Shown here: piece by piece, positions 1 through 64,000 of the stretch
Layout of the letters: every line of letters begins with the position of its first letter
Numbering within the stretch: position 1 is the stretch's first letter
Source: Bacillota bacterium
Lineage (GTDB): Bacteria; Bacillota_I; Bacilli_A; RF39; UBA660
Reading direction: 5' to 3'
NCBI GenBank assembly: GCA_015059285.1
Contig: SVAS01000002.1
Coordinates: 2,572-66,571 of the forward strand
Length of the DNA stretch: 64,000 nt
Notes under the pieces: model-generated
Told to the model about the DNA's origin: nothing
What the model saw: only the letters and a program-made list of their open reading frames with translations
Databases searched by the model: none
Translations under genes and position numbers: made by a program

Positions 1-56
1 AAAGGCATTTTTATATGAATATAAAGAAAAGAGGTTTATTTTAAAACCTCTTGAAA

Positions 57-1436
57 TTATGAAATTACAATTCTAAACGAATATTCACTATTTGAATCAC
101 CATTTCCTGTTGAAAAACTAAACATACCTGCTTTAGTTGTTGATTTAAAGTCTCCACCTCGTATAACCCAAGGACCACTTGTATTTGGGAAAATAGCCAA
201 GTCATTATACCATGAACTATAATAATCTGTACTATAACTAAAAGGCCCCATTTCTCCAGTAGCATCTCCTAGTATTCTTTTACTGTATTGCGTTAAATTG
301 GTAGAAGAATACTTGTTAATATATTTATCCTGTGGAAAAGTAGTAGTTGTAAATCCACTTAAATCATAAGCAGAAGTTGTTTCTTCTGAATAACCCATCA
401 CATATTCCCAGGCTCCACCACTCATATCAAATATTCCACTAATATTTCCAGTTGTACTTTGTTTATAAGTAGTAACTGTTCCATAAGCATTATGACAAGT
501 AGTACTATTTGCTTCATCCATAGAATTACTTCCACAACCTGTTTTATAATAGCTAGAATTATTTATAGCTACTTCATCACCTTTTCCATACATAGAATGC
601 GATAAATACGCTACTGCTCCCCATTCTGTATTTTTCATCAAATGTGAATTAACATCATTAGCTAGACTAAAAATATTTTCATCTGCATTCATATTAGTAA
701 CCATAGAGTGTATATTGCTTACTGACATCATTCTCCAAGCATAATTATTTGGCTTAATAATTATTTTATTTGTATCAATACTAGAAACTAATGCTTGTTC
801 TAAACTTGTAGCACCACTATATCCTGTTTCAAATTTTCCTACCCAAAATCCATTTAATTCTTCTGTTCCAAACGTAAATGCCGGATGTGTTAAATATTCC
901 TCTACTATTGTTGAGCTTGATTTTGTTGTATTTTTTGTTTCAAAAATAATATCAATACTATGAACTTTACTTACATCTTGAGTAGTAGAAGTATCAGTTG
1001 CTTCCGTATACCATAGTTTATATCTAAAACGAGGAACCCATACTAAATAAGTTAAAATATCTTCTTCACTTATTACAGTCCCAGCTGAAGCATTTTCATA
1101 ATTAGCCTTCGTATCATTAGTAACAGTAACTACATTAGCCCATTTTTTTTGACTATAATTATACCATTCTCTTGTTAAATCTGCTTTCTTAACTGTTCCA
1201 TTATTTTCAATAACAACAGGTATCATTCCTGATTTTATTTTTGGATCTGCACCATTTAATCTATCTTCTTTATATAAAGAATTCTCCATTTTGTTTATAA
1301 TATCATTTTTTATTTTGTCAAATGAGAACTTAGTTGTTCCTAAAATAGTTAAAATTCCCATAAAAAGAGTTACAAATAAAATTAATAATGAATATAATAC
1401 CCCTGAAATTGCGAACCCCTTATTATTCAGTTTCAT
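57..1436 (-). CDS. Secreted/membrane-anchored protein with pilin-like N-terminal hydrophobic segment (KGFAISGVLYSLLIL) and C-terminal FGE-sulfatase / C-type-lectin-like fold (GGAWEYV...VIRGGDF...SFRIV)
   Basis: ORF track. N-terminus resembles a class III (prepilin) signal but lacks Glu at +5. C-terminal motifs resemble the formylglycine-generating-enzyme-like lectin fold typical of DGR targets. No TR match found. Confidence 0.45.
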   Translation of the reverse strand: MKLNNKGFAISGVLYSLLILFVTLFMGILTILGTTKFSFDKIKNDIINKMENSLYKEDRLNGADPKIKSGMIPVVIENNGTVKKADLTREWYNYSQKKWANVVTVTNDTKANYENASAGTVISEEDILTYLVWVPRFRYKLWYTEATDTSTTQDVSKVHSIDIIFETKNTTKSSSTIVEEYLTHPAFTFGTEELNGFWVGKFETGYSGATSLEQALVSSIDTNKIIIKPNNYAWRMMSVSNIHSMVTNMNADENIFSLANDVNSHLMKNTEWGAVAYLSHSMYGKGDEVAINNSSYYKTGCGSNSMDEANSTTCHNAYGTVTTYKQSTTGNISGIFDMSGGAWEYVMGYSEETTSAYDLSGFTTTTFPQDKYINKYSSTNLTQYSKRILGDATGEMGPFSYSTDYYSSWYNDLAIFPNTSGPWVIRGGDFKSTTKAGMFSFSTGNGDSNSEYSFRIVIS

Positions 1437-1543
1437 ATTTCACCTTCTTAACTAACTTTTATCTTTTTACTATCCTAGATATATCTTATAACAAAAAAAC
1501 CTTGTAGTCAATTTATAAATAAAAAATAAGAGAAAAATTTCTC

Positions 1544-2077
1544 TTATTTGGTTTCAATAATTCCATAATTGCCATCTTTTCTTTTATATAATATGCATAT
1601 ATTTTCATGTTCTGCATCTTTATACACAAAGAATTCATGACCTAATAATTCCATTTGAAGAATAGCTTCTTCTTCGTTCATTGGCTTCATTTCTATTAAT
1701 TTTCTTTTAACTACTACAGTATCTGTTTCATCTTCACTATCAATATTAAAATCAATTATAAAATTATCTACATTTTTTCTATTATTTTTTGAACTCATAC
1801 GAGTTTTATTCTTACGAATTTGTCTTTCAATTTTATCTGATACTAAATCTATAGAAGCATATAAATCACTATTAGCTTCCTCACCTCTTAAAATTAGTCT
1901 TGGCGCTGGTATAGTAACTTCTACTACTTGATCACGACCGCGCATTTTAATAACAACATTTGCTGTTAATTCAGATGGATTTTCAAAATATTTTTCTAAT
2001 CTACCTATCTTTTCTTCAATATAATTTCTTATTGCATCAGTTACTTCTAACTTCTGACCACGAATATTAAATTTCAT
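1544..2077 (-). CDS. hpf: Ribosome hibernation promoting factor (long HPF, YfiA/RaiA family)
   Basis: 177 aa. MKFNIRGQKLEVTDAIRNYIEEKIGRLEKYF and the C-terminal dimerisation domain are typical of long-form HPF. Confidence 0.85.
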   Translation of the reverse strand: MKFNIRGQKLEVTDAIRNYIEEKIGRLEKYFENPSELTANVVIKMRGRDQVVEVTIPAPRLILRGEEANSDLYASIDLVSDKIERQIRKNKTRMSSKNNRKNVDNFIIDFNIDSEDETDTVVVKRKLIEMKPMNEEEAILQMELLGHEFFVYKDAEHENICILYKRKDGNYGIIETK

Positions 2078-2155
2078 ATAATCCCTCCTATAATTATTAT
2101 ATCACAATTATATTTAAATCAACATGCAAATTCATCCAAAAAACAAAAAAACCAC

Positions 2156-2368
2156 TTACACTAAAGCAGTTTTTATTTCAACTACATTTTTTGCTTGTAA
2201 ACCTTTGTCTGTTCTAACTAATTCAAATTCTACGTATTGACCTTCAACTAACGTTTTATAGCCTTCTGATAGAATTGAAGAGTAGTGAATAAAAATATCT
2301 TCTCCTTCTTTATATTCAATGAATCCATAACCTTTTTCGTTATTGAACCATTTTACTTTTCCCTTCAT
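2156..2368 (-). CDS. Cold shock protein (CspA family)
   Basis: MKGKVKWFNNEKGYGFI... RNP motifs. Start moved to an internal ATG preceded by AGGGAGA; the upstream part of the track ORF is non-homologous. Confidence 0.85.
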   Translation of the reverse strand: MKGKVKWFNNEKGYGFIEYKEGEDIFIHYSSILSEGYKTLVEGQYVEFELVRTDKGLQAKNVVEIKTALV

Positions 2369-2536
2369 AGTCAAAAATCTCCCTTCTAGTAATTTGTTTA
2401 CAATACCAATATACCCCTTATTACCCTTACATTTCAAGAAATTAAAGCCATCAAAATTCGACAAAATGTTTTCTTTTGGAATATAGCGGGCAGATGTATT
2501 TTATAACAAACTACTCCCTATAGTTTTGTTTTTGTC

Positions 2537-2566
2537 TGAAACTGCCAATTATATGCTTGAAATCAT
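2537..2566 (+). promoter_or_regulatory. Candidate LytTR (AgrA-type) binding site: 9-bp direct repeats TGAAACTGC-N12-TGAAATCAT
   Basis: Two imperfect 9-mers (7/9 identical) spaced exactly 12 bp apart, upstream of agrB. This architecture matches LytTR regulators, but the distance to the -10 (about 95 bp) is longer than usual. Confidence 0.2.
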
Positions 2567-2655
2567 TATTTTTTCAATATCTATAATTTTATTTTTTGGA
2601 AATAAACTTAAAAATTCAGAACTTAACCTTTTTTTGTTTTTTTTATAAAAACGTT

Positions 2656-2664
2656 TGTTATAAT
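2656..2664 (+). promoter_or_regulatory. Extended -10 element (TGTTATAAT) of the agrB-agrD promoter
   Basis: TGnTATAAT about 27 bp upstream of the agrB ATG. AAAGGAG RBS at 2675-2681. Confidence 0.4.
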
Positions 2665-2690
2665 TTGTTCAGCATAAAGGAGCAGATATT

Positions 2691-3296
2691 ATGCGAGATG
2701 TAATTATTAACAATTCATTAAGTTTTATAAAAAAGAATAATCCAGATTTCTCTAATGAAAAACTTGCAGAAATAGAATATGGATTAGTATCTATATATCT
2801 TCTTATAAGTAAACTAATTATCATAATTATATTAGCTTATATACTAGGAATAGTTAAAGAAATGCTAATATTTTCATGTTTATATAATGTAATTAGAATA
2901 CCTTCTTTTGGACTACATGCTACCAAAAGTTGGATATGTTTATTAGTATCTAGCATTATGTTTTTAGGTCTTCCTATTCTTTGTAAATATATAGTTATTA
3001 TACCTATAATCAAATTTATTTTAGGTATGATAGTAACTTTATTTATTTTTAAAAATAGTCCTGCTGATACACATAAAAGACCTATTGTTAGTCCTATGAG
3101 AAGAAAAGTGTTTAAAACTATTTCAACTATAATTTCTATCATATTTGTAATAGTTTCACTTTACATAAAGAATAATTTTATAAGCAATAGTTTAATAATT
3201 TCATTAGTATTACAATCATTATTTATATCACCAACTGTTTATAAAATTTTTAAATTACCTTATAACAACTATAAAAATTACAACTTAGAAAACTAA
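2691..3296 (+). CDS. agrB: AgrB-like accessory gene regulator B (AgrD-processing membrane cysteine endopeptidase)
   Basis: 201 aa polytopic membrane protein. It carries the conserved RIPSFGLHATKSWIC His...Cys catalytic pair spaced 7 residues apart as in AgrB, and lies immediately upstream of an AgrD-like peptide gene. Confidence 0.75.
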   Translation: MRDVIINNSLSFIKKNNPDFSNEKLAEIEYGLVSIYLLISKLIIIIILAYILGIVKEMLIFSCLYNVIRIPSFGLHATKSWICLLVSSIMFLGLPILCKYIVIIPIIKFILGMIVTLFIFKNSPADTHKRPIVSPMRRKVFKTISTIISIIFVIVSLYIKNNFISNSLIISLVLQSLFISPTVYKIFKLPYNNYKNYNLEN

Positions 3297-3349
3297 TGAT
3301 GGTTTAAATTTAATTTAAACATAGATAAAAGAAAAAAGGAGGAAATATC

Positions 3350-3472
3350 ATGTCAAAATTATTTTCAAACATTTTAGCAGCTTTAGGATTAGGAGCTGCT
3401 GGTACAGGTAGTCAAGCTTGTTTTGTTTGGTTTGCTGATGAACCTGAATGTCCAAAAAGCTTAGTTAAATAA
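3350..3472 (+). CDS. agrD: AgrD autoinducing peptide precursor (MSKLFSNILAALGLGAAGTGSQACFVWFADEPECPKSLVK)
   Basis: 40-aa ORF not in the track. Strong RBS AAAAAGGAGG 7 nt upstream. N-terminal amphipathic leader, a central Cys-containing core (CFVWF) and the conserved acidic C-terminal DEPE-PK-L recognition tail of AgrD. Confidence 0.8.
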   Translation: MSKLFSNILAALGLGAAGTGSQACFVWFADEPECPKSLVK

Positions 3473-3482
3473 TTAAGCTATG

Positions 3483-3531
3483 AAAAAAGCATATAGACAT
3501 ATGTTAACCATATGTTTATATGCTTATTTTT
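3483..3531. terminator. Bidirectional rho-independent terminator between convergent agrD and agrC
   Basis: A-run, then 15-bp stem GCATATAGACATATG / CATATGTTTATATGC (one mismatch) with loop TTAAC, then T-run. The agrC stop codon lies within the 3' arm. Confidence 0.6.
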
Positions 3532-4817
3532 AATATTTGAATAAATACGTTATCATTAATCATTCTAACATTTTCAAGATTAGAATTTTTATTAATAATT
3601 TCTTTAACTAAAGCAAGTCCATAACCATGTTCATTTCCTTTAGTGGTATATTTTACCATATCAATTTTATCTAAATCAATAGAACCTTCAAATGTATTAG
3701 CTATTGATATGTGAAATTTATCATCCATCATATAAAGTTCTATGCTGAGACTACCACTTTTTATTTTTTTACACTCTTCAATAGCATTATCTAAAAACAC
3801 ACCTACAATTTTACAAATATCTAAAATAAGATTTTCATTTAAATCTACCAAATGAACACTTCTTATTTTTCTGTCTATTTTTAGTTCAAAAAGAATATCA
3901 TTATTTTTCATATATAAAAGTTTAGAATAAATTAACGCTCTTAAACCACCGGCTGGAATTTTAGAGGTTTCCATAATTAAATTTTCATCATCTTGATATT
4001 CATTCTTAACAATATTATCTATATATTTGCTAACATCGCCTTTGGTATCTTTACCAAGCATATTTCTAATCATTAATAATTGATTTTTATTTTCATGATT
4101 AGAAACTTTATATTTATCTAATATATCTTCATAAGATTTTAGAGTTTCTAAAGTATTATTATATTTAACAGACATCTTTAGGTAATTATTGTTTGTAGCC
4201 ATAGTTCTAATAACCATTATAAAGCAACCTATGGTTAAAACTGTACATACAAGTACAAAATTTACTAAGTCTGTTTTAAAATACAAACAATAAAATAACA
4301 TACTTGAGCAAAGAATTAACACAATCACAATAGTAAATATTTTAACCACTTTTTCATTTTGTGATATAGTTTTTAATTTTTTATATAATGAATATATTAT
4401 TTTCAATCTCCCAACAAATAACACTAAAAACGAAACCAGTAAATTAGCATATATTGTTCCAAAAAACACATCAATCAGTTCATTTTGTTTGTTGATATTT
4501 AATAATAATACAACCAAAACAACTACTATTGATTCTGCTAAAATATATAAAAATTGTGTTATTATTGAAATTAATACTGCATCTTTCCAATTTGTTTTAA
4601 AAATTATTTTTAAAGTTAATATATATAGTATTATAACCAATAATAAAGAAAGTATTTTATTATTAAAAAAGTAATTTATAATTATTAATCCTATTAAAAC
4701 TATACTAATTAAATATAATTTATAATCCTTGAAGTTCAAATGCTTTTTTAACAATTTAGACCATATATAAAAATTAGTTAACACAATTGCTGTAGCTCCT
4801 ATAATATGATTTAACAT
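3516..4817 (-). CDS. agrC: AgrC-like sensor histidine kinase (HPK10 family, GHKL ATPase)
   Basis: 433 aa. N-terminal half has 6-7 TM helices. C-terminal HATPase with GHGYGLALVKEII G2 box. Adjacent and co-oriented with a LytTR response regulator. Confidence 0.8.
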   Translation of the reverse strand: MLNHIIGATAIVLTNFYIWSKLLKKHLNFKDYKLYLISIVLIGLIIINYFFNNKILSLLLVIILYILTLKIIFKTNWKDAVLISIITQFLYILAESIVVVLVVLLLNINKQNELIDVFFGTIYANLLVSFLVLFVGRLKIIYSLYKKLKTISQNEKVVKIFTIVIVLILCSSMLFYCLYFKTDLVNFVLVCTVLTIGCFIMVIRTMATNNNYLKMSVKYNNTLETLKSYEDILDKYKVSNHENKNQLLMIRNMLGKDTKGDVSKYIDNIVKNEYQDDENLIMETSKIPAGGLRALIYSKLLYMKNNDILFELKIDRKIRSVHLVDLNENLILDICKIVGVFLDNAIEECKKIKSGSLSIELYMMDDKFHISIANTFEGSIDLDKIDMVKYTTKGNEHGYGLALVKEIINKNSNLENVRMINDNVFIQILKISI

Positions 4818-5521
4818 TTACTCTTCAACTCCTTTTTATATTTATCAGATAGTAAGTCAATTGTAAGACCACTATCAAATAAAATCTTTTTTTTCATACT
4901 ATTAATAATCGCAACTCTTTCTTTATTTACAATGCAAGCTCTATGTGTTTGAACAAAACGTTCATCTAACATTGAAGATAATTCTAATAATGTTTTATAA
5001 GTTTTATATTCGTTTTTTTCAGTTTTAATAATACTTTTTCTTTCAATACTATCTCTTGTTATATATAAAATATCATTTAATGAAATATTATATATAACAC
5101 CTCTTTCTTCAAAATGTAATTTAGTTTGAATATTTAATATTTGTAAGGCTTTTAAAATAGATTTTTTCAATCTTTCATCAGAGTTTTCAAATTTATTAAT
5201 AAATGATAAAAACCATAGTTCTTTTTTCAAAACAGCAGGCCCAAGTTCATCATGACCTGTCATAAAAATAATAATACTTTCCATATCTTTTTCTCGTATA
5301 ACTCTAGCTATATCAATTCCAGATCTAGAAGGGGTTTCAATATCTAAAATATATATTCTAATACATTCTTTATTATTAATTAGTTTAATAAATTCATCAT
5401 TGTAATCATAAAAAGAAATTGTTTTATAAATAATTTTATTTTTCATCATAATATCATCTATTGTTTTTTCTACTTTTTCTGTAATTATTTTATCATCATC
5501 ACATATTATAAACTCTAGCAT
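4811..5521 (-). CDS. agrA: AgrA-like LytTR-family response regulator
   Basis: 236 aa. N-terminal receiver (IICDDD...) and C-terminal LytTR DNA-binding domain (FVQTHRACIVN). 7-nt overlap with agrC. Confidence 0.8.
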   Translation of the reverse strand: MLEFIICDDDKIITEKVEKTIDDIMMKNKIIYKTISFYDYNDEFIKLINNKECIRIYILDIETPSRSGIDIARVIREKDMESIIIFMTGHDELGPAVLKKELWFLSFINKFENSDERLKKSILKALQILNIQTKLHFEERGVIYNISLNDILYITRDSIERKSIIKTEKNEYKTYKTLLELSSMLDERFVQTHRACIVNKERVAIINSMKKKILFDSGLTIDLLSDKYKKELKSKC

Positions 5522-5647
5522 AATGAATTCACCTCACTAACAAACGGTTGCTATCAGTTAATTATCTATCGTATAAAATATTAGCATAAAAATGATGAAA
5601 AAGCAATGAATTTATAATAAGTTTATATAAAAAACAAAAGATAAATT

Positions 5648-6385
5648 TTATCTTTTGTTTGTTTTTTCCTCATACCAATTTTTAATCTTAGACCAACCAT
5701 TACTTGCAGCATCTTGAATTTGATTAGTAGCATCCTTAGTACTTTCTTTTATATCTTGTGTTACCTCTTTAGTTTTATCTTTTACGTCTTGATATTTATC
5801 ACCATATTGTTCAAGTAATTTATCGTCTGCATAATTTAAACCTTCTTGAAGTTTTGTCTTAACATAATCATATCCTTGCGTAAATTTTTCTTTAATAGTT
5901 TCTTTATAACCAGGAATTTTACTTTCTACTTTATTATCAATTCTAGATACTATAGCCATTATTTTATTTTTAGCATTATCACTTAATTGTTCAAAAGTTA
6001 CACCTTTAATTTCAGTTCCATAAAAAATAAAATCAATCCCTGTTATAGCTATCTCTTTAGCTTTTTCTTTAAATTTAGAAAAACTATCTTCATTAATTGC
6101 TTTGTCAACTTCTTGTTCTAGGTTTTCAAAATATGAAACAATTTCTATTTCTTTATCATCATTAATGATAACATTGCTATTTACATTTGCATTACTTTTT
6201 GGAGTTTGGGATTGGTTATTTTTTGAATTTGTTACTTTTTCTTCTTGATAATTACTACTTTGTTCATATACTATTTTTTTAGTATCATCATTTATAGTGG
6301 TTTTTTTTTGACACCCACTCACTGAAACTAACACAAAACCTGCACATATAACTGCCACTATTTTATTAATATTTATGTATTTCAT
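5648..6385 (-). CDS. Lipoprotein of unknown function (lipobox VSGC)
   Basis: Signal peptide MKYININKIVAVICAGFVLVSVSGC followed by a low-complexity Asn/Ser-rich linker and a Lys/Glu-rich helical domain. Confidence 0.5.
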   Translation of the reverse strand: MKYININKIVAVICAGFVLVSVSGCQKKTTINDDTKKIVYEQSSNYQEEKVTNSKNNQSQTPKSNANVNSNVIINDDKEIEIVSYFENLEQEVDKAINEDSFSKFKEKAKEIAITGIDFIFYGTEIKGVTFEQLSDNAKNKIMAIVSRIDNKVESKIPGYKETIKEKFTQGYDYVKTKLQEGLNYADDKLLEQYGDKYQDVKDKTKEVTQDIKESTKDATNQIQDAASNGWSKIKNWYEEKTNKR

Positions 6386-6444
6386 AAAAATCACCTCTTA
6401 AGTAATCAACTATTATAAAGTTTTACTTTATTTTTGTCAAAATA

Positions 6445-7200
6445 TTATTCATTTCTATTATATTGCATAGCTTCTTTAGGAAAATCATCTTTTATATCAA
6501 GTAATGTTCCTTTTAATTTTTGACTATAAAATTCATTAGCAAAATCCCTTATAGTATTAACTATTTTATCAGCATCTACTCTACTAATATTATACTTACT
6601 ACATTCATCATCGGTAATTTCAATAGCCTGCATATGAAATTCAAAGAAAATATCAGCCAAATCTTTTCCTTCAGCTATTTTTTCTACTACAAAAGGATGA
6701 TATCTTAATTCTTTAATAATACTAGAATCATCCATATCAACATTTTTTTCACTTTGATATTTTATAAAAGTAGTAGAAGAGTGGACTTTATCTATCATAT
6801 GGACTACCTTAGCCTCAATATCTATTCTATTTTCATAATTATTTAATATAGTATTAAAATCAATTACATTATTAAATTTATCAATCAAGTAGTCAATGGC
6901 TATCTTAGTTACTCTTTTTATCTCTTCACCAGATACGCCTTCAAATTTAGTTATGTCTCCAGTAATTGCTTCAGGTAGATCATGGCATAATATATAATCT
7001 ATAATTTTATTTTCATCTAAAAAATCAGGCATATGTTTTTTTAAAATTCTAAATATTAATAATAAATCTAAAACATGATTTTTAACATCTTCAAGTCTTG
7101 ACCTTTCTATTTTCCAAAGTAAGGGTCCTGTCCTTTCTGTATCTCCTAATATATCAAAAATCATAAATAGCTTCACATCTTTATTAAAATTATAAGGCAT
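6445..7200 (-). CDS. HD-domain phosphohydrolase (YfbR-like 5'-deoxynucleotidase family)
   Basis: Motifs EDVKNH...HDLPEAITGDI...HMIDK match the HD metal-binding residues arranged as in YfbR. Confidence 0.6.
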   Translation of the reverse strand: MPYNFNKDVKLFMIFDILGDTERTGPLLWKIERSRLEDVKNHVLDLLLIFRILKKHMPDFLDENKIIDYILCHDLPEAITGDITKFEGVSGEEIKRVTKIAIDYLIDKFNNVIDFNTILNNYENRIDIEAKVVHMIDKVHSSTTFIKYQSEKNVDMDDSSIIKELRYHPFVVEKIAEGKDLADIFFEFHMQAIEITDDECSKYNISRVDADKIVNTIRDFANEFYSQKLKGTLLDIKDDFPKEAMQYNRNE

Positions 7201-7469
7201 ATTATTCCTCTTTTCTTTTTCATCATTTTGTATTTAGTAATCTATTACATGGTTTATCAAATTTATTTATCATAATGTCCTTTGATACATTCATACCACA
7301 TTTATTATCTAAATGAACCAATGCTTAGAATTATAGTTATGGTAAAAATCAAAACAATATGAATGTTTTAAAAAATTAACATTATACCATTAACTAGTTT
7401 ATTATAAAAAAACTTAATACTTTCGTACCAAGTCTCATATTAACGAACCATTGGTTCGAATCATACTAA

Positions 7470-7543
7470 TGGCAGGGGTGGCAGGAGTCGAACCCACATG
7501 AACGGTTTTGGAGACCGTCATTCTACCATTGAATTACACCCCT
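7470..7543 (-). tRNA. trnW: tRNA-Trp (anticodon CCA)
   Basis: 74-nt cloverleaf read on the minus strand: AGGGGTG acceptor pairing with CACCCCT, anticodon loop CUCCAAA, T-arm GGGTTCGACTCC, 3' CCA encoded. A GC-rich hairpin lies just downstream at 7443-7462. Confidence 0.85.
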
Positions 7544-7620
7544 ATGTCAGAAATTATACCATATATTATCAATTTATTCAATAAAATTATGTAAATTCAT
7601 ATAATTTAATGGGTGATATT

Positions 7621-8049
7621 ATGTCTTTAATTAAATATACTGATAAAGAAAGAGATTTGCTTGCTAGGTTAATGAGAGCAGAAGCGGTTGGTGAAGGTGA
7701 TTTAGGTATGCTAATGGTTGGAAATGTAGGTATAAATAGAATTTTAGCTAATTGTTTGACATTTAAAAATATTAGAACTATTCCTGATATGATATATCAA
7801 AATCCAGGGGGATTTGTTGGAAAAGACAGTCCTTTGTTTTTTAGTAATCCTACTACAGCACAAAGAAATTTAGCCGATAGAGTAATCAAAGGACATTATT
7901 TTTTTCCAGCTACTAACGCTTTATGGTTTTATGCTCCTTCAAGCGGCGCTAGTTGTCAAAGTACTTGGTGGGAACAAGAATTAGCAGGAAGATATAAAAA
8001 CCATTGTTTTTATAAACCTGATAGAGGAGTATGTCAAGAATTGTACTAA
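7621..8049 (+). CDS. Cell wall hydrolase, Hydrolase_2 family (CwlJ/SleB catalytic domain only; germination-type cortex lytic enzyme)
   Basis: DLLARLMRAEAVGEG...GMLMVGNVGINRI...IYQNPGGF...ALWFY match SleB/CwlJ domain motifs. Size (142 aa) is like B. subtilis CwlJ. Start moved to the second ATG preceded by GGTGA. Confidence 0.65.
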   Translation: MSLIKYTDKERDLLARLMRAEAVGEGDLGMLMVGNVGINRILANCLTFKNIRTIPDMIYQNPGGFVGKDSPLFFSNPTTAQRNLADRVIKGHYFFPATNALWFYAPSSGASCQSTWWEQELAGRYKNHCFYKPDRGVCQELY

Positions 8050-8086
8050 AAAAGATATTTGGTGAACTAAGTTCATTAAATATCTT

Positions 8087-9022
8087 TTATATTTTCAATA
8101 TTTGCCCTGGATTTAATAAATTACTATCTAAATTATTTTTTTCTCTCAATTGGTCTATTGTTACATTAAATTGTTTGGCAATCTTGTATAAATTGTCCCC
8201 ACTTCTAACTACATATGTTATATCATTATTAGTTGGAATTTTTAATACTTGGCCTATATTTAATAAATTTGTGTTTAAACTATTAAATTGCATTAACTCT
8301 TCTACTGATAAACCATATGTACGAGCTATGGCATACAAATTATCTCCGCCCTTAACAACATAACTGATATAATTTTCCAAATTATCCTCCATACTCATCG
8401 GTATTAAAATAATTTGTCCTGGAGTAATAATTGAGGATTCTAAATTATTATATTCTATTAATTTATCAGTACTAATATTATTATTGCTAGCAATTCTATA
8501 CAAAGTATCCCCTAGTTTTACAGTATAAGATATATAATTATTATTAGGAATAATATTTTGTGTTACTGGTAGTTTTAATACCTGATTAATACTAATCAAA
8601 TTACTATTTAAATTATTAGTATTTTTAAGTTCTTCTACTGATACATTTAATTTTTTAGCTATACTCCAAAGACTATCTCCACTTTTTACTATGTATGTAT
8701 TATTTTGAGATTCTGAAGGATAAGAATAGCCTATATATTCTAAAATTGCTCTCACTACTGCTTCCGCATAGTTTTCATAATTATTTTTAAGTTGTTCTAT
8801 ATCATCCTTAGTACTATCTAAAAAGCCATATTCAATAATTACCGGCTCTGTAATCCCTGTATCTCTTAAAATATAATAATAATCTTTAGTAGGATTAGAT
8901 GGTAGTTTTTTTTGATATGCTTTACGAATATTTTGCCCTTCTTTACTTAATTCATTTAAGATAAGATTAGCTAGTGTATTGTTATTACGAAGAGCATAAA
9001 TTACCTCAGCACCATCGCCACC
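8087..9022 (-). pseudogene. C-terminal fragment of a split N-acetylmuramoyl-L-alanine amidase (Amidase_3 C-terminal half + 4 LysM repeats); intact only after excision of the 9023..17730 element
   Basis: The frame is open from 9022 downward with no start codon. It encodes GGDGAEVIYALRNNNTLANLILNEL...PVIIEYGFLDS...AEAVVRAILEY (second half of Amidase_3) followed by four LysM repeats (YTVKLGDTLYRIA etc.). It continues the N-terminal fragment at 17731..17993 exactly in frame. Confidence 0.65.
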
Positions 9023-9025
9023 TCA

Positions 9026-9044
9026 AGAGCCCATTTGCCACTAT
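9026..9044. repeat. Left terminal inverted repeat of intervening element (agagcCCATTTGCCACTat)
   Basis: Inverted match to 17711..17729, with 11-bp perfect core CATTTGCCACT. Confidence 0.6.
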
Positions 9045-9052
9045 TAATAAAT

Positions 9053-9853
9053 TTATTTAATCTCTACCTCTTCAAATTCTTTTAATTCACTATAAATACC
9101 TATATTATTTATTTTTGTTTGAGCTCCTTTATATAGAACTAATTTGTTTTCTATTATTTCACATTTCAATGTTAAATAATAATCATTGCTAGTATATACT
9201 ATTGCCTTATTTTCATCTATAATTCTATATTGATTCTTCAAAGATAAATTAAGAGTTGTTTTAATTGTTAGGCAAAAAATTATTGCTATAAAAATTAATG
9301 GAAGTGGTTTAAGAAAATCAAATAATATTTTTTGTTTACTCATATTATTCATATCATCTTGTTTATTTTCTCTAAACAAAAAATATGAAATAAGTACTTC
9401 TACAAAAACAAAAATAACAAAACTTACTAAACTTGATATAAAATTATTATTAGAATTTTCTATAAAAACAAAAAATACATTTAATGTAATTATTTTTAAA
9501 ATATTGCATAAATTGCTCTTACATAAATAATTTTTGTTTTTAAAGTTATCACTTAGTTGTTTATAATATATTAATATAATTCCAAAACAAAACACAAAAA
9601 TAACCGATAAACATAGTTCATATAAAAAATTTTGATCATGATATTTATACAAATTAATATTCAACCCATAATAATAAAAATATGCATTTGCTATAATATA
9701 TTCAACAAATTTAAACGCATTTAAAATTACTACACCAAGTGCAGTAATAACTGCAATGCTCCAAGCATAATTATTTTTAATTAACTCTACTAAAGTTTTT
9801 GTGAGATTTGTTTCCTTTTGTTTTAATTCTTTTTTTACCATAATAACCTCCAT
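9053..9853 (-). CDS. Polytopic membrane protein of unknown function (element cargo)
   Basis: 266 aa with at least 5 predicted TM helices and no recognisable motifs. It lies between the element end and the recombinase. Confidence 0.4.
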   Translation of the reverse strand: MEVIMVKKELKQKETNLTKTLVELIKNNYAWSIAVITALGVVILNAFKFVEYIIANAYFYYYGLNINLYKYHDQNFLYELCLSVIFVFCFGIILIYYKQLSDNFKNKNYLCKSNLCNILKIITLNVFFVFIENSNNNFISSLVSFVIFVFVEVLISYFLFRENKQDDMNNMSKQKILFDFLKPLPLIFIAIIFCLTIKTTLNLSLKNQYRIIDENKAIVYTSNDYYLTLKCEIIENKLVLYKGAQTKINNIGIYSELKEFEEVEIK

Positions 9854-9890
9854 AATTAAATCTATTGTTATATATTATAACACTATTTAA

Positions 9891-11567
9891 TTATAGATTT
9901 GATTTTTTTTGATATTTTTTTACATTTTTGTCATAAGGATTTCTTGATAAATTTCTATTCTCATACTTAAAATTTATTTCTGGTATAACCTCATATTTGA
10001 ATTTAATATTTATATTTCTATTTTCATCTATTACAATTTTATCTATTAATGCATCAATTAGTTCTTTTTTGGGTTTATTTAAATCTAATAATTTTTTGAT
10101 TTTTTTAGTATAATCTGGCAAAATATTTGCTTTATTTTTTATGTTTTCAATTTTATTCTTTTCTGTTTCAATACTATTATTAATTTTCTTTAATTTCTTT
10201 TCTGATTGTACAGATAGTTCCTTATAAAGTTCAGCTGTTATTATTCCATCACATCTATCATTATATAAATTAGATAATCTATTAATTATTTGTTCTTTTT
10301 CTAAAGTTAATTTATCAATAATTTTATCAATACTTTCTGTTTCTTTATGTATATTTTTAACAACTTCTCTATTTAATTCTTGCAAATCTAATTCATTAAT
10401 AAATATAGATACAGCTGATTCAAATTGTTCTAATAATTGTTGTTCTAAATAATCATATGGATAAAAATGAGAAGAACATCTACCCCTTTTTGGATCTCTA
10501 GAGTATCTATTACAATTAATTGACCAGTAATCAAGTTTCTTTCTATAATAAACTGATAATCTATTACCACACTCTTTGCAATATATTTTTCCTTCAAATA
10601 TTCTTTTTGGTCTAGTCGTCTTTAAAGCATAATTTCTAGAATGTCTATTCTTTAAAGTTTGTACATATTCAAATGTTTTTTTATCTACTAATGGTTCGTG
10701 AGTATTTTCTACTATTATCCATAAGCTTTTATCTAATGTTATTTTCTTCTTTGATTTATAATTAACTTTTGATTGAGTGTGTTGTACCATATCACCTGTA
10801 TAAATTCTATTTGTAAGAATCTTTTTTACTGAAGATATATTCCACTCATCTCTAATAATTATTCTTGAAGAAAATTTAATATTCTTATATTGACTTGGAG
10901 TTGGTATATTTTCATTATTAAGTCTAGTTGCTATTTCTGTAGGACCAATACCATCTACTCGCCATTTAAATATTTTTTTTACTGCAGGAGCTGTTTTAGG
11001 ATCTGGTATTAAATGTCCCTTATCTTCTGGATCTCTCATATATCCATAACTCGGTTTACTACCTATAAATTTTCCATTACGTCTCTTGTCATTAAGTACA
11101 TTTTTTATCTTAATAGAATTTTGTTTACTATAATAATCATTACAAGCAATAATAAATGTTGATGAATCATTGCTTGCTTGATTTTTAAAACTATCGTATG
11201 ATTCTAGAATTGAAATAAATCTAATACTGTTTTCTGGAAAAAATGTTTCTATGTAATATCCTGTCATAACATGATCTCTACCAAATCTTGATAAATCTTT
11301 AACTATCACACAATTAATTTTTTTCTTTTTAATATCTTCTAACATTTTTTGAAATCCGGGTCTATCAAAATTTGTTCCTGAATATCCATCATCAACATAT
11401 TCTCCAGATAAATTAAAATTATTATTTTTAACATAACTTTTTAATAATTCTTTTTGATTAATAACACTCTCACTATCAGATTCATATTTTTTATCTTTAT
11501 CTTCTTGAGATAACCTAATATATATTCCTACATTAAATTCTTGTTCAATCAAGTAATTATTGTACAT
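9891..11567 (-). CDS. Large serine recombinase (resolvase/invertase catalytic domain + recombinase domain + zinc ribbon/coiled coil)
   Basis: 558 aa. N-terminal VGIYIRLSQEDKD with catalytic Ser, ...VIVKDLSRFGRD. The large C-terminal extension with Cys cluster (CKECGNRL...CNRY...C) and coiled coil is typical of SpoIVCA/phiC31-type integrases. Confidence 0.85.
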   Translation of the reverse strand: MYNNYLIEQEFNVGIYIRLSQEDKDKKYESDSESVINQKELLKSYVKNNNFNLSGEYVDDGYSGTNFDRPGFQKMLEDIKKKKINCVIVKDLSRFGRDHVMTGYYIETFFPENSIRFISILESYDSFKNQASNDSSTFIIACNDYYSKQNSIKIKNVLNDKRRNGKFIGSKPSYGYMRDPEDKGHLIPDPKTAPAVKKIFKWRVDGIGPTEIATRLNNENIPTPSQYKNIKFSSRIIIRDEWNISSVKKILTNRIYTGDMVQHTQSKVNYKSKKKITLDKSLWIIVENTHEPLVDKKTFEYVQTLKNRHSRNYALKTTRPKRIFEGKIYCKECGNRLSVYYRKKLDYWSINCNRYSRDPKRGRCSSHFYPYDYLEQQLLEQFESAVSIFINELDLQELNREVVKNIHKETESIDKIIDKLTLEKEQIINRLSNLYNDRCDGIITAELYKELSVQSEKKLKKINNSIETEKNKIENIKNKANILPDYTKKIKKLLDLNKPKKELIDALIDKIVIDENRNINIKFKYEVIPEINFKYENRNLSRNPYDKNVKKYQKKSNL

Positions 11568-12323
11568 TTAATCCTCCTTTTCTTTTACTTGATTGGATAT
11601 TAAGACAATTTAATAATAACGCGCTATTTAGAAAAATACAGCCCATTATTTTCACTTTCTTCATTTTCTTTTGTTATCTCTTCAATAAGATATTTTAATA
11701 TTAAATCTTTAAAAGTTATATTATTATTCATAGCAACACCTATTTAAAGTTATGTTTTGTTTATTTACTTTATTATTTTTTAAACACATTAAAATCCCCC
11801 TTTTTAATTATTAAAAAGTCCCTATGCTTTGGACATAAGAACTATTTTTCAGCTGTAAGTATTACTATAAGATTGTCATAAACATAATCTTTTAATAGAT
11901 TTTCTAGAACAGATTGAATTGTAATTTTTTTATTTTTAGTATTTGTCTAAATGCACCATTAAGATTAGAATCAATAACAAATTTAATTTGAATATTTTTT
12001 TCATTGTTCATTTTTTCATCTCCTTTCTTTAAATTTTGGTATCAGATTTATGTACCTAAAATTGCTAATTTTCAAATCTTGTTTCAATTAAAAAAAGCAG
12101 GATAACCCCTGTTTACAAACAACTCACCAGCGGTGAGTTTACCATTATTTTATAAGGCATTAGTAAAATTGTAAGTATATACATTTTAGTAAAGTGTTAT
12201 ACAATCGTACACACTTTTTCGCGTTTTTTTGAGCTTGTTTTCGTACCTAAAAATATAACTTTTTTAATATTTTTGGTACTTTAATTTTTATATTATTTAT
12301 TTTTAAAGGGGGTATGGTAGAAT

Positions 12324-12527
12324 ATGAAAAAAGCACTGACTTTATTTTTAAAATCAGCGCTAGATACACTCTTATGTACAGTTATTTCATATTCTACCGT
12401 AATTATAACACGTATTTTCCTTATATCAATATGGAACTTTTGTCTGAAAAAATGTCTGACGAAAACTCTAAGAGCCATTGAAAATACTGGTATTTTTTTA
12501 ATAGGTAAAAGCTTATCTAAAAAGTGA
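12324..12527 (+). CDS. Small hydrophobic protein (67 aa) with very strong RBS; function unknown (toxin-like or regulatory?)
   Basis: AAAGGGGGT RBS 7 nt upstream of ATG. Cys-rich hydrophobic peptide inside the element's 1-kb non-coding stretch. Weakly supported. Confidence 0.2.
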   Translation: MKKALTLFLKSALDTLLCTVISYSTVIITRIFLISIWNFCLKKCLTKTLRAIENTGIFLIGKSLSKK

Positions 12528-12563
12528 TTGACAGGGGTAGGTATTTTTTTGTTTTAAATTTTT

Positions 12564-13655
12564 TTATATTCCTGATTTTCTTCTATTACATTCTCTGCAT
12601 AACATTTGACAATTTTCTGGTGTTGTTTTACCACCTAAATGCCATGGAGTTATATGATCAGCTTCCATTTCCTCTATTTCAAAATGTTCTTTACAATTAG
12701 AACAAATACCTTTTTGTCTTTGATAAGCTTCTCTTTTTTGATTATCTGTAAAAGACCTAATACTTAAATATTTTTCTTTGCCAGTTATCAAATAATAATA
12801 TATCCCTGATTTTTTAGTTACATCATCATCTTTTAATAATTTTTGAATTTGCATTTCTAGTTTATCAGAATTATATTTTTGATCTTTATATTGGTTAAAT
12901 AAATTGCCCCAATCTAACCCTTTCATCTCTTTTCGATAAACTGGAAATAACCTCTTAACCCAATCTATAACATCTTGATAATACATCCATAATTCATTGG
13001 CATCATTATCATGTTGATGTTCTGACATATAGTCTTCAATTGTTTTACTATCTTTAGCAGAAATCCAATATAAAACTTTCTCTAAATAATCTTGTCTAAT
13101 AGTTGAACCACTCATGTATTTTTCACCAATTTGATAGGCAGGACAAGCAGTTTTACTAAAATGTCTTTTAGCATCAGTTAACCATTCTCCAGTATAAATT
13201 GCATTTCTTAATTCTTGATCTGTTAATTTTTCTCCAGCAATATTTATTATCTTAAACCAATCTTGTATTTCTTTATCATTACCTTTGCAAAAATAAATTA
13301 ATAATTTATAATTTAAAATATGATTTCTTTCAGTCTCTGTTAAATTGTGGAAAGCTCTACTATTGATAGAATAACTACCATCTACATATTCACAAATACT
13401 TATTGTTCTTTGTTGTCCATCTAATACTTCATATGTACCATCATCATTGCATATCCAGTACATAACATTCAACGGAAAATCACTATTAACACTATTAATA
13501 ACTTCATTTCTTTGTTTTTCATTATAAACAAATTCTCTTTGATATTTAGGTCTTATATTTAATTTACCACCATATCCTACAACACCATTCTCATCATCAT
13601 TAACATAATCTTTCACAACCTCACTAACAGGTATTTCTTTTAATTTAATTTCCAT
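12564..13655 (-). CDS. DUF262 (ParB-like nuclease, DGQQR motif) + C-terminal HNH endonuclease; GmrSD-like restriction nuclease
   Basis: YQREFVY ... LDGQQRTISI in the N-terminal DUF262. C-terminus DHITPWHLGGKTTPENCQMLCRECNRRK is a canonical HNH. 11-nt overlap with the upstream methyltransferase gene suggests an operon. Confidence 0.75.
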   Translation of the reverse strand: MEIKLKEIPVSEVVKDYVNDDENGVVGYGGKLNIRPKYQREFVYNEKQRNEVINSVNSDFPLNVMYWICNDDGTYEVLDGQQRTISICEYVDGSYSINSRAFHNLTETERNHILNYKLLIYFCKGNDKEIQDWFKIINIAGEKLTDQELRNAIYTGEWLTDAKRHFSKTACPAYQIGEKYMSGSTIRQDYLEKVLYWISAKDSKTIEDYMSEHQHDNDANELWMYYQDVIDWVKRLFPVYRKEMKGLDWGNLFNQYKDQKYNSDKLEMQIQKLLKDDDVTKKSGIYYYLITGKEKYLSIRSFTDNQKREAYQRQKGICSNCKEHFEIEEMEADHITPWHLGGKTTPENCQMLCRECNRRKSGI

Positions 13656-14751
13656 AATTTTTCTCCTCTTCTGTTTTTATTAATATTATTCTTGCATAAG
13701 GGACAACAGGATGCCCCTGTGAATCTAGCATATATAAATCTCCATCCACAGCTCCTTTGTGTTGAACTTCTTTACGATATTTTTTATGTTCCGGTTTATA
13801 GGGCTTTACTCCTATCTCCAAACCAGAGTTTGATATTCCTAAACCTAACAAATTAAATTGTTGAGGATTGTATTTATCAAGAAAAGTAATAGGAACTCCC
13901 ATATATCCATTGTAATCTTTAGGAATTTCTGTATATGAATTAATATTTATTGCATCAAAATTTTCATATTTTTGATATTTTTCTTTTGAATAAACTTCAT
14001 ATAATATCAATCTTTCATTATGCCTTTTCACTGGTAAATTCGTAAACCAACAAGATGTAGCAACTCTTACCATTTTTTTACCATCAATAATTTTATGGAA
14101 TTTTTCTGTACTTTCTGGAACAAAGAAATACATACCAACATTAAAATTTGTATATCCCGTTCTTATATTATCTTCTTTAAATAATTTAAAAATTTCTTTG
14201 TATGATAATGCATTTGTGTTGCCCATAATTATAAATTGTTTATTATATTCAATTAATTGTGCAACATACTCTCTAAATAAACTAAAAGGAGGATTGGTTA
14301 CAACAATATCAGATTCTTTTAATAATTCTATACATTCATCTGATCTAAAATCACCATCTTCTTTTAAATATGTTAATGTGTTTTTTTTGTTTTTAATTAA
14401 ATATTCAACATCCAACAAATCAGTAGCACCATCTTCATTATTGTCATCAACTTCTGTTATTTCTATCTTATAAGCTTTCTTATTGTCAGATAAAAGTAAT
14501 TGTGTATTTGCTACTGGCGATGTTGCATAACAAGTTGCGATTAGCTTTTTTAAGCCAAGAAAATTAAAATTCATTGCAAAGTATTTAAAAAAATTACTTT
14601 CATATGGATCATCACAATTACAAAATACAACTTTATCTTTAAATTCTTTCCTATAATTATTTAATTCTTTTTCTATATCTGATAATTGAGTGTAAAATTC
14701 ATCATTTTTTGCTTTATTTGCATTCCTTAAATCCTTATTTTTATTTGCCAT
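13645..14751 (-). CDS. N6-adenine DNA methyltransferase (NPPF motif IV; resembles EcoRI-methylase-like family)
   Basis: VVTNPPFSLFREY catalytic motif. N-terminal NDEFYTQ...VVFCNCDDP...SNFFKYF resembles M.EcoRI-family proteins (from memory, unverified). Confidence 0.65.
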   Translation of the reverse strand: MANKNKDLRNANKAKNDEFYTQLSDIEKELNNYRKEFKDKVVFCNCDDPYESNFFKYFAMNFNFLGLKKLIATCYATSPVANTQLLLSDNKKAYKIEITEVDDNNEDGATDLLDVEYLIKNKKNTLTYLKEDGDFRSDECIELLKESDIVVTNPPFSLFREYVAQLIEYNKQFIIMGNTNALSYKEIFKLFKEDNIRTGYTNFNVGMYFFVPESTEKFHKIIDGKKMVRVATSCWFTNLPVKRHNERLILYEVYSKEKYQKYENFDAININSYTEIPKDYNGYMGVPITFLDKYNPQQFNLLGLGISNSGLEIGVKPYKPEHKKYRKEVQHKGAVDGDLYMLDSQGHPVVPYARIILIKTEEEKNYGN

Positions 14752-14860
14752 ACTCGCACTTCCTAATAATTAAATTATATCATAAAAAAGCATCTTTTTT
14801 TGAATTTTGGTAATATTTTCCTTATAAAAATTAAATTTTAGCAAATAAAAAGAAAGAATT

Positions 14861-15715
14861 TTATCTTTCTTGTCTATTTTTTGATAATTCACTCACGATT
14901 AAATCTTCAGAATGCAAATTGTTATTTTTTCCTAATAATAAATTTTCATAAAACTTAACCAAATAACTTTTATCTTCTTTTACACCTAATTTATTATTAA
15001 AATAATTACTTCTAACTAAGGCATTTCTAAAATACACAGATTTCTCTTTAAATAAACTATTATCTACATTATACCCTAAACTAATTAAATATTTTTCTAT
15101 AAATAAAGCTGTTGTTCTTGTATTACCTTCTCTGAATGGATGTACTTGCCATATATTAGAAGAAAATTTAGTTATATTATTTATAACTTCCACTATATTC
15201 ATATCTTTATAATTTTTTTCTTTTTCTAAAGATATATCATATTCCAAAGATTCTTCTAAAGTTCTACAATCTCCATATGCTACAGAATCTTTATTTAAAA
15301 TAATTTCCGGTTTAGAAAAATCAACTACTCTAAAATTACCAGCAAACTCATAAACATCTTGAAATAGATATTTATGTACATATTTTAAATAATCTACAGA
15401 CAATTCAAATTTATCTTCTTGTAATAATTCTACAATTCTGGTTGAAACAAAATCACATTCTAATTCATTATAGTTTACTTCATTTTTCTTTTCTTTTTCT
15501 ACATAATAATTTCTTAATTCTTCTTTTACTTGATCTAAACTTAATTTACCAACAATATTTTCTTCTAAAAGTTCTTCAAGTTGTTTAGAAGGTTTTAAGT
15601 TATCAACTTCTTGCAAACCAATAGCCATATCCCATTGAATCTGTTTTATATAATTATTAGTTTGATATACTTCTTCATATTCATTAACACTTGAATCAAA
15701 TTCTTTTTCATTCAT
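14861..15715 (-). CDS. Fic/DOC family protein (putative AMPylator/toxin)
   Basis: HPFREGNTRTTALF matches the Fic active-site motif HPFx[DE]GNGRxxR. Confidence 0.75.
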   Translation of the reverse strand: MNEKEFDSSVNEYEEVYQTNNYIKQIQWDMAIGLQEVDNLKPSKQLEELLEENIVGKLSLDQVKEELRNYYVEKEKKNEVNYNELECDFVSTRIVELLQEDKFELSVDYLKYVHKYLFQDVYEFAGNFRVVDFSKPEIILNKDSVAYGDCRTLEESLEYDISLEKEKNYKDMNIVEVINNITKFSSNIWQVHPFREGNTRTTALFIEKYLISLGYNVDNSLFKEKSVYFRNALVRSNYFNNKLGVKEDKSYLVKFYENLLLGKNNNLHSEDLIVSELSKNRQER

Positions 15716-15779
15716 AAGATAACCTCCTTAATTAAAAAATTATATTTCTAATATCACTTTAACATTAAAAATAAATATT

Positions 15780-17633
15780 TTAAATTTTTCTTACAGAATC
15801 ATATGCAATTGATATTTTCTCAAATATATTATCTGTTTCATTAATTAATATTTTTTTAACTTTATCTATATTTTTTATAAAATTAAACAAAGAGTATGTA
15901 TTTTTTTCGGAATCTCTATATACATCTATATAATCAATATAAAATGAAATTGTATCATTTACAATATCGTACAAAAAACCTACAGTTGTTTCCATTTGCA
16001 AATTTTTATTTCCATGAAATTGTTTGTTTCTTAAATAATACGAATTCATTAACAATTCTTTTGCTTCATTATGAAACTTTTGAAAATATAATTCGTATTG
16101 AGATACTAGTTTTATAACTTGTTCATATTTCCAAGTCAAAAAATCACAATTATTTGGATTTCTTTTATCAAAATTTAAAAAAATATTTTCTACAAAATTA
16201 TTACTTAATTTATTAAACCCTTTATACATTTTATTAATTTGCACTGCGGTTAAATATATATATCCTGATATCATTCTATCTGCTACCAAATAACTTCCAT
16301 ATTCCTCTAATGATTTAGAAATATTATCCCCTGCATTTCTAAATAAAGTTTCCAAAGCAAACCAAGTATTAGTAAACTTAGTTAATGTTGATTCTGAATT
16401 CTTATAATACGGCAACAATTGGACTGCCTCATCTATAATTTTATTGATATCATTATCACTATTATCAATAATATATCTTTTAAATACGTCTGAATACGCA
16501 ATTCTATCTTGTGTTAATGGTTTAAAAATATCATCATAAAAATTATAATAATTTATAAATTTTTTCTGCTCTTTGTGTTCTATTAAAAGATAATCTCCTA
16601 CAGCTCCCACTTTTATTCCAGAATATAGCATTGAACCAATAAACGGTTGAAGTACTTTCTGTTTAAATTTACGAATTGCTTGCCATATATCTTTACTATA
16701 AATTTCTGATGATAAATAATAATTATTATCATCCTTTATTTTTAAATTACTGATAATTTCTGTTAAAATTTTTTTATTATTAATTTTTGAGTCCTCTAAA
16801 AATTTAACTAATCCAGACTTACTATATATAATATAATTATTATTTCCAGATTGTTTTAATGCATTTAATAATTTTTCATCAAAATCTTTATCCATTTTTA
16901 TAAATATCGTATACTTATTGTCTGTACCATATTGTTCTGCAAACTTAATAAACATATCACTAAAAGAAGAAAAAGACTTTCTCTTAAAAAAATTTCTATA
17001 CGCATCACGTATTATTTTTTTAATTTCAAAAATACTTATTCCTATATAATCTATCAATAAAGCAAAATATTCATTAGACAATTCTGCTATTTTATCAAAA
17101 TTATCATATTTAATCTCTTTATTTGTTACTAAATCATATAAGTTATCTGATATAGTATCAAAATACTTATTATTAATTAAACTTATATAAATTAATTTTA
17201 AATTTTCTATTAAATTTAAATCATCATTTTCATTAATAAATTGAATATATCTTTTTTTATGATCTTCATTTATAAATTTATTGGTTTTTATAGCATCTCT
17301 TATATAATCTATTTTGTATTTTGGAATTTTAGCCATTTTTTCTTTAGTTTCAAATTGTTTATTTATATCCTCATAATAAGAAATTATTTTATTTATTTTT
17401 CCTAATAATGAATTGTTCAAGTTTCTACTTCCCAACATAGAAATACTACTTAAATTTTCTATAATATAGTTTAAAAAGAACATCATATTTCTATTCTTTA
17501 ATCCAATTTTTTCAAAATCATTATTACAGACAATATTTTTACTAGAAAAAAGCAATTGTTTAATAAATCTTTCTTTATTTTCCAAAACCTTACTACTTGT
17601 TAACAAATACTCTTCCTTAACCATATTACACAT
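15780..17633 (-). CDS. Large (617 aa) uncharacterised protein with C-terminal HEPN-like Rx4H motif (LRNKQFHG); putative abortive-infection/defense effector
   Basis: No NTPase motifs. The C-terminal helical region ...TWFALETLFRNAGD...YYLRNKQFHGNKN is suggestive of a HEPN RNase fold. Located in the defense cargo. Confidence 0.35.
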   Translation of the reverse strand: MCNMVKEEYLLTSSKVLENKERFIKQLLFSSKNIVCNNDFEKIGLKNRNMMFFLNYIIENLSSISMLGSRNLNNSLLGKINKIISYYEDINKQFETKEKMAKIPKYKIDYIRDAIKTNKFINEDHKKRYIQFINENDDLNLIENLKLIYISLINNKYFDTISDNLYDLVTNKEIKYDNFDKIAELSNEYFALLIDYIGISIFEIKKIIRDAYRNFFKRKSFSSFSDMFIKFAEQYGTDNKYTIFIKMDKDFDEKLLNALKQSGNNNYIIYSKSGLVKFLEDSKINNKKILTEIISNLKIKDDNNYYLSSEIYSKDIWQAIRKFKQKVLQPFIGSMLYSGIKVGAVGDYLLIEHKEQKKFINYYNFYDDIFKPLTQDRIAYSDVFKRYIIDNSDNDINKIIDEAVQLLPYYKNSESTLTKFTNTWFALETLFRNAGDNISKSLEEYGSYLVADRMISGYIYLTAVQINKMYKGFNKLSNNFVENIFLNFDKRNPNNCDFLTWKYEQVIKLVSQYELYFQKFHNEAKELLMNSYYLRNKQFHGNKNLQMETTVGFLYDIVNDTISFYIDYIDVYRDSEKNTYSLFNFIKNIDKVKKILINETDNIFEKISIAYDSVRKI

Positions 17634-17710
17634 CCTTTATACATCTATATTATATCATAACAAGATATATTTTTATAATTAAATATAGATCTTAATACCC
17701 AATCCTCAGT

Positions 17711-17729
17711 TACAGTGGCAAATGCACTC
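17711..17729. repeat. Right terminal inverted repeat of intervening element (tacAGTGGCAAATGcactc)
   Basis: Reverse complement of the left IR core CATTTGCCACT. Confidence 0.6.
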
Positions 17730-17730
17730 C

Positions 17731-17993
17731 CCACCTCCCGCATTTATGTGATTAGATATAACTATAACATCACTATTATTCCCATAGGCATCCAAAACTC
17801 TTCTAACTCTTTCATTAGGATTAACAGTTTCATCCATCATTCTAGTCATTTTTACTGGTATCCCCAATTCATTTAAGCGATTATAAATATAATTGGATAT
17901 TTTTAAAGTTAATTCTTTTTCTATTATTCCGCCACCTACAGCACCACCGTCAGTTCCTCCATGTCCCGCATCAATTACAATTTTATAATTCAT
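17731..17993 (-). pseudogene. N-terminal fragment of the split Amidase_3 gene (MNYKIVIDAGHGG...SNHINAGGG), terminated by element-derived codons ECICHCN*
   Basis: DAGHGG, EK..L.I, MTR, and SNHINAGGG motifs of the MurNAc-LAA (Amidase_3) N-terminal half. The reading frame runs into the element and stops after 7 codons. Confidence 0.65.
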
Positions 17994-18068
17994 GAAATAT
18001 TCCTCCTCAAAATATTTTATGATAAATGTCTACATATGTTCAAATTTAGAGCCAACAAAAAAAGAGTA

Positions 18069-19184
18069 TTATTCAATACTCTTAGTTAATTCAACTTTCA
18101 CATCTTTAATTTTACCACTACGGTAATACTTAATTTCTACTTTATCACCAACTTGATGTTTATAAAGCAAGAAACGGAAATGAGCAATGCTTTTAATTTC
18201 AGTTCCATCAAATTGTAAAAGTATATCTCCTTTTTTTAAGCCTGCATTAAAAGCAGGGCTTCCTTTTTCTACTTCAACAACAGCAATACCATTAGTAACA
18301 TCATCTGGAATAATTATATTGTTTCTATATAAAGCAAAAGTATCGCTTATATCTAACATACTAACACCAAGTAATGGTCTTTGAACTTCTTCTCCAGCTT
18401 CTAACTGATCTACAGTAGCCATAACTAATTCAATCGGAATAGCAAATCCCATACCTTCTATTTCATCTTTTACTAATTTTAAAGAATTAACCCCAATTAC
18501 TTCACCATTGATATTACAAAGAGGTCCGCCACTATTCCCCGGATTAATCGCTGCATCAGTTTGAAGAACTTGCATCATAAATTCACCATTAGATAAACTA
18601 ACTTCTACAGTTCTATCTTTTCCAGATAAGATACCTTTAGTAACTGTACCCATATACTCTAGACCAAGTGGGGAACCAACTGTAAATAATGTATCCCCTA
18701 GTTCTAACGCATCACTATTTCCAATTTCAGCGACTGAAATAACTGCATCAGAAGAAATTGATAAAACTGCTATATCAGCATATGTGTCACTCCCTAATAC
18801 TGATGCCTCTACTGTTTGTCCAGAAGTATTAGTTATCTGAACATTATCAGCATCCTCTATAACATGATTATTAGTTATAATGTATCCATTTTTATCTTCT
18901 TTTTTGTAAACAAAACCTGTCCCACTACTAATTGTTTTACCATTTTTGTAAGATTCTATATACATAACAGCATCATACACTTTATCTAGAGAACTTTTAA
19001 TAGTATCTGTTTCTGTAATTGAAACTTCTTTAATAGTTCTTTCAGTCAACTCATTTTCAGGTATATATTTTATAACTACAATTGTACCTGTTACTCCTAC
19101 AAAAAGAGTTATAATAATTGTTAATAAATAAATTAATTTTTCTCTCATAAGTCCTCCTAAGCTAAATCTACTATATCGTGCCAA
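18069..19184 (-). CDS. htrA: HtrA/DegP-family serine protease (trypsin-like domain + PDZ), membrane-anchored
   Basis: N-terminal TM, catalytic TDAAINPGNSGGPL serine motif, C-terminal PDZ. Confidence 0.8.
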   Translation of the reverse strand: MARYSRFSLGGLMREKLIYLLTIIITLFVGVTGTIVVIKYIPENELTERTIKEVSITETDTIKSSLDKVYDAVMYIESYKNGKTISSGTGFVYKKEDKNGYIITNNHVIEDADNVQITNTSGQTVEASVLGSDTYADIAVLSISSDAVISVAEIGNSDALELGDTLFTVGSPLGLEYMGTVTKGILSGKDRTVEVSLSNGEFMMQVLQTDAAINPGNSGGPLCNINGEVIGVNSLKLVKDEIEGMGFAIPIELVMATVDQLEAGEEVQRPLLGVSMLDISDTFALYRNNIIIPDDVTNGIAVVEVEKGSPAFNAGLKKGDILLQFDGTEIKSIAHFRFLLYKHQVGDKVEIKYYRSGKIKDVKVELTKSIE

Positions 19185-20089
19185 TTATCTGGAAATCCAA
19201 TTCTATTTAAAATTCTATTTAATGGCACAACATCTACAATTCCATCTAAATGATCTACTTCATAACTAACTTCTCCTATTAAGTCATGGAATTCTTCTTC
19301 ACTTATCATTTGCTTTAACATGATAATAAGTGCGAATAAATCATTTTTACCAAAGATATATTCACCATCTGTCTTATCAATATCTAACATACGATGATAC
19401 TTATTATCTGGTATTTGTCTTTGCGTTCTATAATCGTATAAAATATCTTCATGAGCACATATATTTCTATAGTTTGCTAGTAAAGATATATATATTCCAA
19501 GTGTTTCCGCATCCATCTTATATAATTCAGCAATAAACATCCTATCATCTGATTTTAGTATGCTATAAAGTTCTGAAATAATTCCTAAAGATAAAACTTT
19601 TACTAAAATCCACATTGGAATATAACCATAATTATCAATATAATGCATTGTCGCAGTATGTTTACGACCATTCACTCTAATTTGCCTTTTCATCTTATTT
19701 AAAACATCTTTGACTTGACGAGTTTTAATAGCATCTTGAGTAAAATTTTTAGGATCTAAATAATCTTTTTCTTTATAACCATATTTTCTTGATAATTCAT
19801 AACTAATAATAGATTTTAAATTATTTTCTACTACTAATATATACTTAAACATAATATTTCTAACTTTGCGATCAAATAAAAACATACCATATAATTCTTC
19901 AAAAGTGGTTCCCTTAATAAAAGTATTGTCTTTATCTGAGCGCATAAAAAGATGACGATATCCACTAACAAAGAAGTAGTTTTCTCTAATAAGAACTTCT
20001 TTTGCTTTTCTAATATCGTTTATCATTAACCCCTTAGATGATAGAATTTCAATTTGTTCGTCTAACGTTTTAAATATCTTACTTTTCAT
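19157..20089 (-). CDS. Abi_2 (AbiD/AbiF-like) abortive infection family protein
   Basis: N-terminus MKSKIFKTLDEQIEILSSKGLMI...YFFVSGYRHLF matches Abi_2 family conserved start. 310 aa. Confidence 0.6.
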   Translation of the reverse strand: MKSKIFKTLDEQIEILSSKGLMINDIRKAKEVLIRENYFFVSGYRHLFMRSDKDNTFIKGTTFEELYGMFLFDRKVRNIMFKYILVVENNLKSIISYELSRKYGYKEKDYLDPKNFTQDAIKTRQVKDVLNKMKRQIRVNGRKHTATMHYIDNYGYIPMWILVKVLSLGIISELYSILKSDDRMFIAELYKMDAETLGIYISLLANYRNICAHEDILYDYRTQRQIPDNKYHRMLDIDKTDGEYIFGKNDLFALIIMLKQMISEEEFHDLIGEVSYEVDHLDGIVDVVPLNRILNRIGFPDNWHDIVDLA

Positions 20090-20162
20090 CTTACCACCTA
20101 TTATTAATTATATCATATTAACCCTAAAATAAATATGTTTTTTTAGGTAATATTATAATAAA

Positions 20163-20825
20163 CTAATTATCATAAAAGTAATTTGTCGTTGCTTCTAAAA
20201 TGATATTTGCGACTTTTTGCTGATAAGAATTTTGTTTCAACAAATATCTTTCATTAGGATTAGAAATAAAACCAACTTCTATTAAAATACCAGGTCTTTC
20301 TACCCTTTTACTCAAATACAATGTTTGTTTTTTCTTATATTCTCTTTTAGTAGAAAGATGCTTTTTAAATGTTTCTTGAAATATTTTAGCAATTTCTTCA
20401 TTCTCATTGTTTGTATCACTATAAAACATCTGCGCACCTTTCCAAGTACTTGAGGTTTCTGCATTTAAGTGAATAGATAAATATAAATCACAATTAGAAC
20501 GATTAATGATATTTCCTCTTCTTGATAAATCACTTCTTTTTCTATTAATTGTATTTGGAACAGCTAAATCATAATCACCATATCTAGTTAAATAAACAAT
20601 TGCTCCATTCTGTTCTAATACTTGCTGTGTTTTTTTAGCAATCTCCAAATTAATATCTGATTCCTTTAAATCCTTATAAATAGCTCCCGGATCAACACCA
20701 CCATGACCAGGATCTAAATATATTACCTTTCCTAATAATATTATATCATTTGTTTTAGCATCTACAAAACTAACTATACTTATACTTACAAGAAACATAA
20801 TCAAAATAAATAATCTATGTTTCAT
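20163..20825 (-). CDS. cwlD: N-acetylmuramoyl-L-alanine amidase, Amidase_3 with N-terminal signal/anchor (CwlD-like germination-specific amidase)
   Basis: Signal peptide then IYLDPGHGGVDPGA...ESDINLEIAKK...IVYLTRYGD...SIHLNA...GILIEVGFISNPNE. Size and architecture are like CwlD. Confidence 0.7.
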   Translation of the reverse strand: MKHRLFILIMFLVSISIVSFVDAKTNDIILLGKVIYLDPGHGGVDPGAIYKDLKESDINLEIAKKTQQVLEQNGAIVYLTRYGDYDLAVPNTINRKRSDLSRRGNIINRSNCDLYLSIHLNAETSSTWKGAQMFYSDTNNENEEIAKIFQETFKKHLSTKREYKKKQTLYLSKRVERPGILIEVGFISNPNERYLLKQNSYQQKVANIILEATTNYFYDN

Positions 20826-20928
20826 ATCATCACCTATTTAAATATATGAATAATTTAAATATCTTTTTCATTTATTTTCATATTCATAATCTAAAAGATT
20901 ACCTTTAGTTATTACTAGTTCCTTCATC

Positions 20929-21349
20929 TTATCCTTTTATACGATATGTATCAATTGTTCTTTGTACTGCTAGTGATGGATCAAACACTTCATCAATTCT
21001 TTCTTTTCCTAATCTAGCAAGCCATAATTTTATTGGTTCCGCATTCTTACTAGGTATAGCCTCTATTATTCTAAACATTCCTTCTATATCAACTACATCT
21101 GTTAATCTATATTTACCATCCTGAGATTTCAATTTCAATTAGTCACAATTTGTGACCAGTTCATTTACTTCTTTTTGAAAGTCTTGATTTCAACACATTC
21201 CAATAATGTCTAGCATCTTTACTTTCAGTTAAAGCTCCAACAATATCAACAACACTAATATAATATTTATCTTCATTCTTATCCCATATAGTTCTTATGG
21301 TTTTATTATGAAACAATTTATTTATTAAGTGCTTATTTTCTTCTTTCAT
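20929..21349 (-). pseudogene. Disrupted gene (two adjacent same-strand ORFs, 62 + 69 aa) resembling a Bro-N/DinD-like DNA-damage-inducible protein
   Basis: ORF 21161..21349 (IRTIWDKNEDKYYISVVDIVGALTES) and ORF 20929..21138 (...EPIKLWLARLGKERIDE...) are separated by 22 bp. Together they resemble an N- and C-terminal half of one protein, consistent with a frameshift or stop disruption. Family assignment is weak. Confidence 0.3.
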
Positions 21350-21410
21350 ATAATCACCTTCCTACTTATATTATTCGACGTAAGGAAAGCTTTTTCCTTT
21401 TTTATTTGTT

Positions 21411-21452
21411 TAAAAAAACAAAAAACTAATTCAAAAAATTGAATTAGTTTTT
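21411..21452. terminator. Bidirectional rho-independent terminator downstream of DGR target gene
   Basis: A-run, 9-bp stem CTAATTCAA/TTGAATTAG with loop AAAA, then T-run. Confidence 0.45.
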
Positions 21453-21631
21453 ATCTCAAATAATTCTAAGTAGCAAGATTGGCGAAATAAATTTCGCTAT
21501 CTAGCTACTATAGGACAAGACAAGCTTGCCCTCAACAAGAAATCAAAGATTTCTTACATACGTGCTCTTATTATCATTCTTTTCAAAACCTTATTTCTAA
21601 CTTCGTATTACATTACTACAAATACTTAAGT

Positions 21632-22693
21632 CTAGATGACAGATTTTGAGATTTCGATAACTGGGCGCACACCGTAGTAGAAACCATCGTTGACGTTGAA
21701 GTAGTCAACGTAACCGTCGTAGCCCACGTACCAAGCGCTGCCCGCATAGTCCGCATAAGCAGAGCTTAGCCAGAAGCCATATGGTGGGTTGGATAAATTT
21801 CCATACAACCATGCTGGACATCCAACGTCATATTCTACACATCCTAACAAATCTATTGCTTCATCATGTGTTAACATTCGAGCTCTTGCATTTGTTCTTT
21901 CTATTGCGTATTGTCCTTGATCGTCTGCTAATGTATATGTTTTTGCTGGGATGTTTGTCCAACTACTTGTTTTACTTTCTAAGTAATTTAACGCTGTTAG
22001 TGGACCTTTTTCGTTTGTTGAACAATAATCTCCGGCTTCTCCACATCCATAGTCTTTTTCACTAATCCATGCTACTGTTTCTTCATCTACGTTTCTATCC
22101 ATGATTAATGTTAATGTCCCTGTTGTAGCATCGTCTTTTACTACGTAGAATGTCTTCGCGTCTTCTTTATCGTTTACTTTAACTTGTACTGCTATTCCTG
22201 CTTTTATCGCATCTTCACTACATGTTTCGTTTGCATTTGTGATACATGTTGCTGTTGATGTAATTATTGGGTTTGCTGCTTTTTTATATTCACAGCTTCC
22301 TTCATATTTTGTTGTTGTGATTGCACTTTCGCTTGTTGCTTTTGTTACACAATGTGCTCCATTATTTACAGCAATAGCAACTTTTCCATCTTTTGTTACT
22401 GTTATTTTTCCATTTGTTGGAAGTGCCCCCTTAACTTCTAGTTTGTTTTCTCCAACAAATTCTCCGTTTGTTATTGTAAACTCTACATCTGAAGCCATTC
22501 CATTTTCTAATAGTGAACTTGCATAATACATCTCTCCTGCATCAATAAGTCCATATGCAGTATCTTCAAATGCACTTTCTCTTGCACTACTGATAATGTT
22601 CATTATTACTGGTACTGCAATAAGCGCTATAATTGCTAGTATCACTATTACTGCTAGTAACTCGATCAATGTAAACCCTTTATCTTTTCTCAT
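21632..22693 (-). CDS. DGR target protein: type IV pilin-like (class III signal peptide MRKDKG|FTLIELLAVIVIL, Glu+5) N-terminus with C-terminal C-type-lectin-fold variable domain
   Basis: Canonical prepilin cleavage and methylation motif. C-terminal ...AWLYGNLSNPPYGFWLSSAYADYAGSAWYVGYDGYVDYFNVNDGFYYGVRPVI carries the VR. Start moved to the ATG at 22693, 5 nt after GGTGGTGA (track used an upstream GTG). Confidence 0.8.
   Translation of the reverse strand: MRKDKGFTLIELLAVIVILAIIALIAVPVIMNIISSARESAFEDTAYGLIDAGEMYYASSLLENGMASDVEFTITNGEFVGENKLEVKGALPTNGKITVTKDGKVAIAVNNGAHCVTKATSESAITTTKYEGSCEYKKAANPIITSTATCITNANETCSEDAIKAGIAVQVKVNDKEDAKTFYVVKDDATTGTLTLIMDRNVDEETVAWISEKDYGCGEAGDYCSTNEKGPLTALNYLESKTSSWTNIPAKTYTLADDQGQYAIERTNARARMLTHDEAIDLLGCVEYDVGCPAWLYGNLSNPPYGFWLSSAYADYAGSAWYVGYDGYVDYFNVNDGFYYGVRPVIEISKSVI
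21661..21765 (-). repeat. DGR variable region (VR) at 3' end of target gene
   Basis: 105-bp region about 80% identical to TR 23054..23158. 19 of 21 differences fall at TR adenine positions (AAC/AAT codons in TR vs TAC/GGC/TTC/GAC/AGC/GAT etc. in VR). The 3' boundary is a GC-rich CTGGGCGCACACCG block (IMH-like) in a 27% GC context. Confidence 0.8.
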
Positions 22694-23053
22694 ATCTATC
22701 ACCACCTATCGTTTCATTCTATTATCAGTTTAGCAGTTTTTTATTATTTTCTTTTGTTGTATTACTATTTGTTTTATACTTTTTTCTTTTTTCGACTTTT
22801 TTCTCTCTCTTTTTTACTGCTACTCTGACTTTATTTATTATACATTTTTATCTATCTTCAATTTGTTTTATAACATAAATATTTCAACAAAAAAATCGTA
22901 GTGAACAGACTACTTCATTTTCAATTTCTTTACTAGTGAATTCATCATCTACGATATAGTATTCCTTAAAGTTACCTTTAAGAGGAAAAACACTTGTTTT
23001 CTTTAGCTTTTATTTACTAACCTTAGTCCAGTAAAACGTAGTTTTAAAGAAAT

Positions 23054-23158
23054 CTGGGCGCACACCGTAGTTGTTGTCATTGTTGACGTTGTTGTTGTTA
23101 ACGTTACCGTCGTTGTTCACGTTCCAAGCGTTGTTAGCATTGTCCGCATTAGCAGAGC
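23054..23158 (-). repeat. DGR template region (TR), AAC-rich (13 AAC + 3 AAT codons)
   Basis: Lies in the non-coding gap between the RT gene and the target. On the coding (minus) strand it reads ...AAT GCG GAC AAT GCT AAC AAC GCT TGG AAC GTG AAC AAC GAC GGT AAC GTT AAC AAC AAC AAC GTC AAC AAT GAC AAC AAC TAC GGT GTG CGC CCA G. Confidence 0.8.
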
Positions 23159-23240
23159 AACAATAAACAAAAACCCGAGTAAATACATTACAGCATTTTC
23201 CCTATAATATATAACTAATATAGTTATATATGAAGTTATA

Positions 23241-24443
23241 TTAAGTTTTATACATTATTTTTTTATCTATTATCATAACTTCTGAACCAATAAGGTCATA
23301 TTTTTTTTCATATTTATTTAAAGTATTAGCGACTAGTTTTTTAGTATGCCCATAACTTAAATGTCCCAAATAACTACCCTTGACTTGTAGAAATTTTTCA
23401 TATGGAATAACATTTTGTTCAACTAAACTATTTAACTTTTTAATTTTTCTTTTAAATCTTTTTTTTGTTTGATTTTTTACTTTCATAATCACTTTATTGT
23501 TTTTTATCATATATTTAAAACCTAAGAATTCAAAAGGTTCTTTATGATTATAAATGCGTGTTTTTTTGTTTAACTCTAGTTTATATTTATCAAGTATTTT
23601 TTCTATTTCTTGTAAACAATATTCTAAATATTTTTTATCTTCATGAATTAAAATTCCATCATCCATATATCTTATATAATACTTAATTTTTAATTTTTCT
23701 TTTATATAGTGATCTAATTCATTTAAATATGTAATTGCGAAAACTTGACTAGACATATTTCCTATTGGAAGCCCTTTCCCTTTTTTGTATTCAGGAAGGC
23801 TATTTATTTCTTCAATTAGTTTTTCTTTATCCTGGGCCTTACTATTTAAAATTTTATTGATTTCATGCTGTTTTACTTTTTGTATAGTCTTATTAACATA
23901 TTCTTCATTAGTACTATCAATTATTAAATCAAATATGTTAATTACTTCCTTATCTTTGATTTTTGTTCTAACAAGTTTTTTTATAATATCATGATCTAAA
24001 TTAAAAAAATATTTAGAAATATCAAATTTTAAAACATAAAAAGGTTTGTTTTTTACTTCATTTAAATATTTTTTTAAAAGTTGTATTCCATAATGCGTTC
24101 CTTTTCCTTTTCTGGTTGCTATATTTTGATCAATTAATGATTTATCAAAAACATTTATCATAAAATATTCACTTACAACATGATTAATAATTTTATCAAT
24201 AATATTTTGTGACATTATTAATCTAAGTTTTGGTTCTTTTATTAAAAATACATTATATCTGCCTGGTACATACTCTCTACGTTCTAGAAGCGTTTTAATA
24301 TAAATCATATTAGATACATAATAATTATCAAATTTTTCTAATTTCTTTTTATTTTTAGTATTAATTCTAACTCTATGGTCATATACTTTTTGAATTTTTT
24401 GGATATCAATTATCTGATTGTATAGATTGTTTTTCCTTTTCAT
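23241..24443 (-). CDS. DGR reverse transcriptase
   Basis: 400 aa. RT motifs including LPIGNMSSQ (the DGR-specific I/LGxxxSQ motif 4) and IRYMDDGIL (YxDD). Adjacent to the TR. Confidence 0.9.
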   Translation of the reverse strand: MKRKNNLYNQIIDIQKIQKVYDHRVRINTKNKKKLEKFDNYYVSNMIYIKTLLERREYVPGRYNVFLIKEPKLRLIMSQNIIDKIINHVVSEYFMINVFDKSLIDQNIATRKGKGTHYGIQLLKKYLNEVKNKPFYVLKFDISKYFFNLDHDIIKKLVRTKIKDKEVINIFDLIIDSTNEEYVNKTIQKVKQHEINKILNSKAQDKEKLIEEINSLPEYKKGKGLPIGNMSSQVFAITYLNELDHYIKEKLKIKYYIRYMDDGILIHEDKKYLEYCLQEIEKILDKYKLELNKKTRIYNHKEPFEFLGFKYMIKNNKVIMKVKNQTKKRFKRKIKKLNSLVEQNVIPYEKFLQVKGSYLGHLSYGHTKKLVANTLNKYEKKYDLIGSEVMIIDKKIMYKT

Positions 24444-24762
24444 TTTTCATCCAAGTATTTGTCATTTTATTAATTTCTAATAAATGTCTTCCTACTACTT
24501 CATACTTTTTAAAACTTATTAATTTCTTATCTAAACTTACTTTTATATAATAATTGATCATGCGTATTCTAACTATTAAATCTTTCATATATTTATCATT
24601 TTTATGGACATTTGCTTTATAAACTAATTCCAATAAATCATAACAACTATCCATAATTTTGTTTTTTAATATTACTTCTGTATGTGGATAATTACAAATA
24701 GCCTTTTCAATATATTCAATAGTCTTTTTTATTCGTGTTGCAATTAATAATTTATCTTGCAC
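24406..24762 (-). CDS. avd: Accessory variability determinant (Avd-like four-helix-bundle protein)
   Basis: 118-aa basic helical protein. It overlaps the RT start by 38 nt. Its position and size match Avd. Sequence similarity to Avd was not verified. Confidence 0.55.
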   Translation of the reverse strand: MQDKLLIATRIKKTIEYIEKAICNYPHTEVILKNKIMDSCYDLLELVYKANVHKNDKYMKDLIVRIRMINYYIKVSLDKKLISFKKYEVVGRHLLEINKMTNTWMKNEKEKQSIQSDN

Positions 24763-25169
24763 AAAAGTTCCTCAATTTCATTTAAGACTGTTTTTAAATT
24801 AGAATTACCTAAATTAGCTTTTAACACTTCATATATTTTATTAATCCTATTTACAAAAATATCATAGTTATCTAATCTAAAACTATATTTACTATAAGAG
24901 TTATTCTTATATTTATATTTCTGTATATTATCATCATTAACAATCAGATAATTTATATGTTTGTTTTCTAATGCTTTTTCAATTTTTGAAAGACTTGTAA
25001 TAGGAAAACCAACTTTAATTAAGTTGGTTGTTTCTTTTATTTTATAATTAAATAATCTATTCATAACAATAGCATCATCATTTAAAGATAAATAGAAGCT
25101 CCCACATTTGATAAGAATTATGTAATCCTTATAAATTTCTTTATAAGTATTGTATTTTTCTTTTAACAC
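24744..25169 (-). CDS. Standalone MutS domain I (mismatch-binding domain)-like protein, first gene of the DGR operon
   Basis: YKEIYKDYIILIKCGSFYLSLNDDAIVMNRLFNYKI...KVGFPITSLSKIEKALENKHINYLIVND aligns with the MutS N-terminus (Y..iK..yPd.lLffr.GdFYElf.dDA...s.lL.i.Lt...PmaGvP.ha...Yl.kLv..G..VaIceQ). The Glu of the Phe-x-Glu motif is replaced (FYL). 19-nt overlap with the avd start. Confidence 0.5.
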   Translation of the reverse strand: MLKEKYNTYKEIYKDYIILIKCGSFYLSLNDDAIVMNRLFNYKIKETTNLIKVGFPITSLSKIEKALENKHINYLIVNDDNIQKYKYKNNSYSKYSFRLDNYDIFVNRINKIYEVLKANLGNSNLKTVLNEIEELLCKINY

Positions 25170-25302
25170 TATATAACCTCCAACTTAAAATAAAACATAC
25201 AACATACTACTTAATCTAAAATGCTTACTTCTATCACCTTCCTACTCTTTATATATATTATCACAAAAGTTCACTAATTGCTACCGTTTTAACAAATATT
25301 TG

Positions 25303-25340
25303 TACAAAAAAACGATTTGATTTTTATTTCAAATCGTTTT
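25303..25340 (-). terminator. Rho-independent terminator after the 25339..25857 gene
   Basis: Stem AACGATTTGA/TCAAATCGTT with a 9-nt loop, followed by a T-run on the minus strand. Confidence 0.55.
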
Positions 25341-25857
25341 AAGGAGTAGTACATTTGCTTCCATCACTTATCATACAATCAACGCAGTTTAATAAAGTCG
25401 GACTTTCATCAGGGGCCACTATACCAACTACAAATTGAACAACAGTAACAACTAGAAAAACAACAGCACCAGCAATCAATCTTTTAATAAATTTACCTTT
25501 GGCATCCGCCATTTTCTTTTCATCACTTGCGATAGTTGCTTGTAACATGTCTATCATACCCATAACTATTAAAACAAGAGGGACTGCAATTTTTATTAAT
25601 GTCACAATCGATCTAGTGATAACTGGCAATTGACTTGGAATGTTAGAATTACCACATTTTACAAGATCATTCGGATCTAAACAACCCCAAAATTCATCCT
25701 CTATATAAGAACTATTTGCACAAGCCAGTGTTGAAATAGAGTTCAATTGCATTTGCTTGTGCTGATTTAAATCAACTTCTTTTGCTGAAACACTTTCCAC
25801 AAATAATATAGTTAACATCAATGTCATTATCATAAATATCTTTTTCATACTTTTCAC
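25339..25857 (-). CDS. Secreted/membrane protein with signal peptide, Cys-rich N-terminal domain and C-terminal TM helices; unknown function
   Basis: Signal peptide MKSMKKIFMIMTLMLTILFVESVSA. 9 Cys. Two C-terminal hydrophobic helices. Confidence 0.4.
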   Translation of the reverse strand: MKSMKKIFMIMTLMLTILFVESVSAKEVDLNQHKQMQLNSISTLACANSSYIEDEFWGCLDPNDLVKCGNSNIPSQLPVITRSIVTLIKIAVPLVLIVMGMIDMLQATIASDEKKMADAKGKFIKRLIAGAVVFLVVTVVQFVVGIVAPDESPTLLNCVDCMISDGSKCTTP

Positions 25858-25904
25858 CTATTAAAATTATATCACATTTATATTTATTTTAAAATAAAGT
25901 TTTA

Positions 25905-26555
25905 TTATTTAAATATAGTAAATGGATACCTATTAGGAATTTTTATTTCAAAAGTAAGTTTTTCATTAGTAATAGGATGATAAAATGCTAATTTTGTTGC
26001 ATATAAAGCAATTTGTACTTTTTTAGCATTTTTATTATATCTTTGATCTCCATATAAAGGATATCCTCTAGAAGAAAACTGTACCCTAATCTGATGTGAT
26101 CTTCCAGTAATTAAGTTTACTTTTACCAGTGATAAATTATTTTTTGAAGATACTAATTCATATTCTAAAACCGCTTCTTTACCATTTTTATCTACTTTAG
26201 TGGTATTAGTTTTAGAATTCTTTAATAATTTATCTTTTAAAATTCCTTTTTCTTGCACTATATTACCTTCTAAAACCGCAAAGTATTCTTTTTCAAACAC
26301 TTGATTTCTTATTTGTTTACTTAATCTAGACGATGCTTTACATGTTTTAGCAAATACCATCACTCCACCAACAGGTCTATCCAAGCGATGAACTAAACCT
26401 AAATACACATTACCTGGTTTTTGATACTTTTCTTTTAAATACTTTTTTAAAATTGATAATAAATCTTCATCATTACTATCATCTAGTTGAACTGGAATAT
26501 TAGGTTTCTTTTCTACTACTAACAAATGATTATCTTCATATAAAATATTAATCAT
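25905..26555 (-). CDS. RluA-family pseudouridine synthase
   Basis: HRLDRPVGGVMVFAKT catalytic Asp motif. Start placed at MINILYEDNHLLVV, the typical RluA N-terminus. Confidence 0.75.
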   Translation of the reverse strand: MINILYEDNHLLVVEKKPNIPVQLDDSNDEDLLSILKKYLKEKYQKPGNVYLGLVHRLDRPVGGVMVFAKTCKASSRLSKQIRNQVFEKEYFAVLEGNIVQEKGILKDKLLKNSKTNTTKVDKNGKEAVLEYELVSSKNNLSLVKVNLITGRSHQIRVQFSSRGYPLYGDQRYNKNAKKVQIALYATKLAFYHPITNEKLTFEIKIPNRYPFTIFK

Positions 26556-27420
26556 TAGCTTCCCATCTTCCATAGATACCACATGGTAAAACTAAATTAT
26601 TATCCGTAATTGGAAGTCCAATTTCACCAGCCTCAATAAGTCCTGCATATTTAGGCTCTAGTGTTGTTTTTAATATATTTAATAAAACAGTACTAGATAT
26701 ACCTGTAGTATAAGCATTAATTAAGAAAAACAATGGTTTATCACTTAAAATTTTAAGACAAGCATTAATTAAATTATATAAATTATGTTCAAATTTCCAA
26801 ACTTCACCATTTGGTCCACGTCCATAACTTGGAGGATCCATAATAATAACATCATATTTATTTCCTCTTCTTGCTTCTCTTTCTACAAATTTTAAGCAAT
26901 CATCAACAATAAATCTAATTTTATTATTTTCAAGACCACAAAGACGCATATTCTCTTTAGCCCATTCAGTCATTCCTTTAGATGCATCTACATGCACTAC
27001 TTCAATTGCTCCTGCTTTAGATGCTGCCATTGTAGCCCCACCAGTATATGCAAATAAATTTAAAACTTTAATTGGTCTATTAGCATTTTTTATTTTATTC
27101 ATAGAAAAATCCCAATTAGCGGCTTGTTCGGGAAATAATCCAGTATGTTTAAAATTTGTTGGACTTACTTTAAAAGTTAAGTCTTTATATTTTATAGTCC
27201 AAAACTCTGGTAATTTAGTTTTAAAATCCCAATAACCTCCACCTTTAATAGAACGATGATAAAAGCCATCGGGATTTTTCCAAAGTTCATTATATTCAAT
27301 AGGCCACATAGCTTGTGGGTCTGGTCTTCTAAAAACTACATTTCCCCAGCGTTCTAATTTTTCACCATTACCTGCGGATATACACTCATATTCTTGCCAT
27401 TCATTACTTATTTTTATCAT
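26548..27420 (-). CDS. Class I SAM-dependent (rRNA large-subunit-type) methyltransferase
   Basis: LNLFAYTGGATMAASKAGAIEVVHVDAS SAM-binding motif and IIMDPPSYGRG. Resembles the RlmI/YwbD catalytic domain without PUA. Confidence 0.7.
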   Translation of the reverse strand: MIKISNEWQEYECISAGNGEKLERWGNVVFRRPDPQAMWPIEYNELWKNPDGFYHRSIKGGGYWDFKTKLPEFWTIKYKDLTFKVSPTNFKHTGLFPEQAANWDFSMNKIKNANRPIKVLNLFAYTGGATMAASKAGAIEVVHVDASKGMTEWAKENMRLCGLENNKIRFIVDDCLKFVEREARRGNKYDVIIMDPPSYGRGPNGEVWKFEHNLYNLINACLKILSDKPLFFLINAYTTGISSTVLLNILKTTLEPKYAGLIEAGEIGLPITDNNLVLPCGIYGRWEAND

Positions 27421-27469
27421 ATAATCACATCCAAATTTATTATATCAAAAAAACATAGTTTTAACTACG

Positions 27470-28375
27470 TTATATTTTATTTATAGCATCTTTTATTATA
27501 TCAATAGATTTTTGAAGACGTCCTTCTTCTGATTTATTTAATTTGACGTATACTTTTTCACGGACTCCATTTGCATTAATAATAGCAGGAAGACCCACAA
27601 AAACATTATTGGTCTCATCATAAGTAGAAACTGTAATAATACTATTTTCATCACCTAATATAGCATTAGTAATTCTAACTAAACACATACCAATACCATA
27701 GTAAGTGGCTCCTTTTCTATTTATAATATCATAAGCTGCATCTCTTACATCTACATATATTTTATCTAGTTCTTCTTCTGTTAAAAATTCTTTAATATTT
27801 TGTAAACCTACACTAGCATTACTCCAAGGAACAAATTCACTATCACCATGTTCTCCTATTACATATGCATGAATATTTTTTGGATTTACATTAAGTTTAT
27901 CTCCTATCATATATCTAAGTCTGGCTGTATCTAAACTAGTTCCAGAACCAATAATTTGATTATGAGGAAGATTAGAGTATTTCCAAGTTAAATAAGTCAT
28001 GATATCTAAAGGGTTTGTTGCAACTAAAAAAATACCATTAAAACCACTATTCATAACTTCAGTTATAATACTTTTAAATATTTTACTATTTTTATGAATT
28101 AAATCCATTCTTGTTTCTCCAGGATTTTGATTAGCTCCAGCTGCAATACAAACTATTTTAGCGTCTTTACAATCACTATAATCCCCTGCTTTTATTTGCA
28201 TTTTAGTAGGAGCAAAAGCTAAACAATGATTTAAATCCATAGCTTCACCTATAATTCGTTCTTTATTTAAATCAATTAAAACTAATTCCTGTACGTTACT
28301 TCTTTGATTTAAGAGTGCATAAGCATAACTCATTCCTACATTACCACAACCTATTATTACTACTTTATTATTCAT
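27470..28375 (-). CDS. ldh: L-lactate dehydrogenase
   Basis: VVIIGCGNVGMSYAYAL Rossmann motif, IGEHGDSEFVPWS catalytic His motif, LDTARLRY. Confidence 0.85.
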   Translation of the reverse strand: MNNKVVIIGCGNVGMSYAYALLNQRSNVQELVLIDLNKERIIGEAMDLNHCLAFAPTKMQIKAGDYSDCKDAKIVCIAAGANQNPGETRMDLIHKNSKIFKSIITEVMNSGFNGIFLVATNPLDIMTYLTWKYSNLPHNQIIGSGTSLDTARLRYMIGDKLNVNPKNIHAYVIGEHGDSEFVPWSNASVGLQNIKEFLTEEELDKIYVDVRDAAYDIINRKGATYYGIGMCLVRITNAILGDENSIITVSTYDETNNVFVGLPAIINANGVREKVYVKLNKSEEGRLQKSIDIIKDAINKI

Positions 28376-28480
28376 ATTATCACCATTTTTATTATATCCT
28401 ATTATTTTATTTAATACAATTATTCAAAAAAAATAAAAAAGTATAATCAATGGATTATACACTTATATATATTAATTTGA

Positions 28481-28822
28481 CTATTTCATAGCTATAAATA
28501 TAATAAAAGAAATTAAATCTATTACCAATATTATAACAAAGCATACCCCAAGCCATTTTGATGCATTAAGAACTGATCCAGTTAGTTTTTCAGTGTTACT
28601 AACTTTTTGTATAACTAAGTTAGTTATATCATTATCAGTTAAATTATCTAAACTAATTTTAAATATTTTAGATAGTTCTTTAGCTTGTTTTATATCTGGT
28701 GATGTTTCATTAAGTTCCCATTTTGATATTGTTTGCCTTGTAACCCCCAATTTTTCTGCAAGTTGTTCCTGTGAAAGATTTGCCTTTTTTCTTAATTCTA
28801 AAATTTTATGACCTATTTCCAT
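28481..28822 (-). CDS. XRE-family HTH regulator with C-terminal transmembrane anchor
   Basis: LSQEQLAEKLGVTRQTISKWE HTH. C-terminal hydrophobic helix. Confidence 0.6.
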   Translation of the reverse strand: MEIGHKILELRKKANLSQEQLAEKLGVTRQTISKWELNETSPDIKQAKELSKIFKISLDNLTDNDITNLVIQKVSNTEKLTGSVLNASKWLGVCFVIILVIDLISFIIFIAMK

Positions 28823-28926
28823 AATATATCTCCTTTCACTACAATCTTACATTTAAAACTTTCATACTTCTACCAATTATAGTTTGAACATACGCAAATT
28901 TTTTTAACATTTTAAAAAATTATTTG

Positions 28927-29826
28927 TTAGGGGTTGTATATTTTACCATTGGTGTCTTTTTGTATTTCATATCCATATTCAAAAATATATGACATACTAA
29001 ATATAATTAATATTTCTAAAATGCTTATTAATTCTATTGGATTTTCTGAAGAAGATATTCCAACTGCTAAATTAAAAATAATTCCCGAAATAGGTGAAAT
29101 AATAATTAAAGCAATAATTAAATAAGAAATTTTTTTGATAAAAGCCACATTATCTAAAGTAAAGGGGGTTATATTATTTTTGATATTATTGAATAATTTT
29201 TCAACGTAACTTAGTATAATTATCATAAGAATAATATCAACTAGTAGAAAAATCATACCTATTTCAACATAACATACTATCTTAAAATTAGAATTATCCA
29301 AAAACATTTGAACAACTTCATTTTCTAAAATATCACCATCAAATTCACCAATTATTACATCATATATTTTTATCTTGTTTTTATCAATTATTTTGATATT
29401 TTCTGTTTTAAAAATTATTTCATTATTTTTAACTTCTACATTATTAACTATATAAGGAACTAATAACATTGTTAATATAATAAATGGTATTGCAACTTTT
29501 AAAATAATAGAGCCTATTTTCCCTATCATTTCAATTATAGTACTTAATATCTTTACTTCTTTTTGTTTTTTTTCATTAAACTTAACTGCCTTCATAATTA
29601 TTTCTTCATCTAACGAAGTAATATCGCTCATATCATTATGAACCAAATCATTTATTTTACAATTAAAAATTTTGCACAATTCTAAAATATTATTCATTTC
29701 AGGATATGATTCACCATTCTCCCATTTTGAAACTGATTGTCTTGTAACATTTACTTTTTCAGCTAATTGTTCTTGTGACATTTTTTTATTTTTTCTTATT
29801 TTTCTTAAATTATCTCCAAACTTCAT
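28927..29826 (-). CDS. XRE-family HTH regulator fused to multi-TM membrane domain
   Basis: MSQEQLAEKVNVTRQSVSKWENGESYP HTH, followed by several TM helices. Confidence 0.55.
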   Translation of the reverse strand: MKFGDNLRKIRKNKKMSQEQLAEKVNVTRQSVSKWENGESYPEMNNILELCKIFNCKINDLVHNDMSDITSLDEEIIMKAVKFNEKKQKEVKILSTIIEMIGKIGSIILKVAIPFIILTMLLVPYIVNNVEVKNNEIIFKTENIKIIDKNKIKIYDVIIGEFDGDILENEVVQMFLDNSNFKIVCYVEIGMIFLLVDIILMIIILSYVEKLFNNIKNNITPFTLDNVAFIKKISYLIIALIIISPISGIIFNLAVGISSSENPIELISILEILIIFSMSYIFEYGYEIQKDTNGKIYNP

Positions 29827-29981
29827 TAGACTTTCTCCTTTCTTACTTTAAGTTTAGTAATCTATTTAATTATTGACAACCTATTTTGTGTTGCTTTTTA
29901 TATTTGCAACTAAAACATTACATTAATATTATAACACGAAAAAAACCAAATCTATTTATAGACTTGATTTATAAAAACAAA

Positions 29982-30650
29982 TTAATTATTACTAATTTTT
30001 TTCTTTCTAATCACTATAACACTTATTAATCCAATTAAAGAAATTACTAACAAGATAATACTTGTTCCTACATTATCATTCGTTTGTGGATTTTCAGGTG
30101 AGGAAATAGACGATGAAATTATTTCCCACTGTGCATAAAATGTCCTATTGCTATCAATTCCTGATTCAGCTAAAATAAGTTCTAATTTTGTGCCACCAGT
30201 CTTTTCTGTATAATAACCCAAAAATTTATAACCTTCTCTAGTAGGTGTTTCTAATGCACTTTCCATTCCTATTTCCCATTTTTCAATAGTTAAAGTATCA
30301 CCAGTTGTAAAATTCCCACCATTTGCATCAAATATAACTTTATATTTTTCATTGTTAAAAACTAAAATTGTGCTGCCTATTGAAACATTATAATCCCCTA
30401 AAGTCCTTCCGTTTTCCATTTCGTTATCGTCAAATATTAATTTTTGATTTTCAGGTAAAAAACTATTATCTAATTGATAGATTTTTTCTTTTACCGCTTC
30501 TATTGTATCAGATGATTCCACTTCTAAAGTTATTTGTCCTATAGATGGTTTTTGTACAACTATTTGCATAGCACTTATTTTTGGTATATAAATAAATACA
30601 AAGAAGAATATAATAAATGGGATTATTTTATATTTTTTCACATTAATCAC
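29982..30650 (-). CDS. Secreted protein predicted to be anchored by sortase B (NPQTN motif): signal peptide + ubiquitin-like domain (about 45% identical to eukaryotic ubiquitin) + Listeria/Bacteroides (Flg_new) repeat + NPQTN sorting signal
   Basis: The mature N-terminus MQIVVQKPSIGQITLEVESSDTIEAVKEKI...QKLIF...ENGRTLGDYN...ST aligns with ubiquitin [30 protein letters not shown]...QRLIF...EDGRTLSDYN...ST. Then KVIFDANGGNFTTGDT...YKFLGYYTEKTGG. C-terminus ENPQTN + hydrophobic stretch + RKKK. Confidence 0.55.
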   Translation of the reverse strand: MINVKKYKIIPFIIFFFVFIYIPKISAMQIVVQKPSIGQITLEVESSDTIEAVKEKIYQLDNSFLPENQKLIFDDNEMENGRTLGDYNVSIGSTILVFNNEKYKVIFDANGGNFTTGDTLTIEKWEIGMESALETPTREGYKFLGYYTEKTGGTKLELILAESGIDSNRTFYAQWEIISSSISSPENPQTNDNVGTSIILLVISLIGLISVIVIRKKKISNN

Positions 30651-30793
30651 ATCCTTATTCTGTTTATATTATAACACAAAAAATCAAATCTATAATAACT
30701 CTATTTGAAAACATTAATTTTATCTTTATTTTTTATAATATTAAATATAAATACTTGATAGTACTTAAAAGTCTAAGCTAACTTTTAAAATCA

Positions 30794-32137
30794 TTAATAC
30801 TCAAATAAGGTATATCCATCTGAACTATAATATTGAATTGTATCATTATATTTACAATACTTACCATTATGTGGCTCAATAATAACTTTATATATTTTCC
30901 CGTCAACTATTTCAGCTCTAAATTCACATTCTTGAACATCATTCATAAATACACCAAGATCAACATTAAAATCATCATATTCTGCTTTTGTTACTTCTTT
31001 GCTATAAGAACCATCTACACGATAAATTATGTAAATACCTTCTTGTTTGTCTTCTTTAATAGTATTATTTTCACAAAAACTTCTAGTCTTCACAATCTGT
31101 TTTTTGCCATAAATATCACTACTAAGAGCATCAACTATATTTTCAACAGTTGTTTCTTCAAAAACAAATCCATTTTTATCTAAATATATGAGATTTGGAA
31201 TTTCATCTACTTTTAATAAATTTATAGAAGTTAAATCAAACCTATAATCATTACAATTCATTGTGGTACTATAATAAATATTTTTTGAAAGGTATTCATC
31301 ACCATCTATAAATTCTAAATACTCAACCCCATTTACATACATATAATATGTAGGATTTCTAAATAATCCTAATTCTACCTCACTTTTTGTTTTTAAACCA
31401 AACTTATTTAGTACTCTAGCAATTCCATCTAAATTAGGAATTATATTATCATATTTTGTTAAATATTTAGCCATGCCTTTTGAGGTAATAGAAAATCCTA
31501 CCAACAAATTTTTTTTAATATAACATTCAAGTTCTTCGCCAACTAATACACACTCATATATTTTTCCATAATCTTTATCTTGTTTTAATTCATTCCATAA
31601 TTTTATACTATATTTTTCCTTAGAACTTTGTTTTTTTATTTTGTCGTTATTAATAACTTCATTTAATAATTTCTCGCCTTCCTGTTTATCAATTACCTCT
31701 ACTAAAATATGTTTTTTATCACTAACAAAAGAAAAATTCTTATACACTTTCACTTTAGCTTTATTAACATTATATTTATGTTCTTTTAAATAATTATAAA
31801 TATAATCAACAGAATCAATTAAATTCTTACCAATTACATTCAATTCATCATATACTTTTATACAATCATCATTTAAACAGCCCACTGATATAACTTTATT
31901 GTCTCTTACTTCTAACACAAATTTAGGATTTATTTCTAAAAAAACATAGTTAATTTCTTCTGTTTTTAATTCTTCTAATTTACTAGTTATTTTTTCATCA
32001 TTAATCTTCATTAATTGTTTATTTATTAGATTAAATATGATAATAGCACTTATTATACCAACTATTAAAAGAAAAACATATTTTTTTGAATTCTTTTTTT
32101 GATTGGTGTTATTATTTTTTTTCACAAACCAACACAC
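30794..32137 (-). CDS. Membrane-anchored (N-terminal TM) large extracytoplasmic protein of unknown function
   Basis: 447 aa, single N-terminal TM, no recognisable motifs. Confidence 0.35.
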   Translation of the reverse strand: MCWFVKKNNNTNQKKNSKKYVFLLIVGIISAIIIFNLINKQLMKINDEKITSKLEELKTEEINYVFLEINPKFVLEVRDNKVISVGCLNDDCIKVYDELNVIGKNLIDSVDYIYNYLKEHKYNVNKAKVKVYKNFSFVSDKKHILVEVIDKQEGEKLLNEVINNDKIKKQSSKEKYSIKLWNELKQDKDYGKIYECVLVGEELECYIKKNLLVGFSITSKGMAKYLTKYDNIIPNLDGIARVLNKFGLKTKSEVELGLFRNPTYYMYVNGVEYLEFIDGDEYLSKNIYYSTTMNCNDYRFDLTSINLLKVDEIPNLIYLDKNGFVFEETTVENIVDALSSDIYGKKQIVKTRSFCENNTIKEDKQEGIYIIYRVDGSYSKEVTKAEYDDFNVDLGVFMNDVQECEFRAEIVDGKIYKVIIEPHNGKYCKYNDTIQYYSSDGYTLFEY

Positions 32138-32290
32138 TCACTTTCAAATTATGATTTATCTATCAGTTACATTATAACATATATTTTGAAAAAAATTAGA
32201 GTATTGCAATGACAAGCTTCTAGGTTATATAAAAGTTTGAGCAACACTGTATATGGCTTATGATAAAAGTTAAAAACTAAATTTAGACAA

Positions 32291-32316
32291 GCAAAAAAGC
32301 CTATTTATAGGCTTTT
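32291..32316 (-). terminator. Rho-independent terminator after rpsI
   Basis: AAGCCTAT-TTA-TAGGCTT hairpin followed by a T-run on the minus strand. Confidence 0.5.
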
Positions 32317-32338
32317 GAAACATTGAAATATGTAATTC

Positions 32339-32749
32339 TTAACGTTTTGAGAATTGTGGTGCTCTACGAGCTGCTTTAAGTCCTGGTTTTTTACGTTCTT
32401 TCATACGTGCATCTCTAGTAATAAATCCAGCTCTTTTTAAAATTGTTCTAAAGCTATTTTCACTACCAGCATTTGGTGCATCATATTCAAGTAAAGCTCT
32501 AGCAATACCTAAACGAATAGCTCCTGCTTGACCAGAGAACCCACCACCGTTAACTTTTACTTCAATATCAAATGTATTTTCTGTATTTGTTGCTACTAAA
32601 GGTTGTTTTAAATCCATTACATTAGTTTCATATGGGAAGAATTCATTTACATCTACACCATTAACAGTTATTTTACCTTTTCCAGGTACCATTCTAACTT
32701 GTGCTACAGAAGATTTTCTTCTACCAGTTCCAATATATAATTTTTCCAT
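32339..32749 (-). CDS. rpsI: 30S ribosomal protein S9
   Basis: [26 protein letters not shown] ... C-terminal KR-rich tail ending RAPQFSKR. Confidence 0.9.
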
Positions 32750-32760
32750 TTAAAACCCTC

Positions 32761-33195
32761 CTAGTCCATCTTTAGCTCAGTTGGTTTTTGAGCCATATGT
32801 GGATGATTTTCTCCTTCATAAACAAATAATTTTTTATACATTTGACGTCCTAAACGACCTTTTGGAAGCATTCCTTTAACGGCTCTTTCAACCATTTCAA
32901 CAGGATAATTTTCCTTCATAACACGTGCTGTTCTTTCTCTTAATCCACCAGTGTATCCACTATGATTGTAGTAGATTTTTTTGTCTAATTTGTCACCAGT
33001 TAAATTAACTTTTGAAGCATTAACTATAATTACATTATCACCACAATCAATATGAGGTGTAAATGTAGCTTTATGCTTCCCGCGAAGAATATGTGCAACT
33101 TTACTAGCTAAACGACCTAATGCAATACCATCAGCATCGATAACATACCAGTTACGTACAACTTCTTCTTTTTTTTGCATATAAGTATTTTTCAT
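32761..33195 (-). CDS. rplM: 50S ribosomal protein L13
   Basis: [21 protein letters not shown] matches the L13 N-terminus. Start moved to the internal ATG with GAAAGGG RBS. Confidence 0.85.
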
Positions 33196-33350
33196 ATTTT
33201 TTTCCCTTTCTTTTTTATATTTTAAGTAGATTTTCCCAGGATCCACTTAATGGGATTTATAAAATGTACCAGTTAAAATTGTACTAAAAAACTCAAAAAA
33301 AGTCAATGTTTTTTATATCTTTTCTTAAGTTTATGCAGTTATTTTGTCAA

Positions 33351-34148
33351 TTAATCTAATATTTCATACTTAATCAAAATAAATTTATTATTTTTCTTTT
33401 CAAAAGTATAAGAATATTTGATTGACTTTTCAGAATATTCTTCATAATTGGCTTCATATTTTTTAATTATATCATCAATAGATAGTTCTGGTTCATTTTC
33501 AAACAAAACTGTACTCTCATCAGACATTACAGAACTGTAAGCTGTATTTAAATTATTAATAAATAATTTGTTTACTGTTAATTTATATTGATTATTACTG
33601 ATGGTTAAAGACAAAGGTTTATTATAAGCAGCCCCATAAGCGAAAGTTGACCCACCATGTCCTGGATGATTAACTTTTTGATATATTCCAGTCTCTTTAT
33701 TATAAGATATAAGTGTTTTTCCACAATCACAAATAATATCTTGATGGTCTACTTCCTCATCGCCAAAAACTTTTAAAAACAACTTCTCAATCTTTTGCTT
33801 AGATACTCCTTTAGAAAAATCATTAGTATCATTTAAATGAAAGTAAGCATACGTTAGCTTTTTTTGAATATCTATTTCTTTAAAATCTAAAGTCATTTTA
33901 AATTGATCAAAAATGTTCAACTGATAATCACTAATAATAGTAAGTAAATAATCGGTTGTTATTTGATTATTCTCCTTTGAAACACTTTCTAATTCTTGTT
34001 CCAAAGTACTATTGTTATCCATGGTTTCATGTGTCTTTAAAAATGATTTTATTAACAAAAAACTTTCTACACCTATAATTATTACACAACAAATACTAAT
34101 TATCATTTTACTTACTTTATTCATACTACTCTCCTTTATAATATACAT
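33351..34148 (-). CDS. Membrane-anchored hypothetical protein
   Basis: N-terminal TM (MIISICCVIIIGVESFLLI). The true start is likely the internal MNKVSK. No motifs. Confidence 0.35.
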   Translation of the reverse strand: MYIIKESSMNKVSKMIISICCVIIIGVESFLLIKSFLKTHETMDNNSTLEQELESVSKENNQITTDYLLTIISDYQLNIFDQFKMTLDFKEIDIQKKLTYAYFHLNDTNDFSKGVSKQKIEKLFLKVFGDEEVDHQDIICDCGKTLISYNKETGIYQKVNHPGHGGSTFAYGAAYNKPLSLTISNNQYKLTVNKLFINNLNTAYSSVMSDESTVLFENEPELSIDDIIKKYEANYEEYSEKSIKYSYTFEKKNNKFILIKYEILD

Positions 34149-34866
34149 TACTTAAATATAGACCATTAGGTAAAGCTGTTATTCCCGCTTCTTTTCTATC
34201 TTTTACTTCAAATAACCTTAATACTTCTGATGGTTCTTTTTTTGATAATCCTATTTCAATTAATAAACCAACCATATTTCTAACCATATATCTTAAGAAG
34301 CCATTACCAACAAATTTAATAATTAATATATCATCTTGTTTATTAATTTCTGTTTTATATATAGTTCTAACATAAGTTTCTTTATTATCTTCTGGTGTAG
34401 TAAAAGAACTAAAATCATGTTGACCTTCTAACAAATACAAAGTTTCTTTTATTTTGTCTATGTTTAAAGGCTGATTACATTGATAAACATAATTTACTTC
34501 TAATGGATTATATTCTCCAATATTAATTTTATAAATATATTCTTTTTTTATAACATCAAAACGAGCATGAAAATTTTCATCTACTTCTTCAACAGATTTA
34601 ATATATATATCTTGAGGTAATAATGAATTTAGTGAATGCTTAATTTTAGAACATTCTAATCTATTATTTAAATCAAAGTGGGCTTTTTGATTTAAAGCAT
34701 GTACTTTGCTATCTGTTCTTCCAGAGGCATGTATTAACACTTTATTATTACTATTAATTTTAGTTAAAGCATCTTCTATAACACTTTGAACAGTAATTAA
34801 ATTAGGTTGTTTTTGATAACCATTATAGTTAGTTCCATCATATGAAAATGTCATTAAATATCTCAT
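34126..34866 (-). CDS. truA: tRNA pseudouridine(38-40) synthase
   Basis: FSYDGTNYNGYQKQ...HASGRTDSKVHA catalytic Asp motif. Confidence 0.85.
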   Translation of the reverse strand: MRYLMTFSYDGTNYNGYQKQPNLITVQSVIEDALTKINSNNKVLIHASGRTDSKVHALNQKAHFDLNNRLECSKIKHSLNSLLPQDIYIKSVEEVDENFHARFDVIKKEYIYKINIGEYNPLEVNYVYQCNQPLNIDKIKETLYLLEGQHDFSSFTTPEDNKETYVRTIYKTEINKQDDILIIKFVGNGFLRYMVRNMVGLLIEIGLSKKEPSEVLRLFEVKDRKEAGITALPNGLYLSNVYYKGE

Positions 34867-34879
34867 ATATACCTCTTTT

Positions 34880-35629
34880 CTATAAGTATCTATAAATAAC
34901 TAACACTAATATAGTTAAATGAATTAAAACCATATAACTATCAAAGAAATGCCATTTATTAATTCTAAAATTTGTTCTTTTAGCATTAACACTATAAAGA
35001 CGTACTGTCATAGCATCTGCTAAATTATCAGCTTTTTTTAAAGTAATAATAAACATAGGTATAATCATTGCTTTAATTGCAATAAATTTTCCTTTTAAAT
35101 TAGAATTATAATAATCAATACCTCTACTAGCTTGAGATTTTAAAATTTTATTTCCTTGATCAATAATAGTAGGAATAAAACGAAGCGCTAAAGAGATAGA
35201 TAGAGCCATTTTATTAACTGGAATTCTAATTATTTTAAGTGGCGCTAATAACAATTCTAAACCATATGTGATTTCTGTTGGTGGTGTTGTTAATGTTAAT
35301 AAAGTTGTATAAATGACTATTAATATTAATCGTAACATAGTCATAATTGTAGTAATTTTATCTATTTGAAAAATTAAGTTTATAATTAATATAAATAACA
35401 AAATATATTTTAAGCTAAATATACTTTTAAAATATATTCTTCTAGGTACCTTAGACATTTCTGCCATTAAAATAGCAATTAAACCTAACAAAATCATTAG
35501 TTTTATATCATTACATATAAATATCATAATAATAAATGATAGAGTACAAATTATTTTGGATAAAGGATGCATCAAATGAATTTTAGATTTTTGTTTATAA
35601 TATCTACCTAATACAAAATTATTTAGCAT
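34880..35629 (-). CDS. ecfT: ECF transporter T (transmembrane) component
   Basis: Polytopic membrane protein in the conserved ecfA1-ecfA2-ecfT-truA arrangement downstream of rplQ. Confidence 0.8.
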   Translation of the reverse strand: MLNNFVLGRYYKQKSKIHLMHPLSKIICTLSFIIMIFICNDIKLMILLGLIAILMAEMSKVPRRIYFKSIFSLKYILLFILIINLIFQIDKITTIMTMLRLILIVIYTTLLTLTTPPTEITYGLELLLAPLKIIRIPVNKMALSISLALRFIPTIIDQGNKILKSQASRGIDYYNSNLKGKFIAIKAMIIPMFIITLKKADNLADAMTVRLYSVNAKRTNFRINKWHFFDSYMVLIHLTILVLVIYRYL

Positions 35630-36467
35630 ATCTATATATATCCTTTATCAAGTCATTTATATCATCACGATATCCAATTTTTATATTTTTATTTTCTAAA
35701 ACTAATTTTTCAAATTCAATGATTTTTGGTGGAATTAAACCATAATTTAACAGTTCTTCACTCGTAAATACTTGATATTTATCTCCTTCTAAGACTAGTT
35801 TACCATTATCTAAAACAAAGATATAGTCACTAATTTGGTGCAATAAATCAACATCATGAGTAATAACAATAATTGTTTTATCATACTTTACTTTTAATAA
35901 TCTAATTAAATTAATAAGATTTTTTTTACTTGAACTATCTAAACCAATTGTAGGTTCATCTAAAATAACTACCTTAGGATTAAAGGCCAAGACAGAAGCG
36001 ATTGCTACTTTACGCATCTCACCACTACTTAGTTTAAAGGTATCACGATTTAAGTAGCTGTCATCTAATCCTACCATATTTAAAGCTTCAATACATCTAT
36101 TATCAATTTCATCTGCTTTAATATCAAAATACTTCATTCCAAATTTTATTTCATCTTTAACCTTTAAATTAAAAAATTGTTCTTCAGGAAACTGAAATAC
36201 TAATCCAATATTAACTCTTAAATTATTAACATTTACAATTTTTTTATCTTTTTGAATGATAAATTCGTCCACTTTAATATTTCCACTTGTTGGTATTAAT
36301 AAAGCATTTAAAAGTTCTACTAGAGTAGTTTTTCCACTTCCACTTCTACCAATAATACCATTTATTTGCTTTTCTTTAATAGCTAAATCAATATTACTTA
36401 ATGCTTTTTTCTTTATTGGTGAATTAGGATTATAGGTATAACTAACATTATTAAATTTTATTTCCAT
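35619..36467 (-). CDS. ecfA2: ECF transporter ATPase A2
   Basis: Walker A GRSGSGKTT, ABC signature LSSGEMRK, Walker B ILDEPT. Confidence 0.8.
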   Translation of the reverse strand: MEIKFNNVSYTYNPNSPIKKKALSNIDLAIKEKQINGIIGRSGSGKTTLVELLNALLIPTSGNIKVDEFIIQKDKKIVNVNNLRVNIGLVFQFPEEQFFNLKVKDEIKFGMKYFDIKADEIDNRCIEALNMVGLDDSYLNRDTFKLSSGEMRKVAIASVLAFNPKVVILDEPTIGLDSSSKKNLINLIRLLKVKYDKTIIVITHDVDLLHQISDYIFVLDNGKLVLEGDKYQVFTSEELLNYGLIPPKIIEFEKLVLENKNIKIGYRDDINDLIKDIYRYAK

Positions 36468-37264
36468 ATTTCATTCACCATCTCATTCATATCAAATATT
36501 AAATGGTCTATTAAACCATAATACATTAGTTTTATTGATAGAGAAACCATAAAAGGTAATTCTAAATTTAGTTTATTAAACGTTTTTTCTTCTAATAAAA
36601 CTTCTTCTTTAGGCCCTTTTAATATGATTTTTCCATCATCTAACAAAAGAATTTCTTCTCCATATAATATTTCATCCATATCATGTGTAATATTAATAAT
36701 AGTCATATTTTTGTTTTCATGAATATCATCTAAGATATTATATATTTGTTTCCTAACTCTTATATCAACCATAGTGAGTGCTTCGTCTAAAATTAAGATT
36801 TTAGGTTCATGAACTAAAGCAGAAGCAAGGGATACTAGTTGTTTTTCACCACCACTCAAACTATGAGGTTCTCTTTCTAATAAATGACTTATCCCTACAT
36901 AATTAGCTATTTCTTTTACTTTTCTTCTTATATCTCTTGGTTTCATTTTTAAGTTTTCTAATGAGAACGCAATATCATCCATAACTGTTTCAGCTATAAA
37001 TTGATTATCTGGATTTTCAAAAACTATTCCTATCTTTTTTCTTATTTCTTTCAAATTTTCTTTATTTAAAACTAAGTCATCAATTTTTATTTCACTATCA
37101 CATTTTAGTAACCCTAAAAGTATTTTTATTAAAGTGCTTTTACCACTACCATTTTGTCCAATAATACTTATAAAAGCGCCACTTTTAATTTGTAAATTAA
37201 AATTTTCAAAAATTATTTTATCATCATATTTGAAATTTAAACCTTTTATATCAATAATATTCAT
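36458..37264 (-). CDS. ecfA1: ECF transporter ATPase A1
   Basis: Walker A GQNGSGKST, signature LSGGEKQ, Walker B ILDEAL. Confidence 0.8.
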   Translation of the reverse strand: MNIIDIKGLNFKYDDKIIFENFNLQIKSGAFISIIGQNGSGKSTLIKILLGLLKCDSEIKIDDLVLNKENLKEIRKKIGIVFENPDNQFIAETVMDDIAFSLENLKMKPRDIRRKVKEIANYVGISHLLEREPHSLSGGEKQLVSLASALVHEPKILILDEALTMVDIRVRKQIYNILDDIHENKNMTIINITHDMDEILYGEEILLLDDGKIILKGPKEEVLLEEKTFNKLNLELPFMVSLSIKLMYYGLIDHLIFDMNEMVNEIWK

Positions 37265-37405
37265 AATATCGCCTCTACATTTATATTATATTGGTTTTTG
37301 AATGAAAAAACAAGACTAACATAAAACAGAAAGTACACCAATTAGGAGTAAAATTATATATTCACTTTTAAAATGCTTTAAAATATGAGAAGAAGTGAAT
37401 AGAAG

Positions 37406-37636
37406 GTGTATAGTAGTATGATGTTAAGAATTAAAGATTTACGTGAAGACCATGATTTAACACAACAAGAGGTTGCTAAAATATTAAATTGTGCCCAACA
37501 AACTTATTCAAAATATGAATTAGGACAATTAAAAATAGATATTACTAGTCTTATAAAACTTGCGGATTTTTACAATGTTAGTTTAGATTATATAGTAGGA
37601 ACAACAGATAAAAAGAAATTTAAAAATAAACAGTAA
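37406..37636 (+). CDS. Small XRE-family HTH transcriptional regulator
   Basis: LTQQEVAKILNCAQQTYSKYELG HTH. Confidence 0.55.
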   Translation: MYSSMMLRIKDLREDHDLTQQEVAKILNCAQQTYSKYELGQLKIDITSLIKLADFYNVSLDYIVGTTDKKKFKNKQ

Positions 37637-37645
37637 TTACACTGT

Positions 37646-38449
37646 TTATTTTTGTTTACTTTTTTGAATTTTATATGCAATCATTAATTTTAATTTAGTC
37701 GGACTTATGATACTTAAAAATCTAGTTATTTTCATAAACATAGATGGTACTATTATTAATTTACGTTTAAACATTTGTTTTATAGCATATGAAGCAACAT
37801 CATAACTTTGTAAACTTTTAACAGAAAAAGAAACATTTGCGACATTATTAAACTCAGTATCAACAGGTCCTGGACATAGAGCGCCTATATAAACATGGCT
37901 ATTTTTTCTTCTTAATTCTTCATAAATAGCTTCTGTTAAATGTAATACATAAACTTTTGTAGCATAATATGTAGCCATTAAAGGCCCTGGTTGAAAAGCA
38001 GCAGATGAAGCTACATTTAAAATATGTCCTTTATCCTTTTTCACAAAATCTTTTAAAAATAACTTTGTTAAAATATGAACTGCTTTAATATTTAAATCTA
38101 TCATATCTAGTTCTTTATCTAAATCAGTATCATCAAAAGACCCAAACAAACCAAAACCAGCATTATTTATAACAATGTCAATATCCTGTTTTTTTACTTT
38201 ATTATATAATTTCATACAATTAAAAGTACTAGAAATATCCATAGAAATAATTTCTACTTCTGTTTTTAATTCTTTTTTTAGTTTTTCTAAACGATCCTTT
38301 CTGCGAGCTACTAAAATTAAATCATACCCTCTATTACTAAGGATTCTAGCCATATCAGCGCCTATCCCAGAACTTGCACCTGTAATTAAAGCCTTCATTA
38401 AATCATCTCTTTCTATCAAAATTATATAATATTCTATTTTTTTATTCAA
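37646..38449 (-). CDS. Short-chain dehydrogenase/reductase (SDR) oxidoreductase
   Basis: ITGASSGIGADMARIL cofactor motif. NNAG, S...Y...K catalytic residues. Confidence 0.75.
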   Translation of the reverse strand: MNKKIEYYIILIERDDLMKALITGASSGIGADMARILSNRGYDLILVARRKDRLEKLKKELKTEVEIISMDISSTFNCMKLYNKVKKQDIDIVINNAGFGLFGSFDDTDLDKELDMIDLNIKAVHILTKLFLKDFVKKDKGHILNVASSAAFQPGPLMATYYATKVYVLHLTEAIYEELRRKNSHVYIGALCPGPVDTEFNNVANVSFSVKSLQSYDVASYAIKQMFKRKLIIVPSMFMKITRFLSIISPTKLKLMIAYKIQKSKQK

Positions 38450-38469
38450 GAAAAAAACACCTAAGTGTT

Positions 38470-39573
38470 TTAATCAATTACATATGGACTTTCTAATGTA
38501 CCATTTCCTTTTTTATAATTAACTTCACCAGATACGTTTAATACTAATCTAATGACAGAATATGTTCTAGCTTCTATTGATTGTGGTAAATAATCAATAT
38601 AATAAACATTTGAAGTGCTATCCATATCCGCAGTAAGTGTCCAAAAACTACGTTCATAACCATATAAATAGTTATAATTAGTACATTGTCTTGTTTTTAA
38701 ACTGGTACATCCATTATCTAAACTTGGCACTAAATATTCATTAACTTGAAGTAATCCAAGTGGTAAATATTCTTGAGTTTTTGTTTTACATTCAGTACTA
38801 CCATCTTTATTTGTATCAGAATCTTTTCTTTTTCCTATACATAACTGTTTAGGTATAATTTTTGCCTTATCAGTGGCAGAAAAAGTGTCTCCGTTATATA
38901 TTTCTTCTAAATCATCCTTAATTCTACTAACCTCAAAGTCATTAATTCCTGAAGAACTTTTGTTATCAGAATTATAACGATTATCCCAATCTCTTTGTTC
39001 AAAAAAATCTTCTTGAATTAATCTAATTTCATTATCTTTAGTGATTTTTAAAATTCTCCATGTTTTTCCAGCAAAAGAAACATAGTTATTTAACTTTTCT
39101 CCTCTATACACATATTCACCATTCATTTCATATAAACCATCACCAGTTGTAACAATATTACTTTTTGCAGTGATTTTTTTAACTAAATTTTTAGTAGTAT
39201 AGTCTCCACCACAATTTAACCTAGGAACAAAAGTATAATATTCTCCATTTTTTAAAACAACGATTTTTCCAGAACAATGAACATTATCATCAGTATATTT
39301 TTCAAGTTCTTTCATATGTCCTGTATTAATAAGTTCATCTACATCAAGTTCTTTAGTTGCTACATCATCATCAGGTAATAAATGGGGATTTTGTTTATAA
39401 TAAGCTTCAGCTGCACTAACCATTTTATCCTCTATTTTATCAAATGATAATTTATTACCGTTAATTAATTTTACTATCCATATTATTATAAAAATAAATA
39501 GTACTATAGCAATCCCTATGATAGCAAATTTAATTAATTTTTTTTGCATTTCTGTTAAATTCTTTAAATTCAT
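38470..39573 (-). CDS. Membrane-anchored extracytoplasmic protein of unknown function
   Basis: N-terminal TM then a Cys-containing domain ending ...SVIRLVLNVSGEV. Inserted between the ecf genes and rplQ. Confidence 0.35.
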   Translation of the reverse strand: MNLKNLTEMQKKLIKFAIIGIAIVLFIFIIIWIVKLINGNKLSFDKIEDKMVSAAEAYYKQNPHLLPDDDVATKELDVDELINTGHMKELEKYTDDNVHCSGKIVVLKNGEYYTFVPRLNCGGDYTTKNLVKKITAKSNIVTTGDGLYEMNGEYVYRGEKLNNYVSFAGKTWRILKITKDNEIRLIQEDFFEQRDWDNRYNSDNKSSSGINDFEVSRIKDDLEEIYNGDTFSATDKAKIIPKQLCIGKRKDSDTNKDGSTECKTKTQEYLPLGLLQVNEYLVPSLDNGCTSLKTRQCTNYNYLYGYERSFWTLTADMDSTSNVYYIDYLPQSIEARTYSVIRLVLNVSGEVNYKKGNGTLESPYVID

Positions 39574-39632
39574 ATTAACCCTCCAATTATTAATATTATA
39601 ACATTTTAATTATTTAGATACAATATGATTTA

Positions 39633-39660
39633 AATAAAAAAAGATGCTTACTTTGCATCT
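39633..39660 (-). terminator. Rho-independent terminator overlapping rplQ stop
   Basis: AGATGC-ttacttt-GCATCT hairpin followed by a T-run on the minus strand. Confidence 0.45.
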
Positions 39661-40004
39661 CCTTCTACGAATTCTATTATAGCCATTAACGCATCGTCTC
39701 CACGACGTTCGTCTAATTTTAAAATTCTAGTATATCCACCATTTCTATTTGCATAACGAGGAGCTAATTCATTAAATACTTTTTTAACTGCTTCGTTATC
39801 ATTTTGTAAGAATGCTAATGCATTTCTACGTGCAACTAAAGTTCCTTTTTTACCATATGAAATCATCTTTTCAGCGAATTTACGAACTTCTTTAGCTCTT
39901 GTTTCAGTTGTAGTGATTTTTTCATTCATGATAAGATCTTTAGTTAGATTGGCAAGCATACTTCTTCTATGTTTGTTAGTACGTCCTAATTTTCTATAAG
40001 CCAT
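39648..40004 (-). CDS. rplQ: 50S ribosomal protein L17
   Basis: [20 protein letters not shown]. Confidence 0.9.
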
Positions 40005-40022
40005 TATTTTTCCTCCTAACTA

Positions 40023-40973
40023 CTAGTCTTCATCACGGAATTTAAGTCCCATATCTTTAATTTTGTCCATAACTTCTTTTAAAGATTTTTTACCTAAATT
40101 ACGTATTTTCATCATTTCTAATTCAGATTTTTCAACTAAGTCTCCTAATGTATTAACATTAGCTCTTTTTAAACAATTATATGCTCTTACTGAAAAATCT
40201 AAATCTTCAATTGAAGTTTCTAATTTTTTAAGTTTACTATCTTCTTGTTTAGCAGACATAATACCTGTTGTATCAGCTAGTTCACTTAAATTAGTAACAA
40301 TATTTAAATGTTCTATTAATATTTTAGCACCTAAAGCCATTGCTTCTTCTGGTTTTAAAGAACCATTTGTGAATACTTCCATAATTAATTTATCATAGTT
40401 AGCATCTTGACCAACACGAGCATTATCTACTTCATAACTAATTCTTTCAATTGGAGAATATAATGCATCAATCGGAATAAATCCGATTTTTTCATTTTCA
40501 ACAAATTTTTTGTTATCGTGAGATGGAACATATCCACGACCACTTGCTACGATCATTTCCATGCTTAATTTTCCACCTTTAGCAACTGTTGCGATAACTT
40601 GATCTTTGTTAATAATTTCAACATCAGCATCTGTTTTAATATCTCCTGCTGTTACAACACCTTCTTTATCAGTTGATAAAGTAATTATTTTGTTTTCTTC
40701 AACATTTTTCTTTATAACAATACTTTTTAAATTTAAAACAATTGAAGTAACGTCTTCTACTATACCCTCCATTGCTTGGAATTCGTGCATAACACCGTCA
40801 ATTCTAACAGCAACAATAGCACTACCTGGCATATTTGATAACATTACTCTTCTAAGTGCATTACCAATAGTTGTTCCGAAACCTCTTTCTAAAGGTTCTA
40901 ATTCAAATTTTCCATAATTATTGTTTTCAATATATTCAGTTATTTTATACATTGGTTTTTCAAAGTTTAACAC
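40023..40973 (-). CDS. rpoA: DNA-directed RNA polymerase alpha subunit
   Basis: ...KFELEPLERGFGTTIGNALRRVMLS... Start placed at GTG (VLNFEKP), 9 nt after AAGGAG, by alignment to other RpoA N-termini. The track ATG upstream would overlap rpsK by 30 nt. Confidence 0.85.
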   Translation of the reverse strand: MLNFEKPMYKITEYIENNNYGKFELEPLERGFGTTIGNALRRVMLSNMPGSAIVAVRIDGVMHEFQAMEGIVEDVTSIVLNLKSIVIKKNVEENKIITLSTDKEGVVTAGDIKTDADVEIINKDQVIATVAKGGKLSMEMIVASGRGYVPSHDNKKFVENEKIGFIPIDALYSPIERISYEVDNARVGQDANYDKLIMEVFTNGSLKPEEAMALGAKILIEHLNIVTNLSELADTTGIMSAKQEDSKLKKLETSIEDLDFSVRAYNCLKRANVNTLGDLVEKSELEMMKIRNLGKKSLKEVMDKIKDMGLKFRDED

Positions 40974-40993
40974 TTTTCCACACTCCTTTTCTT

Positions 40994-41377
40994 TTATCCA
41001 CGAGGACGTTTTGGTGGACGACATCCATTATGTGGGATAGGCGTTACATCAGAAATTGAAGTAATTTCTAATCCTGCAGTTTGTAAAGAACGAATAGCTG
41101 TTTCACGTCCTGAACCTAAACCTTTAACAAAAACTTCTACTTTTTTCATACCCATATCACAAGCAGCTTTACCAGCAGCTTCTGCAGCCATACCAGCAGC
41201 AAATGGAGTAGATTTTTTACTTCCTTTAAATCCTAAAGTTCCAGCTGAAGCCCAACTAATAGCATTTCCTTCAGTATCACTAATTGTAACAATAGTGTTA
41301 TTGAATGTTGAATGAATATATGCTTGACCAACTGGTACATTCTTTTTAACTTTACGTTTTCTTGGTTTATAAGCCAT
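40994..41377 (-). CDS. rpsK: 30S ribosomal protein S11
   Basis: Conserved S11 sequence and position. Confidence 0.9.
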
Positions 41378-41402
41378 ATATATAACCTCCTTAATCTAAC
41401 GA

Positions 41403-41768
41403 TTATTTTTTCTTATTAGCAACTACTTTACCTTTACCTTTACGAGTTCTAGCATTACGACTAGTACGTTGTCCTCTTACAGGTAAACCTCTTTTGTGTC
41501 TAACACCTTGATAACAGTTGATTTCCATCTTAGTTTTAATATTCATTGTAACTTCACGACGTAAATCACCTTCAGTTAAATATTTGTTAACTTCATCACG
41601 AATACGACCTAATTCATCATTATCAAGTTCGCCAGCTTTTTTATTAACATCTACTTTAGCATCTTTTAAAATTTGATTTGAAAGACTTCTTCCTATACCA
41701 TAAATATAAGTTAAAGCTATTTCGATTCTTTTATTATTTGGTATATCTACACCCTTAATACGTGCCAT
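41403..41768 (-). CDS. rpsM: 30S ribosomal protein S13
   Basis: [26 protein letters not shown]. Confidence 0.9.
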
Positions 41769-41782
41769 ATGGTCACCTCCTA

Positions 41783-41896
41783 TTAACCTTGTCTTTGATT
41801 ATGTTTACGATTAACACATCTGATTTCTATTCTTCCGTTACGTTTAATTTTTTGACATTTGTCGCATATTTTTTTAACTGATGCTCTTACTTTCAT
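41783..41896 (-). CDS. rpmJ: 50S ribosomal protein L36
   Basis: 37-aa ORF not in the track: [37 protein letters not shown]. Lies between infA and rpsM. Confidence 0.8.
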
Positions 41897-41912
41897 ATTA
41901 TCCCTCCTACTA

Positions 41913-42128
41913 TTATTTTCGGTAAGTAATGCGCCCACGTGTTAAATCATATGGTGAGAGTTCAACAGTTACTGTATCACCTGGTAAGATGCGAATATAG
42001 TTCATTCGGATTTTACCAGAAACGTGAGCAAGTACAGTATGTTTATTTTCTAATTCAACTTTAAATTTTGAACCTGGTAAAACTTCTACTACTTTACCTT
42101 CTACTTCAATAACATCATCTTTTGCCAT
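41913..42128 (-). CDS. infA: Translation initiation factor IF-1
   Basis: [15 protein letters not shown]...[14 protein letters not shown]. Start at the internal ATG. Confidence 0.85.
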
Positions 42129-42132
42129 TATA

Positions 42133-42879
42133 TCACCTCTTTGTAAGTATCTCAAAACCATCTTTTAAAACAAGTACTGTGTGTTCAAAATGTGCGGATG
42201 GTTTATTATCAGCAGTTATAATTGTCCAATCATCATCTAATAAATAAATGTTTGCAGTTCCTAAATTCAGCATTGGTTCAATTGCAATGACCATTCCTTC
42301 TTTAAGAATTGGCCCAGTACCTCTTTTGCCATAGTTAGGAACATCTGGCATTTCATGAAGATTAGATCCTATACCATGACCAACTAGTTCTTTAACAACG
42401 CCTAGTTTATGTTCTTTGGCATAATTTTCTATAGCATTTCCAATATCACCAATTCTAGTTCCTTCTTTAACTTGGTTTAAACCAATAAACAAAGCTTTTT
42501 CAGTGTGTTCCATAAGATATTCACAATCTTTTGAAACTTTACCTACTTTATAAGTCCAAGCAGAATCACCATGATATCCTTTATAACATGCCCCTATATC
42601 TATAGAAATAATATCGCCTTCTTTTAATTTACGATTACTAGGTATTCCATGAACAACTTCTTCATTAATTGAAGTGCAAATTGATCCAGGATAACCATCA
42701 TAACCTTTAAAAGATGGGGTGGCATGTTTACTAATGATAAAGTTGTAAGCTATGTTGTCTAACTCCTTAGTAGTAATTCCTGGTCTAATATAAGGAATTA
42801 AATATTTATGAGTTTCTCCAACTATCGCTCCAGCTATTTTCATTAGTTCTATTTCACGAGATGTTTTAATATTTATCAT
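42133..42879 (-). CDS. map: Methionine aminopeptidase type I
   Basis: Conserved metal-binding motifs. Position between adk and infA. Confidence 0.85.
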
Positions 42880-43535
42880 TTTGAACTCCCAATTATACGT
42901 TCTATTTCACTAAACGTATAATTTGCACTTATACCACTATTAATGCGATATAAGTATCCTTTATTTTCATAATAGTCTATTAATGGTTGTGTTTCTTTTA
43001 AATAAGTATTATATCTTTCTTCAAATGTAACTTCATTATCATCACTACGTTTTGATAATTCTTGATTACACTTATCACAAATACCTTTAATTTTAGGTTT
43101 TGTCTCTTCTACAAATTCATTATAAACACTACCACAATTTTTACAAGATAATCTTCCAACTATACGAGCTTTTGCAATTTCTTTATCTAAATCTAATAAA
43201 ATCACATATCCTAAATCTTTATGTAACTTTTCAAGTAAAAGTTCATATTCTTTAGCTTGATTAGTATTTCTAGGAAATCCATCCAAAATATAACCAGAAT
43301 TACAATCATCTTGTTTTAGTCTCTCTTCTAGTAAGGCTAAAATGATTTCATCACTTACTAAATTACCTTTTTCCATAGTTTCTTTTATTTGTTTACTTAT
43401 ATCACTATTATCTGAAACAGCATTTCTAAGTAAATCTCCAGTAGAAATATGAGGTAAGTTGTATTTATCACTTACTAGTTTTGATTGTGTCCCTTTACCA
43501 GCAGCAGGAGGGGCTATGAAGATTATACTTTTCAT
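42876..43535 (-). CDS. adk: Adenylate kinase (zinc-binding lid)
   Basis: GPPAAGKGTQ P-loop. CKNCG...CDKC lid. Confidence 0.9.
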   Translation of the reverse strand: MKSIIFIAPPAAGKGTQSKLVSDKYNLPHISTGDLLRNAVSDNSDISKQIKETMEKGNLVSDEIILALLEERLKQDDCNSGYILDGFPRNTNQAKEYELLLEKLHKDLGYVILLDLDKEIAKARIVGRLSCKNCGSVYNEFVEETKPKIKGICDKCNQELSKRSDDNEVTFEERYNTYLKETQPLIDYYENKGYLYRINSGISANYTFSEIERIIGSSK

Positions 43536-43536
43536 A

Positions 43537-44799
43537 TTATCTCCTCCTTTTATAGTTTCTACTGATAAGTTGGCTTTCTATTTGTTTATAAGTTTCTAGG
43601 GCTACTCCAACTACAATTAATAATCCTGTTCCTCCAATAGTTACACTTGTAGGCATATTAGAGAAAAGGCCAAATATAATTGGTAAACCAGCTATTACTG
43701 ATAACGCTAATGAACCAACAAAAGTTATACGACGTAAAACTTTGTTAATATATGTAACGGTATCTTCTCCTGGTCTAATTCCTGGAATATATCCTCCGTT
43801 TTTATTTAAGTTATCCGCTAATTCTTTTGGTTTTAATTGAATAAAAGTATAAAAGTAAGCGAATGCAAAGATAAATATAATATAAAGGATAAATCCTGTA
43901 ACTGTAGTCATTGTTAAATATTTACTTACGAATAAAGTAAATCCCTCATTTTTTATAAATTGTGCAATTATTTGTGGAATAGAGATAAGTGCTGATGCAA
44001 AGATTACAGGCACTACTCCAGCAGAGTTAAGTTTAAATGGAATATAACTTTGTCTTCCACCATAACTGCTTGCAGATTTATTTGCATATTGAATAGGTAT
44101 TCTTCTTTCAGCTGTTTCTTCAAATATAATTCCTAATATGATTGCTACATAAACTAATACAAATAGAATAAATAAAACTATTCCTAATGTAGTAGCTTGA
44201 ATAGTACCACCAGTTACTAGTGCATTCCATGCATCCATAAACATAGTTGGTAAGCTTGCTATAATACCAGCCATAATGATTAATGAAATACCATTTCCAA
44301 CTCCTTTAGCTGTAATTTGATCTCCTAACCAAAGTAGGAATGCTGTTCCAGCTGTAAGAATAAGTGAAAATTGCATATAATCAATTGGGCTTCCACCTTG
44401 AACATATGTAAATGAATACATATATCCTTGAACGAATGCAAGTATAATACCAAGTACTCTAGTAATTTGATTTATTTTATTACGTCCAACTTGTCCTTGT
44501 TTAGTTAACTCTGATAAATAAGGTATTATATCCATTGATAATAGCTGAATAATAATAGATGCTGTGATATAAGGCATCACGCCTAAAGCAAAGATAGAAA
44601 ATTTTTCCATCGCGCCTCCACCCATAGCATTCATTATTTCTAAGAAACCTAAGTTTCCTGTTAAGGCTTCTTTATCAATTCCAGGAACGATAATAGTTGT
44701 TCCTAGTTTAAAGATAAATAGCACAAAGAATGTAAATAAAATCTTTTTTCTTAAATCTTTGTTTTTGGGATTAAATATTTGCTTAACTGTTGCAAACAT
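43537..44799 (-). CDS. secY: Protein translocase subunit SecY
   Basis: 420 aa, 10 TM, conserved position after rplO. Confidence 0.9.
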   Translation of the reverse strand: MFATVKQIFNPKNKDLRKKILFTFFVLFIFKLGTTIIVPGIDKEALTGNLGFLEIMNAMGGGAMEKFSIFALGVMPYITASIIIQLLSMDIIPYLSELTKQGQVGRNKINQITRVLGIILAFVQGYMYSFTYVQGGSPIDYMQFSLILTAGTAFLLWLGDQITAKGVGNGISLIIMAGIIASLPTMFMDAWNALVTGGTIQATTLGIVLFILFVLVYVAIILGIIFEETAERRIPIQYANKSASSYGGRQSYIPFKLNSAGVVPVIFASALISIPQIIAQFIKNEGFTLFVSKYLTMTTVTGFILYIIFIFAFAYFYTFIQLKPKELADNLNKNGGYIPGIRPGEDTVTYINKVLRRITFVGSLALSVIAGLPIIFGLFSNMPTSVTIGGTGLLIVVGVALETYKQIESQLISRNYKRRR

Positions 44800-44800
44800 T

Positions 44801-45244
44801 TTAAATCACCTCTGCTTTTCCACCTAATTTTTCTATTTGTTCTAAAGCTCTACTTGAAAATTTATGCGCTTTAACTGTTAATTTCTTTTCTAATGTACCA
44901 TTTCCTAATACTTTGATACCATCTAATTGATTTTTAACTAATCCCATTTCTTTTAATAATTCTGGAGTAACAATTGCTCCATCTTCAAATTTATTTAAAT
45001 CACTTAAATTAATTACTGCATATTCAGTTTTAAACATAGCATTTGAGAAACCTCTTTTTGGAAGTCTACGGAATAAAGGTAATTGTCCACCTTCAAATCC
45101 TGGTCTAACTCCACCACCACTACGAGCGTTTTGTCCTTTGTGACCTTTTCCACTAGTTTTTCCTAAACCACTACCTGGTCCACGTCCAACTATTTTACGA
45201 GTTTTAGTAGCTCCAACTGGAGTTTGAATATTATGTAATTTCAT
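44801..45244 (-). CDS. rplO: 50S ribosomal protein L15
   Basis: Conserved. It directly abuts rpsE, with no rpmD in between. Confidence 0.9.
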
Positions 45245-45747
45245 TATAATATTTCCTCTACTTTCTTACCACGTAATTTTGCTACTTCTTCAACTGTTTT
45301 TTGTGATTTTAATGCTTCTAATGTTGCAAATGCCATATTAATTTTTGTGTTTGATCCAAGTGATTTTGATAGGATGTTTTTAACGCCAGCTAATTCTAAC
45401 ACAGCACGAACTGGTCCACCAGCTTTAACTCCTGTACCTTTTGAAGCAGGTTTAAGCATAACTTTACTAGCTCCTCTTACACCAATTGCTTCATGTGGGA
45501 TTGTTCCATCAACGATTGATACTCTAACTACATTTTTTGCTGCAGCTTGGCTTGCTTTTTTAATTGCATCTGGTACTTCATTTGCTTTACCAGTTCCAAT
45601 TCCAACTACACCTTTTCTATCTCCAACAGCTACTGTAGCAGAGAAACGGAAATGACGACCACCTTTTGTTACTTTTGTAACACGACCAATATTGATGATT
45701 TCTTCTTCATATTGTTTTGGTCTTGGTTCTCTTCTTCTATTTTCCAT
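45244..45747 (-). CDS. rpsE: 30S ribosomal protein S5
   Basis: Conserved. Confidence 0.9.
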
Positions 45748-45760
45748 AAAAGTCCTCCTT

Positions 45761-46123
45761 TTAGAATTCTAAACCATTAGCACGAGCTGCATCTGCTAAG
45801 GCTTTTACACGACCATGATATAGGTATCCACCTCTATCAAAAGTTACTTTAGTTATTTTGGCTTTTTTAGCACGAGCTGCTAATAATTCACCAACTTTTG
45901 TTGCAGCTTCTACGTTTCCACCATTTTCTAGTTTCAACTCTTTATCGATTGAAGATGCACTAACTAATGTAACAGCTGATTCGTCATCAATGATTTGTGC
46001 GAAAATATTATTATTTGATCTAAACACATTTAATCTTGGTAATTCATGAGTACCAGATATTTTTTCTCTAATACGAGTATGTCTAGCTTTACGCATATCA
46101 TTACGAGCTACTTTTTTTATCAT
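45761..46123 (-). CDS. rplR: 50S ribosomal protein L18
   Basis: Conserved. Confidence 0.9.
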
Positions 46124-46148
46124 AAGTATTACTCTCCTTTACTCTTAA

Positions 46149-46682
46149 TTATTTAGAAGCTTTTTTACCTTCTTTACGACGAACAACTTCGTCTTTATAA
46201 CGAATACCTTTTCCTTTATAAGGTTCTGGTTTTCTAATCTTTCTTACATTAGCGGCAAATTCGCTAACCTTACATTTATCAATACCTTTGATTGTAAGTT
46301 CAGTATTACTTGGAGCTTCTACTGTAATTCCTGCAGGTATTTCTACATTAACTGGATGAGAGAAACCTGCTGTAACTACAAGTTCGTTTCCCTTTACAGC
46401 AAAACGATATCCAACACCTAATGTTTCAAGTTGTTTTGTGAAACCTTCAGTAACACCAATAATCATATTTTTAATATTTGCATTAGCAGTTCCATGAAAA
46501 TTCTTATAATTATCATTTTCTCTTGCAACTGTTAATTCATTACCATTAATATTTACAGTAATATGTTTGTTAATTTCAGTAGAAAGTTCTCCCTTAGGAC
46601 CATTTACTTTTACGATATTGCCTTCAACAGATACTGTAACATTATCTGGTACTAGAATTATTCTATTTCCAATACGACTCAT
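46149..46682 (-). CDS. rplF: 50S ribosomal protein L6
   Basis: Start at MSRIGNRII, the conserved L6 N-terminus. Confidence 0.85.
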   Translation of the reverse strand: MSRIGNRIILVPDNVTVSVEGNIVKVNGPKGELSTEINKHITVNINGNELTVARENDNYKNFHGTANANIKNMIIGVTEGFTKQLETLGVGYRFAVKGNELVVTAGFSHPVNVEIPAGITVEAPSNTELTIKGIDKCKVSEFAANVRKIRKPEPYKGKGIRYKDEVVRRKEGKKASK

Positions 46683-46696
46683 ATAAACATTCCTTT

Positions 46697-47095
46697 CTAC
46701 CAAATATAAGCTAAAACTTCGCCACCTAATGATTCTGTTCTTGCAGCCTTATCAGTCATAACACCTTTAGATGTTGAGATAATTGCAATTCCTAAACCAT
46801 TAAGAACTTTTGGCACTTCTGTAGCTTTAACATATTGACGTAATCCTGGTTTTGAAATTCTTTTTAATCCAGTGATTACTCTTTCTTTGTTTTGTCCGTA
46901 TTTTAAACTAAGAACGATAATATTTTGAATATTATTTTTCTTAACTTTATAATCGTTAATAAAACCTTCTTCTTTTAGAATTCTTGCGATTTCTAATTTC
47001 ATTTTTGAAGCGGGTACTTCAACTTCTTTATATCGCATTTGATTAGCATTACGAATACGTGTAAGCATATCTGCGATTGGGTCAGTTACTACCAT
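46697..47095 (-). CDS. rpsH: 30S ribosomal protein S8
   Basis: Conserved. Confidence 0.9.
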
Positions 47096-47113
47096 ATATA
47101 TCCTCCCTTCAAC

Positions 47114-47299
47114 TTACCAGCTTGATTTAGTAACACCTGGTATTTGTCCTTTATAAGCTAATTCTCTAAAACAAATACGGCAAATTCCATATTTTTTAAG
47201 TACGGCATGTGGACGTCCACATCTATTACATCTTGTATATTCACGTACTTTGTATTTAGGTTTACGACTAGCTTTAACAATCATGCTTTTTCTTGCCAT
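47114..47299 (-). CDS. rpsN: 30S ribosomal protein S14 type Z (zinc-binding, 61 aa)
   Basis: [10 protein letters not shown]...CRIC zinc ribbon. Confidence 0.85.
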
Positions 47300-47313
47300 A
47301 ATTTCCTCCTATA

Positions 47314-47853
47314 TTATTTCTTAAATGGCATACCGAAGCCTTTTAAGAGATCGTACGCTTCGTCATTAGTTTTGGCTGTTGTAACAATTACAATATCCAT
47401 ACCACGTACTTTTACAACGTCATCAAAATTTATTTCTGAGAAAATTAATTGTTCAGTTAATCCTAAAGTATAATTTCCTCTTCCATCAAATGATTTATTT
47501 GATATTCCTCTAAAGTCTCTTACACGTGGTAATGTAATACTAATTAATTTGTCTAAGAAGTTATACATATTTTCTCCACGTAATGTAACTTTACATCCAA
47601 TTGCTTGACCTTCTCTTAATTTAAATCCAGCAATCGCTTTTTTTGCTTTTGTAGCAACTGGTTTTTGTCCAGTTATTAATTCTAAGTCTTTCATAGCAGC
47701 TTCTAATAATTTAGCATTGTTTGTTGCATCACCAACACCCATATTAACTACTATTTTTTCTAATTTTGGAACTTCCATTAAGCTTTTATAGCCATATTTT
47801 TCTTTTAAACTCGATACAATTAAATTATTATATTTTTCTTTTAGGCGGTTCAT
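47314..47853 (-). CDS. rplE: 50S ribosomal protein L5
   Basis: Conserved. Confidence 0.9.
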
Positions 47854-47870
47854 ATTTACCCTCCTTCCAA

Positions 47871-48179
47871 TTAATCGATAACTTCGTTAGATTTTTTAGC
47901 AACTCTAACTTTTTTACCGTTTTTATCAATTTTATGTCCTATTCTGGTTCTTTTTTTAGTTTTAGGATCAATCATCATAGCATTTGAAGCATTAATTGGA
48001 GCTTCTAATTCGACGATGCTTCCGGCATTTTGTCCATTTGGTTTAACATGTTTTTTAACAACGTTTACACCTTCAATAACGATTTTATTTTCGTCACGTA
48101 GAACTTTAGTAATTTTGCCTTCTTTTCCTTTATCTTTTCCAGCAATAACGACTACTTTATCTCCTGTTTTAAAGTTCAT
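47871..48179 (-). CDS. rplX: 50S ribosomal protein L24
   Basis: KOW motif [14 protein letters not shown]. Confidence 0.9.
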
Positions 48180-48189
48180 AATTACCTCC

Positions 48190-48558
48190 TTATAACACTT
48201 CTTTAGCTAGTGATACAATTTTCATAAAATCTTTGTCACGTAATTCACGTGCTACTGGTCCAAATACACGAGTTCCAATAGGGCTTTTATCATCTTTAAT
48301 AATAACGCAAGCATTATCATCAAACTTAATATAAGATCCATCTTCTCTTCTTAGACCAAATTTACTTCTAACTACAACAGCTTTAACAACTTTACCTTTG
48401 CCAACTGTTCCGTTAGGAGTTGCTTTTTTGATAGTTCCAACAACTATATCTCCAATATTACCAGTTTTAACTGTGCTTCCTCCAAGTACTCGGATAACTG
48501 AAAGTTCTCTTGCACCTGAATTATCAGCAACTTTTAAACGGCTTTCTTGTTGAATCAT
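48190..48558 (-). CDS. rplN: 50S ribosomal protein L14
   Basis: [16 protein letters not shown]. Confidence 0.9.
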
Positions 48559-48587
48559 ATATTAATCCTCCTTATCAGATTAGCCAA

Positions 48588-48842
48588 TTATAAAATAATT
48601 GCTTTTTCTACAATTTCTACTAAACGGAAATGTTTAGTTTTTGATAGTGGTCTTGTTTCAACAATACGTACTGTATCGCCAACTTTTGCTTCATTTTTTT
48701 CATCGTGAGCAGCATATTTTTTAGAATATTTAATACGTTTTCCATATAAGCTATCTTTTTTATAAGTTTCTACTAAAACTGTAATAGTTTTATTGTTTGT
48801 AGAACTTACAACTTTACCAACTAATTCTTGTTTTCTTTCCAT
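48588..48842 (-). CDS. rpsQ: 30S ribosomal protein S17
   Basis: Conserved. Confidence 0.9.
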
Positions 48843-48858
48843 AAAATCCTCCCGTTAA

Positions 48859-49050
48859 TTAACTTAATTCACGTTCACGTAAGATAGTTTTCATACGTGC
48901 AACTAATTTTCTAAGTTCTCTAATGCGAGCTGGATTTTCAAGATTTCCAGTAGCTTGATTAAAACGTAAATTAAATAATTCTTCTTTATATTCTTCGATT
49001 TTCTTAGTGATTTCTTCGTTTGTTAATTCTCTGATTTCATTATTTTTCAC
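48859..49050 (-). CDS. rpmC: 50S ribosomal protein L29
   Basis: Start set to GTG ([10 protein letters not shown] aligns with MKANEIRDLT of B. subtilis L29), preceded by GGTGA. Confidence 0.8.
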
Positions 49051-49471
49051 AAGCGTCACCACTTTCTTTTTTTACAAATTTACATTTGATTGGAAGTTTG
49101 TGCATAGCAAGTCTTAAAGCTTCTCTTGCAACTTCTTCACTAACTCCATCTACTTCAAACATAATTTTTCCTTTTTTTACTACTGCTACCCATTTTTCAG
49201 GTTGACCTTTACCTTTACCCATACGAGTTTCTAAAGGAATTTTAGTTAATGAAAGGTGAGGGAAAATATTAATCCATACTTTACCACCACGTTTCATAAA
49301 ACGAGTCATAGCTACACGAGCTGCTTCAATTTGTTGTTGAGTAATCCAAGCACCTTCCATAGCCATTAATCCATAAGATCCAAAGTGTAATTCAGTATTA
49401 CCTTTGCTAACGCCATCATATCTTAAACGATGTGGACGACGATATTTAGTTCTTTTTGGAATTACTGCCAT
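49040..49471 (-). CDS. rplP: 50S ribosomal protein L16
   Basis: Start at [15 protein letters not shown]. The track ORF has a spurious upstream extension. Confidence 0.85.
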
Positions 49472-50126
49472 CGCTATTACCTCCCTTATTTTTCTTTTCA
49501 GGAAGAATTTCACCTTTATAAATCCATACTTTAACACCAATTTTTCCATAAGTAGTGTCTGCTTCTTTATGAGCATAATCAATATCTGCTCTTAAAGTAT
49601 GTAATGGAATATTTCCTTCAGTATATCCTTCAGTTCTTGCCATATCAGCACCACCTAAACGTCCTGATACTGCAGTTTTAATACCCTTAGCTCCTGCTTT
49701 CATAGTATTTCTAATAGCTCTTTTTTGAGCAATTCTAAATGAAACACGATTTTCAATTTGATGAGCTATATTTTCAGCAACGATTGCTGCATCAACATCT
49801 GGGTTTTTAATTTCTTTAATAGAAATTTGGATGTTTTCTTTTACTAATTTAGATAATTCTTTTTTTAACTTTTCAATTTCATCTCCACCGTGACCAATTA
49901 CAACACCAGGTTTTGCAGTATTGATAATTACTTCAGTCTTATCAGTGGTTCTTTCAATAAGAATACTTGAAACTGCTGCGTCTTTTAATTTTTTTGATAA
50001 GAATTCACGAATTTTAACGTCATTATCTAAGAACTTAGCGAAATCTTTATTACCAGCATACCATTTTGATTCCCAAGTTTTATTGATTCCAATTCTAAGT
50101 CCTATAGGACTAACTTTTTGACCCAT
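49446..50126 (-). CDS. rpsC: 30S ribosomal protein S3
   Basis: [15 protein letters not shown] domain. Confidence 0.9.
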
Positions 50127-50143
50127 CAGTTTACCTCCCTTTC

Positions 50144-50479
50144 TTAATTTTTTTCACTTACAACTACTGTAATATGACTTGTTCTTTTTTTGATTGGATC
50201 AACGTGACCACGAGATCCCATTCTTGCTCTTTTCATTGTTTGACCTTCATTAACATAAGCTTCTTTTACATATAAGTTAGCTTTATCTAGGCCTAAATTG
50301 TTTTCTGCGTTAGCTGTTGCAGAAGTTAATACTTTACGAATAATTCTTGCTGCTTCTTTATTTAAATTACTTAAAATATGATCAGCTTCAATAACGTCTT
50401 TGTTACGTATTAAATCTATAACTAAACGAGCTTTACGAGGTGCAATTCTAACTGTTTTTGCAATCGCTTTTGCTTCCAT
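50144..50479 (-). CDS. rplV: 50S ribosomal protein L22
   Basis: Conserved. Confidence 0.9.
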
Positions 50480-50500
50480 TTTCGTCCTCCTTACCTAATA

Positions 50501-50773
50501 CTATTTTTTACCTTTGTCGTCGCCATGTCCACCAAATTTACGTGTTGGAACGAATTCTCCTAATTTATGTCCAACCATATCTTCTGTTACATAAACTGGT
50601 ATAAATTCTTTACCATTATGAACAGCGAATGTAAGTCCGATGAAATCAGGATAAATTGTTGAACGGCGAGACCATGTTTTTATAACTTCTTTTTTTCCAG
50701 ATTCATTTACAGTTTTAACCTTTTTAGCTAAACTAGCATCAATAAAAGGTCCTTTTTTTAAACTTCTTGCCAT
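50501..50773 (-). CDS. rpsS: 30S ribosomal protein S19
   Basis: [12 protein letters not shown]. Confidence 0.9.
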
Positions 50774-50789
50774 TTAAACCATCCTTTCA

Positions 50790-51620
50790 CTATTTTTTAC
50801 GACGACGGACAATTAACTTGTCTGAAGCTTTTTTATTTTTACGAGTTTTGTAACCTAAAGCAGGTTTTCCCCAAGGAGTAACAGGTCCTTTACGACCGAT
50901 TGGTGCTCTACCTTCACCACCACCATGAGGGTGATCGTTAGGGTTCATTACAGAACCACGAACAGTTGGTCTAATACCCATATGTCTTTTACGACCAGCT
51001 TTACCAACTTTTACAAGTTCATGGTCAGCATTTCCAACTTCTCCAATTGTAGCTCTACAAGTACTTAGTACTTTACGAACTTCTCCACTAGTTAAACGAA
51101 GTAAAGTATATTTTCCTTCTCTACCTAGTATTTGTACACTAGATCCAGCAGTTCTTGCGATTTGTCCACCTTTTCCAGCTTTTAATTCTACATTGTGTAC
51201 CATTGTTCCTTCAGGAATGTTAGCAAGTGGTAATGTATTACCAACTTTAATGTCAGCTTTTTCTCCACTTTCAATTTTATCCCCAACTTTTAATCCTTTT
51301 GGAGCAATAATATATCTTTTTTCTCCATCAGCATAGTTAATTAAAGCAATGTTAGCAGTTCTGTTTGGATCATATTCGATTGATGCAACTGTTCCAATAA
51401 TACCATCTTTATCTCTTTTGAAATCAATAATACGATATTTTCTTTTAGCTCCACCACCGCGATGTCTAACAGTAATTCTACCTTGGTTATTACGTCCACC
51501 ATTTTTCTTTAAAGTTACAACTAATGATTTTTCTGGAGTAGTACTAGTAATCTCATCATTGATTAAAGTTGACATACCACGTTGACCATTAGTCATTGGT
51601 TTATAATTTTTTATCGCCAT
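50790..51620 (-). CDS. rplB: 50S ribosomal protein L2
   Basis: Start at [17 protein letters not shown]. Confidence 0.9.
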
Positions 51621-51635
51621 GATAATCACCTTCCA

Positions 51636-51911
51636 TTAGTTAAGTTCAATAGAACTTCCTTCTTTTAATTTAACAATTGCTTTTTTAACTTTATTTGTTT
51701 TACCAACGTATCTACCAACTCTTTTTTTCTTTGGTTTTACGTTAATTGTATTTACGCTTTCTACTTTAACATTAAAAATGTTTTCGATTGCTTGTTTGAT
51801 TTGAGTTTTATTTGCTTTAACATCTACACTAAATGTAATAACGTTATTTCCAGCTAAATCACTAGTTTTTTCAGTAATGATTGGCGCTTTAATAATATCT
51901 CTATAATTCAT
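51636..51911 (-). CDS. rplW: 50S ribosomal protein L23
   Basis: Conserved. Confidence 0.9.
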
Positions 51912-52534
51912 TAAACAAGCACCTCCTCAATTTGTTTAACTGCTTTTTCAGTAATAATCATATTATCTGCAGCTATAATATCATAAGTGTTTATTTCACT
52001 AGCTTCTAATAATACTACTTCTTTAATATTACGAGTTGCTAGAATAATGTTATCTGTAAGTTCATCAACAACTAATAATACTTTTTTAGTAGCTTTTAAG
52101 TTTTCTAATGCTTTTAAAGCATCTTTAGTTTTATTAGTTTCCATATTGAAATTATCAATAACGATTAATTCACTTTCAATAACTTTGTAAGATAAAGCTG
52201 ATTTTAAAGCTAATCTTCTTTCTTTTTTGTTCATTTTTTTAGCAAAGCTTCTTGGTGTTGGTCCAAACACAACTCCTCCACCTGGCCAATGTGGTGCTCT
52301 AGTAGATCCTTGTCTAGCTCTACCAGTACCTTTTTGTCTCCAAGGTTTTCTTCCACCACCAGATACTTCACTACGAGTTTTAGTACTAGCAGTACCTTGA
52401 CGAGCATTGTTGCGCGCTAATGTAATAGCATCATATAAAACAGCATCGTTTGGTTCAATTCCCCAAACTAATTCATTTAAAGTAATTTTCCCTACGTTTT
52501 CGCCTTTAATATTTAATACAGATAAATCTTTCAT
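51911..52534 (-). CDS. rplD: 50S ribosomal protein L4
   Basis: Conserved. Confidence 0.9.
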
Positions 52535-52546
52535 CTATATTCCTCC

Positions 52547-53332
52547 TTACTTACTTTCTTCCGCTGTTTCAACAGTTTCTTCAGTTGTTTCAACATTTTC
52601 AGTTTCTTCAACTTCTGCTTCAACAGTTTCTTCAGTAGTAACTACATCTTCTACGTGTTCTTCTACTACATAAGTAATTAATTCTTCGGCAACGTTTACT
52701 TTTCCTGGTTTTTTAGTAGCTGTTCTAATTAATACTAATGATTTTTTAGGCCCTGGTACATTACCTTTGATTAATAAACAATTGTTTTCTAAATCTACTG
52801 CTACTATTTCAAGATTTTGAATAGTTACAGTTAATGTACCCATATGCCCTGGTAATTTTTTACCTTTGAAAACACGCATTGGTCTCATAGTTCCCATTGA
52901 ACCTGGTCCTCTATGATAGTGAGATCCATGTCCCATAGGTCCACGACTTTGGTTATGTCTTTTGATAACCCCTTGGAACCCATGACCTTTTGTAGTTCCA
53001 GTAACATCAACAACTTCTCCTTCAGTAAACATTGTTACATTTAACTCTTGTCCTAAAGTATAGTCGTTAACATCTACACCCCTAATTTCTCTAAAGAAGC
53101 GCTTAGGTGTAGTATTAGCTTTATTGGTATGACCAATAGAAGCTTTTGTCGCTAATTTAGCTCTTTTAGTATCAAAACCTAATTGAATTGCTTCGTAACC
53201 ATCGTTTTCAATTGTTTTAATTTGTGTTACCACATTTGGTTCAACTTCAACAACAGTTACAGGAATTAATTTACCAGATTTTGTAAATACTTGAGTCATT
53301 CCAATTTTACGACCTAAGATTCCTTTTTTCAT
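52547..53332 (-). CDS. rplC: 50S ribosomal protein L3 with unusual about 50-aa acidic C-terminal extension
   Basis: Conserved L3 core through ...SLVLIRTA, then [51 protein letters not shown] encoded by short direct DNA repeats. Confidence 0.85.
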
Positions 53333-53349
53333 AACTTTTCCTCCTATAA

Positions 53350-53658
53350 TTATAATTTGATTTGAATATCAACACCGCTTGGAATTTCTAAATGAGTTAA
53401 AGCCTCAATAGTTTCCTTACTTGGGTTAGCGATATCAATAAGTCTTTTGTGAGTTCTTTTTTCAAATTGTTCACGTGAATCTTTGTATTTGTGAACAGCT
53501 CTTAAGATAGTGATTTTTTCAATTTCAGTTGGTAGCGGAATTGGACCACTTACTTCACCACCAGTTCTTTTAACTGTTTCTACAATTTTCGCACACGCAG
53601 TATCTAAACTTTTATGTTCAAACGCTTTTAATTTGATACGAACTTTAGTCTTAGACAT
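53350..53658 (-). CDS. rpsJ: 30S ribosomal protein S10
   Basis: [19 protein letters not shown]. Confidence 0.9.
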
Positions 53659-53819
53659 TGGTATCCTCCTTTCGCCTATATCCAGTATAGACTTGCTCCG
53701 TGTAAAAACCCGATTTAGATTTTATTGTTTTTAACAACTTAACCTGGTGTATCGGCAACCTCACACATCTACGCACGCCACACATTCATAATTTTACAAT
53801 AAAATACTATGAAAATCAA
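53659..53819 (-). promoter_or_regulatory. S10-operon promoter (-35 TTGATT / 17 bp / -10 TAAAAT) and about 135-nt GC-enriched structured 5' leader
   Basis: -35 = revcomp of 53814-53819, -10 = revcomp of 53791-53796. The leader contains GTGTGGCGTGCGTAGATGTGTGAGGTTGCCGATACACCAGG, strikingly GC-rich for this genome. Confidence 0.4.
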
Positions 53820-53934
53820 GCTTTTTTTATGATTTTTTTTAAAATTATTTTTTTAATTTATACACTTTATTAACACCATCCTTTATTCTTGCGCTTGAAA
53901 ATTTATAATGATATAATATTTCTGGTGATAAAAT

Positions 53935-54822
53935 ATGCCAAAAGTTGCTTTAAAGTTTGGAGAATCAATTCTTGTATTAGATATGTGGGTCGCAATTTTA
54001 TTATTTTTTTTAATTAATTTTATTATTTTCTTTACTATTATTTATTTAACTCAAAGAAGTAGTAGAAAAAAATTAAAGAAAGTTTCAATAGAAAATGAAC
54101 AAATAGATGATTTTTATTTTAGAGATATTCCATTTAAAGATCTTGAAACTGCTTTTTATGTAAGCACCTATTATGGTATTACTGATAATTTAAGTAATTT
54201 TATTGGAGCTATGTTATTAAAGTGGATTTGCGAAGATAAAATTGATGTCTATGAAATAGAAGATAAAACATTCATTGATATGAGAAAAATATTTAAAACA
54301 GAGATTGGTTTTGAATCTGCTATTTATGTTAGATTACTAGCGTGTGCTAACGCTAATAGAATATTAGAAGAAAATGAATTTAAAAAATTCTTTCAAGATA
54401 GTGAACAGATTATTAATAGTTTATTTTATAAATTAAAAAAAGAAGTAGAAGAAGAACTTTTACTCCAAGGATTAATTACTAAAAAAACTAATGAGTATGG
54501 ATATGAAGAAATAATACCAACCAAAGCTTTAGAACAAAAAGCAACTGAATTACAAGGTTTAAAAAATTTTTTAAATAATTTTTCTAGTATTGAAAAAAAA
54601 GACGCTATCCAAGTACATCTTTGGGATGACTATTTAATATATGCCCAATTGTTTGGAATTGCTGATAAAGTAGAAAACGAATTTAAAAAAATTTATCCTG
54701 ACTACAATAATTTAATTAAAATTGATATAGCTAAAGTAGCTATAGTTAATAGTTTAGCTATTTCATTAAGACTTACTATAAGAGCGTTTATTAGTATACT
54801 TAGTAGTAGTAACAAAGATTAA
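53935..54822 (+). CDS. Membrane-anchored hypothetical protein
   Basis: N-terminal TM (MWVAILLFFLINFIIFFTIIYL). No motifs recognised. Confidence 0.35.
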   Translation: MPKVALKFGESILVLDMWVAILLFFLINFIIFFTIIYLTQRSSRKKLKKVSIENEQIDDFYFRDIPFKDLETAFYVSTYYGITDNLSNFIGAMLLKWICEDKIDVYEIEDKTFIDMRKIFKTEIGFESAIYVRLLACANANRILEENEFKKFFQDSEQIINSLFYKLKKEVEEELLLQGLITKKTNEYGYEEIIPTKALEQKATELQGLKNFLNNFSSIEKKDAIQVHLWDDYLIYAQLFGIADKVENEFKKIYPDYNNLIKIDIAKVAIVNSLAISLRLTIRAFISILSSSNKD

Positions 54823-54833
54823 AGGAGAAAAGT

Positions 54834-55811
54834 ATGAAAATAACAATTTTAGGTACGGGAGCTTATGGTATTTCGCTAGCTCTTATGTTTAATAAAAATA
54901 CTAAAAATATTACAATGTGGACAAAATTTATAGATGAATTAGAAATGTTAAATAAGAAAAGAGAACACAAAAAAGTTTTGCCAGGTGTTAAAATACCTGA
55001 AAATATTTCTTTTACAGATAATATGAGGGAGGCTGTTTCTGGTTCTGATTTAATTGTAATTGCTATTCCTGCGGCTTTTTGTGACGATGTTTTTGCCGAA
55101 CTTAGACACTACATAACTAAAAAACAACACATATGTATAGCAACAAAAGGAATTGAACAAGATACTTGTTTATTTATTAACGATGTTTTAGAAAAATATA
55201 TAAAAACTAAAAATGTGGCAATAATATCTGGCCCTTCTTTTGCGATAGACATAGCATCACAAGTACCAATTGGCTTGACGCTTGCTACTAAAAGTAAAAA
55301 AACCGAAAGTATTCTAAAAGAGTATTTACAAAATGAAGTGTTAAAATTAAGAACTACCGATGATATTATTGGAACTGAAATATGTGGTTCAATTAAAAAT
55401 GTTATAGCTATTGCGGCTGGAATTTTAGATGGATTAAATATGCCAGAATCTACTCAAGCCATGTTTATCACGGAATCCTTGCATGATATTAAAGAACTAA
55501 TTAAAGCTTTAGGTGGAGATGGTAAAACAATTCTTTCATTTGCCGGATTTGGTGATTTACTTTTAACTTGTACCAGTACAAAAAGTAGAAACTTTAGATT
55601 TGGTCTTCTAATCGGACAAAACAAACCTAGAAAAGAAATTCAAGAATATATAGATAACACTACTATTGAAGGTCTATATACTTTAAAATCAATTCATAAA
55701 TTACTCCATAATAAAAAAGTAAATATTCCAATTATTGACTTAATCTATGATATTATTTTCAACGATGTAGATCCAAACTCACTTAAGACATTTTTGATTG
55801 AAAAAGTTTAA
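54834..55811 (+). CDS. gpsA: NAD(P)H-dependent glycerol-3-phosphate dehydrogenase
   Basis: MKITILGTGAYGISLA Rossmann fold. ...GSIKNVIAIAAGI... conserved GpsA core. Confidence 0.85.
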   Translation: MKITILGTGAYGISLALMFNKNTKNITMWTKFIDELEMLNKKREHKKVLPGVKIPENISFTDNMREAVSGSDLIVIAIPAAFCDDVFAELRHYITKKQHICIATKGIEQDTCLFINDVLEKYIKTKNVAIISGPSFAIDIASQVPIGLTLATKSKKTESILKEYLQNEVLKLRTTDDIIGTEICGSIKNVIAIAAGILDGLNMPESTQAMFITESLHDIKELIKALGGDGKTILSFAGFGDLLLTCTSTKSRNFRFGLLIGQNKPRKEIQEYIDNTTIEGLYTLKSIHKLLHNKKVNIPIIDLIYDIIFNDVDPNSLKTFLIEKV

Positions 55812-55980
55812 TTACTACTGTGGAAAACCTGTTTTTCCACCTACTTATATTAAAAAAATAAATAAAACACTGTGGATTATTCACTTTTCCACAGTGTTTT
55901 TGTAAATTTAAACTTTATGTTATAAATCTGTTAATTAATATGAGCAGCTGTATAATGAAAATGATTAGAAAGGAGATAAT

Positions 55981-56451
55981 ATGAAAAACTGCAAGTATTG
56001 TAAATCTCAAATGGATAATTCGGCTAAAATATGTCCAACTTGTCATAAAAAGCAAACAATGCCACTATGGTTAATTATTCTTTTAATAATTATTGGGATA
56101 AGTCTATTAAGTACATTTATTAGCAATGACAACGAGGTGGACAAACCATCAGGAAGTACAACTACTAAAGAAAATTTAACTTTAATGGAAGGTCATAGTG
56201 GTCGCATTAAAGATAATTGGACTTATGAAATTTCAGGAACTATTCAAAACAACACAGATAAAGATTATTCTTATGTTCAAATTGAATTCTACACATATGA
56301 TGCTGAAGGAAATCTATTAGACACTTGTTTTGCTAATAATAGTGGTTTAGAAGCTTTAGGAAAATGGAAATTTACTGCTGATTGTTGGTTTGCTAATGGC
56401 GAAGTAAATCAAGTGAGTTCTTACAAATTAAAAGAAATTACCAAATGGTAA
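55981..56451 (+). CDS. Zinc-ribbon (CxxC...CxxC) N-terminus + single TM + extracytoplasmic domain protein; unknown function
   Basis: CKYCKSQMDNSAKICPTCHKK then TM LWLIILLIIIGISLL. Confidence 0.4.
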   Translation: MKNCKYCKSQMDNSAKICPTCHKKQTMPLWLIILLIIIGISLLSTFISNDNEVDKPSGSTTTKENLTLMEGHSGRIKDNWTYEISGTIQNNTDKDYSYVQIEFYTYDAEGNLLDTCFANNSGLEALGKWKFTADCWFANGEVNQVSSYKLKEITKW

Positions 56452-56515
56452 TTTGTTGTCTATCAAAATCTATATGTTTTTAACGCATATAGATTTTTTA
56501 TAAAAAAACCATTTG

Positions 56516-56734
56516 TTATTTAACAAATGGAATTAAAGCCATAAAACGTGCTTTTTTAACTTCACCAGCTATATGTCTTTGGTGTTTTGAGCAAGCACCA
56601 GTAATTCTTCTTGGTAAAATTTTACCTTTATCAGCACTTATATATTTTTTGATGATATCAACATCTTTATAATCAACTGATTTTCCAGCACACATTTGAC
56701 ATATTTTTTTCTTTTTTCTATAAAATTCAGCCAT
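56516..56734 (-). CDS. rpsR: 30S ribosomal protein S18
   Basis: Conserved, in the rpsF-ssb-rpsR arrangement. Confidence 0.9.
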
Positions 56735-56751
56735 GAATATATCCTCCTTTT

Positions 56752-57210
56752 TTAATCTAGGAAGTCATCATCTATAGATACACTGTCACCAAAATCCGCA
56801 AATGGATCGTTTTCAATATTAACATCATTAACAGGTGCATCAGAAAACTCAAATGAATTTGCAGAAGTATTATTACTTCTTGCTTGACTTTGTCCTTTAC
56901 TTTCTAAGAATTGAACATTGTCAGCTACAACATCTGTTGTATATCTTTTACTACCATCTTGAGCATCATAACTTCCAGTTTGAATTCTTCCTTCTACAGA
57001 AACCAAAGATCCCTTATCCAAATAATTACAAATATTTTCAGCTTGTTTTCTCCATACCATAATACTTATAAAGTCAGTTTCTCTTTGACCTTGCGCATTA
57101 CTAAAATTACGATTAACAGCTAAAGAAAATCTTGTATATGGTAAATTTGAATTTGTATATCTTAATTCTGGTTTCGCAGTTAATCTTCCGATTAAGCAAA
57201 CTTTATTCAT
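56752..57210 (-). CDS. ssb: Single-stranded DNA-binding protein
   Basis: OB fold N-terminus and acidic C-terminal tail DDDFLD... (ends [14 protein letters not shown]). Confidence 0.85.
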
Positions 57211-57221
57211 AAATACACCTC

Positions 57222-57515
57222 TTAATCTTCTATTTTTGTAATCAAGTGACGAATTACATCACTACTAATTAAAGCTAAACGATCAAATTCCTTAATAGCT
57301 TTATCATCACTAGCTTCAATATTGATTAAAAAGTAATAACCACTTTTGAATTTTTTGATTTCATAAGCTAATTCTCTTTGACCCATTTCTTTAAAATTAG
57401 TAACCTTAGAACCATTATTAGTTAAAATGTCTTGGAAATTATTTGCTACTGCTTTAATTTCCTCTTCTGTTAATGTTGGTCTAACGATAAACATAATTTC
57501 ATAGTTTTTCATCAT
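57222..57515 (-). CDS. rpsF: 30S ribosomal protein S6
   Basis: MKNYEIMFIVRP. Confidence 0.85.
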   Translation of the reverse strand: MMKNYEIMFIVRPTLTEEEIKAVANNFQDILTNNGSKVTNFKEMGQRELAYEIKKFKSGYYFLINIEASDDKAIKEFDRLALISSDVIRHLITKIED

Positions 57516-57640
57516 TCCACCTCCTTATGGTCATTTCGGCAATTTCTTGCAAGGAGTAAATTTCTTACTCGCAATTGATTATAACAAACTTTATTTAGTT
57601 TGTAAACCTATTTAATTATATTTGTTTTTTTATTTTTTAT

Positions 57641-58741
57641 TTATACATTAAATCTAAAGTGACAAATGTCTCCATCTTGCATAATATATTCTTTTCCTTC
57701 AAGACGCATTTTACCTGCTTCCCTAACTGCCTTTTCATTTCCTAAAGCTTCTAAATCCGTATAACTCATTATTTCTGCCCTAATAAAACCTCTTTCAAAA
57801 TCACTATGGATAATTCCTGCACAAGCGGGAGCTTTCATTCCTTTTTTAAATGTCCAGGCTTTCACTTCATCACTACCCGATGTGAAGTAAGTTGCTAAAC
57901 CAAGCAAATCATATGTTGCCTTAATTAATTTATCTAATCCGCTTTCAGCAATTCCTAAATCATTTAAAAATGCCTCTTTATCCTCGTCATTTAATTCGCT
58001 TAGCTCAGATTCTATTTTAGCACACACTGTTATTACTGATGAATTTTCTTCCTTAGCATACTCTATTACTTCATCTACATATTTATTTTTCCCACTTATA
58101 AGGTCATCTTCACTAATATTTGCCATATATATAATTGGTTTTTGAGTTAAAAAGTTAAATGGTCTTAATATTTTTAATTCCTCTTCATCAAAATCTAGTT
58201 TTCTAATTGATATATTTTGTTCTAAAGCGGATTTTATTTTATTTAAAAGTTCAATTTCTTTTAAAGTTTCTTTGTCTTTACTCATACTAGCTTTTTTACC
58301 AATTTTTCCTATTCTATTATCAGCGATTTCTAAATCAGCTAAAATAAGTTCTACATTAATGATTTCTATGTCTCTAACAGGATCTACACTATTTTCAACG
58401 TGAATAATATTATTATCTTCAAAACATCTAACCACTTCAACAATCGCATCTACTTCTCTTATATGTGATAAAAATTTATTACCTAGACCTTCTCCAGCAG
58501 AAGCACCTTTAACTAGTCCTGCTATATCAGTAAATTCAAATGTTGTAGGAACTAAACTTTCAGGGACATACAACTTTTCTAAAAATTCTAAACGCTTATC
58601 TGGAACTGTTACAACACCAACATTTGGATCAATAGTTGCGAACGGATAATTAGCTGCTAAAATATTCTTTTTTGTAATTGCATTAAATAAAGTAGATTTT
58701 CCAACATTAGGAAGCCCTACTATTCCGGCTGTTAAACTCAT
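57641..58741 (-). CDS. ychF: Ribosome-binding ATPase YchF (Obg-family GTPase)
   Basis: GIVGLPNVGKSTLFNA P-loop, C-terminal TGS domain. Confidence 0.9.
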   Translation of the reverse strand: MSLTAGIVGLPNVGKSTLFNAITKKNILAANYPFATIDPNVGVVTVPDKRLEFLEKLYVPESLVPTTFEFTDIAGLVKGASAGEGLGNKFLSHIREVDAIVEVVRCFEDNNIIHVENSVDPVRDIEIINVELILADLEIADNRIGKIGKKASMSKDKETLKEIELLNKIKSALEQNISIRKLDFDEEELKILRPFNFLTQKPIIYMANISEDDLISGKNKYVDEVIEYAKEENSSVITVCAKIESELSELNDEDKEAFLNDLGIAESGLDKLIKATYDLLGLATYFTSGSDEVKAWTFKKGMKAPACAGIIHSDFERGFIRAEIMSYTDLEALGNEKAVREAGKMRLEGKEYIMQDGDICHFRFNV

Positions 58742-58850
58742 AAATACTCCTCCTAAATAAGTATTATATCATTATTTATTAATAAAAAAAAGAATAGTTG
58801 TTATATTTAAAAATATTAATTTATATGTTAAAATAAGTATTGGTGATAAT

Positions 58851-59141
58851 ATGGAGTTTAAAGAATTTAGTAATCCTCTTGAAAATGATTATGATATAAA
58901 TTCTAGTCATAGTCAAACAAGTAAACAAGATCAAGAATTAGTTCAAAGTGTTTATAACAAGCAAATGATGACTATTTTAAATGAAATAGGTCTTTTAGAA
59001 GATGACGATTTAAAAAAAGCTAACATTTCTTTTGAAGAATACTTAAATCCAACTAAAGAAACAATACTTAAATTAAAAACATATCGCGATAGTTTAGTTA
59101 AACCTATTAAAAATGGCGAAGAAATAGGCAGAAATAGATAA
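58851..59141 (+). CDS. Small hypothetical protein
   Basis: ORF only. No motifs. Confidence 0.3.
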   Translation: MEFKEFSNPLENDYDINSSHSQTSKQDQELVQSVYNKQMMTILNEIGLLEDDDLKKANISFEEYLNPTKETILKLKTYRDSLVKPIKNGEEIGRNR

Positions 59142-59188
59142 AAAACGTATTTGAATGAACCTTATTTAGTTCACAAATACGTCTTTTT

Positions 59189-60703
59189 TTATAATGTTGG
59201 ATAAGTTCCTGGGCCAATCGGAAGTCCGATTATATACCAACCAATTATAATGATTAACCATAAACCTGCAAATAGTAGTACACATGGTAAAATTAATTTT
59301 AAAGTACCAAATACAGTTATTTTATTATTTTCTTTTGTATTATATTTTTCTAAGAAAGCAAGCATTACTATAAAATAGACAAACATTGGTGTAATTGCTT
59401 TACCAATACCATCAGCAGCTTTAAATATAAATTGTGTAAAATCTGGAGTAATATTTGAACGCATGAATAAAGGAACAAATATTGGATATGCTAATAACCA
59501 TTTTGTTGATAAAGATGGAATTAATATACTCATTAAAATAACAACAATAAACATTGCTATAATTAAAGGAATTCCTGAAAAAGGTAGAACGCTTACTAAA
59601 TCTATTAGTTTTACAGCAAGAACTTCTCCTAAATTAGTCCATTCTAATAAACTGACCATTTGAGCTGTAAAAAACATTAAAACAAATACATATCCTAAGC
59701 CCTCAAAATTTTTAGAAAGACCTACACTATATTCATTACTATTTTTAATATTTTTAGAAATATATCCGTAGATAAAACCGCATACCATCATAATACCTAT
59801 AGATATAATTACGATGCCCTCTTTTAAAGGAGCTGTTTCACCGAATAATTTTTCAATATATGTCTTACCATCACCTAATAATAAACCTGATCCATATAAT
59901 CCTGGTATAAGCATATAAATTATTATTGCCACCATAGCTATAAATGCAAAATTACTGTAATATAAAGCTTTTTTTGAAACAACTAATTCATCTTCCTCAA
60001 CTTTACTTTTAGGTACTTTTTTATTTAAGGATTTTTCAATAATTATAGTTCCTACAATAGCTAAAATAATTGTGCTAGCAACCATGATATATGATGCATA
60101 TGAAAGATTAAAGATATAATCTTTATCAACATCAATAGTTGCTGAAATTTGTGTTAGGTTACCTAAAATTAGGTCATCATAATTAGCAACTAAACCTGTC
60201 CCATAACCAATTGTCATACCAAGGAATACAGTTAATATTCCAAGCATTGGTTTCCTTCCTATATAATGATATAAAACACCTACTAAAGGAAGTAATAAAG
60301 CATAATTATATTCTCCTATAAAAGTACTTATAATTCCTATAAATAACACAAAAAATGTAATGATTGCTGGTTTTACTTTTTTTAAAGGAGTAAAAGAGGC
60401 CTTAAATAAACCACTAGCTTCTCCAATACCAATAGCTATTAATGAAGCAATTATTAATAAAAGAGGTTTAAATAATTGCAAATTAGTAATAGCACTCGTT
60501 AAAATAAATTTCATTCCGGATACAGTTAAAACATTATTTACTGTTGTAAGAGAAGTTTCTATAGTACCATTAATAATTTCGGATTTTTGGCCTTCTAAAC
60601 CTATCAAAGAGAACACTGCACTTGATAAAATAATTAAGCCTATTAAAATTATAATAGCAATAACAGGTCCTAACAAAATATTTCTTTTTTTATTTTTTTT
60701 CAT
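59189..60703 (-). CDS. AbgT-family (p-aminobenzoyl-glutamate / antimetabolite) transporter
   Basis: 504 aa polytopic. Sequence pattern resembles AbgT/MtrF (…LLPLVGVLYHYIGRKPMLGIL…). Confidence 0.55.
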   Translation of the reverse strand: MKKNKKRNILLGPVIAIIILIGLIILSSAVFSLIGLEGQKSEIINGTIETSLTTVNNVLTVSGMKFILTSAITNLQLFKPLLLIIASLIAIGIGEASGLFKASFTPLKKVKPAIITFFVLFIGIISTFIGEYNYALLLPLVGVLYHYIGRKPMLGILTVFLGMTIGYGTGLVANYDDLILGNLTQISATIDVDKDYIFNLSYASYIMVASTIILAIVGTIIIEKSLNKKVPKSKVEEDELVVSKKALYYSNFAFIAMVAIIIYMLIPGLYGSGLLLGDGKTYIEKLFGETAPLKEGIVIISIGIMMVCGFIYGYISKNIKNSNEYSVGLSKNFEGLGYVFVLMFFTAQMVSLLEWTNLGEVLAVKLIDLVSVLPFSGIPLIIAMFIVVILMSILIPSLSTKWLLAYPIFVPLFMRSNITPDFTQFIFKAADGIGKAITPMFVYFIVMLAFLEKYNTKENNKITVFGTLKLILPCVLLFAGLWLIIIIGWYIIGLPIGPGTYPTL

Positions 60704-60897
60704 AAATCACCTTCTAACTTAGCGACTTTTTTTAGTTTTTTATTAAATTCAATTCTAGGAAGCATAATACTTCTACCACATTTTAAACATTTAATCTTTA
60801 TATCAGCACCAATCCTAGTAATTTCCCATTCATTGGTTCCACAAGGATGTGGTTTTTTCATAATAACAATACTTCCTAATTTATATTCTTTATCCAT
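60700..60897 (-). CDS. DUF951-family small protein (YyzM-like)
   Basis: 65 aa with CxxC...CxxC, in the conserved position near mscS/parB. Confidence 0.55.
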   Translation of the reverse strand: MDKEYKLGSIVIMKKPHPCGTNEWEITRIGADIKIKCLKCGRSIMLPRIEFNKKLKKVAKLEGDL

Positions 60898-61681
60898 TAT
60901 GTATCACCACTTGATTATACGGAATAACAATTTTTTGTTTATCTAATTCTAACTTTATAGCTCTAAGCATTTTTCTTTGAACTTCAAAGTGTTTCATAGA
61001 CTCTGTTGCAACAGTCATTCTAAAACGAATTGAAGATGCTTCTAATGAATTAATCCCCAAAAGTTCTACATTGCCTTTTAAATATGGTAGTTCACTTGAT
61101 AATCTTTCACTTAAAGATTTTAAAACACTTTCAACTTTTTCAATATCACTTTCATACGCAACATCAATATCCACAATAGCTAAAGAATTAGATAAATTAT
61201 AATTAATTACATCAGTTATTAAACGATTTGCTAAAATCATTATTTCTCCAGTATAAGCTTTTAATTTAGTTGATTTTAAACCAACTGCAATAACTTCTCC
61301 TTTAAAACCATTTATAGTTACAATATCTCCTACACGGTATTGCCCTTCAATTACAATAGAAATGCCAGCAATAAAATCTTTTAAAAGATCTTGAAATGCT
61401 AGTCCTAATACTACTCCTATAACGCTTAAAGATGCGATTAGTGTCTTAGTATCAATACCATATACTTCAAGAATAAATAAACTTGCTAATATAATAATTA
61501 ATATTCTTACTATATTTCTAGAAAGTTGTAATAAAGTCTTCTTTCTTTTTTCATCAATGCGATTAGCTTTTGAGTAAAAGAATTTTTTTAAAATACCGGA
61601 AGCAACATTATAAATCAAAATTGCTAAAAGGATAATTATTATAGGAGCAACTATTTCTTTAACCAAAATTTTATCTAACAT
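60890..61681 (-). CDS. mscS: Small-conductance mechanosensitive channel (MscS family)
   Basis: 3 TM helices + MscS beta domain (…GEVIAVGLKSTKL…). Confidence 0.75.
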   Translation of the reverse strand: MLDKILVKEIVAPIIIILLAILIYNVASGILKKFFYSKANRIDEKRKKTLLQLSRNIVRILIIILASLFILEVYGIDTKTLIASLSVIGVVLGLAFQDLLKDFIAGISIVIEGQYRVGDIVTINGFKGEVIAVGLKSTKLKAYTGEIMILANRLITDVINYNLSNSLAIVDIDVAYESDIEKVESVLKSLSERLSSELPYLKGNVELLGINSLEASSIRFRMTVATESMKHFEVQRKMLRAIKLELDKQKIVIPYNQVVIHNG

Positions 61682-61684
61682 AAA

Positions 61685-62575
61685 TTACTCCTTTATATTT
61701 ATTATTTCTAAAATTCTATTCAAATCAGCTGTATTATTAAAGCTAATTTCTATTTTTTTATCTTTAATTTTAACTTTTGTATCTAATTTATCACGCAATA
61801 AATCTTCTACATATTTATATTCTTTATTAATTTCTTTTGGTTTTCTATCTATTTTTACTTTACGCTCAAATGTTCTGTCTTCAGTTATATGTTCTAACTC
61901 ACGAACCGGAAGTTTATCATTAATAATTTTATCTGCTAGCATCATCATTTGTTCTATTGATTCAAGTTTACTAATAACACGGGCATGTCCCATTGTAAGT
62001 TTTCCTTCAACAATCATATCTTGTATTTCTTTTGGCAATCTAAGAATACCTAATATATTAGTTATATGACTTCTGCTTTTACCTACTCTTTTAGATAGTT
62101 GTTCTTGAGTAAGCATAAGTTTTTCTATCAAAGATTTATATGCTAAAGCTTCTTCTATAACATTTAAATTTTCACGTTGTAAGTTTTCAAGTAAAGCTAT
62201 TTCCATCATTTGTTCATCAGAAAAATCACGAACGATTGCCGGTATTTTCTCAAGTCCGGCTAATTTTGAAGCACGAACTCTTCTTTCACCAGCAATTATT
62301 TCATAGCCTTTTATACTCTTTTTGACAATAATTGGTTGAAATACACCATGTTCTTTTATTGAAGAACTTAATTCTTGTAAAGCCTCATCATTAAAAGTTT
62401 TTCTAGGTTGATAAGGGTTTGCTCTAAGTTCATTTAAATTTACTTCTATAATTTCATCTTTAGAAGTATCTTCATATATTTGTCTTTCAATAGTATCAAG
62501 GTCTAAATTTTCTGTATTAAATAATTGTTCTAACCCACGCCCTAAAGCTCTTTTTTTATTTTCCATTTCGTTCAA
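61685..62575 (-). CDS. parB: Chromosome partitioning protein ParB/Spo0J
   Basis: GERRVRASKLAGLEKIPAIV ParB box. HTH. Confidence 0.85.
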   Translation of the reverse strand: MNEMENKKRALGRGLEQLFNTENLDLDTIERQIYEDTSKDEIIEVNLNELRANPYQPRKTFNDEALQELSSSIKEHGVFQPIIVKKSIKGYEIIAGERRVRASKLAGLEKIPAIVRDFSDEQMMEIALLENLQRENLNVIEEALAYKSLIEKLMLTQEQLSKRVGKSRSHITNILGILRLPKEIQDMIVEGKLTMGHARVISKLESIEQMMMLADKIINDKLPVRELEHITEDRTFERKVKIDRKPKEINKEYKYVEDLLRDKLDTKVKIKDKKIEISFNNTADLNRILEIINIKE

Positions 62576-63341
62576 TCACTTCCTTCGCTAAGTTAAGGTA
62601 AGCTTCTGTTCCTCTACTTTTTGGATCATAAGCAATAATTGGTTTGCCGTGACTTGGTGCTTCTGATAATCTAACTAATCTTGGGATAATTGTGTCATAT
62701 ACTCTTTCTTTAAAGTAACTACGAATATCTTCAACGACTTCCAAACCTAGGTTAGTTCTATTATCTAGCATTGTTAATAAAACACCTTCTATATCTAAAG
62801 TAGGATTTAAATTCTTTTGAGCTAACATAATTGTATTAATTAATTGCATAATCCCTTCAAGTGCAAAAAACTCACATTGAACAGGTATAATTACTGAATT
62901 CGCTGCTGTTAAAGCATTTGTTGTAAGAATTCCTAAACTTGGGGGACAGTCAATAATAATGTAATCAAATGTCTCTTTTGCAACATCCAAATATTTTTTT
63001 AGTTGACCGCCTTTTGAAAATGAAGGAATGTTTTTACTTAACTCCATCAGTTCTATATCAACACCTGCTAAATTAATTGTAGCTGGTATCATATATAAAT
63101 TTTTAAATTTAGTTTTAATTATTACATCTTTTAATTCTGCTTTATCAATTAATAATTCATATATACTTTGATTATATTCTCCTTTTGATATTCCTAAACC
63201 TGTAGTACTATTTCCTTGAGGATCTAAGTCCACTAATAATACTTTACGATTTAAAATACCTAATGAGGCCGCTAAATTAATACTAGAAGTAGTTTTTCCT
63301 ACTCCTCCTTTTTGGTTAACTAAGGCAATTACTTTTCCCAT
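62556..63341 (-). CDS. parA: Chromosome partitioning ATPase ParA/Soj
   Basis: Deviant Walker A KGGVGKTT. Confidence 0.85.
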   Translation of the reverse strand: MGKVIALVNQKGGVGKTTSSINLAASLGILNRKVLLVDLDPQGNSTTGLGISKGEYNQSIYELLIDKAELKDVIIKTKFKNLYMIPATINLAGVDIELMELSKNIPSFSKGGQLKKYLDVAKETFDYIIIDCPPSLGILTTNALTAANSVIIPVQCEFFALEGIMQLINTIMLAQKNLNPTLDIEGVLLTMLDNRTNLGLEVVEDIRSYFKERVYDTIIPRLVRLSEAPSHGKPIIAYDPKSRGTEAYLNLAKEVIERNGK

Positions 63342-63462
63342 TTTACCACCATTTTCTATTTCTCATTCATTTAATATTTTATCATATTTTTTTTTATAAA
63401 TCTATGACTATATATTAAAACTTGGAATTTATTAAACAAATTTTTATATTAAAAAAACTAGA

Positions 63463-64000
63463 TTATTTATCTAGCTCTTTAATTAAATCTTCTTTATTCA
63501 TTTTTGAATAACCTTTAATTCCTTTTTCTTTAGCTAAATCTTTAAGTTCTGCTAAAGTAAGATCATTTAAAGATAGTTCTTTAAAATCACTTTCATCTTT
63601 TTCCAAATCTTCATCAGGCATACATCCATGGTCTACTAAATAATCAATTTGTTCTTTAGTAATTGTTTCATATTCTAATAAAGTATTAGCAATTAAATTA
63701 AGTAAATCTTGGTTTTCGCTTAATATTTTTTTAGTGACTTCATATTGTTCTTTAATAATTTTTCTTACTTGTTCATCTATTTCATTAGCAACATGTGTGG
63801 AGAAATTTTGACTTTTATTATAATCTCTACCTAAGAAAACACTTGATTCTTGATGTTCAAATTGAACAGGGCCAAGATCACTCATACCATATTCTGTTAC
63901 CATAGACCTTGCAATTTTAGTGGCTTTTTCAAAATCGTTATGAGCGCCTGTTGTAACTTCATTAAAAATTAACTCTTCTGCTACACGGCCACCTAAAAGT
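63463..64000 (-). CDS. ftsH: ATP-dependent zinc metalloprotease FtsH (C-terminal part; gene continues beyond window end)
   Basis: The frame stays open to position 64000 and reads ...LGGRVAEELIFNEVTTGAHNDFEKATKIARSMVTEYGMSDLGP, the M41 peptidase C-terminal domain. Confidence 0.8.
   Translation of the reverse strand, partial: LLGGRVAEELIFNEVTTGAHNDFEKATKIARSMVTEYGMSDLGPVQFEHQESSVFLGRDYNKSQNFSTHVANEIDEQVRKIIKEQYEVTKKILSENQDLLNLIANTLLEYETITKEQIDYLVDHGCMPDEDLEKDESDFKELSLNDLTLAELKDLAKEKGIKGYSKMNKEDLIKELDK

Follow-up and report, generated by a model that had tools for sequence, protein, structure and literature searches.

Among the accessory proteins of DGRs, four classes were distinguished in a survey of 372 such elements, namely Avd, HRDC, MSL (for 'MutS-like') and CH1 (Wu et al., NAR 2018, PMC5758913). 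MSL proteins, with lengths of 112-283 aa, were found in 16 of these 372 DGRs, one of which belongs to Legionella, and they always occurred together with avd and never with HRDC, an arrangement that defines 'Architecture D' (PMC5758913). The same study also described RTs that carry MutS_I motifs at their C-terminus. A 2021 review then counted MSL among the standard DGR accessories, and PF01624 was scored as DGR-associated in a 2023 survey. More recently, Msl was reported in three Bacteroides DGRs that diversify the tips of type V pili (Macadangdang et al., bioRxiv 2024.11.15.621889).

The wider context of this class is given by recent work, according to which most DGR heteroduplexes are reverted by MutS and mutagenesis by engineered DGRs depends on the suppression of MMR. 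In an Msl-less Bacteroides DGR, the deletion of mutS increased mutagenesis of the VR 5-10 fold, in an all-or-nothing fashion, and the Msl-bearing Bacteroides DGRs are the low-activity ones, which was ascribed to low transcription (bioRxiv 2024.11.15.621889). Retrohoming of BPP-1 does not require mutS (PMC5758913). In a 2026 preprint, the observation of 'many MutS-like homologs ... in the natural DGR systems' is what motivates the use of a dominant-negative MutL in an engineered DGR. Full-text literature searches returned no experiments on the function of any MSL.

Here, we describe a DGR whose leading gene almost certainly encodes an MSL accessory, as the first gene of a cassette with the order msl-avd-RT-TR-target. 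The author of an earlier note on this DNA knew of no described DGR accessory of this kind, but the class was named MSL by Wu et al. (2018, PMC5758913) and is listed in later papers. MSL thus has been a named accessory class since 2017/18, such that the protein studied here adds little as a discovery. The idea of the same note that the protein could protect or stabilise the cDNA:DNA mismatches, or counteract MMR, is plausible, and it is the implicit hypothesis of the field. What we add are modest contributions, namely the size of the family, a near-invariant Phe, a variable Glu position and a conserved C-terminal hairpin.

Results

The window, by which we mean the whole stretch of 64,000 nucleotides that was analysed, is chromosomal: it harbors a ribosomal-protein operon with an S10-Clostridia leader, and has 27% GC. 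An ORF of 333 aa at 40023..41024, which we take to be RpoA, is 87% identical to its match in the MAG 'Bacillota bacterium OH_SBlB_51'. The host is an uncultured gut Bacilli lineage with a small genome, whose neighbours are labelled Acholeplasma sp. CAG:878, Candidatus Coprosoma or Pelethosoma.

The msl gene lies at 24744..25169 on the minus strand, as do all features of the cassette and its upstream boundary described below. In the list of open reading frames it comprises 141 aa with a GTG start, and the stop codon is contained within these coordinates. A Shine-Dalgarno sequence, GGAGG, can be read from the sequence at 25177..25181, 7 nt 5′ of the GTG. The gene preceding msl (25339..25857) ends in an intrinsic terminator with a 12-bp stem and a U7 tail at 25306..25340 (-11.9 kcal/mol, z = -4.9 against shuffles), which marks msl as opening a new transcription unit. 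Between the two, TGTGATAAT at 25257..25265 was picked out by eye only as a possible extended -10 promoter element; a scan with the sigma-70 consensus found 24 sites, with 30.6 expected from shuffles, and is uninformative at this GC content.

At its 3′ end, msl overlaps the GTG of avd (24762) by 19 nt, and the Shine-Dalgarno sequence of avd, GAGGAA, sits within this msl 3′ end. The avd gene (24406..24762) encodes 118 aa and matches Pfam bAvd with E=5.4e-13 as well as NCBIfam DivGenRetAVD with E=7e-16, though its 58.4 bits for the latter fall below the curated cut-off of 80. It is followed, with an overlap of 38 nt, by the gene for a DGR reverse transcriptase of 400 aa (23241..24443; Pfam RVT_1, E=1.6e-17). 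The earlier note had given the coordinates of the msl frame and its length of 141 aa exactly, had noticed its overlap with the avd start, and had rightly seen msl as the first gene of the DGR operon, given that the terminator is followed by the overlapping genes msl, avd and RT. Co-transcription of these three genes is supported.

Past the RT gene lies the template repeat (TR) of 105 nt (23054..23158), which contains 37 adenines and is rich in in-frame AAC and AAT codons. The corresponding variable repeat (VR), likewise of 105 nt (21661..21765), is located in the C-terminal end of the target gene and is followed by the last 8 codons. Of the 21 positions at which the two repeats are mismatched, 19 have an adenine in the TR (hypergeometric P=1.7e-10). 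Both repeats end in the GC-rich 16-mer TACGGTGTGCGCCCAG, of which the window contains no further copy. The target gene (21632..22705), about 350 nt past the TR, encodes a type-IV-pilin-like protein of 357 aa (Pfam N_methyl, E=2.4e-9; NCBIfam IV_pilin_GFxxxE), which bears a prepilin methylation motif at its N-terminus and a variable domain at its C-terminus; a match of aa 308-352 to Pfam DUF6273 is weak and below threshold. Apart from msl, avd, RT and the target, the cassette contains no ORF of 100 aa or more, and no match to HRDC was obtained with Pfam for any of these four. The DGR headed by msl is genuine.

MSL has the fold of MutS domain I over most of its length. Its sequence matches the Pfam family MutS_I (PF01624) with E=5.9e-7 and 30.1 bits, the curated cut-off being 20.6 bits, such that aa 4-70 fall on positions 5-76 of the 113 profile positions, and this is the sole Pfam family above its cut-off in the protein. 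A phmmer search of PDB sequences with the single MSL protein gave no match, and MutS was reached by family profiles only. A profile of 18 close homologues aligned aa 3-36 with residues 17-50 of Taq MutS, placing 'sgnFyial' on 'vGDFYECF'. A profile of 57 family sequences found, among PDB sequences, the MutS proteins of Taq (E=1.1e-4) and E. coli (E=0.014), with G-x-F-Y of the family lying on G-D-F36-Y of MutS and the alignment extending to the G-[IF]-P motif. In these profile-to-PDB alignments, F25 of MSL falls on F39 of Taq and F36 of E. coli MutS, and L27 on E41 and E38, which agrees with the earlier observation that the Phe is kept and the Glu is lost. The codons for F25-Y26-L27, the equivalent of the Phe-x-Glu motif, are found at 25089..25097.

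An AlphaFold2 model of MSL, calculated with an alignment of 18 sequences as input, reached a mean pLDDT of 87.8 and a pTM of 0.72. When this model was compared with the PDB by Foldseek, the best 50 matches were all domain I of MutS, MSH3 or MSH6, headed by 8raw_B with E=2.2e-5 and an rmsd of 1.6 A over 80 columns. Other fold relatives, for instance a tRNA-endonuclease-like nuclease, were absent among these 50. The Pfam score and the structural matches together answer the check for a relationship with MutS_I that the earlier note had named. From Foldseek, DSSP and the alignments with Taq and E. coli MutS, the domain I-like fold spans approximately aa 1-88 (24906..25169); the homologous part within it is approximately aa 1-85, not far from the first 90 or so residues given in the earlier note. 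According to DSSP, the first beta-hairpin of the model is formed by strands 17-22 and 25-29, and F25 comes straight after the turn, as in MutS. This hairpin, with G23-S24-F25, thus bears the Phe equivalent to F36 of E. coli MutS, and a GFP motif follows at aa 54-56.

The remainder of the protein, approximately aa 98-141 (24747..24878), is predicted to form a hairpin of two helices (102-118 and 125-136 by DSSP) without a counterpart in MutS. This hairpin had been considered as half of an Avd bundle, because MAFFT aligned it with helix 1 of Avd, but hhalign gave this relationship a probability of 0.3% over a single column, and the idea was rejected. MutS domains II-V, i.e., connector, lever, clamp and ATPase, are lacking, as the protein stops at residue 141. 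MSL hence is not a MutS protein: the domain I fold is present, and the Glu of Phe-x-Glu and domains II-V are absent. MSL is a basic protein, with a calculated pI of 9.12 for the whole and 9.2 for the domain I part.

A word-indexed search yielded 35 homologues of MSL with 43-100% identity, nearly all of them 137-144 aa long, which share both the start (N-terminus MLKEKY) and the end with the protein of the window. When 1.84 billion representatives, taken at 50% identity, were searched exhaustively with a profile, 1,374 clusters reached E<=1e-3, of which 390 also reached E<=1e-10. Almost all of the best 150 profile matches measure 130-150 aa and align over the full profile, including the C-terminal hairpin. 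Scans of genome contigs and of metagenomes with the MSL protein alone gave no relatives, and an alignment of seq­uences from seven members as query of the metagenomes gave 7 loci. NCBIfam contains no model for MSL. A tblastn search of 50,697 GenBank phage records found no relative of the window MSL, and the subfamily to which it belongs therefore is not evidently phage-borne.

Across 147 aligned members, G23 (144 members), F25 (143), D32 (144) and G54-F55-P56 (142-146) are near-invariant, and so are N73-Y74, N90 and Y92. Position 27, in contrast, varies, with I in 36 members, E in 33, L in 24, N in 12, H in 12 and R in 7. The full Phe-x-Glu motif thus is retained by approximately one fifth of the family, and the two such members that were examined (L015 and L016) are linked to DGRs. 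In all 18 close relatives of the window MSL, this position is occupied by I, L or V. Column counts further identify R108, I109, I112, L116, I132 and E133 as conserved positions of the C-terminal hairpin.

Together with the window locus, the relatives make up 18 independent loci. A DGR-type RT is found within 2.6 kb of msl in 17 of them, and avd is adjacent to msl or fused with it in 16, which bears out the conservation with DGRs for which the earlier note had proposed to look. Where an RT adjoins msl in the related loci, it is 40-68% identical. As a rule, the genes overlap and follow one another as msl-avd-RT; exceptions are L015, which has avd-RT-msl, and L105, in which the RT lies on the opposite strand. 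Three loci of one set (P0012; L001-L003) carry an orphan msl with neither avd nor RT nearby, beside a pilin-like gene and a 40-aa fragment of MreB, and this set looks like a decayed cassette.

Furthermore, MSL occurs in natural fusions with both core proteins. MSL::Avd fusions are represented by P0105, found on 10 contigs and followed by an RT, and by P0123. In an RT::MSL fusion (P0111), which is preceded by an avd fragment, RVT_1 occupies aa 71-313 and MutS_I aa 383-445. These natural fusions argue for a physical association of MSL with the RT-Avd machine. The alignment of the MSL::Avd fusions shows domain I, a low-complexity linker and then Avd, with the C-terminal hairpin absent. This hairpin, which is dispensable in the fusions, therefore is a candidate docking element. 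An AlphaFold2 model of the P0105 fusion, calculated from single-sequence input, had a mean pLDDT of 46.7, at which the packing is not interpretable.

Discussion

In the reading of these results that we prefer, and that may quite possibly be correct, MSL rides with RT-Avd, binds the heteroduplex between cDNA and VR, and keeps host MutS off. MSL would be translated alongside Avd and RT and would travel with the RT-Avd complex, although its contact with these two as separate proteins, like mismatch binding and competition with MutS, is something that we infer. The adenine-mutagenised cDNA would pair with the VR and so create a mismatch-dense heteroduplex, to which the domain I module would bind through its conserved, Phe-bearing hairpin. 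By occupying the sites that host MutS would recognise, MSL would allow more heteroduplexes to escape reversion to the parental VR. Having neither an ATPase nor a surface that recruits MutL, it could, under this proposal, not itself license repair. With some reserve, one might then describe MSL as a local anti-MMR decoy of the MutS mismatch sensor that is encoded by the retroelement and delivered by RT-Avd.

Two observations from other DGRs favor such a protection from MutS, namely that mutS limits DGR output (bioRxiv 2024.11.15.621889) and that dominant-negative MutL raises the output of an engineered DGR. Two others count against it, namely the low activity of the Msl-bearing Bacteroides DGRs, ascribed though it was to low transcription, and the independence of BPP-1 retrohoming from mutS.

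Can a domain I with Leu at the position of the Glu be expected to recognise mismatches? Structures of the E. coli MutS variants E38A, E38Q and E38T on a G.T mismatch are among the Foldseek matches of MSL (ranks 31, 34 and 40), and since these mutants crystallise on G.T, loss of the Glu alone does not abolish mismatch binding. In full-length MutS, however, the DNA is gripped by domains I and IV of the dimer, and domain I on its own may fail to bind mismatches. Also, the fact that only 33 of 147 members have E at position 27 does not suggest one strict chemistry for the family.

These considerations touch on two alternative functions, both of which we regard as rather unlikely. In the first, MSL would act during cDNA synthesis instead of afterwards. 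Belonging to a complex with RT, Avd and RNA, it would bind the RNA:cDNA hybrid at sites of fresh misincorporation opposite template adenines, and by stabilising the mismatched primer terminus or the nascent mismatched hybrid it would let synthesis continue, as a processivity or mutagenesis factor. The conserved Phe would fit this role, as would the existence of MSL::Avd fusions and the overlap of the genes, which implies stoichiometric co-production. The position of MSL C-terminal of the RT domain in P0111 points in the same direction, in so far as we infer from it a nearness to the product exit. However, the DGRs of BPP-1 and of Bacteroides Bov and Bfi mutate adenines efficiently with RT and Avd alone, and we know of no MutS domain I that binds RNA:DNA hybrids.

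The second alternative, to which we would give similarly little weight, is that MSL is a general nucleic-acid-binding or scaffold subunit without mismatch specificity, which might tether the RNP to the target duplex DNA or bind the TR RNA, and that the MutS_I fold has been taken over as a mere platform for DNA binding, in which the Phe is structural. The fusions, which indicate an association with RT and Avd, are silent on the ligand, and a basic protein with a pI of 9.1 would suit such a role. Furthermore, the Glu for mismatch discrimination is absent from the window MSL and variable across the family. Human MSH2 is instructive in this respect, as it has the sequence GDFYT, i.e., Phe without Glu, and does not insert its domain I into the mismatch; hence, the Phe of MSL may be structural, too, which also speaks against the mechanism that we prefer. 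Against this stands the near-invariance of the G-x-F hairpin and of D32 over some 150 divergent members, which exceeds the needs of a scaffold, and the full F-x-E in about one fifth of the members.

A further possibility, which we consider improbable, is that MSL does not block host factors but recruits or redirects them, for instance by marking the heteroduplex for resolution toward the cDNA strand by repair or replication, or by binding MutL or the beta-clamp. Neither the N90-x-Y92 motif nor the conserved hairpin at the C-terminus has an assigned partner, and both would be available for such a contact. Yet the surface with which MutS binds MutL lies outside of domain I, in the connector and ATPase domains, and MSL lacks these MutL-binding domains. 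Moreover, MutS activity lowers rather than raises DGR output (bioRxiv 2024.11.15.621889).

Finally, that the ORF at 24744..25169 is a chance frame or a decaying, functionless MutS fragment is an exceedingly faint prospect: although the orphan msl genes of P0012 (L001-L003) illustrate that copies can be left behind, this notion is effectively refuted by a full-length family of 43-96% identity with conserved start, length and motifs, by the 1,374 representative clusters, by the confidently predicted fold, and by the strong Shine-Dalgarno sequence and the overlap with avd.

If MSL does protect the heteroduplex from host MutS, it would constitute a natural and portable means of switching off MMR at a single locus, by which mutations could be fixed without rendering the whole cell a mutator. 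This would account for the presence of MSL in some DGRs while MutS throttles others, and it would clarify the step of mutagenic retrohoming that is understood least, the fixing of the cDNA information in the VR. Local relief from MMR by a small natural protein would also serve directed evolution based on DGRs. The fusions, together with the pattern of conservation and the size of the family, make the function of MSL more directly testable, and a family this large and compact, with approximately 1,400 clusters of mostly 130-150 aa, provides handles for functional study.

How, then, does the window MSL compare with known systems? With the 16 MSL proteins of Wu et al. (PMC5758913), to which it can be likened by description rather than by sequence, it shares the homology to MutS, the location in a DGR, the presence of avd and the absence of HRDC. 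Its length of 141 aa lies inside the reported range of 112-283 aa, and its pI of 9.12 exceeds the published mean of 7.2 +/- 1.7 by slightly more than one SD. It differs from this class in its host, an uncultured gut Bacilli, and in its type-IV-pilin-like target. The Bacteroides DGRs Bfr, Bth and Bun resemble the window locus, again by description, in that a pair of Avd and Msl belongs to a chromosomal DGR of a gut bacterium with a pilus protein as its target. However, their targets are type V pilus tip adhesins of Bacteroidota, whereas the target in the window is of the prepilin type (type IV) and belongs to Bacillota.

With respect to MutS itself, the fold of MSL is that of domain I in the E. 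coli (1e3m) and Taq (1ewq) proteins, with an rmsd of approximately 1.3-1.8 A over some 80 residues. They have in common the Phe on the same beta-hairpin (F36/F39 in MutS) as well as the D-A and G-[IF]-P motifs. In contrast to MutS, the window subfamily has neither the Glu of Phe-x-Glu nor a dimer interface, and it has an additional helical hairpin at the C-terminus. The best structural matches to MSL are chains of MSH3, though the difference to MutS (2e-5 versus 5e-5) is not meaningful, and unlike the stand-alone MSL, domain I of MSH2 and MSH3 belongs to heterodimeric ATPases of about 900 aa. The stand-alone MutS_I proteins of phages and giant viruses in BFVD resemble MSL in being small and consisting mainly of domain I: they comprise 153 aa in Siphoviridae sp. 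ctZro7, 74 and 84 aa in Myoviridae sp. and 135 aa in Klosneuvirus.

If the proposed mechanism is right, the functional analog of MSL would be dominant-negative MutL(E32K), which in engineered DGRs and in recombineering relieves MMR, such that cDNA-templated mismatches persist. MutL(E32K), however, is an engineered mutant of another MMR protein and acts as a genome-wide mutator, whereas MSL would be a natural solution, encoded by the element and possibly local in its effect.

Natural variants of the MSL protein and other stand-alone MutS domain-I proteins

The 141-aa MutS domain-I-like (MSL) protein encoded by msl (24744..25169, minus strand) belongs to a family in which a short motif, N90-x-Y92 in the numbering of the window protein, is near-invariant, with N90 kept in 135 of 147 aligned members and Y92 in 144. 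The motif comes directly after the final strand of this fold (domain I) and is not part of the region that aligns with Pfam MutS_I.

Members of the family also occur fused to Avd or to RT. Two natural MSL::Avd gene fusions were found, P0105 (245 aa; 4082..4819 of the related locus L013), which is present on 10 contigs, and P0123 (230 aa); in the alignment, a low-complexity linker takes the place of the MSL C-terminal hairpin in these fusions. We found no mention of them in the DGR literature examined. There is furthermore a natural RT::MSL fusion of 519 aa, P0111 (L012, 183..1742), and RT-MutS_I extensions were mentioned by Wu et al. (PMC5758913).

An msl gene without its partners is found in locus L001 (6001..6527), and also in L002 and L003. 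It encodes a protein of 144 aa with an altered C-terminus (P0012), and neither avd nor RT is found within 6 kb of it. The gene is followed by a 40-aa fragment of MreB, although mreB is also present in intact form 2 kb upstream, and the locus looks like a DGR cassette that was truncated by rearrangement. Stand-alone MutS domain-I proteins of 74-153 aa are also encoded by viruses, namely metagenomic sipho- and myoviruses and Klosneuvirus (BFVD matches A0A8S5PPT8, A0A8S5PL02, A0A8S5L9N2 and A0A1V0SJ64).

Surroundings of the cassette

The gene directly upstream of msl (25339..25857, minus strand) encodes a protein of 172 aa that has a signal peptide and contains a T4SS_pilin (VirB2/TrbC-like) domain (Pfam E=3e-8); a terminator stands between this gene and the DGR. 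On the other side, approximately 1.5 kb past the DGR target, there is an Abi_2 (AbiD/AbiF-like abortive-infection) gene (19157..20089, minus strand; Pfam E=3e-41). Two short adjacent ORFs of 69 and 62 aa (20929..21349, minus strand), for which a Pfam search gave no match, resemble on visual inspection a Bro-N-type gene that has been split, and an intact Bro-N gene is located downstream of RT in the related locus L006.

Further away, a 222-aa protein (29982..30650, minus strand) carries a ubiquitin-family domain at aa 39-98 (Pfam PF00240, E=1.2e-14), together with an N-terminal signal or TM segment, a Flg_new (Listeria-Bacteroides) repeat and, at the C-terminus, a TM anchor. By eye, its PF00240 domain bears a strong likeness to eukaryotic ubiquitin. 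In this gut bacterium, the ubiquitin-like domain is predicted to be displayed at the cell surface.

Template, variable repeat and target

Two of the 21 differences between TR (23054..23158) and VR (21661..21765) do not fall on TR adenines, namely a T>G at position 23 and a C>T at position 83 of the repeat (1-based). These two could be explained by ordinary point mutation after the most recent round of retrohoming or by errors at bases other than adenine.

The DGR target (21632..22705, minus strand) carries the prepilin-type (type IV pilin/pseudopilin) N-terminal methylation motif according to both Pfam and NCBIfam, and genes with an N_methyl match, identified as neighbors only, adjoin two related DGRs (L004, 4118..5854; L006, 153..1340). 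Full-text literature searches for DGR with "type IV pilin" or "prepilin" returned no paper. Since the Msl-bearing DGRs of Bacteroides diversify the tips of type V pili (Macadangdang et al., bioRxiv 2024.11.15.621889), DGRs of the MSL type may be associated preferentially with proteins of pili.

Follow-up and report, generated by a model that had tools for sequence, protein, structure and literature searches.

The gene described here, from an uncultured ruminant gut bacterium of the low-GC Bacillota, raises the question of how a ubiquitin of eukaryotic type came to stand at the head of a predicted bacterial surface protein, and what a ubiquitin in that position might do. It lies in a 64-kb stretch of DNA that was analyzed as a whole (the window), and its product is labelled in GenBank (MBE6144541.1) as 'MAG: LPXTG cell wall anchor domain-containing protein [Firmicutes bacterium]'. 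As this label mentions the LPXTG anchor only, a reader of the annotation would not learn of the ubiquitin domain. The mechanically delimited open reading frame is the longer one (29982..30650, minus strand, 222 aa from the first GTG at 30650); the second GTG, at 30641, is likely the true start, with a product beginning MKKYK, since AAGGA lies 10 nt upstream and the same start is used by the gene callers and by the GenBank entry. The gene and its parts, in the direction of transcription, are as follows.

30668..30692, minus strand: promoter-like element TAGATTTGATTTTTTGTGTTATAAT with an extended -10 (TGnTATAAT); predicted, with presumed function
30652..30656, minus strand: ribosome-binding site AAGGA, 10 nt before the GTG at 30641; read from the sequence
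29982..30641, minus strand: coding sequence of the ubiquitin-headed surface protein, GTG start, 219 aa plus stop; the same as GenBank MBE6144541.1
30570..30641, minus strand: putative signal peptide MKKYKIIPFIIFFFVFIYIPKISA, judged by eye (KKYK n-region, hydrophobic core, ISA followed by M)
30354..30569, minus strand: ubiquitin domain, 72 residues, MQIVVQKPS...GSTILVFN, without LRLRGG; by BLASTP, PF00240 and model superposition
30123..30344, minus strand: Flg_new (Listeria-Bacteroides) repeat, the putative stalk; PF09479 (E 1.1e-10) and TIGR02543
30078..30092, minus strand: sorting motif NPQTN; read from the sequence
30009-30071, minus strand: hydrophobic segment of 21 residues; read from the sequence
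29997-30008, minus strand: basic tail RKKK; read from the sequence (with the hydrophobic segment, 29997..30071)

The resemblance of the head to ubiquitin is close. The mature window protein is identical to human ubiquitin at 35 of 68 aligned residues (51%, one gap, E 9e-18 by BLASTP) and at 35 of 72 (49%) in the family alignment, slightly above the figure of about 45% given in a preliminary description of this DNA. PF00240 recognizes the domain with 54.2 bits (cutoff 25.4; E 1.2e-14), and the top PDB sequence matches of the protein are ubiquitin throughout. In an AlphaFold2 model built on 47 homologs (mean pLDDT 84.5, with 84-93 in the ubiquitin domain), the predicted domain has the ubiquitin fold and superposes on solved ubiquitin chains in the PDB with an rmsd of 0.6-0.7 A over 72-74 residues and a target TM-score of 0.9 (Foldseek). 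Besides the predicted fold, the segments E16-I30 and G53-Y59 as well as L43 and F45 are retained from eukaryotic ubiquitin; unlike the latter, the bacterial domain is predicted to be extracellular and, lacking LRLRGG, non-conjugatable.

The order of parts is putative signal peptide, ubiquitin domain, one Flg_new repeat, and NPQTN with its hydrophobic segment and RKKK tail. Predicted cleavage after ISA (between ISA and MQI) would bare Met1 of the ubiquitin domain, and this A-M junction is at least 90% conserved among 47 aligned homologs. After ...STILVFNN the domain passes directly into ...STILVFNNEKYKVIFDANGG of the Flg_new repeat with no GG between, and the lack of GG together with the fusion to a following domain should leave the head non-conjugatable. 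The repeat scores 41.9 bits with PF09479 (cutoff 27) and 22.2 bits with TIGR02543 (cutoff 20.95), and the sorting signal is matched by NCBIfam TIGR01167 (LPXTG_anchor) at 18.4 bits, just over the cutoff of 15.9. The absence of a C-terminal GG, the Flg_new repeat and the anchor of NPQTN, hydrophobic segment and RKKK, all noted in the preliminary description, thus hold up. Helices are predicted by AlphaFold2 for the signal-peptide region (residues 6-20) and the anchor region (residues 194-221), and Pfam returns no LRR, Cna_B or pilin match in the protein.

The window protein belongs to a sizeable family. A search of 5.8 billion proteins at E of at most 1e-5 yielded 271 matches, and all 120 homologs listed from these contain both PF00240 and PF09479; an xPxTx motif, usually NPxT and then L, F, G, S or N, is present in 119 of the 120, in line with the reading of NPQTN as a sorting motif. 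The lengths among those listed are mostly 205-244 aa, with some of 312-389 aa. In an alignment of 47 short forms, P and T never vary within the sorting motif, and the A-M junction, much of the ubiquitin core and the Flg_new repeat are invariant or nearly so. Mean pairwise identity amounts to 66% in the Flg_new repeat versus 56% in the ubiquitin domain, which makes the repeat the most conserved part of the family.

Within the family, likeness to ubiquitin forms a gradient. Its consensus is identical to eukaryotic ubiquitin at 56-57 of 72 positions, the median member at 44-45 of 72, so that most members stand at about 60%, and the window protein is among the more diverged. The most ubiquitin-like sequences (P0066, P0104 and P0119) reach 60-62 of 72, up to 86%, and keep LHLVLRL; members of this kind end in LVLRLS/T, and GG occurs in none. 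With identities climbing to 86%, neither convergence nor generic beta-grasp likeness, for which an identity to ubiquitin below 30% had been expected, can account for the gradient, and the identity of 49-51% in the window protein and up to 86% in the family leaves transfer from a eukaryote to a bacterium as the only reasonable origin, as the preliminary description had proposed. The GC content of the gene (27%) and its GC3 (16%) are comparable with those of neighboring genes, which suggests that the capture is old and the sequence adapted to its host. The family consensus carries S19 and A57, residues of plant or fungal rather than animal type, but E24 too, a combination that points to no particular donor of the module.

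In 2018, B. fragilis was described as the sole bacterium with a eukaryotic ubiquitin homologue (PMC6194340), and its product BfUbb and the related BoUbb of B. ovatus, both secreted toxins, are treated as the only characterized bacterial homologs of eukaryotic ubiquitin (PMC5705921, PMC11467351). Like them, the window protein has a horizontally derived eukaryotic ubiquitin, a probable signal peptide, no C-terminal GG and a gut bacterium as its host. BfUbb, in contrast, is a free, periplasm-targeting toxin of about 76 aa from a Gram-negative Bacteroides, whereas the window protein has 219 aa, is fused and predicted to be wall-anchored, and belongs to a low-GC member of the Bacillota. The window protein matches BfUbb at 31 of 72 positions and ubiquitin at 35 of 72, the family consensus matches BfUbb at 42 of 72, and in none of 121 sequences (the 120 listed homologs and the window protein) does BfUbb come out ahead of eukaryotic ubiquitin; the BfUbb sequence used in this comparison was validated by its near-maximal score to PDB 8hm3_A. 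Since no member is nearer to BfUbb, the family represents a capture independent of it. The parallel with BfUbb drawn in the preliminary description is therefore sound as an analogy and fails as kinship, the capture being independent and the architecture a different one.

A search of the open-access literature returned no description of sortase-anchored or Firmicute ubiquitin homologues, and a search on BfUbb returned Bacteroides work only; in the 2024 paper on BfUbb and BoUbb (PMC11467351), the passages on ubiquitin homologues cover Bacteroides only, with Firmicutes and sortase unmentioned. The components, namely a captured ubiquitin, the Flg_new repeat and a sortase B signal, are known, and their combination, the size of the family and its mobility are undescribed in the literature searched. 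Other bacterial architectures of signal peptide and ubiquitin were sought with a profile in a representative library of 1.84 billion proteins, and none usable was found among the best 150 matches, which have 4-28 matched stretches each, like eukaryotic polyubiquitins. The family is a second, independent and much larger capture of ubiquitin, comprising at least 120 two-domain proteins (271 matches) in a phylum other than that of Bacteroides, with a completely different apparent use of ubiquitin as the exposed head of a predicted wall-anchored protein.

Carriers of the family among GTDB representatives are uncultured 'Bacilli bacterium' MAGs from the colon, caecum and rectum of goat, sheep and water deer, together with a 'Bacillales bacterium' and one 'Clostridia bacterium' MAG; their genomes have 22-28% GC. 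Among IMG/VR viral contigs, the search gave one weak match, to Flg_new alone, and the family is not evidently phage-borne. The window organism carries peptidoglycan-related genes (four LysM, Hydrolase_2 and Amidase_3) and is, as far as gene content tells, walled.

Attachment to that wall would call for a sortase. No sortase-like ORF (TLxTC) occurs within the 64-kb window, where the ubiquitin-headed protein is the sole protein with a sorting signal. In four related loci (L007, L008, L010 and L011), the ubiquitin-headed gene or a relative has a class B sortase as its immediate neighbor, with TIGR03064 scores of 200.6, 193.7 and 169.4 bits (cutoff 153.75) and, for the fourth, 152.2, which is 1.5 below the cutoff; the long form of L007 is flanked by two class B sortases. 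In one MAG, RGIG2062, a short form (L002) occurs together with this long form and its two sortases. Long-form loci are located on mobile elements, with an excisionase-like HTH_17 and a tyrosine integrase in L007, a serine recombinase and a Mob_Pre relaxase in L011, and an IMS polymerase in L008. Some of the samples that contain the ubiquitin gene (3300024269, 3300022660 and ERZ27248314) also yielded, in a search with the SrtB of a relative, sortase B genes on ICE-like elements, a co-occurrence at the metagenome level that carries no same-genome link. The window has a 558-aa serine recombinase of its own, which was considered as kin of the recombinase beside those sortases and proved unrelated.

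The sorting signal itself resembles that of Staphylococcus aureus IsdC, a sortase B substrate with the identical NPQTN ahead of a hydrophobic segment and a basic tail, although the NEAT and haem-uptake context of IsdC is absent around the window protein. Sortase B anchoring of the window protein is, as a prediction from sequence, well supported. The position of ubiquitin within such proteins is clarified by a sister protein of 501 aa in locus L010, from a second Clostridia MAG, in which a BspA-type LRR head (LRR_5) is followed by a middle domain, Flg_new and NPQTS, beside a sortase B. Its middle domain is common to the long ubiquitin forms, its Flg_new repeat is of the same subtype as in the ubiquitin-headed proteins, and it is 44% identical to the window protein over 173 residues, through the repeat and the anchor. 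This architecture suggests that the middle domain, Flg_new and NPxTx form a shared stalk-and-anchor cassette, on which ubiquitin takes the position of the LRR head. Internalins and BspA-like proteins are likewise built from a signal peptide, a distal binding head, one or more Flg_new stalk repeats and a C-terminal sortase signal; they differ in having an LRR head and LPXTG, as opposed to the ubiquitin head and NPxTx of the sortase B type found here.

On balance, we lean towards regarding the window protein as an internalin-like surface protein that is anchored by sortase B and bears ubiquitin as a binding head at its distal end. What we infer of actual export and anchoring, and of any binding function or ligand, runs as follows. 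An ancestor of these gut Bacilli would have taken the ubiquitin module from a eukaryote, and the module would since have become fully adapted to AT-rich codon usage. The protein would be exported by the Sec route, and cleavage of the signal peptide would leave Met1 of the ubiquitin-fold domain as the N-terminus, with one Flg_new repeat following as a stalk. A class B sortase would then cut the NPQTN signal and join the protein to peptidoglycan, so that ubiquitin is displayed outermost. Sortase substrates are attached via their C-terminus, and the ubiquitin domain should therefore be distal and exposed. The head may be exchanged between strains by recombination, and the longer paralogs may travel on mobile elements with a sortase B of their own. 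Proteins of this kind would be candidate adhesins or antigens at the host-microbe or microbe-microbe interface of ruminant hindguts and may cross-react with host ubiquitin; the family is of interest to ubiquitin and microbiome researchers alike.

What the head may recognize is best approached through its conservation. Positions conserved in at least 90% of the family are E16, V17, E18, S19, S20, D21, T22, I23, E24, K27, K29, I30, Q41, L43, F45, G53, R54, T55, L56, D58, Y59 and T66, and conservation is 94% or higher throughout residues 16-30 and 53-59 except at N25, V26, A28 and S57. The L8/I44/H68/V70 patch serves nearly all ubiquitin-binding domains, and in the family this canonical interaction patch is variable (L8 43%, I44 60%, H68 47%, V70 24%), as are R42 (36%), K48 (46%) and K63 (63%). 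The window protein has P8, K42, I44, N48, I63, L68 and F70, with K48, K63, K11, L8, H68 and V70 all replaced. The mediation of host or interbacterial interaction that the preliminary description suggested would be a conjectural role, in a family whose canonical patch varies in this way. Mean entropy is 2.15 bits on the beta-sheet face versus 1.13 at other non-core positions (Mann-Whitney p = 5e-5), in a post hoc comparison with the face defined by the positions of ubiquitin-variant library designs. Deep mutational scans in yeast reportedly reveal a constraint on ubiquitin that is roughly the inverse of this pattern, and the constraint in the family thus appears inverted relative to eukaryotic ubiquitin. 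As judged from these sequences, the pattern argues against conserved mimicry of ubiquitin signaling and in favor of the scaffold having been put to a new use. Because the domain is non-conjugatable and has lost the patch, the most likely role is that of a ligand-binding or recognition head with a new, lineage-specific and adhesin-like specificity, rather than that of a mimic in ubiquitin signaling.

A more ambitious version of this reading, which we hold tentatively as a real possibility, is that ubiquitin has been domesticated as a diversifying surface binding scaffold, its helix side frozen and its beta-sheet face varying from lineage to lineage for new ligands, with heads swapped and spread on mobile elements together with sortase B. 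Such a scaffold would parallel, in nature, the ubiquitin variants and Affilins made by engineering, and the family would offer a natural experiment in the capabilities of the ubiquitin fold once freed from the conjugation machinery.

The head might instead imitate the ubiquitin of a host or protist, engaging ubiquitin-binding proteins or receptors for extracellular ubiquitin, or benefiting from immune tolerance of 'self'. P0066, P0104 and P0119 would suit such a role, as they keep nearly the whole ubiquitin surface including LHLVLRL (60-62 of 72), whereas identity to ubiquitin is only about 60% in most members and the patch is poorly conserved in the family, the window protein having P8, L68, F70, K42 and N48 around a retained I44. 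Ubiquitin-binding domains are, moreover, intracellular. Cross-reaction with anti-ubiquitin antibodies, which would favor mimicry, has been reported for BfUbb (PMC3352274, PMC6194340). Overall we consider this explanation somewhat unlikely; it is plausible for the most ubiquitin-like members and poorly supported for the window protein.

The greater conservation of Flg_new (66% versus 56%) means that the functional center could lie in the repeat, and ubiquitin could serve simply as a cap, that is, a stable fold without a specific ligand that protects or projects a functional Flg_new. The conserved residues of the ubiquitin domain, which lie mainly in fold-determining segments, fit this explanation; the exposed residues E16, E18, D21, K29 and D58, conserved at 98-99%, do not, nor does the location of the head where the sister protein in L010 has its LRR binding domain. 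Also speaking against it is the swapping of heads as cassettes between strains, for which a second allele of the same species (P0393) provides the evidence.

The flanks of this allele are 97-98.7% identical in nucleotide sequence to those of the window. Between 30350 and 30760, a region that includes the presumed promoter, signal peptide and ubiquitin domain, divergence is 10-13%, and downstream from about 30350 it is at most 1%, with a sharp recombination breakpoint at about 30350 that coincides with the junction of ubiquitin and Flg_new. Amino-acid differences number 11 across the 72 residues of the ubiquitin domain and 5 across the signal peptide, with a single one in the other 123 residues. 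The strain also has an unrelated 221-aa gene in place of the upstream 447-aa gene, and the jump in divergence together with this replacement indicates that recombination with a more divergent lineage brought in the head and the adjacent variable slot. Synonymous divergence (pS) is 0.24 in the ubiquitin-side segment versus 0.013 in the other, and pN/pS is 0.26 in both parts; as measured on these two alleles, the ubiquitin head is under purifying selection. These data show that the ubiquitin domain has a function and is exchanged in the manner of a cassette, and we regard the inert-cap explanation as quite improbable.

Positive selection on the head was also considered as the cause of the clustered substitutions and rejected, as these reflect an imported divergent segment and pN/pS is 0.26 rather than a dN/dS above 1. 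Cassette exchange is frequent among surface antigens and adhesins.

An antibacterial toxin in the manner of BfUbb, released from the surface against competitors, has in its favor that the characterized bacterial ubiquitin homologs are secreted toxins (PMC5705921, PMC11467351), and is nonetheless very unlikely for a domain that is fused and predicted to be wall-anchored, rather than a free protein of 76 aa, and in a family in which none of the 121 sequences is nearer to BfUbb than to eukaryotic ubiquitin. BfUbb is imported through the Bacteroides SusCD transporter ButCD and has a periplasmic target (PMC11467351), and Gram-positive neighbors have neither such a transporter nor such a target. The neighborhoods of the short forms lack a conserved gene order and suggest no ligand; nor do they include a conserved immunity-like gene, which also counts against a toxin.

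It is barely credible that the protein forms a sortase-polymerized fibre, a 'polyubiquitin-like' pilus with the Thr of NPQT joined to K27 or K29 of the next subunit. The 99% conservation of K27 and K29 and the two class B sortases flanking the long form of L007 would agree with it, and some class B sortases do polymerize pili; K27, however, is buried in ubiquitin, the sorting signal is ordinary, and, unlike Gram-positive pilins, the ubiquitin-headed proteins have no Cna_B or pilin Pfam domains and are encoded in single-gene loci without minor pilins.

An artefact, whether an assembly chimera that includes eukaryotic DNA or a beta-grasp likeness due to chance or convergence, such as that of a diverged second Flg_new, could appeal to the loose alignment of the whole two-domain model to linear di-ubiquitin, which is explained by Flg_new itself being beta-grasp-like, and is excluded by the recurrence of the identical protein on 22 independent JGI metagenome contigs and in ENA, Logan and GenBank assemblies, by the 271 homolog matches, by the host-like GC3 and by the ubiquitin identity of 49-86%.

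All 22 JGI contigs share the same synteny, in which rplM-rpsI, a membrane protein of 443-447 aa, the ubiquitin-headed gene, two XRE-HTH membrane proteins and ldh follow one another. The nearer of the two genes downstream is the following.

28927..29826, minus strand: XRE-type HTH protein with a membrane domain, downstream of the ubiquitin-headed gene; HTH_3, E 2e-17

Regulation of the ubiquitin-headed gene by this XRE-HTH protein is possible, as a lead only. Upstream of the ubiquitin-headed gene, an Rfam scan of 28300-32500 revealed neither a riboswitch nor any other RNA, and a sigma-70 consensus scan was uninformative in AT-rich DNA, with 37 sites observed versus 38 expected. Homologs of the XRE-HTH protein adjoin the ubiquitin gene in two further loci (L001 and L006) and lie about 1 kb away in another (L004). 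In the window, a near-identical second copy of the promoter-like element, at 29928-29954, precedes the downstream XRE gene.

The modular build of the ubiquitin-headed protein, in which a ubiquitin domain precedes a Flg_new repeat and an NPQTN anchor, has a parallel in a relative in locus L010 that carries a different head.

L010 9050-11373: LRR-headed (BspA-type) protein of 501 aa, followed by a class B sortase

This protein shares its Flg_new subtype and its anchor, NPQTS, with the ubiquitin-headed proteins and its middle domain with the long forms among them, and the class B sortase gene lies directly after its own. The presence of an LRR head on the same middle domain, Flg_new repeat and anchor shows head-swapping on a common stalk. 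Ubiquitin-headed paralogs of about 320 aa, which possess an additional middle domain, occur in three further loci from related genomes.

L007 1-5400: region of a long ubiquitin-headed paralog
L008 200-3800: region of a long ubiquitin-headed paralog
L011 700-8100: region of a long ubiquitin-headed paralog

A class B sortase gene, or a pair of them, adjoins these paralogs, which are carried on integrative or mobilisable elements, marked by a tyrosine integrase with an excisionase, a serine recombinase with Mob_Pre, or an IMS polymerase. The L007 element is located approximately 9 kb away from rplM-rpsI, the operon that also flanks the ubiquitin-headed gene of the window.

Strains differ in what they carry in the slot that separates rpsI from the ubiquitin-headed gene. 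In the window (30794-32137, minus strand), it encodes a membrane protein of 447 aa that has a weak RsgI_M-like match, whereas in L092, from another strain of the same species, it encodes an unrelated 221-aa protein (9163-9828). The recombination tract at this slot stops at the boundary between the ubiquitin domain and the Flg_new repeat. When the whole protein was modeled with AlphaFold2 (m408ba825e6cd), its top Foldseek matches in the PDB were linear (Met1-linked) di-ubiquitins, aligned over 160-170 columns at a poor rmsd of 9-12 Å; this resemblance arises because the beta-grasp-like Flg_new repeat stands in tandem after ubiquitin.

Two near-identical elements of the extended -10 type, TAGATTTG(A/G)TTTTTT..GTGTTATAAT, precede the ubiquitin-headed gene and the downstream gene for an XRE-HTH membrane protein.

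30668-30692, minus strand: 25-27-nt element, just upstream of the ubiquitin-headed gene
29928-29954, minus strand: 25-27-nt element, just upstream of the XRE-HTH membrane protein gene

No other copies are present in the window, and among the compared loci the element is confined to those of the window's own species. The two copies may constitute a promoter or operator common to both genes, in which case the genes would be co-regulated.

A complete diversity-generating retroelement occupies 21632-25169 (minus strand).

21632-22705, minus strand: target gene, with an N-terminal pilin-type N_methyl motif
21656-21765, minus strand: variable repeat
23049-23158, minus strand: template repeat
23241-24443, minus strand: reverse transcriptase (RVT_1)
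24406-24762, minus strand: bAvd
24744-25169, minus strand: small MutS_I-like ORF

Across the first ~100 aligned positions, template and variable repeats mismatch solely at template adenines; the last ten positions hold three mismatches, two of them at other bases, and the repeat probably ends there. A 459-aa protein (57-1436, minus strand), which had no match in a Pfam search, is pseudopilin-like at its N-terminus and resembles the target in its C-terminal region, and may represent a remote second target or a paralog. Between the retroelement and housekeeping genes lies a gene for a small secreted T4SS_pilin (PF18895) protein (25339-25857, minus strand), which measures 169-172 aa, but 342 aa in some strains.

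Genes of mobile or defence type form an island at 9891-20089 (minus strand).

9891-11567, minus strand: large serine recombinase
12564-14751, minus strand: two ORFs, ParB/HNH-type protein-like and DNA methyltransferase-like (judged by eye)
14861-15715, minus strand: Fic/DOC protein-like ORF (judged by eye)
18069-19184, minus strand: embedded HtrA-type protease
19157-20089, minus strand: Abi_2 protein

The island also encodes a 617-aa protein without a match in a Pfam search.
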